40,392 nt of DNA. Source: a virus (taxonomy: Duplodnaviria > Caudoviricetes). Numbering within the stretch: position 1 is the stretch's first letter; every line of letters begins with the position of its first letter. The stretch lies in the IMG/VR virus record IMGVR_UViG_3300020044_007928, positions 1-40,392 of that record. One strand, written 5' to 3'. A model generated the notes under the pieces. That model was given only the letters and a program-made list of their open reading frames with translations. It had not been told where the DNA came from and ran no database searches. Positions 1 to 40,392 of this stretch are shown in pieces. A program made the translations under genes and the position numbers.

Positions 1-121
1 CCGCCACCCCCACCCGGTAGATACCACGTGGGGAAACCGGGCAGGCCTGGCGCGGGGTGCGTGGCCCCGGGGAGCTTCTTTGTTGCAGGCCTGCCCACTT
101 ATTTCAGGAGATGGAAAGCCA
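1..121. repeat. Terminal direct repeat, left copy (circular contig overlap)
   Basis: 1-121 is identical to 40272-40392; indicates a circular or complete assembly of about 40,271 bp. Confidence 0.95.
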
Positions 122-313
122 ATGGAAGAAGAATTTACGATGCGTCTGCTAGCTCTATCGTATGCGGCGACGCGCCTTGCCGATGATCTTGCCAATCTTG
201 ACGAGGACCAGCTTTACAAGCGCTTGTGGAAGGTAGGCGAATTAGCCAACGGCATCACCCACTCAGGCCTTGAATGCGTCAAAGCACGGAGGCCACACCG
301 TGAAAGCGCCTGA
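122..313 (+). CDS. Hypothetical early protein (MEEEFTMRLL...)
   Basis: ATG at 122 downstream of a purine-rich AGGAG/GGAAAG stretch, in frame with ORF 80..313; overlaps the next gene. Confidence 0.6.
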   Translation: MEEEFTMRLLALSYAATRLADDLANLDEDQLYKRLWKVGELANGITHSGLECVKARRPHRESA

Positions 314-560
314 CCTTGACCCGCGGGAAGTACAGCCGGCGGTTGAAGCGCTGGCAGAACAGGAAGCCAAGGCCAAGGCGGAAGCCGAGGCAGCCAAACC
401 CGTGGTATACCGTCCATGGGTGCCGAAGGGGCGCCCACCCATTCGGTGGGGCTTGGCGCTCCTGGCGCTTGTTGCCGGGTGCAGGCACGCGGAAACGGTT
501 ACGGTAACGATTAACCAAGGGCCGGTAGCGGCGCATATAACCATGGAGGTTTCAAGATGA
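300..560 (+). CDS. Hypothetical membrane/lipoprotein-like protein
   Basis: GGAGG upstream of GTG 300; hydrophobic segment ending LVAGC; ATGA overlap with csrA. Confidence 0.6.
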   Translation: MKAPDLDPREVQPAVEALAEQEAKAKAEAEAAKPVVYRPWVPKGRPPIRWGLALLALVAGCRHAETVTVTINQGPVAAHITMEVSR

Positions 561-763
561 CATACGGGCCAAGTTTCGGGGGGCTCTACTTAAACCGTAA
601 AGTCGGCGAAGAGCTCGTGATCGGCGAAGGGGAGAACGAATGTGTGATATGTGTGGAGGCGGCGGCGGGTGGGCGTGTGAGCCTGCGCATTACCGCCGGG
701 CCCAACGTAAGGATTGATCGTTCAGAAATTAGAAGGGAGAGGAACAATGACAACAGCAAGTGA
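557..763 (+). CDS. csrA: CsrA/RsmA-family carbon storage regulator homologue
   Basis: LYLNRKVGEELVIG...GGRVSLRITAGPNVRIDRSEI matches the CsrA pattern MLxLTRxxGExIxIG...VRIGIxAPxxVxIxRxEI. Confidence 0.85.
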   Translation: MTYGPSFGGLYLNRKVGEELVIGEGENECVICVEAAAGGRVSLRITAGPNVRIDRSEIRRERNNDNSK

Positions 764-1493
764 ATTGGTACCGATGGAAAGCACCGCGGAGAGGTGGGAA
801 ACCGCGGTGGTTGATGGCAACCTCGAGCGCCTGCAACCCGGCGAGCGTCTCGAGCTGGTGCGCAGAATCTGCGAGGCCACCGGGCTTACGCTGGAAAGCC
901 AACCCTTCCAATACCTCCGGCTTTCCGGCAAGCTGGTTCTATACGCGCGCCGAGACGCAACCGACCAGTTGCGCCGGGTGCACCGCGTGTCGGTGGCAAT
1001 CGTCAACCGAGAGACCACCGACGGCGTGCACGTAGTGACAGCACGGGCCACCATGCCCGATGGGCGTACAGACGAAAGCACCGGCGCGGTACCGGTGAAA
1101 GGCCTTCAGGGGGACGCGCTAGCGAATGCCCTGATGAAAGCCGAGACCAAGTCTAAGCGCCGCGTGACCTTGTCGATCTGCGGCCTTGGGATGCTAGACG
1201 AGTCAGAAGTCGAAAGCATTCCCGGGGCAGCGCCGGAACCCTTGGCGCTACCTGCGCCAGTTCAGGCAGCACCGACAGCGCCGGCGGAACGGAAAGCCGG
1301 GGTAAAGGCACTGGCAGAAATGGCGCGCCTTGGAAGGGAAGCCGGGGTCGATGCGGCCTTCTGGTTGGGGATCAAGAGCCATTACAACGTGAAGCAATCC
1401 GCGGATCTCACCGCGGTGCAGGCGGCAAACGTTATTGCTGACCTGCAAATGATGATCGAGGAACGAACCGCTATTCAAGGAGAAGGAAAATGA
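747..1493 (+). CDS. RecT/Bet-like single-strand annealing recombinase
   Basis: LYARRDATDQLR...ARATMPDGR...NALMKAETKSKRRVTLSICGLG resembles phage Bet/RecT SSAP cores; GAGAGG SD; adjacent to SSB-like gene. Confidence 0.65.
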   Translation: MTTASELVPMESTAERWETAVVDGNLERLQPGERLELVRRICEATGLTLESQPFQYLRLSGKLVLYARRDATDQLRRVHRVSVAIVNRETTDGVHVVTARATMPDGRTDESTGAVPVKGLQGDALANALMKAETKSKRRVTLSICGLGMLDESEVESIPGAAPEPLALPAPVQAAPTAPAERKAGVKALAEMARLGREAGVDAAFWLGIKSHYNVKQSADLTAVQAANVIADLQMMIEERTAIQGEGK

Positions 1494-1972
1494 GTCTTGA
1501 TCAGTTCGACCATGCGTTCAACCCGTCGAATAACAGCAGGCCCGCGGGCCTGGAGGCGCTGGAAGATGGCCCCTATCAGCTCGAAATAGTTCACGCGGAG
1601 CTTGTCACCCTTGACAAGTCAGGAGAGACAATCTTGAGATGGCGGTATCGGGTAACAGCCGGGCCATTTACCGGCACGGTATGCGAAGCGGCGACCTTCT
1701 TTAGAACGCCACTAAGCGCGAACCTTTTGGGCGCCGACCTTGCAATTCTTGGCTACCCAGTCCATGAATGGACGGTGGCGGCAGGCAAGCCATTCAGCCG
1801 GATGCTTCGGGAGACAGTGCCAAACCTGGCAGGCAAGGCCTTCCGGTGCAACAAGACCTCGGGACTTAGCCAAGCCGGCAAGCCTTGGCACAATATCCGC
1901 ATCACGTCGGTGGCGCCTTCCATGCCCCAACCGGTAGAACCAAGTTTCGATAAGGACGATATGCCCTTTTGA
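1490..1972 (+). CDS. Putative ssDNA-binding protein (DUF669-like)
   Basis: LEDGPYQLEI...LRWRYRVTAGPFTG N-terminal pattern and acidic-aromatic SSB-type tail DKDDMPF; lies between recombinase and primase. Confidence 0.6.
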   Translation: MSLDQFDHAFNPSNNSRPAGLEALEDGPYQLEIVHAELVTLDKSGETILRWRYRVTAGPFTGTVCEAATFFRTPLSANLLGADLAILGYPVHEWTVAAGKPFSRMLRETVPNLAGKAFRCNKTSGLSQAGKPWHNIRITSVAPSMPQPVEPSFDKDDMPF

Positions 1973-1991
1973 ACCTAGATTGACCAGCAAC

Positions 1992-2017
1992 GCGCCGGCG
2001 CCTTCGGGTGCCGGCGC
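1992..2017 (+). terminator. GC-rich UUCG hairpin (weak terminator or mRNA-stabilising stem) upstream of primase
   Basis: GCGCCGGCGCC-TTCG-GGTGCCGGCGC followed by CTCTTAC (poor U tract). Confidence 0.45.
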
Positions 2018-2036
2018 CTCTTACGGAGAGGATGAT

Positions 2037-4124
2037 ATGACAGAACAGGAACGAGTATTGGAATGCCTTGAGTATTTCACCGAGCCCGGCGACATAATCG
2101 AAATCAGGGCATTCTTGCCAGCCGGCGCGGTATGCGGTTGGTATCGGCACGAAGACCTTGACGCAGCAGCCCGGGCCGTGGCAGACCTTGAGCGAAGTCA
2201 AGCAACCGGCATTTACTTTACACCCAACCCCGTGGCGCCCAGATTGGCGGCGCGGCGCCTCGGGCAGATTGGCCCGGCGACAGTCTGCACGCGAGACGCC
2301 GACATCCTGCGCCGGCGGTGGTTGTTGATCGACATCGACCCGACAAGGCCCACCGGCAGCAACGCAAGCGAGGCAGAGCGCGCCGCGGCGTGGCAGGTGG
2401 CAAGCCATGTACAGGCAATCATGGGCGCCGCCGGGCTAGTGGCGCCGGTTATTGGCAGCTCCGGCAACGGGTGGCACCTTTGCTACCCGATAGACTGGCC
2501 AAACGATGACGAAAGCCGGACCCGGCACAAGATAATCTTGGCGGAATTGGCGAAGCGGTGCGACACAGCCGAGGCGGCGGTGGATACCGTCACCTACAAC
2601 GCGGCGCGGATCTGGAAGCTATACGGCACCAAGGCACGCAAGGGACCCAACACCGACGACAGGCCCCAACGAATCGCATTTGTGGCAAGCGCACCCGCGG
2701 CGGTATTGGACGAAGCCACCCGCGAGACCAACAACCGAGCCATCGAGGTGGGGCTCGTCGGCGCTTGGGCCCGGCAAACCGCGGCGCTGCAAAGCCTGGA
2801 GCGCCAACGCACCGAGCCGGACACTGTGGCGCGGGCCCGGGCATACCTGGCGAAGATACCCGGCGCGGTAAGCGGAAGCGGCGGCCATGGGCAGACCTAT
2901 CATGCGGCCATGGAGCTGGTGGAGGGCTTCGGGCTTGATCAGGAGACAGCGCTAGCCTTGCTTCGGGAGTGGAACGCAACATGCCAGCCACCGTGGACAG
3001 AGCCGGAGCTGGTTCACAAGATCAACAGCGCGGCGAAGAACGCCAGAGACACAGGGCGTCTACTTGGCGCCGGCAGGCAGGCCCAGCCCGCGGGAAGGCC
3101 TGCACCAAGGCCCGCGGCACCGTACCTCGGGCCGGAGTCAGTGCCGGAGGACATACCGCCTGAAGGCGACCCAGACGCAACCGCGGCGGACCTGATAGCG
3201 TTGCAGGCAACCATCACTTGGACTTGGCCCGGGTGGATTCAACGCGGAACCCTCACCTGTTTAGCTTCTGATCCGGGCATAGGCAAAACGCGCCTATGTG
3301 CCGACATTGCGCGGCGCCTATGGTTAGGTTTACCTTGGCCCGACGGCACGCCGGCAACGCACCCGGTGGGCTCTCGCGTCATGTGGATTGCAGCCGATAG
3401 TCAATGGGCTGAACTGGGGACCATACCGGGGGAATTCGGATTCGCACCCGAGGCCATTGTGCTTAACGGCAACCGAAGCAACCCATATGCCGGCACCAAT
3501 CTAGACAGCATTGAGGACCTTGCAGCATTGGAGCGCCGAATCCGGCGAGTGCAGCCGGTGGTGGTGTTTGTGGACACCTGCGGCAACGCAACTGATAGGA
3601 ATCAGGGCAGGCCCGAAGAAGCCAAGGCGTTTTTCAAACCCTTGGCGGAGATCGCCACCCGATGCAACGTTTCAATCGTGCTGGTCACTCATTTAAACCG
3701 TGGCGGGCAGGTACTGGGCAACCGGATTGTTGGCGCGGTGCGGCAGGTAATCAACCTTGACGCACCCGATGCAACAGCCGAGAATCGGCGCCGGTTGCAA
3801 GTCTCGAAAACCAACAGCAAGAAACCGCCGGCGCTTGGGGTAACGATGGACAGCGGCGGCAATGAATACGATTTGGACCCGCCCCGAGGCGCCGACGATA
3901 CCGGCGGCGAGCCGGGCAGGCCCGCGGCAAACCTGGGAAGCGACATGGATTGGCTACGGGAAACATTGGCCATGGGCCCGAAGAGAGTTTCCCTAATCCG
4001 GAATGATGCTCAGGCTTCTGGCATCGGTTCAAGTCGGCTATATAAAGCCAAGGAAGGCGCCCGGGTGGAGCAAGAGGAGCGCGACGGCAAGCAGTGGTGG
4101 AGGCTACCGGATGAAATATCTTAG
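2037..4124 (+). CDS. Primase-helicase (AEP-like primase + PriCT + RepA/AAA_25-type helicase)
   Basis: LLIDIDP and SSGNGWH primase motifs; WNATCQPPWTEPEL PriCT-like region; Walker A SDPGIGKT and Walker B VVFVDT. Confidence 0.85.
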   Translation: MTEQERVLECLEYFTEPGDIIEIRAFLPAGAVCGWYRHEDLDAAARAVADLERSQATGIYFTPNPVAPRLAARRLGQIGPATVCTRDADILRRRWLLIDIDPTRPTGSNASEAERAAAWQVASHVQAIMGAAGLVAPVIGSSGNGWHLCYPIDWPNDDESRTRHKIILAELAKRCDTAEAAVDTVTYNAARIWKLYGTKARKGPNTDDRPQRIAFVASAPAAVLDEATRETNNRAIEVGLVGAWARQTAALQSLERQRTEPDTVARARAYLAKIPGAVSGSGGHGQTYHAAMELVEGFGLDQETALALLREWNATCQPPWTEPELVHKINSAAKNARDTGRLLGAGRQAQPAGRPAPRPAAPYLGPESVPEDIPPEGDPDATAADLIALQATITWTWPGWIQRGTLTCLASDPGIGKTRLCADIARRLWLGLPWPDGTPATHPVGSRVMWIAADSQWAELGTIPGEFGFAPEAIVLNGNRSNPYAGTNLDSIEDLAALERRIRRVQPVVVFVDTCGNATDRNQGRPEEAKAFFKPLAEIATRCNVSIVLVTHLNRGGQVLGNRIVGAVRQVINLDAPDATAENRRRLQVSKTNSKKPPALGVTMDSGGNEYDLDPPRGADDTGGEPGRPAANLGSDMDWLRETLAMGPKRVSLIRNDAQASGIGSSRLYKAKEGARVEQEERDGKQWWRLPDEIS

Positions 4125-5283
4125 CGTCTGCTCCGGCATTGAAGCCGCTACCGTAGCGTGGCATCCACTAGGCTGGCAGGCGGTGGCGTATTCTGAAATC
4201 GAACCGTTTCCGTCGGCAGTCTTGGCGCACCATTACCCGGATACGCCAAACCTCGGCGATATGACGAAATATAAGGAGTGGGATAGTGGAAGAATTGGTG
4301 CAATTGACGTTCTGGCCGGAGGAACCCCCTGCCAATCGTTCTCCATTGCTGGACTGCGAAAAGGACTTGAAGATCCCCGCGGGAACCTCATGCTCACTTA
4401 TTTGGCAATTGCTGAGAGATTTAAACCTCGATGGATCGTTTGGGAAAACGTCCCCGGTGTCTTGTCCAGCAACGGAGGACGGGATTTTGGTGCCTTCCTC
4501 GGGGCGTTGGGGCAACTGGGGTATGAGTGGTCCTACAGAGTCTTGGACGCTCAATGGTTCGGAGTGGCCCAAAGACGCAAGCGTGTGTTTGTTGTCGCGC
4601 ATATTGGAAATGAAGGACGTTCCAAGCAGGTTCTTTTTAAACGAGAGAGCGTGTGCAGGAATACTCCGCCGAGCCGAAAAGCGGAAAAAGAAACTGCCGG
4701 GACAATTACAGTCGGCACTGAAATTCGTTATGATGGAGAATCGCAAACATTTGTCTCAAGAATAAATTATTGCGCCGAGGTCACTGGCACTCTTGCTGCT
4801 GCTGACGGTCCAAAGGGAGTAAGTGACCAGTATTCCCATGAGGGTAAATTGATTGCCATCTCCTGCATGAGTTCAGGCCAAGCAAATGCGGAGATCACGG
4901 AAAACATTTGCCCAACCCTAAGCTGTTTGCATGAGGCACCAATTGTTGTTGATCCATGCAAGTCCTTTTATGTTAGTGATGCTCGCAAGAAGGGCACAGT
5001 TGAACTGCGTGATCAATTTAAAGCCCTGACAAGCCAAGCAAACGGTGGTGACACTGAACCATGTGTGGTGTGTGAACCATCAATGGGTGTTCGCCGATTA
5101 ACACCGCGTGAATGCGAGCGTTTGCAGGGCTTTCCTGACGACTACACCGCAATACCTTGGCGCCGGAAGGCGGCGAATCAATGCCCGGATGGCCCGCGAT
5201 ACAGGGCGCTGGGCAATTCAATGGCGGTGCCGGTTATGCAGTGGATCGGCAAGAGGATAGAAGAGGAGGCAAGAGATGATTGA
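4111..5283 (+). CDS. DNA (cytosine-5) methyltransferase 1
   Basis: Motif I SVCSGIEA, IV GGTPCQSFS, VI WENVPG, VIII QRRKRVF, IX RRLTPRECERLQGFPD, X YRALGNS. Confidence 0.95.
   Translation: MKYLSVCSGIEAATVAWHPLGWQAVAYSEIEPFPSAVLAHHYPDTPNLGDMTKYKEWDSGRIGAIDVLAGGTPCQSFSIAGLRKGLEDPRGNLMLTYLAIAERFKPRWIVWENVPGVLSSNGGRDFGAFLGALGQLGYEWSYRVLDAQWFGVAQRRKRVFVVAHIGNEGRSKQVLFKRESVCRNTPPSRKAEKETAGTITVGTEIRYDGESQTFVSRINYCAEVTGTLAAADGPKGVSDQYSHEGKLIAISCMSSGQANAEITENICPTLSCLHEAPIVVDPCKSFYVSDARKKGTVELRDQFKALTSQANGGDTEPCVVCEPSMGVRRLTPRECERLQGFPDDYTAIPWRRKAANQCPDGPRYRALGNSMAVPVMQWIGKRIEEEARDD
4286..4765 (+). CDS. Overlapping +1-frame ORF inside methyltransferase 1 (M.EcoHK31I beta-like polypeptide)
   Basis: 159-codon open frame with TAAGGAG SD 7 nt before the GTG; C-terminal LSRILE..VPSRFFLNERACAGILRRAEKRKKKLP..L..AL resembles nested MTase beta-type peptides (from recall). 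Confidence 0.55.
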   Translation: MEELVQLTFWPEEPPANRSPLLDCEKDLKIPAGTSCSLIWQLLRDLNLDGSFGKTSPVSCPATEDGILVPSSGRWGNWGMSGPTESWTLNGSEWPKDASVCLLSRILEMKDVPSRFFLNERACAGILRRAEKRKKKLPGQLQSALKFVMMENRKHLSQE

Positions 5284-5401
5284 GCGAAGCCCGCCCACAC
5301 CGGTGGCAATGCTATTGGCGTGGGTGTTTTTCTGCTTGTTAGTTTGTTTTTGTGTTTGGCTTGGGCGGTTTATTTTTGTTGGCTATTTCGGGGGCGCTTG
5401 A
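5276..5401 (+). CDS. Small membrane peptide (41 aa, MIERSPPTPVAMLLAWVFFCLLVCFCVWLGRFIFVGYFGGA)
   Basis: Read manually; GAGGAGG SD, overlaps the MTase stop, ends 3 nt before the next ATG; single hydrophobic helix. Confidence 0.55.
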   Translation: MIERSPPTPVAMLLAWVFFCLLVCFCVWLGRFIFVGYFGGA

Positions 5402-5404
5402 ATA

Positions 5405-5587
5405 ATGGCGAGCTACACCATCTCAGACTTTGCAGGCGCCAAGCTTGCAATCATGATGTATCAGGGCATCTTGAAGGAAACCGCGGAAGCGCTGCGCGAA
5501 AACACCAAGGCGGAAATCTGCGGAGAGGAATACCACCCCGAGTGGGTGCAAGATTTGTTATTGAAAATCGAATCGGTGGGAGGTTGA
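5405..5587 (+). CDS. Hypothetical protein
   Basis: Compact ORF tightly packed between neighbours. Confidence 0.6.
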   Translation: MASYTISDFAGAKLAIMMYQGILKETAEALRENTKAEICGEEYHPEWVQDLLLKIESVGG

Positions 5588-5590
5588 ACC

Positions 5591-6337
5591 GTGGAACGGA
5601 TCATGGCGCGAGACCTGGCGGTTATGTGCGGAATGCACGTTTCAAACGTGACCCATTTATTGAACCGCGGCATCATATCACCACCCACTGGCATGATTAG
5701 AAACCGCCGGCATCGGTACTGGACGCCGACAGCGGCGGCGGCCAACGTCGTAGCGGTTGAAGCCTACCGGAAGTCAAAGATCCTACCGCCGGCGGCGCCG
5801 GAAGTGCGGGAATTCTACGATAACAACCTACCGCTGGTTTATAAGGCGGCGCGGCGATGGGTGCCGACGGGCATTGACGTTGAGGACTGGCAACAGGAAT
5901 GCGCGCTAAACGTGTTACGGAACCTGCACAGTTTCGACGCAAGCAAGGGCGCGTTTTCGACATGGTGCTATCGGGTGTGCTGGTCAATAGCGGTTGAATA
6001 TGTGCGCATGGAACGCATAAGGAAATCACTGGCGGCGCAATCCCTGCACACCCGCGGCAGTGATGGCGAGTCCTACACCATCGACATTGAGGACCACCGG
6101 CAGCCTGACCCGGCAAGGGCAGCGGCCCACCTGGTGGACGATGTGCGGCAAGGCCTGCGAAGCCTTCCAACGCGCTCACAGGAAGTCGTTATGTCCATAA
6201 TCGACAAGGAACCGGAGCGAGCCATCGGGCGCCGAATCGGTATCACCCGGCAACGGGTGGACCAGATCTGGAAACAGAGCAAGCGGAAACTTGCTAGCGT
6301 GATGTCATCCATGGGGTACGATGGGGGAGAGGAATGA
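5591..6337 (+). CDS. ECF-like sigma-70 family factor with N-terminal AlpA/MerR-like wHTH
   Basis: Region 2: NLPLVYKAARR..DVEDWQQEC..LRNLHSFDASKGAFSTWCYR; region 4: LPTRSQEVV..RAIGRRIGITRQRVDQI..KRKL; GGAGG SD. Confidence 0.85.
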   Translation: MERIMARDLAVMCGMHVSNVTHLLNRGIISPPTGMIRNRRHRYWTPTAAAANVVAVEAYRKSKILPPAAPEVREFYDNNLPLVYKAARRWVPTGIDVEDWQQECALNVLRNLHSFDASKGAFSTWCYRVCWSIAVEYVRMERIRKSLAAQSLHTRGSDGESYTIDIEDHRQPDPARAAAHLVDDVRQGLRSLPTRSQEVVMSIIDKEPERAIGRRIGITRQRVDQIWKQSKRKLASVMSSMGYDGGEE

Positions 6338-6519
6338 GGAAGGATTTTATAGAGAGGCAGCTAACGCCGGAAGTTCTAGGCGCGGCGCTTGAAGCCTTGG
6401 CCCACCAGTGGGCCGAAGCGGTGGCGGAAGTGGAACGGTTGAAGGCGCAGATTCAGCAAGAGCGGGCTACTTGCCGGTGCTGGGAAGCACAGCAGCCACC
6501 GGACCTAATCGACGAATAG
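6334..6519 (+). CDS. Hypothetical coiled-coil protein
   Basis: ATGA overlap with the sigma gene; GGAGAGG SD. Confidence 0.6.
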   Translation: MRKDFIERQLTPEVLGAALEALAHQWAEAVAEVERLKAQIQQERATCRCWEAQQPPDLIDE

Positions 6520-6529
6520 GGGCGGCACC

Positions 6530-6829
6530 ATGATTGACCTTCCCGAGCTGATTGACGCGAGCACCGGCACGGTGACTACCTGCGCAGACATTGCGCGGTT
6601 GGACGCAGTGCTTGAAAGCGGGAAGCGCCTTACCAGCGCCGACGGGAAGCAATTGCTCCAAGACCTTGCCAATCTGCGGTACCGGTTTGCAGTTGATCGG
6701 GTACAGCACCAAGTCATGGAAATTCTAAGCCGATCATGGGAAGGCGCCGACGAAGCGGTGGCGGATCTACTAGCGGCGCGGAAGTTGCTTCGATGGGTTT
6801 GCAGGGAGCATCAGGATATGCGAGAATGA
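6530..6829 (+). CDS. Hypothetical protein
   Basis: Tightly packed ORF with ATGA overlap to rusA. Confidence 0.65.
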   Translation: MIDLPELIDASTGTVTTCADIARLDAVLESGKRLTSADGKQLLQDLANLRYRFAVDRVQHQVMEILSRSWEGADEAVADLLAARKLLRWVCREHQDMRE

Positions 6830-7257
6830 CTCAGCCCGCACCCGGGCCAGATCAAACACCGCTAGCCAAGGTTGTATTCAACCTTGAGCCCCCACCCTCC
6901 ATTAACCACATTTGGCAACGTGGTTCCCGCGGCAAAGTCTTCCGAAGCCGTAACTACCTCACCTGGCTTCGCATCTCTCACCTAATGATCGGCAGGCCGG
7001 GAGTTTTCCCGGGCCCGGTGGCGGTGCGGTTATGGATGATTGGCGGGAAGGGATGGAGGAAGGGCAGGGACATCGACAACGTGCTAAAACCGATTTTAGA
7101 CTTCCTAGTTCACGCCGGACTTATTCCCGATGACAATCATGAAATTGTGCAACGTATCACCATCACCTACAGCGACCCGCCCAAGGCCAAGGACAAGGCT
7201 TTTCTCCGGGTCCGCATCCACGCCATTAAGGGGTTTGCGGATGCAACCCAACCATAA
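6826..7257 (+). CDS. rusA: RusA-family Holliday junction resolvase
   Basis: PPPSINHIW and RDIDNVLKPILDFL...IPDDN motifs. Confidence 0.85.
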   Translation: MTQPAPGPDQTPLAKVVFNLEPPPSINHIWQRGSRGKVFRSRNYLTWLRISHLMIGRPGVFPGPVAVRLWMIGGKGWRKGRDIDNVLKPILDFLVHAGLIPDDNHEIVQRITITYSDPPKAKDKAFLRVRIHAIKGFADATQP

Positions 7258-7576
7258 CCAGACAATCCTAATTCGGGTGCTGGTGGAGCGCATCGAGGAA
7301 GCCAGCGGCGCAATCTCGATGGAGGTCGAGGCATGGGAAACGTTTTGCCGGATGGTCCTTCCGGAGTTTTTCGGCGACAGGCCCGAAGATCCGCGGGACA
7401 CAGACACAGCACCGGGTAGCGTCGAGAAAATTGATAAGATGGCCCAACGGGTGGCTAAGGGAATGAACCCGTTCAGTGAACACGATACCATCCTGCACCA
7501 TCGGCACACCGCGGGCAGGGGGCTTGACTACCGGCTATCGGGGGAGATTGAATATGAAGATCAGGGACAGGATTAA
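7241..7576 (+). CDS. Hypothetical protein with PGSxEK motif
   Basis: TDTAPGSVEKIDKMAQRVAKGMNPFSEHD; recalled as resembling small planctomycete proteins. Confidence 0.55.
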   Translation: MQPNHNQTILIRVLVERIEEASGAISMEVEAWETFCRMVLPEFFGDRPEDPRDTDTAPGSVEKIDKMAQRVAKGMNPFSEHDTILHHRHTAGRGLDYRLSGEIEYEDQGQD

Positions 7577-8066
7577 AGAGCTTCGACGGGTGCCGGCTTG
7601 TGACCTGATACCCAACCCAAGGAACTGGCGCACCCACGGCAAGGCCCAAGCCGAAGCGCTTCAAGGCCTTCTCGCCGAAGTAGGCTTCGCCGGTGCGGTA
7701 TTGGCCCGGGAAACGCCGGAAGGTTTGATGTTGATTGACGGGCACCTACGTAGTGAAACCGCCGGCGCCGGCATAATACCGGTGCTGGTGCTTGATGTGA
7801 CAGAATCGGAAGCCGACAAGATCTTGGCGACGTACGACCCGATTGGCGCCATGGCGGACAGCGACGCGGCGAAGCTCGACAGTTTGTTGAGGGATGTACA
7901 GACGGGGAACCAGGCCTTGGCGACGATGCTAGCAGAGCTGGCGGAGGCCGCGGGGGTGATACCTGGCACGGAAGAAGGCCAGACGGAAGAAGTAGACGTG
8001 GAAGAATTTGAGTTTGATACGATTTGCCCGAAATGTAAATTTGAGTTTAACAATGAAAGAGCTTAG
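7554..8066 (+). CDS. ParB/Srx-like N-terminal domain protein with C-terminal CPxC zinc knuckle
   Basis: DLIPNPRNWRTH...LIDGHLR pattern; ends ICPKCKFEF; typical neighbour of phage MTase and terminase genes. Confidence 0.8.
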   Translation: MKIRDRIKELRRVPACDLIPNPRNWRTHGKAQAEALQGLLAEVGFAGAVLARETPEGLMLIDGHLRSETAGAGIIPVLVLDVTESEADKILATYDPIGAMADSDAAKLDSLLRDVQTGNQALATMLAELAEAAGVIPGTEEGQTEEVDVEEFEFDTICPKCKFEFNNERA

Positions 8067-9120
8067 CGAAATAAGTTGGAAGCTATCGGACCTTGATTCA
8101 GTGCCTCAAAACGGCATCAAGGTTATGTCCACGTTTGCTTGTGGCGGCGGCTCTTCAATGGGGTATAAGCGGGCAGGCTGCAAGATTGTGGCGGCAAACG
8201 ATATCGACCCGGAAATGGCGTGGCATTACAAAAAGAACCTTAACCCGCCCTTGTATTATCTGTGCCCGATTCGTGACTTGTTAACCGCGGAGCTTCCCGA
8301 AGAACTATTCGCCTTGGATATTCTTGATGGATCGCCACCATGCAGCACGTTTTCAATAGCGGGGAATCGGCAAAAAGATTGGGGCAAAAAAAAGCACTTT
8401 CGGGAAGGGCAAGCTTCTCAGGTGCTGAGCGATTTGTTCTTTGATTACCTTGACCTGGTGGAGCGCTTAAAGCCCCGCGTTGCCATAGCGGAAAACGTTA
8501 AGGGAATGATCATGGGCAGCGCAAAAGGTTACACGAAGCTTGTGATGGAAAGACTAAAGGAAATTGGATACAGGCCGCAATTGTTCCTTGTGAATGCGGC
8601 AGATTGTGGAGTGCCGCAACGCCGGGAGCGAGTGTTTTTTGTTGCTTTGCGAAACGATATTGAGGCGCCATTGTTAAAATTTGCGCCGAAGCACCGATGG
8701 ATTGGCGCTGGCGAAGCGACAGGGGATGTGCAAGAATTGACAGCGGCGGAAAGAAAAGATTGCAACGTAACTGATTCAGCCAAGAAATACTGGGCAAAAA
8801 CTATTCAAGGCGATTCGTTTTCGCGCATTGCGTCATTAGATAAAGGCAAGCCGTCACACTTTAACTGGATTAGGTTGCATGGATTGCAACCGTCCCCAAC
8901 ATTACCGGCTGAACATGCAAAGATTCATCATTGGACAGAATGCAGACCGCTTACCTACCGCGAATGGAAGCGACTCGGTTCCTTTCCTGATGACTACCAC
9001 GCCAAGACTGACAAGATCGGCAAGTACATGATCGGGATGTCCGTACCGCCGAAAATGACAGAACAGGTAGCACGGGCCGTTATTGATCAATGGCTAAGGC
9101 CGGTAAGACAAGATGATTAG
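8053..9120 (+). CDS. DNA (cytosine-5) methyltransferase 2
   Basis: STFACGGG, DGSPPCSTFS, AENVKG, PQRRERVFF, LGSFPDDY, IGMSVPP. Confidence 0.92.
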   Translation: MKELSEISWKLSDLDSVPQNGIKVMSTFACGGGSSMGYKRAGCKIVAANDIDPEMAWHYKKNLNPPLYYLCPIRDLLTAELPEELFALDILDGSPPCSTFSIAGNRQKDWGKKKHFREGQASQVLSDLFFDYLDLVERLKPRVAIAENVKGMIMGSAKGYTKLVMERLKEIGYRPQLFLVNAADCGVPQRRERVFFVALRNDIEAPLLKFAPKHRWIGAGEATGDVQELTAAERKDCNVTDSAKKYWAKTIQGDSFSRIASLDKGKPSHFNWIRLHGLQPSPTLPAEHAKIHHWTECRPLTYREWKRLGSFPDDYHAKTDKIGKYMIGMSVPPKMTEQVARAVIDQWLRPVRQDD

Positions 9121-9158
9121 GCTGTTTGGGTTGTTGTGAACTGAGGAATATAGCTACT

Positions 9159-9593
9159 ATGGGCGGGCCAAGGCTTAAGCAATCCGAAGTGTTTACCGTT
9201 TTAACGGCGTGCTCCGGAAACGTGGCGGCGGCGGCAACTCGTCTTGGGTGTACAAGGTGGGGGCTGAATGCTTTCCTTGAGCGCCACCCGCGGTTGTTGC
9301 AGCTATGCAAAGACTTCCGCGAAAGCATGGTTGACCACGCAGAAAGCCAGTTCAACCGGGCCATCTTGAACGGCGCCCCGTGGGCGGTGGCCATGGCGCT
9401 TAAGACCATCGGCAAGCGCCGCGGATATGTTGAACGGCAGGAAGTCGAGCAAGAAACCCGGGTGACCTTGGCCCAACCCGCGGAGGAACTAACCGATGAA
9501 CAGCTCGCCAGGATCGCAGCCCGCGCCGGTGGCGCCACCGGCAGCGGCGGCGGAGCTTCTACGCCGGAGGCACGCCCGGCGGAACCTGGTTAG
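9159..9593 (+). CDS. Putative terminase small subunit (Fis-like HTH)
   Basis: GNVAAAATRLGCTR HTH; LKTIGKRRGYVERQE; immediately upstream of and overlapping terL. Confidence 0.65.
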   Translation: MGGPRLKQSEVFTVLTACSGNVAAAATRLGCTRWGLNAFLERHPRLLQLCKDFRESMVDHAESQFNRAILNGAPWAVAMALKTIGKRRGYVERQEVEQETRVTLAQPAEELTDEQLARIAARAGGATGSGGGASTPEARPAEPG

Positions 9594-10995
9594 CTTCGCC
9601 GAGTACACGATGCCGGAATATCAGCCGGCATGGTACCACCACCTCATTGGAGAGCGCATCGCCGGCATGATTACCGGGCAGGCCCGGCGCCTTATCGTCA
9701 GCCTACCGCCTCGGCACGGAAAGTCGGAGTTGATCAGCCGGCGCCTTCCCGCCTTCCTTCTCGGGATCAATCCCGATGCTTCCATCATCGCGGCGAGCTA
9801 TTCGGCAGACCTTGCAAGCCGGAACAACCGAGACGTTCAACGCGTGATGGATACGCCGGCTTATCAACGCCTGTTTCCCGAGACCCGCCTCAACGACGGC
9901 GGCAACCGAACCGTATCAGGAAGCTGGCTCCGGAATTCTGACCTGTTCGAGATTGTGGGCAGGCGTGGCGTATACCGAAGCGCCGGCGTCGGTGGCGGTA
10001 TCACCGGCATGGGCGGGAGTTGGCTTATTGTCGATGACCCGGTGAAGAACCGCGAGGAAGCCGACAGCGCTTCTTATCGACAGAGTACGTGGGATTGGTA
10101 CACCAGCACCCTTTCCACTCGGCAGGAAGCCGATGCCCGAATCCTGGTAGTCATGACCCGGTGGCACACCGAGGACTTGGCGGGGAAACTGCTAGCCTTG
10201 GCGCAAGCGGAAGCCGGCGCCGACCAGTGGGACCTGATCAACCTCCCGGCTATTGCGCCGGCGGAACCCGCGGCCTATGACAAGCGGACCCATGGGCAGG
10301 CTCTTTGGCCGGAACGGTTTGACCTGCCGGACCTTGAGCGGATGAAAGCTTCCATCGGCGACTACCAGTGGAGCGCCCTTTACCAACAGCAACCGCGGAG
10401 TGGCGGCGGCACCGAGTGGCCCGAGGAGTATTTTGGGAAGGCAATCTGGTTTGACGATTGGCCCAACACGATTACAGCCAAGACCATAGCGGTGGACCCG
10501 TCTAAGGGCAGGGACGGCAGGCAGGGCGACTATTCAGCAATCGTAATGCTTGGGCGAGATCGCGACGGCACCCTATACGTGGAAGCGGACCTTGCGCGCC
10601 GGACTTCCGAAGCAATCATCGACGCCACCCTAGAACACCAGCGGAACTTCGGCGCCACCGCGGTAGTGGTGGAAGCGAATCAGTTCCAAGAGCTCTTGGC
10701 GGTACAGCTATCGGAACGGGCCCGAGCTGCGGGCATGCCGATACCGGTGGTGCCCCTTCACAACAGCGTAAACAAGCTTGTAAGAATCCGGCGCCTTGGC
10801 CCCTACCTCGGGCAAGGCACCATAAGGTTTAAATCGGCAAGCCCCGGCACCAAGCTATTGGTGGACCAACTGCGAGACTTCCCCACCGCGGACCATGACG
10901 ACGGGCCCGATAGTCTGGAAATGGCGTTGCGTGTTATGATTGAACAATTCAACGGCAGGCAATCAGCGGCGCCGGTGCGGAGGTTACGCGCATGA
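9496..10995 (+). CDS. terL: Terminase large subunit
   Basis: Walker A LPPRHGKS, GVGGGITG, Walker B LIVDDPVK, VMTRWH; nuclease domain AVDPS...DYSA...HDDGPD. Confidence 0.95.
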   Translation: MNSSPGSQPAPVAPPAAAAELLRRRHARRNLVSFAEYTMPEYQPAWYHHLIGERIAGMITGQARRLIVSLPPRHGKSELISRRLPAFLLGINPDASIIAASYSADLASRNNRDVQRVMDTPAYQRLFPETRLNDGGNRTVSGSWLRNSDLFEIVGRRGVYRSAGVGGGITGMGGSWLIVDDPVKNREEADSASYRQSTWDWYTSTLSTRQEADARILVVMTRWHTEDLAGKLLALAQAEAGADQWDLINLPAIAPAEPAAYDKRTHGQALWPERFDLPDLERMKASIGDYQWSALYQQQPRSGGGTEWPEEYFGKAIWFDDWPNTITAKTIAVDPSKGRDGRQGDYSAIVMLGRDRDGTLYVEADLARRTSEAIIDATLEHQRNFGATAVVVEANQFQELLAVQLSERARAAGMPIPVVPLHNSVNKLVRIRRLGPYLGQGTIRFKSASPGTKLLVDQLRDFPTADHDDGPDSLEMALRVMIEQFNGRQSAAPVRRLRA

Positions 10996-12941
10996 CACTA
11001 TGGGAACGCATCACCGGCAAGCAGCCACAACCCGCGGCGCCAAGCCCCCGCCAGGTTCGCGAAAACCTCGAGGAAGAGTTAAAGATCAGCCGGCTAAAAC
11101 GCGCCAAGACTTTGCAAGAGTCTTACGCTGGCTCCGATTATTGGCTCACCGCATATTCGGACATCTTGGCCCGGTATCGCGACGGTGGAATGCTTTCTTA
11201 CCCGATAAGTCAGCCCACCGACAGGCGGTATGGTTCCAACTTCCCCTTCTGGTATTCGGAGCAGCAGCTTAGCCTGATTCGGGCCCAAGCCCGAATGTTG
11301 ACCACGATGAACCCCAACGCGCAAGGCCTGCTGAACGGCCTTACGTCTTATGTCATCGGCACCGGCTACACCTATAAGGCGCAGCCGCGGAAGGGTATCG
11401 ATATCGACCAGAGCACCATGGATCGGGTGCAGCGCATCATCGACGAATTCTGCGAGCGGAACGCGTGGTCCGAAATGGAGCAAGAAATCTTCCAGCGAAG
11501 CCGCGAGGACGGCGAAGCCTTTATCCGGCTGTTCTACCAAGAAAACGGCAAGCTCAACATTCGCACCATCGAACCGGAGCAGATATTCCAGCCGCCGGGG
11601 CATGAGCTGGCAGACTGGGCGTACGGCATCAAGACGGACTTGGACGACGTATTCAACGTGCGGGCTTATTACGTTCACTACCTGGCGCCGGGTGGCAAGG
11701 AAGATGCCCGCGACGGCATCGGTGAAGAGGTGCCCAGCGAGGACGTCGTACACATTAAGTGCAATGTGAAGCGGGCCATCAAACGCGGGCTAAGCGACTT
11801 CTCGTATGAGACCCTCGACGCCTTCATGGTGGCGGCGAAATTGCGCCAGAACCTTGGGGAAGGCGCCGCGGTGCAAGCGGCCATCGCGGGTATTCGCCAA
11901 CACGACAACAACACCGTGGGACAGGTGGAGACCTTTAACGCCGGCATGACAGACTACAGCACCTTCAGCCCGGTGACGCAGAAGGAGACCGACTACCAAA
12001 CATTGCAAAGCGGTTCATTCTTGGACATCCCAAAGGGGATGAACTACGTAACGCCACCCGGAGCGGCGAATTCAACCGCGCACCTCGAGATATTGCAAAG
12101 CCTGTTAAGAAGCGCCGGCAACCGTCACAACGCGCCGGAATGGCTTGTCAGTGCCGACGCAAGCAACAACAACTATTCAAGCAGCCTTACCGCGGAGAGC
12201 CCCTTCCTTCGCAATTGCCTACGCCTGCAAAGCTTCTACAAGCGGCCCTTCCTGCGAGTCGTTACCGCGGCAATCAAGAACGCGGCCATGGCGGGGCGCC
12301 TTCCCGGCAACATCTGCGAACTGATCGACCTTAGCGCAACACCGCCAAGCCTCGAAACCCGCGACAAGAACGCCGAAGCGGCGGCGAACCAGATCTACGC
12401 CACCATGGGGGTAAAGTCGGTGCCCACCATTGCCCACGAACTAGGCTTGGATTGGGAAACCGAACTGGCCAACCAACAAGAGTACCAGCAGGAATCGGGA
12501 GCAGCCGGAGCCCTGCCGACAGATCCGGCAAGCCTCGGGCCCGATGATGACCAAGGCGTGACGGAAGCCGCCGGCGGCAAATACGACCACATAGATTTTA
12601 CCCCGCCACAGGGTGCACGGGAGGCAGCCAAGCGAGCCCTGGAAGTGCGCCAAGAAAAGCCAGCCAGTCAGCGAGGCATGACGCCGGTAGGCATCGCCAG
12701 AGCGCGGGACCTCAGCAACGGCGCCAAGCTTTCGCCGGAAACAGTCCGGCGGATGAAGGCATATTTTGACAGGCACGAATCGGACAAATCAGGCGAGACT
12801 TGGGACGAGCAAGGCAAGGGGTGGCAGGCGTGGATGGGGTGGGGCGGTGACCCCGGCTACGCTTGGGCGCGGAAGGTAGTCAAGCAGCTTGAAGCCGCGG
12901 ATGGAGCAACCGAAGGACAACGACCCCGGTGGCAGGTCTAA
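10992..12941 (+). CDS. Portal protein with C-terminal accessory domain
   Basis: Follows terL; ARML...NPNAQG, RSREDGEAF, RGLSDF, DASNNNYSS lambda-like portal motifs; ~120-aa C-terminal extension. Confidence 0.85.
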   Translation: MTLWERITGKQPQPAAPSPRQVRENLEEELKISRLKRAKTLQESYAGSDYWLTAYSDILARYRDGGMLSYPISQPTDRRYGSNFPFWYSEQQLSLIRAQARMLTTMNPNAQGLLNGLTSYVIGTGYTYKAQPRKGIDIDQSTMDRVQRIIDEFCERNAWSEMEQEIFQRSREDGEAFIRLFYQENGKLNIRTIEPEQIFQPPGHELADWAYGIKTDLDDVFNVRAYYVHYLAPGGKEDARDGIGEEVPSEDVVHIKCNVKRAIKRGLSDFSYETLDAFMVAAKLRQNLGEGAAVQAAIAGIRQHDNNTVGQVETFNAGMTDYSTFSPVTQKETDYQTLQSGSFLDIPKGMNYVTPPGAANSTAHLEILQSLLRSAGNRHNAPEWLVSADASNNNYSSSLTAESPFLRNCLRLQSFYKRPFLRVVTAAIKNAAMAGRLPGNICELIDLSATPPSLETRDKNAEAAANQIYATMGVKSVPTIAHELGLDWETELANQQEYQQESGAAGALPTDPASLGPDDDQGVTEAAGGKYDHIDFTPPQGAREAAKRALEVRQEKPASQRGMTPVGIARARDLSNGAKLSPETVRRMKAYFDRHESDKSGETWDEQGKGWQAWMGWGGDPGYAWARKVVKQLEAADGATEGQRPRWQV

Positions 12942-12944
12942 CCA

Positions 12945-15900
12945 GTGGGCAGCGTATTCAACAGCAGGATGGCGGCACGGGTGGGCGTCAATCAGGCGCG
13001 CACCCTGGCGCATGCCGACGCGGTGGCCGACGGCATTGACGCCAAGGTAGTGCGACTATGGAAGCGCGCCTTGCGCCTGATCGCATTGAAGCCCCTTCCG
13101 GTGGATGCGCGCACCCAGCTGGGGGCGATCCTGCGCGAGATTCAAACGCTCACCGTTAAGGGACTGGATGCAGGCCTCCGGCAGATTGCCAAACGGGCCC
13201 ACACCGCGGCGCGGGAGGAAGTCTTGGCCGAAGCCCCGCGGGCAGTCATCGCCACCGCCTTGACCTTGGCAGCGCCGGAAAGGCCTGACCTCACCGAAGC
13301 CCGGCGCCTAAATCCAGAACAACGGGCCCAAGTGGAAGCACAATTATTCCCCGCCCTTGACCATGACGAAACCACCGCAATCATCACGCGCCCAACCAAC
13401 GGCCTGACCTGGCAGGCCCGCATCGCGGCCCAAACCGCCCTGGCGCCACCGGAGCAATTGGCCAACATCGTCATCCAAGGAATCAGCCAAGGGCAGACAA
13501 TCCAAGCCATGGCGCGGACTATGCTTCCCGCGGTGCAGGGTGTCAGAACATCGGCGCGACGGGTGGCACGAACCGAGGGGATGCGGGTGGCGCACGAAGC
13601 CCGGATGGATTGCTACAGCGGCCTTGGGGACCTCGTGGCAGGCTACCAGATTCACGCAACCATGGACTGGCGCGTCAGGCCCCACCACGCGGCAAGGAAC
13701 GGCACGGTTTACTATGTGCGACCCAAGCCGGGGCAACAATCCACGACGCATATGCCGCGGCCCCCGCTCGAGGAAGATGGAACCGTGGCCCACAATTGCC
13801 GGTGCTATCTTACGCCTGTTTTAGACGTTGACCCAGACATCGAAAACAACCCCGCGGCGCGGGCCTTGTTCACCGATAACGACCACAAATTGGTCCAAGA
13901 CCCCAACGTCTATTCGGATTGGTTTGCCAACGCCAGTGACCAAGAGCGGCGGTGGGCAGTCGGGGCGCGGCGCTTGTCGGCAATCACGGCAGGCCTTCCA
14001 GCCGGGCAGGCGCCGACGTGGGCGCATTTCATCGACCCCACCACCGGGCAGCTTCTGCAATTGGAGCGCCTGACAGCCGAGACGCCGGCACGGCGTGAAG
14101 CCCGAATGAACCGGGTGGCGGAAGTCCTGGCGGAGCGGGAGCGACTAGCCCGGCAGGTACAACGGTTTGGCTACCTCACCGCGGAGGACGGAGGCGAACC
14201 GTTACCGGTGCAAGACCTCACCCCGCCGGCGCCCCACCCGTACACGGCACCGGAAAGCCCAACGCCGGAAGCGCCGGAGCCCTTGCCACTACCGGCGCCG
14301 GTGGAACAGGACAGGATTGACGCCGAGCAAGAGAAGTTCAGCCGCGAGGCAGGCAAAGGCGGCGCCTTCCAAGGGGAGGCAGTTAAGGCCGACCCGACGG
14401 AGTACATCCCCTTCCGATGGGAGGCGACTAGGTTCCCGTTCAAGCTTGAAGGACCCACCGGCGTGGCAGTATCGCATGAGGTTTACAAGCCTGTTTTGCG
14501 ACCCGGCGGGAAGCTTGAGAAGGACTCGGATTCAATGCTGAAAAGAGAATGGCAAGAGCTTATGGAGAAGGACAAGCTCACCATGGCGGACCTTCAGTAC
14601 GCCGAAGAAAAAACAACGCTCACGGCATCTCCAGACGGCACCCGGGTTCTATTGGCAACACCGGAACAGGCAGCCAAGGCCATGGGGTTAAAGCCTGCAA
14701 AGGTGCGCGAGTATGACCAGATCGCCGCGGCAACGTGGCGCATTCAATTTGGCAAAGAGATCTTGGCATCATGGCAAGAGAAGGCAGACCAAGCCGAAGA
14801 AATTTGGCGCCAGACTCGAGAGATGGAAGGCCCACCGCCAACACGGTACCCCGAAGGAGACCAAGGCAATAACCGAGCGTGGATTGTTGACGGCATTATC
14901 TTCCGAGTGTACGACGAATCCGAACAGCCGAAATTGACCCGCGGTGTGAAGACGGCAGCGCTCAGCCTATGGCGCGATAAGCAAGCCGAAACACTGCGAT
15001 GGGCGGTAAACATACCGATTGACCACCGGGCCTGGAAAAAAGAAATCAAAGCCGTAGCGGATCAGGTGGAGAGCCTAGAAAAGAAGCTCCGTGGGAAGGT
15101 GGACCGATTCGGGGCGGCGCTTGACGTGATGACGCCGACAGGCCCACAAGTGACGGCGCCGGCGCCACCGCCACCACAGGTAAACGTGGTACGGGGCGAA
15201 GCCGAGCCAATGCCAGACGGTGTCGACGATATAGCGATGGACAGGTACGGCGAGGTTGTCAACCTGGCGCAACGGGCATTTGGCAAGGGCACTAAAAGCT
15301 TGCCATTGTTCAACGCGCTAGGAGAGCTTAGCGGCGAACAAATGGCCAAGGTGGCGCTACACGTAGGCATCGACCCGGCAACGCTTCCCGAGGTTTTGGT
15401 AGGCACTGGCAAGCGCCGAGACTATTTATACGCGCAGATCATTAAGCGGCAGCCTGAAGATAAGCTTATCGACGTTGAAGCTATTTCAGCCGGCGTTGAC
15501 CCGCAAGCGCTTCGATCCGTAGCGGAGCAAGGCTGGGCGTTTGAACAGTCGAAATATAAAGCGGAATTGGAAGCCGTTAAGGAAGTAAAGGCCCAGTACA
15601 AACAATACACTCGGATGGCCAGCGCCGAAGGCAAGCCAAAGCCGTGGCCACCGCGGAACAGTCCGGCATGGAATGACAGCGTGACCTTTCCGCATTGGGA
15701 CAAGATCCTACCGAGCCTGCAACGGGAATTTGAATGGTCCACCCTATTATTCGGCAACCCGGAAGCAGACCTGGCGGCGGCAGGCGAGAACGTAGAATCG
15801 AGCGACCCGTCGCAAGTCTTATGGTCTATCCTGATGCGCCACCAAGCCGGTGGCATCGAGAAGCCCGACAAGGTGGCATTCTATCGAGATCAAATCTATT

Positions 15901-18536
15901 TAGTGCGAGACGATCCAAGCTTTGCCTACGATCCCGAGCGCCCCGTTGTTCCTGTTTCAACGGAGCCGTTCAATTGGGACGATGACACGCCAGCGCCGGC
16001 AGAACCGCCGATGCAACCGGCGGAAGAGCCGGAGCGAGTGTGGGACGATGAGGAAGGCGAATGGGTGACGGCGCCCACCGCGGTGGCAACACCGGACCCC
16101 GACCCGTGGGACGATGACCCATTCGCCCGCGGCGCAGTGGCGCCACCCCTGGCGGCGAAGCAGCCAGAACCCGAAGAGGATGAACGCCGATGGGAAGATG
16201 AAGAAGGCGAAGCTAATTGGGAACCAGCCGGGGCAACCCGCGGTGGCGACCCATGGGACTTCCCGACGGAAACCGCGGCGGCAGAGCCCGCGGAAGATGA
16301 ACGCCGATGGGATGAAGAAGAGGAAGAAGGCGACGCCTACGGATACAATCCGTCGCCACAGGAAACCGTTGAACCGGAGCCAGCGCCGGAGCCCGAACCG
16401 GTACCGGAACCGAAGCCAAAGAAGCTTCCGAAGTACATTCCCGCGGGCCGGTTGAAATCCGACGCGCAAGTGGTATTCCCGGCACCGATAACGGGCAACA
16501 CCGGCGCCGAACTGGTTTCGTATGAGTGGGCCTATCAAGTAGAAGATGTGCAGACAGCCGATGACGTGGTAGCAAAGAAGGTGAGCAATTGGGACCGCGC
16601 AGACGTGAGCGACGAAACCGGCAGACTGATTGTTCACAAATTCGAGGTTCGAGGCGCCGATGGAACGCTTAGGCTGGTAAGCCTAGAAACCGCGGCGCGC
16701 CTGCTCGGGTACACTCCCGGACAAGCTCAAGACATTGCGAACATTGCCACTACCGCTAAGACATATGCGAAGATGCAAATGGCAATCAGTGTGCTTGATG
16801 CGGCAATCAAAGAAACGGCAGAGATTAAGGCGGAAGTGGATGCGATGGAGCCACCGCCGGTTATTGAAGTGAGCAGAACAAGCCCAACTACTAGGAAGTG
16901 GATGATAGGCGACGTTGAGATGGGGGAACGGTTTGGCATAATGGCCGGCGACCACCCGTATGAAATCGGCGAACCAATACCGGCGGAACTGGTCAAGCGC
17001 GGGCAAGACTTTTGGCGAGATGCGCAGCTTGCGCGCAGAAAAAAAGAATCAGGGTATGAAAGCTACGAGGCGTTTGGTTTTCGGCGAAGTGAATTAGAGA
17101 AACGAGCGAAAAAACTAAAGCTAAAACTGGACATAGCAATCCGGAAGGCCGGAGAAAAAAAACGACTAGAAGAGGCAGTCAGATTGGAGCGCCGAGCACT
17201 CCGGGCAGGAATCACGCTGGGCGAAGCTTTTGGACCCATACGGCACCGATGTTTATACTTGAACCCCATGAGAAGACCAATTCACGAATCCGTCTTGAGT
17301 GGCCGCGGCATCCGAGTCAATCGGGAAGCCGGCACCATTGCCAACGTGAAGATCTTGGGCCTTGTCAGCGAGAATGGGCGCCAGTACCTTCCCGCGGCAA
17401 TTCAAGCGGCGAAGAAGCTTTACGAAGGCGTTCACGTAAACATTGACCACCCGAAGGATTCGCCGGACCAACAACGCAGCGCCTACGACAGATTCGGCAA
17501 GCTCACCCGCATTCGGTGGGTGGAGGGCGAAGGCCTTTACGGGGACCTGGTGTACCTCAAAACCCACCCCATGGCGGAACGGATCTGCGAAGCGGCGGAG
17601 CGCATGCCAGACGCCTTTGGGATGTCTCACAACGCCCAAGGCGAAGGCGAAGAAAATAAGGACGGGGTATTCGTCGTAAGTAAAATCGTGGAGGTGCGGC
17701 ACGTGGACCTCGTAGCAGATCCGGCAACAACCAAGAGCCTAAGCGAGAGTAAGAAAATGAAAAAAGCAACAGCGCCAATTGAAGAAGCTAGCAGCGAAGA
17801 CATGAAATTGGTTCAAGAATGGCAGAAGCTATACCATACTTCAATTGACAACGCCAAGAGCGCGAAAACAAAGCAAGGCAAGATAGATTGGGAATACTTT
17901 GCAATCCTTATTGCAGGCATTATGAAAGACGCCGGTACAAAAGCAAGTAGAGGGGAGCCGGTACCCGATCCCAAAAATTACAAAAATGGAATGTTTTCAA
18001 AAATCAAACCGACTTCTACGGATTTGCCCGAAGCCACAGGAGCAACAAAAATGGACACAGTCGAAATCGTTTCGCAATTGAAAGACCTTCTCGACCAGCT
18101 GGCCATGAGCCTTGGCGGCGAGGAAATGCCTTCCGAAGAAGCCTACGACGGCGAGGAAACGAAGCCGGCGATGGAAGCCGAGGACGAAGAAAAGAAATCC
18201 ATGGATGACGAAGCCACCGAAGGCTACGACACCCCGGAAATGGACGAAGAGCCAGAAGAAAAAAAGAAGCCTTCCATGGAAGGGCGCCAAACCAAAGCCA
18301 TTCGCAACGCTCGCAAGCTCTGCGAAGCGGTAGGCTTGAAGCCTTCCCGCGAACTGCTCCAAGACCTGGCTAGCATGCCAAGGGAAACCGCGGCGCGCCA
18401 AGTACAGCGCCTTGCATTGGCGCAAAAATCCAAAGCCCCCCGAAGCGGCAGCTATATGACGGAAGGGCGCACCGGCGCCACCGACAATAACGGCATTCCA
18501 ACCGGGCCGGCTCTATTCACTTGGCTAGCCAACTAA
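12945..18536 (+). CDS. Giant MuF(gp7-like)-cargo-prohead protease-scaffold ORF; probable internal starts at 17268 and 18051
   Basis: MuF motifs ARRVARTE, DWRVRPHHAARNG, HNCRC; protease motifs NIDHP, GMSHNA, VDLVADPAT; acidic scaffold-like C-terminus; no stop over 1863 codons. Confidence 0.8.
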   Translation: MGSVFNSRMAARVGVNQARTLAHADAVADGIDAKVVRLWKRALRLIALKPLPVDARTQLGAILREIQTLTVKGLDAGLRQIAKRAHTAAREEVLAEAPRAVIATALTLAAPERPDLTEARRLNPEQRAQVEAQLFPALDHDETTAIITRPTNGLTWQARIAAQTALAPPEQLANIVIQGISQGQTIQAMARTMLPAVQGVRTSARRVARTEGMRVAHEARMDCYSGLGDLVAGYQIHATMDWRVRPHHAARNGTVYYVRPKPGQQSTTHMPRPPLEEDGTVAHNCRCYLTPVLDVDPDIENNPAARALFTDNDHKLVQDPNVYSDWFANASDQERRWAVGARRLSAITAGLPAGQAPTWAHFIDPTTGQLLQLERLTAETPARREARMNRVAEVLAERERLARQVQRFGYLTAEDGGEPLPVQDLTPPAPHPYTAPESPTPEAPEPLPLPAPVEQDRIDAEQEKFSREAGKGGAFQGEAVKADPTEYIPFRWEATRFPFKLEGPTGVAVSHEVYKPVLRPGGKLEKDSDSMLKREWQELMEKDKLTMADLQYAEEKTTLTASPDGTRVLLATPEQAAKAMGLKPAKVREYDQIAAATWRIQFGKEILASWQEKADQAEEIWRQTREMEGPPPTRYPEGDQGNNRAWIVDGIIFRVYDESEQPKLTRGVKTAALSLWRDKQAETLRWAVNIPIDHRAWKKEIKAVADQVESLEKKLRGKVDRFGAALDVMTPTGPQVTAPAPPPPQVNVVRGEAEPMPDGVDDIAMDRYGEVVNLAQRAFGKGTKSLPLFNALGELSGEQMAKVALHVGIDPATLPEVLVGTGKRRDYLYAQIIKRQPEDKLIDVEAISAGVDPQALRSVAEQGWAFEQSKYKAELEAVKEVKAQYKQYTRMASAEGKPKPWPPRNSPAWNDSVTFPHWDKILPSLQREFEWSTLLFGNPEADLAAAGENVESSDPSQVLWSILMRHQAGGIEKPDKVAFYRDQIYLVRDDPSFAYDPERPVVPVSTEPFNWDDDTPAPAEPPMQPAEEPERVWDDEEGEWVTAPTAVATPDPDPWDDDPFARGAVAPPLAAKQPEPEEDERRWEDEEGEANWEPAGATRGGDPWDFPTETAAAEPAEDERRWDEEEEEGDAYGYNPSPQETVEPEPAPEPEPVPEPKPKKLPKYIPAGRLKSDAQVVFPAPITGNTGAELVSYEWAYQVEDVQTADDVVAKKVSNWDRADVSDETGRLIVHKFEVRGADGTLRLVSLETAARLLGYTPGQAQDIANIATTAKTYAKMQMAISVLDAAIKETAEIKAEVDAMEPPPVIEVSRTSPTTRKWMIGDVEMGERFGIMAGDHPYEIGEPIPAELVKRGQDFWRDAQLARRKKESGYESYEAFGFRRSELEKRAKKLKLKLDIAIRKAGEKKRLEEAVRLERRALRAGITLGEAFGPIRHRCLYLNPMRRPIHESVLSGRGIRVNREAGTIANVKILGLVSENGRQYLPAAIQAAKKLYEGVHVNIDHPKDSPDQQRSAYDRFGKLTRIRWVEGEGLYGDLVYLKTHPMAERICEAAERMPDAFGMSHNAQGEGEENKDGVFVVSKIVEVRHVDLVADPATTKSLSESKKMKKATAPIEEASSEDMKLVQEWQKLYHTSIDNAKSAKTKQGKIDWEYFAILIAGIMKDAGTKASRGEPVPDPKNYKNGMFSKIKPTSTDLPEATGATKMDTVEIVSQLKDLLDQLAMSLGGEEMPSEEAYDGEETKPAMEAEDEEKKSMDDEATEGYDTPEMDEEPEEKKKPSMEGRQTKAIRNARKLCEAVGLKPSRELLQDLASMPRETAARQVQRLALAQKSKAPRSGSYMTEGRTGATDNNGIPTGPALFTWLAN
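15950..16420 (+). repeat. Acidic W-D/E-rich coding repeats (EDERRW[DE]DEEGE) in the MuF extension
   Basis: FNWDDD, ERVWDDEEGE, DPWDDDPF, EDERRWEDEEGE, EDERRWDEEEEEG; DNA repeat GATGAACGCCGATGGGA present twice. Confidence 0.75.
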
Positions 18537-18560
18537 TCACAAACACAAGGGAGTCTCATC

Positions 18561-19046
18561 ATGGCATTTGGTGGATCACGTTTCGTTCAGCCGACTATGA
18601 CGCGCACCGTGGTATATGCGGCCAAAGGCGGAATCGCTATTGATATTGGCGACATCCTTTACCTCGACACCGGGGACGGATTCGCCAAGCCGTTAAGCTC
18701 CAAGGTGGCTTCCGGCACGGTCAACACCGATCAAGTGTTTGTCCACGACAACATTGTTGGCGTGGCCCGAAGCGCCAGACTAGCGGCGCAATCTGCAAAC
18801 GGCACCGTCACGGTTGAAACCGATTGCATTTACGAAGCCGAATGCGCAAGCCAAACATGGGTAGCGGGTGCACTTGTCACCGCGTTCAGCTCAGGAGTTG
18901 CGGCAGCCGGCGCGATTAGCGACCAAAAGGTTGACACCACCGCCTTGACCACCGAGGCCATCGGCGTGGTAGTGGCCAACTACCCCAGCGCCACCACATC
19001 GGTACGGTGTCGCATCTACGGCAAAGCGGCCCGCCAAGTATTTTGA
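18561..19046 (+). CDS. Head decoration/cement protein
   Basis: Small beta-rich protein (AIDIGDILYLD...VGVA) between scaffold and capsid genes. Confidence 0.65.
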   Translation: MAFGGSRFVQPTMTRTVVYAAKGGIAIDIGDILYLDTGDGFAKPLSSKVASGTVNTDQVFVHDNIVGVARSARLAAQSANGTVTVETDCIYEAECASQTWVAGALVTAFSSGVAAAGAISDQKVDTTALTTEAIGVVVANYPSATTSVRCRIYGKAARQVF

Positions 19047-19076
19047 TTTACAATACGAACCAACGGAGTACACCCC

Positions 19077-20408
19077 ATGAATCCTGTTAAGATTCGCAGC
19101 CTCTTTGAATCTCGCTCAAAACAAAGCAATGGCCGGTGGCGCTTTCTCACCGAGATGAAGCAAGGCCTAGGATTGTGCGACGCCAACGGCAACGACCACA
19201 GGGATCTTGCGGGCAACCGCATCCTAAAAGAGCGCGCCCTTCGCCCCGAATCTTTCAGCCTCAGCGAGCTGGCCGAGGGAATCGTCGGGCCATCATGGCG
19301 CAGTTTGTTTGCGCCAGACAGCCAAGCCTTGAACCGCTACACGACGGCCCGCGCCCTGCTCGACACCGGCGACCCGCGGAACCTGCTTGAAAACACCGGC
19401 GTGGGTATCGACCCAACCGCGTTCTTGAACATCAACACGTTTACTTCGGTAGTGGGTGGGCTTGTCGAGGTAAAGATCCTCGAGGCCTTCAGCAACCCGT
19501 CTTTGATCGCCGACAAGCTTATGCCCGCGGAGCCCACCAAGCTTAACGGACAGAAAATCATCGGTATTAGCCGGATTGGCGACAAGGCCAAGGAACGCAA
19601 ACCTGGAGAGCCTCACCCACGCGCGCAATTCGGCGAGAAATGGGTACAGACCCCCGAAACCGCAGAGTTCGCCCTTGCGGTGGAAGTTTCCAAGGAAGCC
19701 GTCTTCTACGACTTGTCCGGGCAGGTTCTTCAATCCGCGGCGGCGGTGGGCGATGAAATCGCATACCGAAAAGAGCTTCGGGTGATCGACCTCTTTATCG
19801 GCGCGGCCAACTCTTTCAATTGGTCCGGAAGCGCCTATAACACGTACCAGACAAGCCGGACCCTTGGCTACCTGAATGACCACTCCAACCCGCTCACGGA
19901 CTGGACGGCTATTCAAGCGGCCATGATGCTGTTCATGCGTCAGGAAGACCCGGCAACCGGCAAGCGTATTTTGACCAAGCCGGATACGATTGTTGTGAAT
20001 CCGGCGCGCATCGCAACGGCCAATTTGATTATGGCAGCAACCAGCACCGAGCGCAGAACCGGAGCCGGCGCAACAACCCCACAGACAACGAGCAACCCCT
20101 TGAACGTATCAGTGAGCCCCGGCGCACCGTATACGGGCATGGAGATTATCACCTCCCCATTGCTTGAACAGCGCTGCATTGCAGCCGACGGCTTGAACAT
20201 CTCGCAAGCCAACGCCGACGAGTATTGGTGGGCTTTTGAGAGTGGCAAGGCCTTCCGTTATATGCAGAACTACCCTCTCAGCGTCAGCCAAGCGGCGCCG
20301 AATCAGTACGAAATGTTGGACCGCGGTATTGTTGCGGCTTACTTCGCCAATGAGAGGGGCGTACCATCGGTGTGGAGCCCTTGGCACATCGTCAGGAACA
20401 AGAACTAA
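19077..20408 (+). CDS. Major capsid protein (HK97 fold)
   Basis: 443 aa, position in head operon, ERKPGEPHP..FGE / VEVSKEAVFYD pattern of Mu-T-like capsids. Confidence 0.8.
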   Translation: MNPVKIRSLFESRSKQSNGRWRFLTEMKQGLGLCDANGNDHRDLAGNRILKERALRPESFSLSELAEGIVGPSWRSLFAPDSQALNRYTTARALLDTGDPRNLLENTGVGIDPTAFLNINTFTSVVGGLVEVKILEAFSNPSLIADKLMPAEPTKLNGQKIIGISRIGDKAKERKPGEPHPRAQFGEKWVQTPETAEFALAVEVSKEAVFYDLSGQVLQSAAAVGDEIAYRKELRVIDLFIGAANSFNWSGSAYNTYQTSRTLGYLNDHSNPLTDWTAIQAAMMLFMRQEDPATGKRILTKPDTIVVNPARIATANLIMAATSTERRTGAGATTPQTTSNPLNVSVSPGAPYTGMEIITSPLLEQRCIAADGLNISQANADEYWWAFESGKAFRYMQNYPLSVSQAAPNQYEMLDRGIVAAYFANERGVPSVWSPWHIVRNKN

Positions 20409-20626
20409 TGAGCGCAGTACCAGCGAAGCAACCCAAGCAAGCACCGGCGGCAGAAGCGGCCCCGGTGCTTCGCATTTACGAAGTCTCCGGGCAGTTCACT
20501 CCGCGGCGCCTAGTGGAAGCTTTTAACACCGTAGACGCCAAGCGGCGCTATTGCGATATGTACAGTCTCGCCCATTCGCGCCCCCTTGTGGTAGTGGAGC
20601 CAGACCATGCCAACACCGGCGGATGA
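20408..20626 (+). CDS. Hypothetical small protein
   Basis: TAATG overlap with the capsid gene stop. Confidence 0.55.
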   Translation: MSAVPAKQPKQAPAAEAAPVLRIYEVSGQFTPRRLVEAFNTVDAKRRYCDMYSLAHSRPLVVVEPDHANTGG

Positions 20627-20828
20627 TATCGGCGCGGCCATCGCAAATGTGGCGGCGCAGATTCGAGAGATAACAACCCAGCCCAAACCCGACTATTCGG
20701 TGGGTGGCCAGTCGATATCGTGGGGAAGCTACCTTTCCATGCTCACCGAGCAATTGCAGAAATTGCAGGCGGCACAGCAGAGCCTAGCGGGCCCGTTCCA
20801 AAAGGTTACACGGATGCGGCCCATATGA
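20607..20828 (+). CDS. gpW-like head completion protein
   Basis: Helix-YSVGGQSISW-helix pattern. Confidence 0.6.
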   Translation: MPTPADDIGAAIANVAAQIREITTQPKPDYSVGGQSISWGSYLSMLTEQLQKLQAAQQSLAGPFQKVTRMRPI

Positions 20829-21145
20829 AAACGGCCATCATCGACACCTCCACAAGCGGAAATAACGTAATCTTGTCGGGCATTCCCGGCAAGAGGTTTC
20901 GCGTTTACGCTTATATTTTGTTTTCGTCGGCGAACAATTATTATATATGGAAGTCAGGCGCCACCGCATTGAGTGGGCAATTGCACATGAGCGCCAGCAG
21001 CAGCGCGGCAATTCACCTTGGCGACAATTGGCCCGCGGGTGGAATGCCGGTGCTCCAAACGGGAGTCGGCGAAGATTTGATCCTATATTCCAATGGTGCC
21101 CATATTGCGGGTGGACATATCACCTATGGGGAGGTTTTGGCGTGA
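20825..21145 (+). CDS. Small beta-rich virion protein (paralogue of 35160..35480)
   Basis: MKTAII..SGNNVI..PGKRFRV..LSG..QT..GEDL.L aligns by eye with the 35160 product. Confidence 0.7.
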   Translation: MKTAIIDTSTSGNNVILSGIPGKRFRVYAYILFSSANNYYIWKSGATALSGQLHMSASSSAAIHLGDNWPAGGMPVLQTGVGEDLILYSNGAHIAGGHITYGEVLA

Positions 21146-21600
21146 ACCTTTCCATCGGGGTGGCACAGGCCTTTGCAGCGCTCACCGGACCTGGCGGCAG
21201 GCCCACCGAAGAGATGGACCAACGGCAGGCTAGTAAGCTGGCTCGCGCCGCGGTTTACCTTATGAGCCAACACCAGCGGCGCCTTAACAAGCCGGCGCCG
21301 GCAGTACGGGCCAACGGCAGGGTACGCTATACCGGCGCCTCACGGCCCGGAGAATATCCAAACAAGCGCACCGGATTCTTGCAAGCCAACGTAACATTCG
21401 CCCCGACAGACATTGCAGGCATTATTGCGGCGGGCAGGGTGCGCGTAGGACTGAGAAGGAACGCCTTCTACGGTGCAGTGTTGGAAGTACGATACCGGCG
21501 CCTTGGGCTCAAAGATACATTGCAAGACCTGCTCCCACAGCTTCAGGCCATTACCGGGCAGGGGCTACAATACCAAGTGACAGATTCGTTCATTAACTAA
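21142..21600 (+). CDS. Neck/tail completion protein (HK97 gp10-like)
   Basis: ASRPGEYPNKRTGFLQ...YGAVLE motif; GGAGG SD before the GTG. Confidence 0.6.
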   Translation: MNLSIGVAQAFAALTGPGGRPTEEMDQRQASKLARAAVYLMSQHQRRLNKPAPAVRANGRVRYTGASRPGEYPNKRTGFLQANVTFAPTDIAGIIAAGRVRVGLRRNAFYGAVLEVRYRRLGLKDTLQDLLPQLQAITGQGLQYQVTDSFIN

Positions 21601-21613
21601 GGGAGGTTTCGTT

Positions 21614-22030
21614 ATGCCAAGCCTGATTTACAATTCATGCCTCGATGATACGGTTCGCGGCGCGATTGATTTTGACACCGACACCTTCAAGATGATTCTC
21701 GTAACGTCTAGTTACACCGCGGCCAAGACTCACGCCAAGCGCTCAGACGTTACCAACGAAGTCTCTGGCACCGGCTACACCACCGGCGGCAACGCGGCGG
21801 CGGCGACCTGCACCAAAGACAACACAAACAACCGCGAGGACATCACCTTCGCAATCACGTCTTGGACTACGGCAACCATCACAGCCCGCGCCGGTGTGAT
21901 TTACAAATCTCGCGGCGGCCTTGCAAGCGCCGATGAACTGGTGGCCTACGTGGACTTCGGCACCGACGTGACCAGCACCGCCGGCACGTTTTCGGTGACG
22001 ATCTCAAGCCCGCTACGCTTCCAGAACTAA
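21614..22030 (+). CDS. Tail/fibre-associated structural protein
   Basis: GAIDFDTDTFKMILV...NEVSGTGYTTGG...LVAYVDFG pattern seen before phage fibre genes; GGAGG SD. Confidence 0.65.
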   Translation: MPSLIYNSCLDDTVRGAIDFDTDTFKMILVTSSYTAAKTHAKRSDVTNEVSGTGYTTGGNAAAATCTKDNTNNREDITFAITSWTTATITARAGVIYKSRGGLASADELVAYVDFGTDVTSTAGTFSVTISSPLRFQN

Positions 22031-22048
22031 TAGCCTGGAGCGCGTTTC

Positions 22049-24058
22049 ATGGCGCTTACCCATCATTACCTATTTGATACCGCTACAGGGTTTGCTGATT
22101 CTATCGGATCAGCAAACCTTACTGCTGTTTTAGGTAGCATCGGATCTTCTGGAAAAATCAATCAATGTTGTGATTGGACCTTTAGCGGCGGATCAGCGGC
22201 GGCGACAGCAACTGGAGTATTGCCTTCAAGCGGCAGTGCGTTTTCGGTGGCGTTTTGGTTGAAAACTACCACTTCTTCTATGGTAGATGGAAAATTTATT
22301 TACAATAATTCAACCGGCTTCAATATCGCCTTTCTTGCAACCGGAGGAGCTGTTGATCGTTTTCTTGTTCAGTTTTCATCAGCGTCAATGTTTTATGAAA
22401 TTCAAGACGTAATCTCTGTAACTTATAGCAATTTTAACCATTTTGTAGTTACTTATGACGGAACCGGAACATGGAAAACATATTGCAACGGTAGCTTAAC
22501 AGGCACCACAGCAACAATGGGGGCGCCACAAACAAGCGGCGCCTTTATGGTGGGTCCGGGCTGGAATACGACATCGTCAATGGATGATTTGCGAATCTAT
22601 GATAATGCTATTGATGCAACAGAAGTGGCATTTGTTTACAATAGCGGAACAGGAACTCAAGCGGCAAGCCCTGGCGCGGCAACCGGCGCCGGCGTAACGG
22701 TTACCATGACAGCCCCAGCCGGGGCGGCAGTCGTCCCAACCAATGGATCGGCGACGGGTGCAGGCGCCACAGTCGCGATGACGGCGCCGGCGGGAACGGC
22801 AAGCGCTGCAACCAACGGATCGGCAACCGGCACGGGGCGCACCGTCACCATGGTGGCACCAGCCGGATTGGCCCGCACGTCTTGGATTACCGAGCCCATA
22901 CCAGCCGTTACCATGGTGCCACCCGAAGGCCGGGTGCGGATCGGCGCCGAAACCATCGGGCCCACCATCCTGGTGACAATACCGCCGGCAGGCCTCGGCG
23001 CCGGCGGCGGATCGGCTAGCGGCACGGGGCGAACCGTCACGCTATCGGCGCCGGCAGGATCGGCAACGGGCATCGCGGCAAGCTCCGGCACCCTCGGCAC
23101 GGTGGCCATGACGGCGTCGGCAGGAACTGCGGCAGGATCGGCGGCGGCCAGTGGAGCGCCTGGCACCGTACCGGTAACGGCGCCCACCGGCGGCGCAACC
23201 GGAACGGCAGCTATAGCGGCAGCCTTGGCAACCGTTACGGTGACGACTACCGCCGGAAGCGCAATTGGCACCGCGGCGGCAAGCGGAGCGCTTGCAACCA
23301 TAGCGGTAAGCACTACCGCCGGAAGTGCAAGCGGAACAGCAGCAGCCACCGGCGCGGGGCGAACCGTAGCGGTATCGGCACCCGCCGGCACCCTGACAGC
23401 CTCGGCGACAACAGCCGGAGCCTTGGCAACCGTCACGATGACGGCGCCGACAGCGACAAGAACCGGCAGCGCAACGGCAAGCCCGGCAGGCGTGACGGTA
23501 ACGGTAGCGGCGCCGGCAGGTGGATCAATCGGCACGGCAAACGGCACCGGAGCAATAAGCACGGCAACCATGACGGCACCTGGCGGAGCGGCCCGAGTAT
23601 CGGTATCGGCAGCCGGAAGCCTTCCAACGGTGGCCATGACGACGGCGGCGGGAGCTGCAACCGGCACGGCATCCACAACCGGCGGCGGCGCAACGGTGGC
23701 CATGGCGGCACCGGCAGGCGTGGCCCGGGCCTCAGTGATTGCAGCCGGCGCACCTGGCACGGTGACCATGACGGCAACCGCCGGCAGCGCCACCGGCACC
23801 CTTACGGCGCCCCTTGCCACCATCGCCATGGTGGCACCTACCGGCGCAGCCTTGGCCATTGTGCGCGGTATCGGCGCCCTTGGAACGGTGACCATAACGG
23901 CACCCGGCGCCGGCACCATAACGGCCAACGCCACCGGGAACCCTTCCGGGGTAACGGTGTCGGTTATCGCTCCGGCGGCGCGGGTGGCACCGATCACAAC
24001 TGGCGGCGGTACTAGCGTCTCAACATATGACCTGCGAAGGGCGGGTACTAATCTATGA
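22049..24058 (+). CDS. LamG/ConA-like lectin domain + Ala/Thr/Gly-rich repeat stalk (adhesin/fibre)
   Basis: FSVAFWLK..FNHFVVTYDG..YCNG..MDDLRIYDNAI LamG motifs; ~21-aa repeats of type GxAxGAxxTVxMTAPAG. Confidence 0.8.
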   Translation: MALTHHYLFDTATGFADSIGSANLTAVLGSIGSSGKINQCCDWTFSGGSAAATATGVLPSSGSAFSVAFWLKTTTSSMVDGKFIYNNSTGFNIAFLATGGAVDRFLVQFSSASMFYEIQDVISVTYSNFNHFVVTYDGTGTWKTYCNGSLTGTTATMGAPQTSGAFMVGPGWNTTSSMDDLRIYDNAIDATEVAFVYNSGTGTQAASPGAATGAGVTVTMTAPAGAAVVPTNGSATGAGATVAMTAPAGTASAATNGSATGTGRTVTMVAPAGLARTSWITEPIPAVTMVPPEGRVRIGAETIGPTILVTIPPAGLGAGGGSASGTGRTVTLSAPAGSATGIAASSGTLGTVAMTASAGTAAGSAAASGAPGTVPVTAPTGGATGTAAIAAALATVTVTTTAGSAIGTAAASGALATIAVSTTAGSASGTAAATGAGRTVAVSAPAGTLTASATTAGALATVTMTAPTATRTGSATASPAGVTVTVAAPAGGSIGTANGTGAISTATMTAPGGAARVSVSAAGSLPTVAMTTAAGAATGTASTTGGGATVAMAAPAGVARASVIAAGAPGTVTMTATAGSATGTLTAPLATIAMVAPTGAALAIVRGIGALGTVTITAPGAGTITANATGNPSGVTVSVIAPAARVAPITTGGGTSVSTYDLRRAGTNL

Positions 24059-24666
24059 TGACCTACTATGTGGGCGACGTGGTACGGTTAGAAACTGTTT
24101 TCAAGAACAGGGACGGAAGCCTCACCGATCCCGCGGTGACCCTTACCATTGAACCGCCCACCGCGGCAACCATTACGCTTACCGGCGCCAGTATTACCCG
24201 AGTTTCGGTGGGCGTCTACCGCTACGACTACACTACCACCGAGCCCGGCGCGGTTATGTATACGTGGGCCGGCACCGGCGCGGCCTTCGGCTCTAGGCTT
24301 GGAACCTTCCGCGTTGAAACCGCGGCGCCGGCGCGCCTGTTTCAGTGGAGCCCCGCCGGCGATCATATGGTAGTAGATAACCTCGAGATAGTGACCCTGA
24401 TTCAGCGAGACGGCACCACCATCCGGATACCGCGGGCACTCCGGCTACCTGGTACGGTGGACCTAGCAGATGCCGGCAGTATGTCGGCATATGGCAACGC
24501 TACCCAGTGGATCATATGGGGAGCAGATTGTCCCGCGGCGCCACAGACTAACGGCGCCCTTGTCGATGTATACGGCAACCGGTTTCGCATCAATCGAGTT
24601 TCGCATACGGTGCATTCCAATTGCTGGGAAGTGGAAACAACAGCCGACGCGGGGGAAACGTTTTGA
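24055..24666 (+). CDS. Structural protein (Ig-like N-domain + head-closure-like C-domain)
   Basis: VGDVVRL..F....G.LTDP..GVYRYDY pattern; position among neck genes. Confidence 0.6.
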   Translation: MMTYYVGDVVRLETVFKNRDGSLTDPAVTLTIEPPTAATITLTGASITRVSVGVYRYDYTTTEPGAVMYTWAGTGAAFGSRLGTFRVETAAPARLFQWSPAGDHMVVDNLEIVTLIQRDGTTIRIPRALRLPGTVDLADAGSMSAYGNATQWIIWGADCPAAPQTNGALVDVYGNRFRINRVSHTVHSNCWEVETTADAGETF

Positions 24667-25091
24667 GCAAGTTCAGCGACATACTTGGCGCGGTTAAAAC
24701 AGCCTTGGCAACCGTCGGAGTGCCGGTGGTAATACGCAAGCGAGCCATCTTTCTTGAAGGCGACAAGCTTCCGTTGATTGTGGTCTCACCGGGGCGGGAA
24801 TCAGTAAGCATGGAAACGTTTGGCGGGAACGTGAATTACGATTACACGGTGAACGTTACCATGGTGCAGGCCGGAAACCGCATTCATGAACCCGACGTGG
24901 TGGCGTGGTTGGATCTGCGCGAGAATGTGCGGAATGCCTTGTACAAGGTGGCGCTTGCAGGCGTGGCAAGCGTGTTTGATACAATGATTGAGACATCGCC
25001 AGCCTTGGAGGTAGTCTCGGGCAGCGTGAACAATTACGACGTTTCAGGAATGACCATGACCTACCGCAGCCTAGAAGCGCGGGCAAGCTAA
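24663..25091 (+). CDS. Putative tail terminator
   Basis: Size and position directly before tail tube; LPLIVVSPG..E motif; TTG start overlapping the previous stop. Confidence 0.55.
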   Translation: MSKFSDILGAVKTALATVGVPVVIRKRAIFLEGDKLPLIVVSPGRESVSMETFGGNVNYDYTVNVTMVQAGNRIHEPDVVAWLDLRENVRNALYKVALAGVASVFDTMIETSPALEVVSGSVNNYDVSGMTMTYRSLEARAS

Positions 25092-25103
25092 GGGGGGGAT
25101 ATC

Positions 25104-25475
25104 ATGCCGGTGACGAGTACCAGTTTCGCCCATGGAAAAACGGGCAGCGTATTGGTGAACGGCGCTTCGCAGCCCCTCACCGATTGGAGCGTGGACTTCA
25201 AATCAGACGCGGTGGAAGTTACCAACTTCCTTTCCGAAGGCGTCACGGAAAACGTTGCCGGCATCGCATCGGCAGACGTTTCAGCCAGTGGACCCTATGA
25301 CGGCACCGCCGGCGCTTCGCCCGGGCAGGATGTGACGTTCTTCCTCGGCGTGGGCGGCGCCGGCTTCACAGTCAAGGCCCGCATCACGTCGGTAAAGGTT
25401 GATCTATCGGTGAAAGATGTGGCCAAAGTTTCTTACAGCGCAACTAGCAACGGCATCTTCTCCGCGAGCCCCTGA
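25104..25475 (+). CDS. Tail tube protein 1
   Basis: GKTGSV..LTDWSV..VEVTNF..ENVAGI tail-tube pattern. Confidence 0.7.
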   Translation: MPVTSTSFAHGKTGSVLVNGASQPLTDWSVDFKSDAVEVTNFLSEGVTENVAGIASADVSASGPYDGTAGASPGQDVTFFLGVGGAGFTVKARITSVKVDLSVKDVAKVSYSATSNGIFSASP

Positions 25476-25837
25476 TGCCAGTTTTACCGGGGAAAACCGG
25501 GTTTATTTCAGTGGCGGGAGCTAGGCTCCCGTTCACCACGTGGTCGATTAAATTGCAAAACGAAATCGAGGACGTCACCAACGCGGTGGAAGGCGCAACG
25601 ATTGTGAGCCTTCCGAACATCTCGTCTATCGACATAACAGCCGAGGGATTTTGGCCCGGCACCCTCGGAATTCGGGAAGGCACCGTGTACACGTTTGGAT
25701 TCGGTGCAACCAGCGCCGGGCCCGTGTTCGCCATTACCGCTATGGTGCGAGATCTTACAATTACCCAAGACGTGCGCGGGGTGGCCAAGTTTTCCATCAC
25801 GGCACAGAGCACCGGCAACTTCATAATCTTATTCTAG
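25475..25837 (+). CDS. Tail tube-like protein 2 (paralogue)
   Basis: GKTGFI..FTTWSI..EDVTN..GVAKFSITAQSTG aligns with tube 1. Confidence 0.65.
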   Translation: MPVLPGKTGFISVAGARLPFTTWSIKLQNEIEDVTNAVEGATIVSLPNISSIDITAEGFWPGTLGIREGTVYTFGFGATSAGPVFAITAMVRDLTITQDVRGVAKFSITAQSTGNFIILF

Positions 25838-25845
25838 GTGGCGCA

Positions 25846-26397
25846 GTGGCAACAATCTCCGAAGCACTTGGCGCGCATGCAGCACCGCGGGAAATCAGCC
25901 TTGGCGGCAGGCTCTACCGGTTTGGCTTAATTACCCAGCGCGTGAAATCAGAATACGAGCGCTTTCTTACCGGCGCGGCCATGCAAGCGATCACAGACTT
26001 CCGCGAAGTCTTGGGCGAGGACGGTTATTCTAAGAGCCTCGACGGAATCCGGCGCGACATCGCCTCCGGTGTGTTCAGTTGGAACGGCCCAACGTTTGCG
26101 GCAAGCCTTGGAACGGTGCGCGGGGTATCTCAGCTATTGGCGAGCGTTTCATTCGACGTGAGCGCCGGCAGGCCCTGCACCGCGGATGAAATCGTGAGCC
26201 TCACCGTTGAACACGACGTGGAATTGAAACACTTATTTCAAACAATCTTGGAAGAGTCATTCCCGCAAAAAAAAACGACGACGGCGCCACCGGTGCAGAG
26301 CCAACAGGCCCAGCCATCCCGCCCAACGCGTGGGCGCTCTACGCCAACCTCACCGGCGAACCGTACCAACTCACGTTTGCCCAGATCGCAGAACTAA
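25846..26397 (+). CDS. Tail assembly chaperone (gpG-like)
   Basis: Between tube and tape measure; contains slippery C-AAAAAAAAA at 26266-26275 (FPQKK). Confidence 0.7.
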   Translation: MATISEALGAHAAPREISLGGRLYRFGLITQRVKSEYERFLTGAAMQAITDFREVLGEDGYSKSLDGIRRDIASGVFSWNGPTFAASLGTVRGVSQLLASVSFDVSAGRPCTADEIVSLTVEHDVELKHLFQTILEESFPQKKTTTAPPVQSQQAQPSRPTRGRSTPTSPANRTNSRLPRSQN

Positions 26398-26621
26398 CCG
26401 ACAGGCAGATCATAGAATGTTATTATCGACCCCGTGACAAGGATGGCGCCCCGTTACCGGTACCGGTGGAGCATGAGGAAGCGGTGCTGACACCGGCGCA
26501 ACAATTGGAGCGAGAACGGCTAGAATACTTCGCAATGGGAATCAGTCTAGGGATTAATCAGGCCCAGCTCGAAGCGGCGTGGCAGAAGAAAACGGGGAAC
26601 AACCATGGCGGCCAGCATTGA
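26265..26621 (+). CDS. -1 frameshift extension of the chaperone (gpGT-like)
   Basis: -1 frame is open from the A-run to TGA 26619-26621: KKNDDGATG...LTFAQIAELTDRQII...; overlaps the tape measure start; missing from the ORF track. Confidence 0.75.
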   Translation, partial: AKKNDDGATGAEPTGPAIPPNAWALYANLTGEPYQLTFAQIAELTDRQIIECYYRPRDKDGAPLPVPVEHEEAVLTPAQQLERERLEYFAMGISLGINQAQLEAAWQKKTGNNHGGQH

Positions 26622-28503
26622 CATGACGGCGGCAGGTGGGCCCGGTGGCGGCGCCGGTGGCCTCGGCGAGCTAATCACAGCCTTGGCGCGGTATTCGGCG
26701 GCGCTTGAAGCCATTGCCGGGAGTATGCCCGATGCCACAACAGGCCCGACGGCAGACACCGCGGATACGGGACGCAAGACCATGGCGGCGCCCGAAGCCG
26801 GCGGTGGTCTGTTTGCATCGGTGGGCGAGTTTTTCAAGCGTCAAGCCCCCATGGCAACGGCAATGGTGGCATGGTTGAAGAAGAAGCCACCGGCGACACC
26901 AACGCCGGAACAATCAGCCAAACCCGTAGTGGAAGCAATCAAAGAGCAGGAAGCGTCAACCGCGGCAGGAGCGGCAGACGCAACAGGCGCCCCAACCGTA
27001 GTCATCGACCCAGCGCTACAAGCGGCAATTGACGCCAACACCGCGGCGCAATTGGGGCTAGAGGAAGGCCTTGCCAAGCGCCAAGCAGCAGAGGCAACCG
27101 AAGCCGAAGCCATGGCGCAAGCCCTTCAGACGCCCACCCAAGCAATGGCCGACGCGCTTGACGAAGCGCGCAAGGCAACGGCGGCGGCGGCGGCAGAATA
27201 TCAGGCGGCAGTTCAGGCGGCGGCAGACGCAGATCAAGACCTGGCGGAAGCGCAAGAGGCAGCCAGCGCCAAGGCCTTGGCCCAGCGTAAAACAGACGCC
27301 AAGGCGGAACACGACGCAGCGCTCAAGGCCTTGGCGACACCTAAGGCAAAGGCGCCTAGCAGCTCTGGCCAAACATTGGCAACGCCAGCGGCACCGGGAG
27401 CAGCTCCGGCAGGTGGGGCAATGGCCAAGGCCGGCGGAGCAATAGTTAAGGCCGGCGGCGCGGCAATCGGAGCGGCTACCGGCGGCATTGCAGCCGGGGC
27501 GGCGGCATTGGCGGCGGCGCCGGTGGCGTTCCTTGAAATGGTGCAAGGCCTGGCGGGGAAGATTGGCTCATTCGTTGACGCGGTGAACCCGGGAATCATG
27601 GTGCAGCTGGACATGGCAACGCGGGACCTTACCGCGGTTATCGGTACAGCCCTGGCGCCGATCATGCAAGCCATTGTTCCAATTATCAAAGACCTGGCTT
27701 CCGCATTGCTACCGGTGGCGCGGTTGGTGGCGGAAACGTTTGGTCGAATCATCGAATCGCTTCAACCGGCAATCGACGCAATAACGGAAATTTTCTTCAT
27801 CGCGGCGGCAACCCTCATGCCTATCGTCGAAATGGTGGGGGACATATTTACAACCATCGCCCCGATATTTACCGCATTGGCGGCGGTGGCCAAGGCCATT
27901 TGGCTAGCATTTGGAACGCTGGTAACGGCGCTTGTCGGCATCATGCGAGACCTATTCGGTTTCAATGTGGGTGACGTCTTGAAGGACTTCGCCGAAGGCG
28001 TGCAGGTGGCGATGAATAACCTTGTGGCGGTATTGGTCCGCGGCATTGCAAGCCTTATGAAGTTTTTCGGGTTCACGTCGGCGCTTTCCAATCTCACCAA
28101 GTTTTTTAAGGGGCTAGCGGAGCCTAAGGCAAGCGCCGAAGGGATCGCGGCGGCGCAGAATGCACAGGTAAAAAGCATCGAATCGGTAGGCAGGGATGCG
28201 GCACTGGCCGCGGTTATTGCTTCGGTGGTTCCTGGTGGCAAGGCCGGCAAGAAGCCGGAAGACTTCTACGCGGACATGGTGGCGGAGCTGGAAGGCATCG
28301 GCGGCAACGGCACGGATTTGGTAGCGGCAATCAATGCCCTTCCGGCTAAGATCGCTAACAGCGTGGCAAGCCTGATTCCCAAACCCGTGAAATCGGCGGT
28401 GCAGGCGGTAGGCTCCGGCATTGCAACGGCATACGATTACACAATTGGCGCAGTGGGCCGCGGCATTGGCTCGGCAGCCGGCGCCCTCATTTACGGGAGC
28501 TAA
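26605..28503 (+). CDS. Tape measure protein
   Basis: Ala-rich helical protein with amphipathic ~11-aa periodicity (ALAPIMQAIVPIIKDLASALLPV); follows the chaperone. Confidence 0.8.
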   Translation: MAASIDMTAAGGPGGGAGGLGELITALARYSAALEAIAGSMPDATTGPTADTADTGRKTMAAPEAGGGLFASVGEFFKRQAPMATAMVAWLKKKPPATPTPEQSAKPVVEAIKEQEASTAAGAADATGAPTVVIDPALQAAIDANTAAQLGLEEGLAKRQAAEATEAEAMAQALQTPTQAMADALDEARKATAAAAAEYQAAVQAAADADQDLAEAQEAASAKALAQRKTDAKAEHDAALKALATPKAKAPSSSGQTLATPAAPGAAPAGGAMAKAGGAIVKAGGAAIGAATGGIAAGAAALAAAPVAFLEMVQGLAGKIGSFVDAVNPGIMVQLDMATRDLTAVIGTALAPIMQAIVPIIKDLASALLPVARLVAETFGRIIESLQPAIDAITEIFFIAAATLMPIVEMVGDIFTTIAPIFTALAAVAKAIWLAFGTLVTALVGIMRDLFGFNVGDVLKDFAEGVQVAMNNLVAVLVRGIASLMKFFGFTSALSNLTKFFKGLAEPKASAEGIAAAQNAQVKSIESVGRDAALAAVIASVVPGGKAGKKPEDFYADMVAELEGIGGNGTDLVAAINALPAKIANSVASLIPKPVKSAVQAVGSGIATAYDYTIGAVGRGIGSAAGALIYGS

Positions 28504-28506
28504 TCC

Positions 28507-29571
28507 ATGGCTTTTGAATTCGTGGAAAGCCTCCGGCAAGTAGCAAGCAGCAATCACAACATGGGTGGAAGTAAAGCCACCATGGTGGGGTTTGTCGATC
28601 CAGCCAAGTATGATTTGCCCGATGTGATTACGGAAATAATCGGAAGCTCTACCCCCAAGGGCAACGGCGCCTTGATTCGGGTGCTACCATTGGCGCACCC
28701 CCAGTTCCCGTGGTTATTCGCCGAAAACGTGGCGATCTCCGGCGTAAGCTTCGACGTGAACGGAACTACCTCGGAAGTTTATATCAACGGATTGGAAGCA
28801 CCGGCGCTTCCCAACTTCGCCAAGTATTTGCTCTACCGGTGTGAAATAACCTTTGCGCCAAGACCCTACGCTGTTTTGAGAGATACGGCAATCGAAGTCG
28901 GCAAGATGGATTGGATTGACGACAACGGAGTATCACAAAACAACACGTGGGCGAAGGAATGGGACAGGTTTGCAGACTACGACGAAGTGCCTTCCGCGGA
29001 ATTCATAACAGCGCAGCAAGGGCAATTCAAGTTTAAGGCCCAAGGCGCCGCCGGCACCAACAACCCAGACGGCGCAACGCTTCCCGGGCAGGTACGAATA
29101 ATTCAACGAAAATCAGGTCTAAAGATATTTTGGTATCAAGTACCGATTACATATTTAGAACCCAACAGCCGGCACTACGGCTACCTTTTTCAAGGCCTTG
29201 GGCACGTGAACCAGACCTACTGGAATTCATACGACCCGGGCACTCTATTGTTTCAAGGCATGACACACCGCCGGTACGTTCCAGCTTACCCGGGATTTGT
29301 GGGCCTTGGCGGCGGTGGGCCTCCGGCAATTGTTTCGCCATTGAAGCTTGTCGATCTTGAAATGACCTTCAGCAGATTCGACCCGGAAACCGACCCAGCG
29401 CACCAACCGCCGGCGGCAGTCGGTAACAACGTGACAGGTGGGCATAATCTGCTTCCGTGGTTTGGCGCCGGTGGCCGATATCATTATTACGTAGAATCGA
29501 CATTGAACAAGAAACCGATCTACCCTTCGTTCCCGTTCCAATTGTTATTTACTGACCCCGACGTGGCGTAA
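28507..29571 (+). CDS. Minor tail protein (distal tail/baseplate hub candidate)
   Basis: First gene after the tape measure; LAHPQFPWLFA motif. Confidence 0.6.
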   Translation: MAFEFVESLRQVASSNHNMGGSKATMVGFVDPAKYDLPDVITEIIGSSTPKGNGALIRVLPLAHPQFPWLFAENVAISGVSFDVNGTTSEVYINGLEAPALPNFAKYLLYRCEITFAPRPYAVLRDTAIEVGKMDWIDDNGVSQNNTWAKEWDRFADYDEVPSAEFITAQQGQFKFKAQGAAGTNNPDGATLPGQVRIIQRKSGLKIFWYQVPITYLEPNSRHYGYLFQGLGHVNQTYWNSYDPGTLLFQGMTHRRYVPAYPGFVGLGGGGPPAIVSPLKLVDLEMTFSRFDPETDPAHQPPAAVGNNVTGGHNLLPWFGAGGRYHYYVESTLNKKPIYPSFPFQLLFTDPDVA

Positions 29572-30002
29572 TGATGAAACAGGAACCTAAGCTACCATTG
29601 CTCCGGGCAGGCGAAGGCGCGACGCTTTCCATGAGCGGCAACGCAATTGAAATCGGCACCGCCGGCACCAAGGCAATAGTGGGCCGAATCACCGGCAGCT
29701 ATGGCACCAGCGAGAGCGGCAACACGATTTATATGTGGGAAGAAATGACGGTGGCCGGCACCGGGCAGGATTATGAATTGAAAGAGTTTGGAATCGTCGG
29801 CGACGGCGAAACCAACCAAGCTTTTGAAATGAACAACCTGGCGGCGGCAACCGGGAAGATTGTAAGACTTCGCATACGCGGCGCCGGAAGTGAAAACCGC
29901 GGGCAGGTGAACTATGAATTCGACATCGGCGGCGGCGGTAGTGGCTCCACCATTTCATCGGTTCAATGCGTGGGCAATATCCTATATGTGACCTACGAGT
30001 GA
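29571..30002 (+). CDS. Minor tail protein
   Basis: Coupled ORF in the tail operon. Confidence 0.6.
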   Translation: MMKQEPKLPLLRAGEGATLSMSGNAIEIGTAGTKAIVGRITGSYGTSESGNTIYMWEEMTVAGTGQDYELKEFGIVGDGETNQAFEMNNLAAATGKIVRLRIRGAGSENRGQVNYEFDIGGGGSGSTISSVQCVGNILYVTYE

Positions 30003-30006
30003 AATC

Positions 30007-30450
30007 ATGGGCGAAGTAAAGACCTTTCAATGCTGGGACAGCAAGACCTCGACCTTCTACGGCGCCCTCGCGCGCCCTTATTCGTGCTGCGGGTGGAAGG
30101 CGCCACCGTCTAGCGTAAGTGGGTTGTGGTATTGTTCCGGCGGTATCTGCGGAACATTCCCGACAACGCCAACGGCATTTACCCTACCGCTATCATCCCC
30201 ATGCGGGGACGTTTACAGCTACTTTTCCATTAGTTTACCATTTAGTTTCGCGACAACGCTTAGCCTTTGCACAGAGCCTACCGGTGCAGTGGTGGGCAAC
30301 GTCGGCGGTATTGGTCCCGGTATTTTCACACCGGCAGCCAGTGGCAACGGGTGCTCGTTTGTCGGTGGCGTTTATTATTTCACATTGGCCGGCACCCTTG
30401 TTCAAGGCGGCGCAACGTTACAGATAACCATCAACGCGGTGACAATGTGA
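30007..30450 (+). CDS. Cys-rich minor tail protein
   Basis: Tightly packed; multiple Cys including CC. Confidence 0.55.
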   Translation: MGEVKTFQCWDSKTSTFYGALARPYSCCGWKAPPSSVSGLWYCSGGICGTFPTTPTAFTLPLSSPCGDVYSYFSISLPFSFATTLSLCTEPTGAVVGNVGGIGPGIFTPAASGNGCSFVGGVYYFTLAGTLVQGGATLQITINAVTM

Positions 30451-31505
30451 ACGGATTTAAGGGCGAGCTGCTGGCCGGGAATTGTCTCAACCAAGTAGAC
30501 GCCGGATCGGCGTTTCCGTCGGTTTCGCTTCACGTGCTTTTCTACACTCGGGAAATCACGCAGCCCGTGGATTTTCAAACCGGTTTGTGTGGCAACAAGA
30601 TGATTTTGCCTCATGACGCGGCAGGCAAGAACGCAATTCCGTATGGATCGGATACCGGGCTCCCCAACGGTGTGACCTTCCGGCAGAAGGTTAAATTCGA
30701 CCTGGCAGACGTCGCGAGGTGGCTTCCGGTGGTGACGACGCCTTACAGCATCCCGGCGTATACGGTGACGTATACAGGCCCGCGGTTCACAATGCCCAAC
30801 ACCTACATCCGTTTAACCAAGCGCGGCCAAGCCAACGATCCGTTCCTTGCAGCCGGAAACGTCTATTGGCAGGATGCAACCGATACAACATGGGGCGAGG
30901 ACTGGCTCGGGAACCTTATGCCCGGCGGGTGGTGTTATAGCAACCGGCATGTGGCAGAACCTATGATGGCCGACTCGTTTTTCGAGGATTCGTTGTCAGA
31001 TGTGAACCGAAGCGGCACGGCAATACACGAAGATTTTACGCCATTTTGTGAAGCGCTCCCCGTCTACAACGAAGCCGGCGGATTGGAAGGCGCCTTCGAC
31101 GGGCTAGCATGGATCGCGTTTTGGAATTTGGGAGCGGTTAAAAATCCAGTAAAGCCCCCCGACGATATGGTCTATATCGGGCCCCCTCCGGTTCCGAAGC
31201 TTGACCCGAAGCGGCAGATATTGGTTCTCGAGGTTTGGGTCTATTTGGCCAAAAATAGCAGCGGCAAGTTCCTGAAGAGTCCGCGGGTGGCGGCGCTTCG
31301 GTATTGGACCTACACCCGAATCATCGGCGGAATAACCACCCCGTGGGACCCTTACCTGTTTTTCGGCGCCGGCGCTTCGGTGGGCGGAAGCGTGGCGATA
31401 CCGATTAAATTCCCACTACTTCAGAACGCCAACAATCCGGAGCAACTTACGGAGCAGGTGGCGTACCTTTCGCTTTCCAATCTCAAGTTTTTTATTGGTG
31501 CTTAA
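30447..31505 (+). CDS. Minor tail/tip protein
   Basis: GTGA overlap start at 30447; TAATG overlap with the next gene. Confidence 0.6.
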   Translation: MNGFKGELLAGNCLNQVDAGSAFPSVSLHVLFYTREITQPVDFQTGLCGNKMILPHDAAGKNAIPYGSDTGLPNGVTFRQKVKFDLADVARWLPVVTTPYSIPAYTVTYTGPRFTMPNTYIRLTKRGQANDPFLAAGNVYWQDATDTTWGEDWLGNLMPGGWCYSNRHVAEPMMADSFFEDSLSDVNRSGTAIHEDFTPFCEALPVYNEAGGLEGAFDGLAWIAFWNLGAVKNPVKPPDDMVYIGPPPVPKLDPKRQILVLEVWVYLAKNSSGKFLKSPRVAALRYWTYTRIIGGITTPWDPYLFFGAGASVGGSVAIPIKFPLLQNANNPEQLTEQVAYLSLSNLKFFIGA

Positions 31506-33004
31506 TGCCGTTTGAAATTGGAACCATCAACCTAATACCGCCGGAAGGGGAAGCCCGCGGGAACCACCGGTTTGCCGTGGCGCAGTATATTTGCGCACCC
31601 AGCACGGCGGGGTATTCGGTGCCGATCACGTTTGATTGTGCGCTAGCGTGTACCGCTATCGGGTGGCCGATGCAGATGGGAATACTTTACCTGACCTTCG
31701 CGCGCGACCCGTCTACGTGCCCTTCGGTGGGCACTGGCCCTTCCCGATACATCCCCCAGCCGGTAACTATGGGCCTCGGGTGTTTGCCACAGACGCCGGT
31801 CCCGGAAGGCATTTGGCAGGGCGAAGCGAACCTATCAACCATCCTGATTGCAGGCACTCCAAGTTATGGCATGAGCTGGCGCTTCCGGGCCGTCATGGTG
31901 GTAAATCCAGACGCAAGCCTCGGCCTATCGGTGACCATGGAGCGCCTGGTGCCGGCGGTAGAATTCGCACCCCCGCCGGCGGATGGAAGCAACACCTACG
32001 TTACCTGCGGAACCTTCGGCGTTACGCTTAACAGGATCTTGGACCCATTGGCGGACCCTCTCGACAGGAACACAACGTGGGTGATGGGCCACCCCGACCC
32101 GATACCGTTCACACCTTCCGGCGGCTATTGCGAGACAGACATACGCTCGGCGACGGCAACCATTCAGCTTATGCCCTACCGTTTGGGATGTAATGGCAAG
32201 GCGGAGAATGGCCCCTTGTCAGATTGCAGCATGGACACCGGGAAGCGCACCTACTCTTGTTTGGCGGCGCTAGTCAAACCCGCGGCACCCGGAACCTTCA
32301 GGCCCCAGTGGAGCCAATTGGGCGTGAACCGCACCGGTGGCCGGATGGGATGCTTCCGCGGGAATAATTCGGGCACCGGATTGTTGCCACCGGTGGCGGC
32401 AAACCTCAGCCCAACGCCGATATACCCAAGCCTGGCGGACCTTCTCAACGTCGGGTGCGGCGGCGAAGACCCGGTGAACGGCGCCGAAAAACAACAGATA
32501 CAATACACGTCGGTGGCCGGTTTCGATTTAGTGGTTAAATCCGTGGCCAAGGGCGCCCCATGCGTGGCAATCCGGATTCCCGGCGGCGCTTGGACCGTCG
32601 GCACCTATACGCTTGACCTTGGCGTGCTGGCCGATAGCGGGCATTGGGTGGCGACGGTGACGTTTGGCGGCGTGGCAGGCAATCCGGTAGTGATTTTATA
32701 CGGGCTAGAATTCCCGTCGGGAGTTACCGCGGAATGCGTGGACAATGCGGTAGCACCATACGCAATGGTGGCACCCATGGAGCCAGCGGCAACGTATCAG
32801 GTGGAACGGCTGGCAATCATCGAGCGCATGAAAACCCGGGCCGCTACCGCATGCGTGCACCTCGGGGAACTGATTGACCCGAAGCCGGCGTGTGGGTGTT
32901 CGGCGCTCCACTCATGCACCATTCACGGGGAGTGCGTGCGGTTCGGCGCGCAAGGCAGCCGGTTCAAGTCGTGCTCGGATTGCAGCGACTACCGGCAACC
33001 ATGA
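31505..33004 (+). CDS. Cys-rich tail tip/receptor-binding candidate
   Basis: 499 aa, many Cys; C-terminal CVHLG..CGC..HSCTIHGEC..CSDC cluster. Confidence 0.6.
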   Translation: MPFEIGTINLIPPEGEARGNHRFAVAQYICAPSTAGYSVPITFDCALACTAIGWPMQMGILYLTFARDPSTCPSVGTGPSRYIPQPVTMGLGCLPQTPVPEGIWQGEANLSTILIAGTPSYGMSWRFRAVMVVNPDASLGLSVTMERLVPAVEFAPPPADGSNTYVTCGTFGVTLNRILDPLADPLDRNTTWVMGHPDPIPFTPSGGYCETDIRSATATIQLMPYRLGCNGKAENGPLSDCSMDTGKRTYSCLAALVKPAAPGTFRPQWSQLGVNRTGGRMGCFRGNNSGTGLLPPVAANLSPTPIYPSLADLLNVGCGGEDPVNGAEKQQIQYTSVAGFDLVVKSVAKGAPCVAIRIPGGAWTVGTYTLDLGVLADSGHWVATVTFGGVAGNPVVILYGLEFPSGVTAECVDNAVAPYAMVAPMEPAATYQVERLAIIERMKTRAATACVHLGELIDPKPACGCSALHSCTIHGECVRFGAQGSRFKSCSDCSDYRQP

Positions 33005-33036
33005 TATGATGGGCGCCAAACCTTCGGAGTACGTAG

Positions 33037-33294
33037 ATGGACCCGACATGGATTCAAACCGTAGGACTGCCGACGGCGGCATTGGTGGCAATTGGCTACG
33101 GCGTTTGGTCTACCTCGCAGTGGATCGCCCAACACCTTATCATCCCCATTCGTGACAGACACTTTGAGTTCTTGCACAGTCTAAGCCAAACCCTTGAAAC
33201 AATCGCAACAACACAGGAACACATGGCGCGGGAAATTACCGAGCTGGCCCGTTCCAACACCGAAATCTCGCGCATGAATGGGGCAAAACAATGA
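33037..33294 (+). CDS. Holin-like small membrane protein
   Basis: One N-terminal TM helix (VGLPTAALVAIGYGVW) + coiled coil; first gene after the tail module. Confidence 0.55.
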   Translation: MDPTWIQTVGLPTAALVAIGYGVWSTSQWIAQHLIIPIRDRHFEFLHSLSQTLETIATTQEHMAREITELARSNTEISRMNGAKQ

Positions 33295-33944
33295 CGTGGT
33301 TAATACTGGCAGCCCTGGCGGCAGACCCTACGGTGAGCCTACCGCCGGCGGTAGCGGCGAGGCCGGGGCGCCTAGTGCAGATTGCAGCGCGCACAGATTG
33401 CAAGCTTGTTAGGTGGTACCTGGCGGGAGACGATGCCGATCTTATCGTCATGGAAAGCACCCGAAGCGCAATCTTTTCAGCCATGGCGCCGGGGCGGTAC
33501 AAGATCTTGGCGTGGACCGCGGCGGGAGACGCCCCCAGCGAGGCGGCGGTATGCGTGGTAACGGTGGGCAGCGCTCCACCGGCGCCACCCGGGCCAGTGG
33601 TGCCAACGGACCCGCTAGCGGTGGCATTGCAGGCGCTGCTTGAAGTTAATCAAGACCCAGACAAGGCAAAGCAAGTGGCGGTATTGGCCGACGTATACCG
33701 CCGGGCAGCCAAGGCGGTAACAGATCCCGAGATCAAAACAGCCGGCGACCTGTTCACGTTTGCGCGCCGGCAGGCCCTAGCGACATTGCCACCCATGGCG
33801 CTAGAAGCCATTCGCAATAGATTGGGAGAGGAACTAGCGGCGGTATTGCCGACAGACCCAGACGCGGCGCTCACCCCTACTATTCGCACCGCGGCGACGG
33901 AAATTTACAGCCGGCTGGCAAAAATCTTGGAGAGCTTGAAATGA
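33291..33944 (+). CDS. Exported protein (signal peptide, Ig-like domain, Pro linker, helical domain)
   Basis: MTWLILAALAA-D signal peptide; PPAPPGPVVP linker. Confidence 0.7.
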   Translation: MTWLILAALAADPTVSLPPAVAARPGRLVQIAARTDCKLVRWYLAGDDADLIVMESTRSAIFSAMAPGRYKILAWTAAGDAPSEAAVCVVTVGSAPPAPPGPVVPTDPLAVALQALLEVNQDPDKAKQVAVLADVYRRAAKAVTDPEIKTAGDLFTFARRQALATLPPMALEAIRNRLGEELAAVLPTDPDAALTPTIRTAATEIYSRLAKILESLK

Positions 33945-34828
33945 TGGTCGATTATGTGCCGGGGTGGGTGGACGATCCCGAAGCGGTGGCGGTGGTGGCC
34001 GGCGCCCAGCCGTTCCCGTTTTTCAGCATGACGCCCGCGGCGGAGCGAGAAACCATACCGCCGGAAGCCTTCCTCTGGAAAGCCCGCGAGACCATCACCG
34101 GCAAGCCGTGGCCGGGCAGGAATCAGGGACAGGTGGGAAGCTGCGTAGCGTTTGGGACCGCGGCAGCTATCGAGGCAACGATGGCCGCAGAAATCCTGGC
34201 CGGCGAAGCGGAAGGCATTAAGGACCTGGCGCAAGAAGTCATTTACGCTGGAAGCCGGGTAGAAGTGGGCGGCGGCAGGATTAGCGGTGACGGTTCGGTA
34301 GGCGCGTGGGCCGCGGAGTTTGTGCGGCGGTGGGGCGTCGTGGATCGGGAAGTCTACGGCGCCGAAGATTTGCGCCAATACGATGAAACACGGTGCCGGC
34401 AATGGGGACGGACTGGTGTACCCGACAGCATTGAGACGGTGGCGCGCCTTCACCCGGTGCGGGCCGTTACGCTGGTGAAAGACTTCCGGCAGGCTTGCCA
34501 AGCCTTGGCTAGCGGGTACGGAATCGCAATCTGTTCAAGTCGCGGGTTTGTGTTCCAGCGAGATGCCGACGGCTTCGCACGCCCCGCGGGAAACTGGCAG
34601 CACTGCATGGCGCTTATCGGCTACAAGAACGGCAGCAGGCCCGGCGGCTTTATCTGTAACAGTTGGGGCGACAACAAGCACACCGGACCCTTGGGCGCCG
34701 GCAACCCGCCGGCTTGTGGGTTTTGGGCTGATGCCGAGATTGTTGATAGAATGCTAGGCGCGGGGGATTCGTGGGCCTTTTCTGGTTTGGATGGATTCCC
34801 GGCGCGTCGAATCAATTGGAGTATCTGA
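33941..34828 (+). CDS. Papain-like (C1) cysteine peptidase
   Basis: NQGQVGSCVAF (oxyanion Q, catalytic C), QHCMALIGY (catalytic H), ICNSWG (catalytic N). Confidence 0.9.
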   Translation: MMVDYVPGWVDDPEAVAVVAGAQPFPFFSMTPAAERETIPPEAFLWKARETITGKPWPGRNQGQVGSCVAFGTAAAIEATMAAEILAGEAEGIKDLAQEVIYAGSRVEVGGGRISGDGSVGAWAAEFVRRWGVVDREVYGAEDLRQYDETRCRQWGRTGVPDSIETVARLHPVRAVTLVKDFRQACQALASGYGIAICSSRGFVFQRDADGFARPAGNWQHCMALIGYKNGSRPGGFICNSWGDNKHTGPLGAGNPPACGFWADAEIVDRMLGAGDSWAFSGLDGFPARRINWSI

Positions 34829-35157
34829 TGATGCTTACCCCATACCCAACCGACTTCCCAACCTATGCCTTAGGCCTGCTTGTGGATTGCGTCAAGGGCG
34901 GCGACATTCCCGCGCCGGTGCTGGTCCATGCGTGCTGGAATGTGGCAGGTTATGCCCTAGCGCAAACCCTTGGCGGTGGGCCCCTGATTACAGCCGACCC
35001 GGTGGCCGACAACCTGCAAACCGCCGGCGACCTGGCGGTGCTTGAGGCAGCTATCGAACAAGAACCGACTTGCGCGCAAGCGGTGCAAGGCCTGTTCCCG
35101 TGGTCATTGGTTTTGAGCATCGCAATTCGGATTCTCACCAAGCAATTGGGGCTCTGA
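34828..35157 (+). CDS. Hypothetical protein with hydrophobic C-terminus
   Basis: TGATG overlap with the peptidase; GGAG SD. Confidence 0.6.
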   Translation: MMLTPYPTDFPTYALGLLVDCVKGGDIPAPVLVHACWNVAGYALAQTLGGGPLITADPVADNLQTAGDLAVLEAAIEQEPTCAQAVQGLFPWSLVLSIAIRILTKQLGL

Positions 35158-35159
35158 TT

Positions 35160-35480
35160 ATGAAATTTGCAGCCATTAACGCAAGCGCCAGCGGCGCCAA
35201 CGCAATTGTTGCAGCCGTTACCGGTAAGCGAATCCGGGTGGTTTCCTATGTCATCGTTGCAGCCGGTGCGGTAACGGCGACTTGGCAATCGGCATCAACG
35301 GCACTATCGGGCCCGATGAGCCTTGCAAGTTCCGGCGGCGCCTCGGCATCGGTGGGAATCCTTGCACCTGGCGGCGCGTATGGTCTATTTCAAACGGAAC
35401 CCGGCGAAGCTTTAAATCTTAGCCTCGGTGGCGCGGTAAACGTTGCCGGGCATTTGTGTTATATTGAAGTCAACGTATAA
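35160..35480 (+). CDS. Small beta-rich virion protein (paralogue of 20825..21145)
   Basis: MKFAAINASASGANAIVAAVTGKRIRVV...LFQTEPGEALNL. Confidence 0.7.
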   Translation: MKFAAINASASGANAIVAAVTGKRIRVVSYVIVAAGAVTATWQSASTALSGPMSLASSGGASASVGILAPGGAYGLFQTEPGEALNLSLGGAVNVAGHLCYIEVNV

Positions 35481-35492
35481 CGGAGCGGAAGT

Positions 35493-35927
35493 ATGCCAGA
35501 TATTGACCTCGGCGGCGGCAACACGTTTTCAGCGAACAACGGCGGAGTGAGCCAAAACGATCACGACAGGAACCTCGCTTTGGCAATTGAAATGCGGGAA
35601 ATGGAAGTTTACCAGTATCAAATTAACATCGCAAATTATGAAGGAATTTTGGCAAGCCTTCCACCGGCGCAACCTTGGCCCCAACGGCTTCAATCCTACC
35701 GCGGCATGAGTCGGGACCAACTAGCGGCAAACATCGAAAGCGATGCGGACCTCGAATTAGCTTCCCAACTATCTTTCAGGGATGAAATTAGACTGCGAAT
35801 CAGGACGGAGCGCATGGAATGCGCCAAGTCCCGAGCCATGCTTGAAACCGCAGTAGCAAGCGCTCCGGATATCGCAAAAATCAGGGCGTTGATTACAGAA
35901 ATCAAAGCGGCGCGAGTCAATTCATAG
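35493..35927 (+). CDS. Hypothetical helical protein
   Basis: GGAG SD; tightly packed before the propeller gene. Confidence 0.65.
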   Translation: MPDIDLGGGNTFSANNGGVSQNDHDRNLALAIEMREMEVYQYQINIANYEGILASLPPAQPWPQRLQSYRGMSRDQLAANIESDADLELASQLSFRDEIRLRIRTERMECAKSRAMLETAVASAPDIAKIRALITEIKAARVNS

Positions 35928-35934
35928 GTGACGT

Positions 35935-36999
35935 ATGCCACAAGAAATAATAGTAGGGCACGCAATAACCCCTTTTGTTTCGGCATACCCATGGTCAGCT
36001 AGCGGGTTTGGCGCCAAGTTTGCCAACCCTTCGGTGCTTCCGAGCGGTGCGTGCTATTCTGTTAGCCCAACGCTTGGCGCCGTTGTTTTGGGTTCAATTT
36101 CGACACCTTCGCTTGCAGCCTACGCGTTTTCTAGCGGTGGTTGGGGTTCTAAGTATTCAAACCCAGCCGTTGCACCTGATGGTTCGTATGGAGTGGCGTA
36201 TCATCCAAGCGGAAATTATATTGCCTCCACAGGATCGGCAAGTCCGCGAATCCATGCCTATTTATGGTCGATTTCCGGGTTCGGCACTAAGTTTGCCAAC
36301 CCATCAACGGTGCCAACCGGGCAAGCCTACGCAATTGATTTTGCCGAATCTCAAGTAATAGTTGCTCACGCAACAACCCCTTTCGTTTCAGCCTATCCAT
36401 GGTCGGCTTCTGGGTTTGGAACCAAGTTTGCCAACCCGGGTTCTTTGCCTCCGGCGGACTGTTACAGCGTTTCGTTTTCTTCCTCCTATTCCGAAGTTGT
36501 TTTAGGGCACAGCACTAGCCCTCACGTTTCGGGCTATCCGTGGTCATCTTCCGGGTTTGGCACTAAGTTTGGCAACGCTAGCCCTTTGCCCGGCAGCGCC
36601 AATTCAGTGCGAATCAAAAATAATATATTGGCCGTCACTATTAGCGGGACACCGTATTTGCGCGCATACGGATGGTCTTCTTCTGGTTATGGTTCTCAAT
36701 ACTCCTCCCCTTCTTCTCTTGCGACTGGGTCGGGCAACAACGCAGCTATTTCAAATTCCATCGCATTGGCTCACAGCACAACGCCTTTTATTAGCGCGTG
36801 GGATATTGGTTACGTTACCAAATTTGCAAACCCATCGACATTGCCAACAGGTAACGGGCAGAGCGTCGCATTTACCCCAGAAACAACACCGGGAAACGCA
36901 ACCGGCGCCGGAGTAGGTATTGCAATTGCTAGAGCAGAAGGCAATGCTATCGGCACCATTGTTGCCGGTGGCGGCATGTTGTTACTCGGCGTGGGGTAG
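35935..36999 (+). CDS. Seven-repeat beta-propeller protein (adhesin candidate)
   Basis: Seven ~43-aa repeats of consensus VxHxTTPFVSAYPWSxSGFGTKFANPxxLP. Confidence 0.8.
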   Translation: MPQEIIVGHAITPFVSAYPWSASGFGAKFANPSVLPSGACYSVSPTLGAVVLGSISTPSLAAYAFSSGGWGSKYSNPAVAPDGSYGVAYHPSGNYIASTGSASPRIHAYLWSISGFGTKFANPSTVPTGQAYAIDFAESQVIVAHATTPFVSAYPWSASGFGTKFANPGSLPPADCYSVSFSSSYSEVVLGHSTSPHVSGYPWSSSGFGTKFGNASPLPGSANSVRIKNNILAVTISGTPYLRAYGWSSSGYGSQYSSPSSLATGSGNNAAISNSIALAHSTTPFISAWDIGYVTKFANPSTLPTGNGQSVAFTPETTPGNATGAGVGIAIARAEGNAIGTIVAGGGMLLLGVG

Positions 37000-37002
37000 T
37001 CT

Positions 37003-37254
37003 ATGGGATGGTTCCTATTTGCGGCGCTTGTAATGGCGCCAGCACAGAGCGCGCAATCTTCGGCCCAAGCCTCAGCACAGGCAGGGCGAATGGCCCACAG
37101 GGGCGGCAGTTACCGCTATGAAGGCGTGGGGTTCTCAGCGGCAAGCGCCGGGCAAGCTATCCGGAATTGTTGCTACTATGGGCAGCGGGTGCCAATTGAA
37201 ATCGGTGTGGCGCGTGGTCGAAATGGCTGGTATGCGTGTGTGAGGTACCGATGA
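37003..37254 (+). CDS. Small exported CAP/SCP-like protein
   Basis: Signal peptide; MAH.G...EGVG.....AIRNCCY.....IGVARGRNGWYAC resembles a minimal CAP fold. Confidence 0.6.
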   Translation: MGWFLFAALVMAPAQSAQSSAQASAQAGRMAHRGGSYRYEGVGFSAASAGQAIRNCCYYGQRVPIEIGVARGRNGWYACVRYR

Positions 37255-37424
37255 TTGCTATCGTCTGGTTTGCCCTAGCGGCGCCACCATGTCCGACATG
37301 ACCCGGGGCGCCTTCACCGGTTCGGCGGTACGTCGCACCGATAAGGAAGCCTATCGCAAGGCCAACACCAAGGCCCGGGCCCACCAAGCCGGCGCCGATC
37401 ACTTGGCAGGTGCGGCATGATTGA
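37251..37424 (+). CDS. Candidate UGA-readthrough (CxxU) small exported protein; alternatively two tiny ORFs
   Basis: MIAIVWFALAAPPCPT-UGA(37299)-PGAPSP...QVRHD; spans the gap with overlaps at both ends. Confidence 0.3.
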
Positions 37425-37731
37425 CGGCCTGCTTACTTCCACCATGCGAATGATCTTCGGGGCGCCTCGGGCCTCGGGGTGGAGTGCTCTTCGCAACCGG
37501 ACCCTTAAGGGCGCCGATTGTTTGGCATGCGGCACGGATCGGGACCTTGAAGCCCATCACCTGGTACCGGTGCACATTGCGCCGGAATTAGAATTAGAGC
37601 CCACCAACCTGGTACCGCTTTGCAGGGATTGCCACTTCATCTTCGGGCACTTGAAGTCGTGGACCAGCTACAACGAACACGTGATTCAGGACGCCGGCAA
37701 CTACCGGCGGCGCCTCGAATGCAGGCCTTGA
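37417..37731 (+). CDS. HNH endonuclease
   Basis: CLACG..LEAHHLVP...NLVPLCRDCH..FGH. Confidence 0.88.
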   Translation: MIDGLLTSTMRMIFGAPRASGWSALRNRTLKGADCLACGTDRDLEAHHLVPVHIAPELELEPTNLVPLCRDCHFIFGHLKSWTSYNEHVIQDAGNYRRRLECRP

Positions 37732-37734
37732 ACG

Positions 37735-37755
37735 TTGTTTGGCCCACCCAAACAA
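37735..37755. promoter_or_regulatory. Inverted-repeat site TTGTTTGG-N5-CCAAACAA (copy 1)
   Basis: Perfect 8-bp arms; same motif at 38499-38519, degenerate copies at 37821 and 38567. Confidence 0.55.
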
Positions 37756-37863
37756 CAAACCCTACCCCGTGGAAATCGTAAACTAACATACGCAAACCAT
37801 TACAACGCAAGGCCTTATGGTTGTTTGGCATATGCAAACAGCCTAAACTAACAAGGGGCGCCG

Positions 37864-38376
37864 ATGATTAAGGGAACCATGGTTACCTTGGCGGCGCCGG
37901 AGCAGGAATTGGCCCGAGCCATGGCAGCACGGCGCGCCGAATGGAGGGCGCGTCAACAGGTCCCCGGGTGGGCTATCGGCGACGGAAGCCGGGCTGGGGC
38001 GTGGCAGGATCAAGACCTCTTGGCGAGCTGCTCGGAGCTGGCGTTCTGCAAGCTTGCAAACATATACCCGGAAGGAATCAAGGAAGGCGCCGGCACCGCG
38101 GTGGAAATAGATTGCAGGCTTCCCAACGGTGACGGCGTGGACATCAAGGCCACCCGCTACCCTACCGGGAGCCTTCGGGTTTCGATGCGGAAATACAGGC
38201 CCGCGGTAGAACGTACCTGGTATGTGCTGCTGACAGGAACCGGGCCCGAATCCGAATGGGTGTTCCGCGGCGCCATGCGGCCCGCGGACCTAATCACGCC
38301 GGAGCGCCTGACCTCATTCGGCGGTGTCGATCACCAATACATTGCCGACCAATCTATCCTAATTGACCTACCATAA
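37864..38376 (+). CDS. Hypothetical protein, possible PD-(D/E)xK fold
   Basis: ELAFCK...IDCRL....VDIKAT pattern; AAGGGG SD. Confidence 0.6.
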   Translation: MIKGTMVTLAAPEQELARAMAARRAEWRARQQVPGWAIGDGSRAGAWQDQDLLASCSELAFCKLANIYPEGIKEGAGTAVEIDCRLPNGDGVDIKATRYPTGSLRVSMRKYRPAVERTWYVLLTGTGPESEWVFRGAMRPADLITPERLTSFGGVDHQYIADQSILIDLP

Positions 38377-38381
38377 GTCAC

Positions 38382-38425
38382 TTGTTTGAACAGCCCCTAT
38401 GGTGTATATAGGGGCTTCCAAACAA
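38382..38425. terminator. Long hairpin between convergent genes (probable bidirectional terminator)
   Basis: TTGTTTG..AGCCCCTAT-ggtgtat-ATAGGGGCT..CAAACAA. Confidence 0.55.
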
Positions 38426-38454
38426 CCAAACAAGAAACCATAAGCCCAAGCCGA

Positions 38455-38865
38455 TTAAGGCTTTGACCCGTCATCTTTACCCAAACAAACACCGGGCCTT
38501 GTTTGGCTATCCCAAACAAGCCACCAAGACTTGATGACGGCGCAAACGGCACCGGTGAGCGTGGTATTGTTTGCCTTAGCCAAACCTTGGAGCGCCTGTT
38601 TCAACTCCGGCGGCACCCATACGGTGAGCTGGGTTCCGCGGCGCCGGCGGTGGGTAGTGTTCTGCGGGAGCCTGGGTTCCTTCCGCGCGCGGGCAATCCC
38701 CTCGGCGGTGGCAAGGCACCAGACATGCTTCCGGGCACTCATGCGAATGGGTGGCACGATAGCACCGCGGCGAACCAGGCCCCAAACCGATTGGGTGGTT
38801 ATGCCCAGCATCGCGGCAAGCTCCTTGGCGCTGACGACTTCAACCAAGCCTTCTAAAGCATTCAT
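38455..38865 (-). CDS. Regulator: AlpA/excisionase-like wHTH + ribbon-helix-helix domain
   Basis: VSAKELAAMLGITTQSVWGLVRRGAI HTH; TQLTVWVPPELKQALQGLA..NTTL RHH; GGAG SD; only clearly real minus-strand gene. Confidence 0.7.
   Translation of the reverse strand: MNALEGLVEVVSAKELAAMLGITTQSVWGLVRRGAIVPPIRMSARKHVWCLATAEGIARARKEPRLPQNTTHRRRRGTQLTVWVPPELKQALQGLAKANNTTLTGAVCAVIKSWWLVWDSQTRPGVCLGKDDGSKP
38499..38519. promoter_or_regulatory. Inverted-repeat site TTGTTTGG-N5-CCAAACAA (copy 2)
   Basis: Identical arms and spacing to 37735-37755. Confidence 0.55.
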
Positions 38866-38893
38866 CGAAAAATTCTCCGGTAGTGAAAAATTT

Positions 38894-38921
38894 ATTGTAC
38901 CACAGCTTGACAGTGTCGCAA
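38894..38921 (-). promoter_or_regulatory. Leftward sigma70-type promoter for the regulator gene
   Basis: Minus strand TTGCGA-N16-TACAAT with extended TG; overlaps rightward promoter 1. Confidence 0.55.
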
Positions 38922-38934
38922 CACCGACTAGAAT
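38907..38934 (+). promoter_or_regulatory. Early promoter 1 (TTGACA-N16-TAGAAT) with palindromic spacer GTGTCGCAACAC
   Basis: Near-consensus hexamers, repeated three times. Confidence 0.85.
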
Positions 38935-38941
38935 TTAAGCA

Positions 38942-38962
38942 TGGGACCGAAGGACGGGACCA
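38942..38962 (+). promoter_or_regulatory. Leader hairpin 1 with AAGGA loop (CsrA-type site)
   Basis: TGG-GA-CCG AAGGA CGG-GA-CCA. Confidence 0.6.
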
Positions 38963-38987
38963 AGACAACGCAAGCGGAGAACGGAAA

Positions 38988-39227
38988 ATGAACAAGCAGC
39001 ACTGGATCGCAATTGGAACGGTAGTGGTTCTTCACAACATGGGGCAGAAAACGTTTGGAATGATTTGTGATCGCGAACAAGAAAAATACGGATTGGCTTA
39101 TACGGTTTTAACTGACGAGCACAGATTTGAAAAACATTTCAACATTGCCGATGCAAACATGAAAGGAATTGGCTGGAAAATTGCAAACGATGAAGAGATT
39201 GCTTTTCGCGCCAAGTACCGTAACTAA
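38988..39227 (+). CDS. Early cassette gene 1, hypothetical (79 aa)
   Basis: GGAGA SD; ATG 81 nt after the -35 start. Confidence 0.75.
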   Translation: MNKQHWIAIGTVVVLHNMGQKTFGMICDREQEKYGLAYTVLTDEHRFEKHFNIADANMKGIGWKIANDEEIAFRAKYRN

Positions 39228-39266
39228 GAAAAACTTCCGGGCCCGGAAAAATTCTTCCGGGCCCTC

Positions 39267-39294
39267 TTGACAGTGTCGCAACATGGATTAGAAT
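39267..39294 (+). promoter_or_regulatory. Early promoter 2 (TTGACA-N16-TAGAAT)
   Basis: Spacer GTGTCGCAACAT; preceded by hairpin GGGCCCGGAA-N6-TTCCGGGCCC (39239-39264). Confidence 0.85.
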
Positions 39295-39302
39295 ACAGGC
39301 AT

Positions 39303-39321
39303 GACAGCGAAGGACGCAGTC
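39303..39321 (+). promoter_or_regulatory. Leader hairpin 2 with AAGGA loop (CsrA-type site)
   Basis: GAC-A-GCG AAGGA CGC-A-GTC; compensatory changes relative to copies 1 and 3. Confidence 0.6.
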
Positions 39322-39347
39322 GGAACGCCAACACGGAGAACGGGACC

Positions 39348-39677
39348 ATGAGCCAGACTTACTTTTCTTTCGTCAACACCAACTACAACGGCAACGTCGA
39401 TCACCGTTCCGATGATCAGCAGTTTATCAAGTTCACGGGCTTTATTGATCAGAGCACCGAAGTCGATGAAATGCCCCAAGCCAACAGCCAACGGTACGTT
39501 GCAATCACCGAAGCCCAAGACATGGGCGATGATGATGAAAGCCTGTTCTGGTCGGTGGGCATTATGATTGATGGGGAATGGGCCGGCAAGGTTTACGACT
39601 GCCGGAGCGAGGCTTCAGCCCAACGCCTGGCGGAGAAAATCGCCAAGAACCAAGGCCTGACAATTGAGACCTACTAA
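39348..39677 (+). CDS. Early cassette gene 2, acidic hypothetical protein (109 aa)
   Basis: GGAGA SD; ATG 81 nt after the -35 start. Confidence 0.75.
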   Translation: MSQTYFSFVNTNYNGNVDHRSDDQQFIKFTGFIDQSTEVDEMPQANSQRYVAITEAQDMGDDDESLFWSVGIMIDGEWAGKVYDCRSEASAQRLAEKIAKNQGLTIETY

Positions 39678-39717
39678 AAAAACTTTTCGGGGTTCCGGAA
39701 AAATCTTCCGGAACCTC

Positions 39718-39745
39718 TTGACAGGGTTGCGACGCTGATTAGAAT
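39718..39745 (+). promoter_or_regulatory. Early promoter 3 (TTGACA-N16-TAGAAT)
   Basis: Spacer carries the reverse-orientation core GTTGCGAC; preceded by hairpin GGTTCCGGAA-N5-TTCCGGAACC (39691-39715). Confidence 0.85.
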
Positions 39746-39752
39746 ACAGGCA

Positions 39753-39773
39753 TGGAACCGAAGGACGGTTTCA
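39753..39773 (+). promoter_or_regulatory. Leader hairpin 3 with AAGGA loop (CsrA-type site)
   Basis: TGGAACCG AAGGA CGGTTTCA. Confidence 0.6.
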
Positions 39774-39799
39774 AGAAAACGCAAGCGGGAGACGGACTC

Positions 39800-39994
39800 A
39801 TGGCAAACATCACATGCGGCAAGTGCAACGGTTCGGGCCAGTTTCATCTTAAGGTAGTTCAGAATGGCCGAGTGGGAGTTAAGGTAGATATTTGCTACGC
39901 TTGCCGCGGCAAGGGCACCATGACTGAGAGCGACATTAAGCGCAACGATATTTACTGGAAGTACAATTTTGTTCGAATTGCAAACGGCGGTTGA
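39800..39994 (+). CDS. Early cassette gene 3, DnaJ-type zinc-finger protein (64 aa)
   Basis: CGKCNGSG and CYACRGKG CxxCxGxG repeats; GGGAGA SD. Confidence 0.75.
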   Translation: MANITCGKCNGSGQFHLKVVQNGRVGVKVDICYACRGKGTMTESDIKRNDIYWKYNFVRIANGG

Positions 39995-39995
39995 A

Positions 39996-40046
39996 ACCCA
40001 CTGATGAGCCCCGGGGCGCCGGGGCGAAACCCTTCGGGGTCTGGGT
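39996..40046 (+). ncRNA. Type I hammerhead ribozyme; predicted cleavage after GUC at 40041
   Basis: Stem I ACCCA/UGGGU; core CUGAUGA; stem II GCCCCGG-GGCG-CCGGGGC; GAAA; stem III ACCC-UUCG-GGGU; C17. Confidence 0.92.
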
Positions 40047-40069
40047 CGCAAACCTTACGGAGATTGAGA

Positions 40070-40258
40070 ATGAATCGCTTCACCTTTCAGCTTGGCTACA
40101 GCGTATTGGCAAACGGCTACAACGGCACGCGCCGGGTGGACGCCGAAAACATCGAACAGGCCATTCAGATCTTCTATCAAACGTGGGAGCGCGACGGCAG
40201 CCTACGCGAAGAATTGGGCGACGTTTGGGATTTACACCAGTGCATGACTAGGGAATGA
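40070..40258 (+). CDS. Hypothetical early protein downstream of the ribozyme (62 aa)
   Basis: GGAG SD at 40059-40062; MNRFTFQLGY... Confidence 0.65.
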   Translation: MNRFTFQLGYSVLANGYNGTRRVDAENIEQAIQIFYQTWERDGSLREELGDVWDLHQCMTRE

Positions 40259-40271
40259 TTGGCAGGCCTTC

Positions 40272-40392
40272 CCGCCACCCCCACCCGGTAGATACCACGT
40301 GGGGAAACCGGGCAGGCCTGGCGCGGGGTGCGTGGCCCCGGGGAGCTTCTTTGTTGCAGGCCTGCCCACTTATTTCAGGAGATGGAAAGCCA
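40272..40392. repeat. Terminal direct repeat, right copy
   Basis: Identical to 1-121. Confidence 0.95.

Follow-up and report, generated by a model that had tools for sequence, protein, structure and literature searches.

The locus described here raises the question of what is served by three copies of one promoter and leader, each heading a different small gene, in a phage that also encodes a homolog of the regulator CsrA. The window (the whole stretch of 40,392 nucleotides that was analyzed, IMGVR_UViG_3300020044_007928) is circular, as the first-pass annotation assumed, and comprises a complete phage genome of about 40.27 kb with 58% GC and a 121-nt end repeat. The genome is siphovirus-like and encodes terminase, a lambda-type portal, capsid, tail, tape measure, and primase-helicase proteins. 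Matches to the capsid protein are present in 13 of 301 Planctomycetota genomes, compared with one of 301 control-phylum genomes, the lone control match being to a phage contig, 99% identical, that had been binned into a MAG; judged from these matches, the host likely belongs to the Planctomycetota. 'Sphingorhabdus' is ruled out as the host, since the match concerned lies on a phage contig of 35 kb within a MAG. A prophage of the planctomycete G055 has only head genes in common with the phage, and the 33 kb of it that were examined contain no cassette. Elsewhere, the genome carries genes for a sigma-70-family factor (5591–6337) and two C5 DNA methyltransferases (4003–5283 and 8008–9120), for a 1863-aa fusion protein of the head morphogenesis (Mu F-like) type that contains an acidic repeat region (12945–18536), and for two repeat-rich proteins without a Pfam family (22049–24058 and 35935–36999), with 66-nt-based and about 140-nt repeats.

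The close family used for comparison consists of ten loci (the window, L001, L012–L017, L231, and L315), from which 27 modules were parsed, with module B of L315 left unparsed and L001 ending after module A. The family counts given below come from close kin, so that those of loops and base pairs stand for few independent events. In a search of IMG/VR with the recombination protein, 49 of 55 loci belong to unrelated phages with neither cassette nor csrA, and distant relatives sought through CsrA were not found.

The three modules have the architecture first annotated for them, with TTGACA at positions 38907, 39267, and 39718, followed in each case by N16-TAGAAT-N4-GCATG, GAAGGAC, and GGAGA, and with ATG codons at 38988, 39348, and 39800, that is, 81, 81, and 82 nt after the −35 element. 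Promoters A (38907–38934), B (39267–39294), and C (39718–39745) all lie on the plus strand. A −10 element of the module type follows only three of the ten plus-strand TTGACA sites, and the pattern TTGACA-N16-18-TANRAT is found three times in the genome, compared with 0.03 times per simulated genome (200 Markov simulations). Pairwise identity of the modules is 63–70% (80, 84, and 88 of 126 columns), which marks them as duplicates rather than independent occurrences. The A of GCATG is positioned 6 nt after the −10 element; from this spacing, transcription is predicted to start at 38941 (A), 39301 (B), and 39752 (C), and the promoters appear to be of the host sigma-70 type. Gene A (38988–39227, plus strand, 79 aa), preceded by the Shine–Dalgarno (SD) sequence GGAGA at 38976–38980, and gene B (39348–39677, plus strand, 109 aa) belong to no family. 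Gene C (39800–39994, plus strand, 64 aa) encodes a CxxC zinc-finger-like protein with a match to DnaJ_CXXCXGXG below the cut-off, and falls into phrog_6060.

The position of GCATG also permits a reading in which its ATG is a leaderless start codon of a 16-codon upstream peptide, with a stop codon that overlaps the main ATG and couples the two translationally. In copies A and B, the frame opened at +1 does end in a TGA that overlaps the ATG; in copy C it is in-frame. It differs among relatives, copy C of L231 has ATA at +1, and related lineages begin with GTC or ATC. Such a peptide is essentially refuted by the shifting frames and by the ATA variant, and we assign it hardly any likelihood.

The gene content of the relatives directly backs a side idea of the first-pass annotation, namely that the module acts as a recombination anchor for swapping early genes. 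Slot A is occupied by three different genes in ten loci, slot C by five in nine, and slot D, which lies behind a ribozyme motif described below, by two in nine, while slot B holds a single gene family throughout the relatives examined. One gene family occupies slot C, behind the promoter, in L016, and in L012 its member (60% identity) follows the hammerhead. The leaders are mosaic, combining halves of the A, B, and C types, as in L001 and L315, where leader A has a B-type 3′ half. The region is thus an array of duplicated promoter-leader cassettes; related phages exchange the genes of these cassettes, and recombination inside the repeats is the likely route.

A comparable arrangement is known from the PeSL cassettes of the T4-like phages RB49/phi1, PST, and nt-1 (PMC2839356, PMC4122927), described there as repeats of about 100 bp that comprise an upstream stop codon, an AT-rich tract, a stem-loop, a sigma-70 promoter, an SD sequence, and an ATG. 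Common to both systems are a repeated sigma-70 consensus promoter with an AT-rich upstream tract, a stable stem-loop in the intergenic element, chimeric repeats, and small genes of unknown function that differ between close relatives. The stem-loop upstream of the −35 element corresponds to inverted repeats at 39239–39264 for B (10 bp, −22.1 kcal/mol) and 39689–39717 for C (12 bp, −20.9 kcal/mol) and is weak in A (−3.2 kcal/mol). In PeSL cassettes, the stem-loop terminates upstream transcription, and mini-circles form. In the phage, the PeSL-type repeat of B is terminator-like only on the minus strand, and the only plus-strand terminator-like match in 37300–40392 falls within gene B. The descriptions concern T4-like myoviruses, whereas the genome studied here is siphovirus-like, measures 40 kb, and contains just three copies; its array works in the manner of PeSL but falls outside the described group. 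Three features go beyond PeSL: the promoter spacers contain a palindrome that is accompanied by a divergent helix-turn-helix (HTH) gene, the hairpin at the 5′ end is transcribed and its loop conserved, and a fourth cassette is headed by a hammerhead.

The leader hairpins, all on the plus strand, are located at 38942–38962 in A (loop AAGGA, 38950–38954), 39303–39321 in B (loop AAGGA, 39310–39314), and 39753–39773 in C (8 bp, loop AAGGA, 39761–39765), and their stems CCG/CGG, GCG/CGC, and AACCG/CGGTT fold as originally drawn. Hairpins A and C are more stable than shuffled sequences (z = −2.9 and −2.2), and B alone is not (z = 0.24). The proposal that these are RNA structures is borne out by compensatory changes in the leaders of relatives. 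Invariance of GAAGGAC, claimed for the modules, holds within this genome but in only 20 of the 27 family leaders; the constant part is ANGGA, conserved in 27/27 as AAGGA (21), AGGGA (5), or ACGGA (1). Among 17 distinct family hairpins, the first pair below this loop is G-C (12), A-U (4), or G.U (1), the second is C-G in all 17, and the third is C-G (13) or G-C (4). Leaders A, B, and C contain 5, 4, and 4 GGA triplets per 47 nt, compared with a mean of 1.03 (range 0–3) for 33 other genes, placed at about −36, −12, and −5 relative to the start codon. A GGA at −11 to −13 is present in 23 of 23 parsed leaders, a count that is uninformative alone because the SD supplies GGA. An Rfam search of the leader gave no family at the gathering score and none relevant by E-value. 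When a promoter plus GARGGAC was used as the query pattern, a hairpin of at least 3 bp was found at 18 of 122 loci; only the close family had two or more such loci, and the other matches are therefore mostly chance. Of the 48 records in that scan, only the five from the close family carry csrA.

The csrA homolog (557–763, plus strand, 68 aa) lies directly before the genes for recombination, SSB, and primase proteins and, as first annotated, downstream of the modules on the same strand of the circle; its identification is upheld by Pfam PF02599 (34.1 bits against a cut-off of 27), and its family is phrog_9500. The gene is found in nine of the ten family loci, the tenth being a fragment that ends before the csrA position. 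The structure is modeled with good confidence (pLDDT 88.5), the best 13 among the Foldseek matches listed are CsrA, RsmA, or RsmE, and the TM score to 2bti is 0.79 (E = 5e-3, for a short protein). In the numbering obtained by alignment to solved CsrAs, to which the protein is about 30% identical, and thus divergent, the equivalents of L4, R6, R44, E46, and I47 are retained. The equivalent of R44, a residue needed for RNA binding by CsrA (PMC7366521), is R55, invariant in 25 of 25 aligned sequences. According to PMC7366521, csrA homologs are present in 30 of 2517 phage genomes, with no target described; the phage shares with them a csrA gene on a phage genome and differs in the divergence of the protein and in having candidate targets adjoining. 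In the literature searched, which included only a minority of subscription papers, regulation of phage leaders by a phage CsrA is not described. The SD regions of the csrA, DUF669 (SSB-like), and primase genes (540–556, 1474–1489, and 2017–2036) can each form a weak ANGGA pentaloop on 3–4 bp; these are possible further or autoregulatory CsrA sites, though here too the SD supplies the GGA.

Such a protein, together with such leaders, suggests the self-contained Csr regulon proposed in the first-pass annotation, in which a CsrA dimer, once accumulated, would bridge the GGA of the loop (−36) and that of the SD (−12) and block translation of the early genes. We consider this a real possibility, though on balance a doubtful one; it can coexist with the other functions proposed below for the cassettes and a DNA-binding repressor. 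In its favor are the density of GGA in the leaders, the constancy of ANGGA, which with its variable N matches the consensus of the CsrA family, the CsrA fold with its key RNA-binding arginine, and the presence of csrA in the family loci. The leaders resemble the CsrA/RsmE operators described for the hcnA SD and RsmZ SL1–4 (PMC4005645) and for BS1/BS2 of Bacillus subtilis hag (cited in PMC8523840) in presenting an ANGGA loop above a C-G pair, followed some 24 nt further on by another GGA at the SD, and the phage encodes a protein with the CsrA fold. Written as C-[R ANGGA Y]-G, the hairpins place their invariant C-G where RsmE contacts the closing pair and contain one extra 5′ purine, as does RsmZ SL1 (PMC4005645), half of which they resemble and which still binds RsmE, about tenfold more weakly (PMC4005645). 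The loop-to-SD spacing of 24–25 nt is close to the 20–24 nt of planctomycete flagellin leaders. The operators described in those reports differ, however, in their geometry, since X of A(N)GGAX is canonically looped out (PMC4005645), whereas in the phage it is paired and covaries, so that a covarying R-Y pair closes an ANGGA pentaloop where the operators have an ANGGAX hexaloop, and the C-G lies one pair lower. They also differ in that here the regulator and its putative targets would be on one phage. The equivalents of T5 and H43 are altered in the phage protein (N13 and D54), and a CsrA fold does not predict activity (PMC13443453).

Host leaders provide a further comparison. From 30 planctomycete flagellin loci, 21 leaders were parsed, six of which, two of them near-identical, carry an ANGGAX hairpin between −31 and −34 and a GGA at the SD, an arrangement similar to that of the phage leaders. 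These host-type leaders use the hexaloop (6/21) and never the pentaloop (0/21), which counts against the self-contained Csr regulon. The same leaders bear on another reading, in which the phage leaders would be read by the CsrA of the host, either sensing its state or titrating the protein, while phage CsrA would act elsewhere, for example on host mRNAs or through inactive heterodimers. The likely planctomycete host, the frequency of CsrA in that phylum (PMC13443453; five copies in G055), and the ANGGAX hairpins of some flagellin leaders agree with such a role. The phage loop does not share the geometry of the host-type hexaloop, three leaders would make a small sponge, and related lineages, probably with similar hosts, have no GGA loops; we therefore think it improbable that host CsrA is the intended reader.

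Those related lineages, two in number (L233–L236; L404, L407, L418, L431, L441, and L456), share with the family the peptidase gene, the A-tract promoter, the 5′ hairpin, and the hammerhead. Their promoters were compared with their CsrA content by hand scoring of nine loci. GGA occurs in the loop in none of 15 promoter rows (13 if two rows that no gene follows are left out), the loops being ACAGT/GCAGT or AACGAC/AACTGA/AACAAC, and a homolog of gene A (58%) stands behind a GGA-less hairpin in L407. In seven contigs of these lineages (L407, at 6495–6812, L404, L418, L431, L441, L456, and L234), the place of csrA, immediately ahead of the recombination gene, is taken by a two-domain CsrA-like gene, and the GGA loop is missing, which weighs against CsrA as the reason for that loop. 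The second half of the two-domain protein is 51% identical to phage CsrA; Pfam does not detect these proteins, which were identified by a custom profile and BLAST. In L233, a Pfam-positive CsrA is encoded at a different location. Motif and regulator occur together in the close family, a CsrA-like gene occurs without the motif in the related lineages, and the motif occurs without a detected csrA in partial records.

The partial records include the unrelated, actinophage-like G001 (L331–L333), with an AAA ATPase 63% identical to that of DSL-LC01, where hairpins of the G-ARGGA-C type are found in seven of 49 promoter rows beside GGA-less AAGGG, AACAA, and AAGTT loops; the relative L344 adds AGGGG. 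Their presence there also counts against a Csr function, csrA being detected neither in G001 (31% complete) nor in any of 20 relatives, only one of which is at least 90% complete, so that its absence from that family is tentative. As a complete csrA-free control, DSL-LC01 was rejected, since it is without csrA but also without cassettes. G001 and L344 have about 40 repeated early promoters with several classes of covarying 5′ hairpin loops. In other viral contigs (L019, L022, L024, L030, L040, L042, L043, L046, L049, L044, and L045), a promoter is followed by a GGA-repeat RNA that has no Rfam match and looks like a Csr/Rsm-type sponge; the tandem GGA-rich RNAs of L044/L045 and L040/L049 match no Rfam family.

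We can speculate that in each lineage the CsrA-like protein and the leader code have evolved together, yielding private Csr circuits orthogonal to that of the host. The single-domain CsrA, with its T5-to-N and H43-to-D changes, would read R-ANGGA-Y pentaloops, unlike host hexaloops, and the two-domain protein would read C-AACGAC-G loops and the leaders of its lineage, which are ACGA-rich (four ACGA in the first leader). Since AAC-type loops are also present in G001, the private-code reading is weakened and seems to us rather unlikely. If true, it would mean that CsrA serves as a translational timer encoded by a phage, the first of its kind, and that the specificity of CsrA has changed naturally.

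The description of the module given in the first-pass annotation is accurate in its parts but omits three elements of the same region: the spacer palindrome, the divergent HTH gene, and the downstream hammerhead. The palindrome GTYGCRAC, a candidate operator, is located at 38915–38922 in spacer A, 39275–39282 in spacer B, and 39726–39733 in spacer C (GTTGCGAC). These three copies are the only ones in the genome, a number no higher than chance (mean 3.56), so that their position alone is special; the motif is found at one offset in 27 of 27 family spacers, in which only the Y and R positions vary. The palindrome of spacer A overlaps the −35 element of a predicted reverse promoter (38894–38921, minus strand, TTGCGA-N16-TACAAT), which itself overlaps promoter A and would drive the divergent HTH gene (38455–38865, minus strand, 136 aa). 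The product has an N-terminal HTH (HTH_17/AlpA-like; Pfam HTH_17 E = 0.00048, below the cut-off; Atlas AlpA/HTH_17 cluster 0.90) and a C-terminal β-α-α region, ribbon-helix-helix (RHH)-like, modeled with low confidence (pLDDT 51; strand 79–82, helices 86–98 and 103–121). For this low-confidence model, Foldseek found nothing significant, and the RHH-like domain has no Pfam match. Copies of the gene, 74–96% identical, adjoin cassette A in seven IMG/VR relatives, and the related lineages are without both the palindrome (0/15 promoter rows) and the HTH gene. The HTH protein and GTYGCRAC are likely a repressor/operator pair for the three promoters.

A type I hammerhead ribozyme motif follows gene C (39997–40045, plus strand), with a complete core and cleavage predicted after C40041, and behind it lies gene D (40070–40258, plus strand, 62 aa). 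All 13 of 13 loci have the complete core (CUGANGA / GAAA / NUH + GUC), and compensatory changes affect each of stems I–III, although the score lies below the Rfam gathering threshold (20.3 bits against 52 for RF02275; the L233 copy, 23.3 against 34 for RF00163). The hammerhead pattern is present in 127 stretches of the scanned part of IMG/VR. Hammerheads with a complete core flank short variable prophage genes and have been proposed to process long transcripts (PMC3088659). The phage motif is similarly placed between short, non-constant phage genes; in contrast to those described, it is a single copy, below Rfam thresholds, with predicted cleavage. The leader remaining after cleavage would contain four GGA in L014, L015, L016, L231, L012, L013, and L315 and one in the window and L017. 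Another phage (L433/L413; G691, G679) has seven hammerheads heading small genes, as well as a canonical CsrA (89.6 bits). Between gene D and the operon holding csrA lies a conserved two-part structured RNA (40266–40370, plus strand), which shows compensatory changes in relatives and matches no Rfam family at the gathering score; it could attenuate or time csrA and the replication genes.

Together, the candidate operator/repressor pair and the hammerhead give a simpler account of early shut-off and of leader design than CsrA does, and a combination of cassettes and repressor is the explanation that we favor, if by a modest measure of confidence. Transcription by the host sigma-70 RNA polymerase would begin with the A of GCATG, placing the hairpin 1–2 nt from the 5′ end of the mRNA. 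Structure at the 5′ end blocks RppH and RNase E and protects mRNA (PMC3997798); with its hairpin so close to the end, each cassette would block entry of RppH and RNase and supply its gene with a nuclease-protected message.

An mRNA with a 5′-OH end is likewise protected. Hammerhead self-cleavage would leave such an end and thereby give gene D an equivalent start. The HTH/RHH-like protein, expressed from the reverse promoter over promoter A, would bind GTYGCRAC in the three spacers and in its own promoter and shut the cassettes off at the DNA level. What is conserved across lineages is the cassette itself, in which a promoter, a 5′-terminal hairpin, and an SD stand ahead of a variable gene, and for which the hammerhead is the alternative, promoter-free head. 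The loop varies among related phages, ANGGA would be the form peculiar to this lineage, and binding of CsrA to the GGA-rich leaders may add a further layer without defining the function of the cassettes. This explanation does not account for the full conservation of ANGGA, for the invariant second C-G pair, or for the 4–5 GGA per leader, and both the ordinary stability of hairpin B relative to shuffles and the sub-threshold Rfam scores of the hammerhead count against it.

Phage csrA genes are known, with no target shown in the literature searched, and this locus now offers candidate targets. It provides a compact test of CsrA, with one CsrA, three near-consensus leaders, and natural loop variants, for which the sister lineages, with other loops and another form of CsrA, serve as controls. 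Even if CsrA is uninvolved, the candidate operator/repressor pair offers a means of early shut-off, the promoter cassette and the hammerhead appear as interchangeable heads for one gene family, and gene shuffling of the PeSL type is extended to small phages, likely of planctomycetes.
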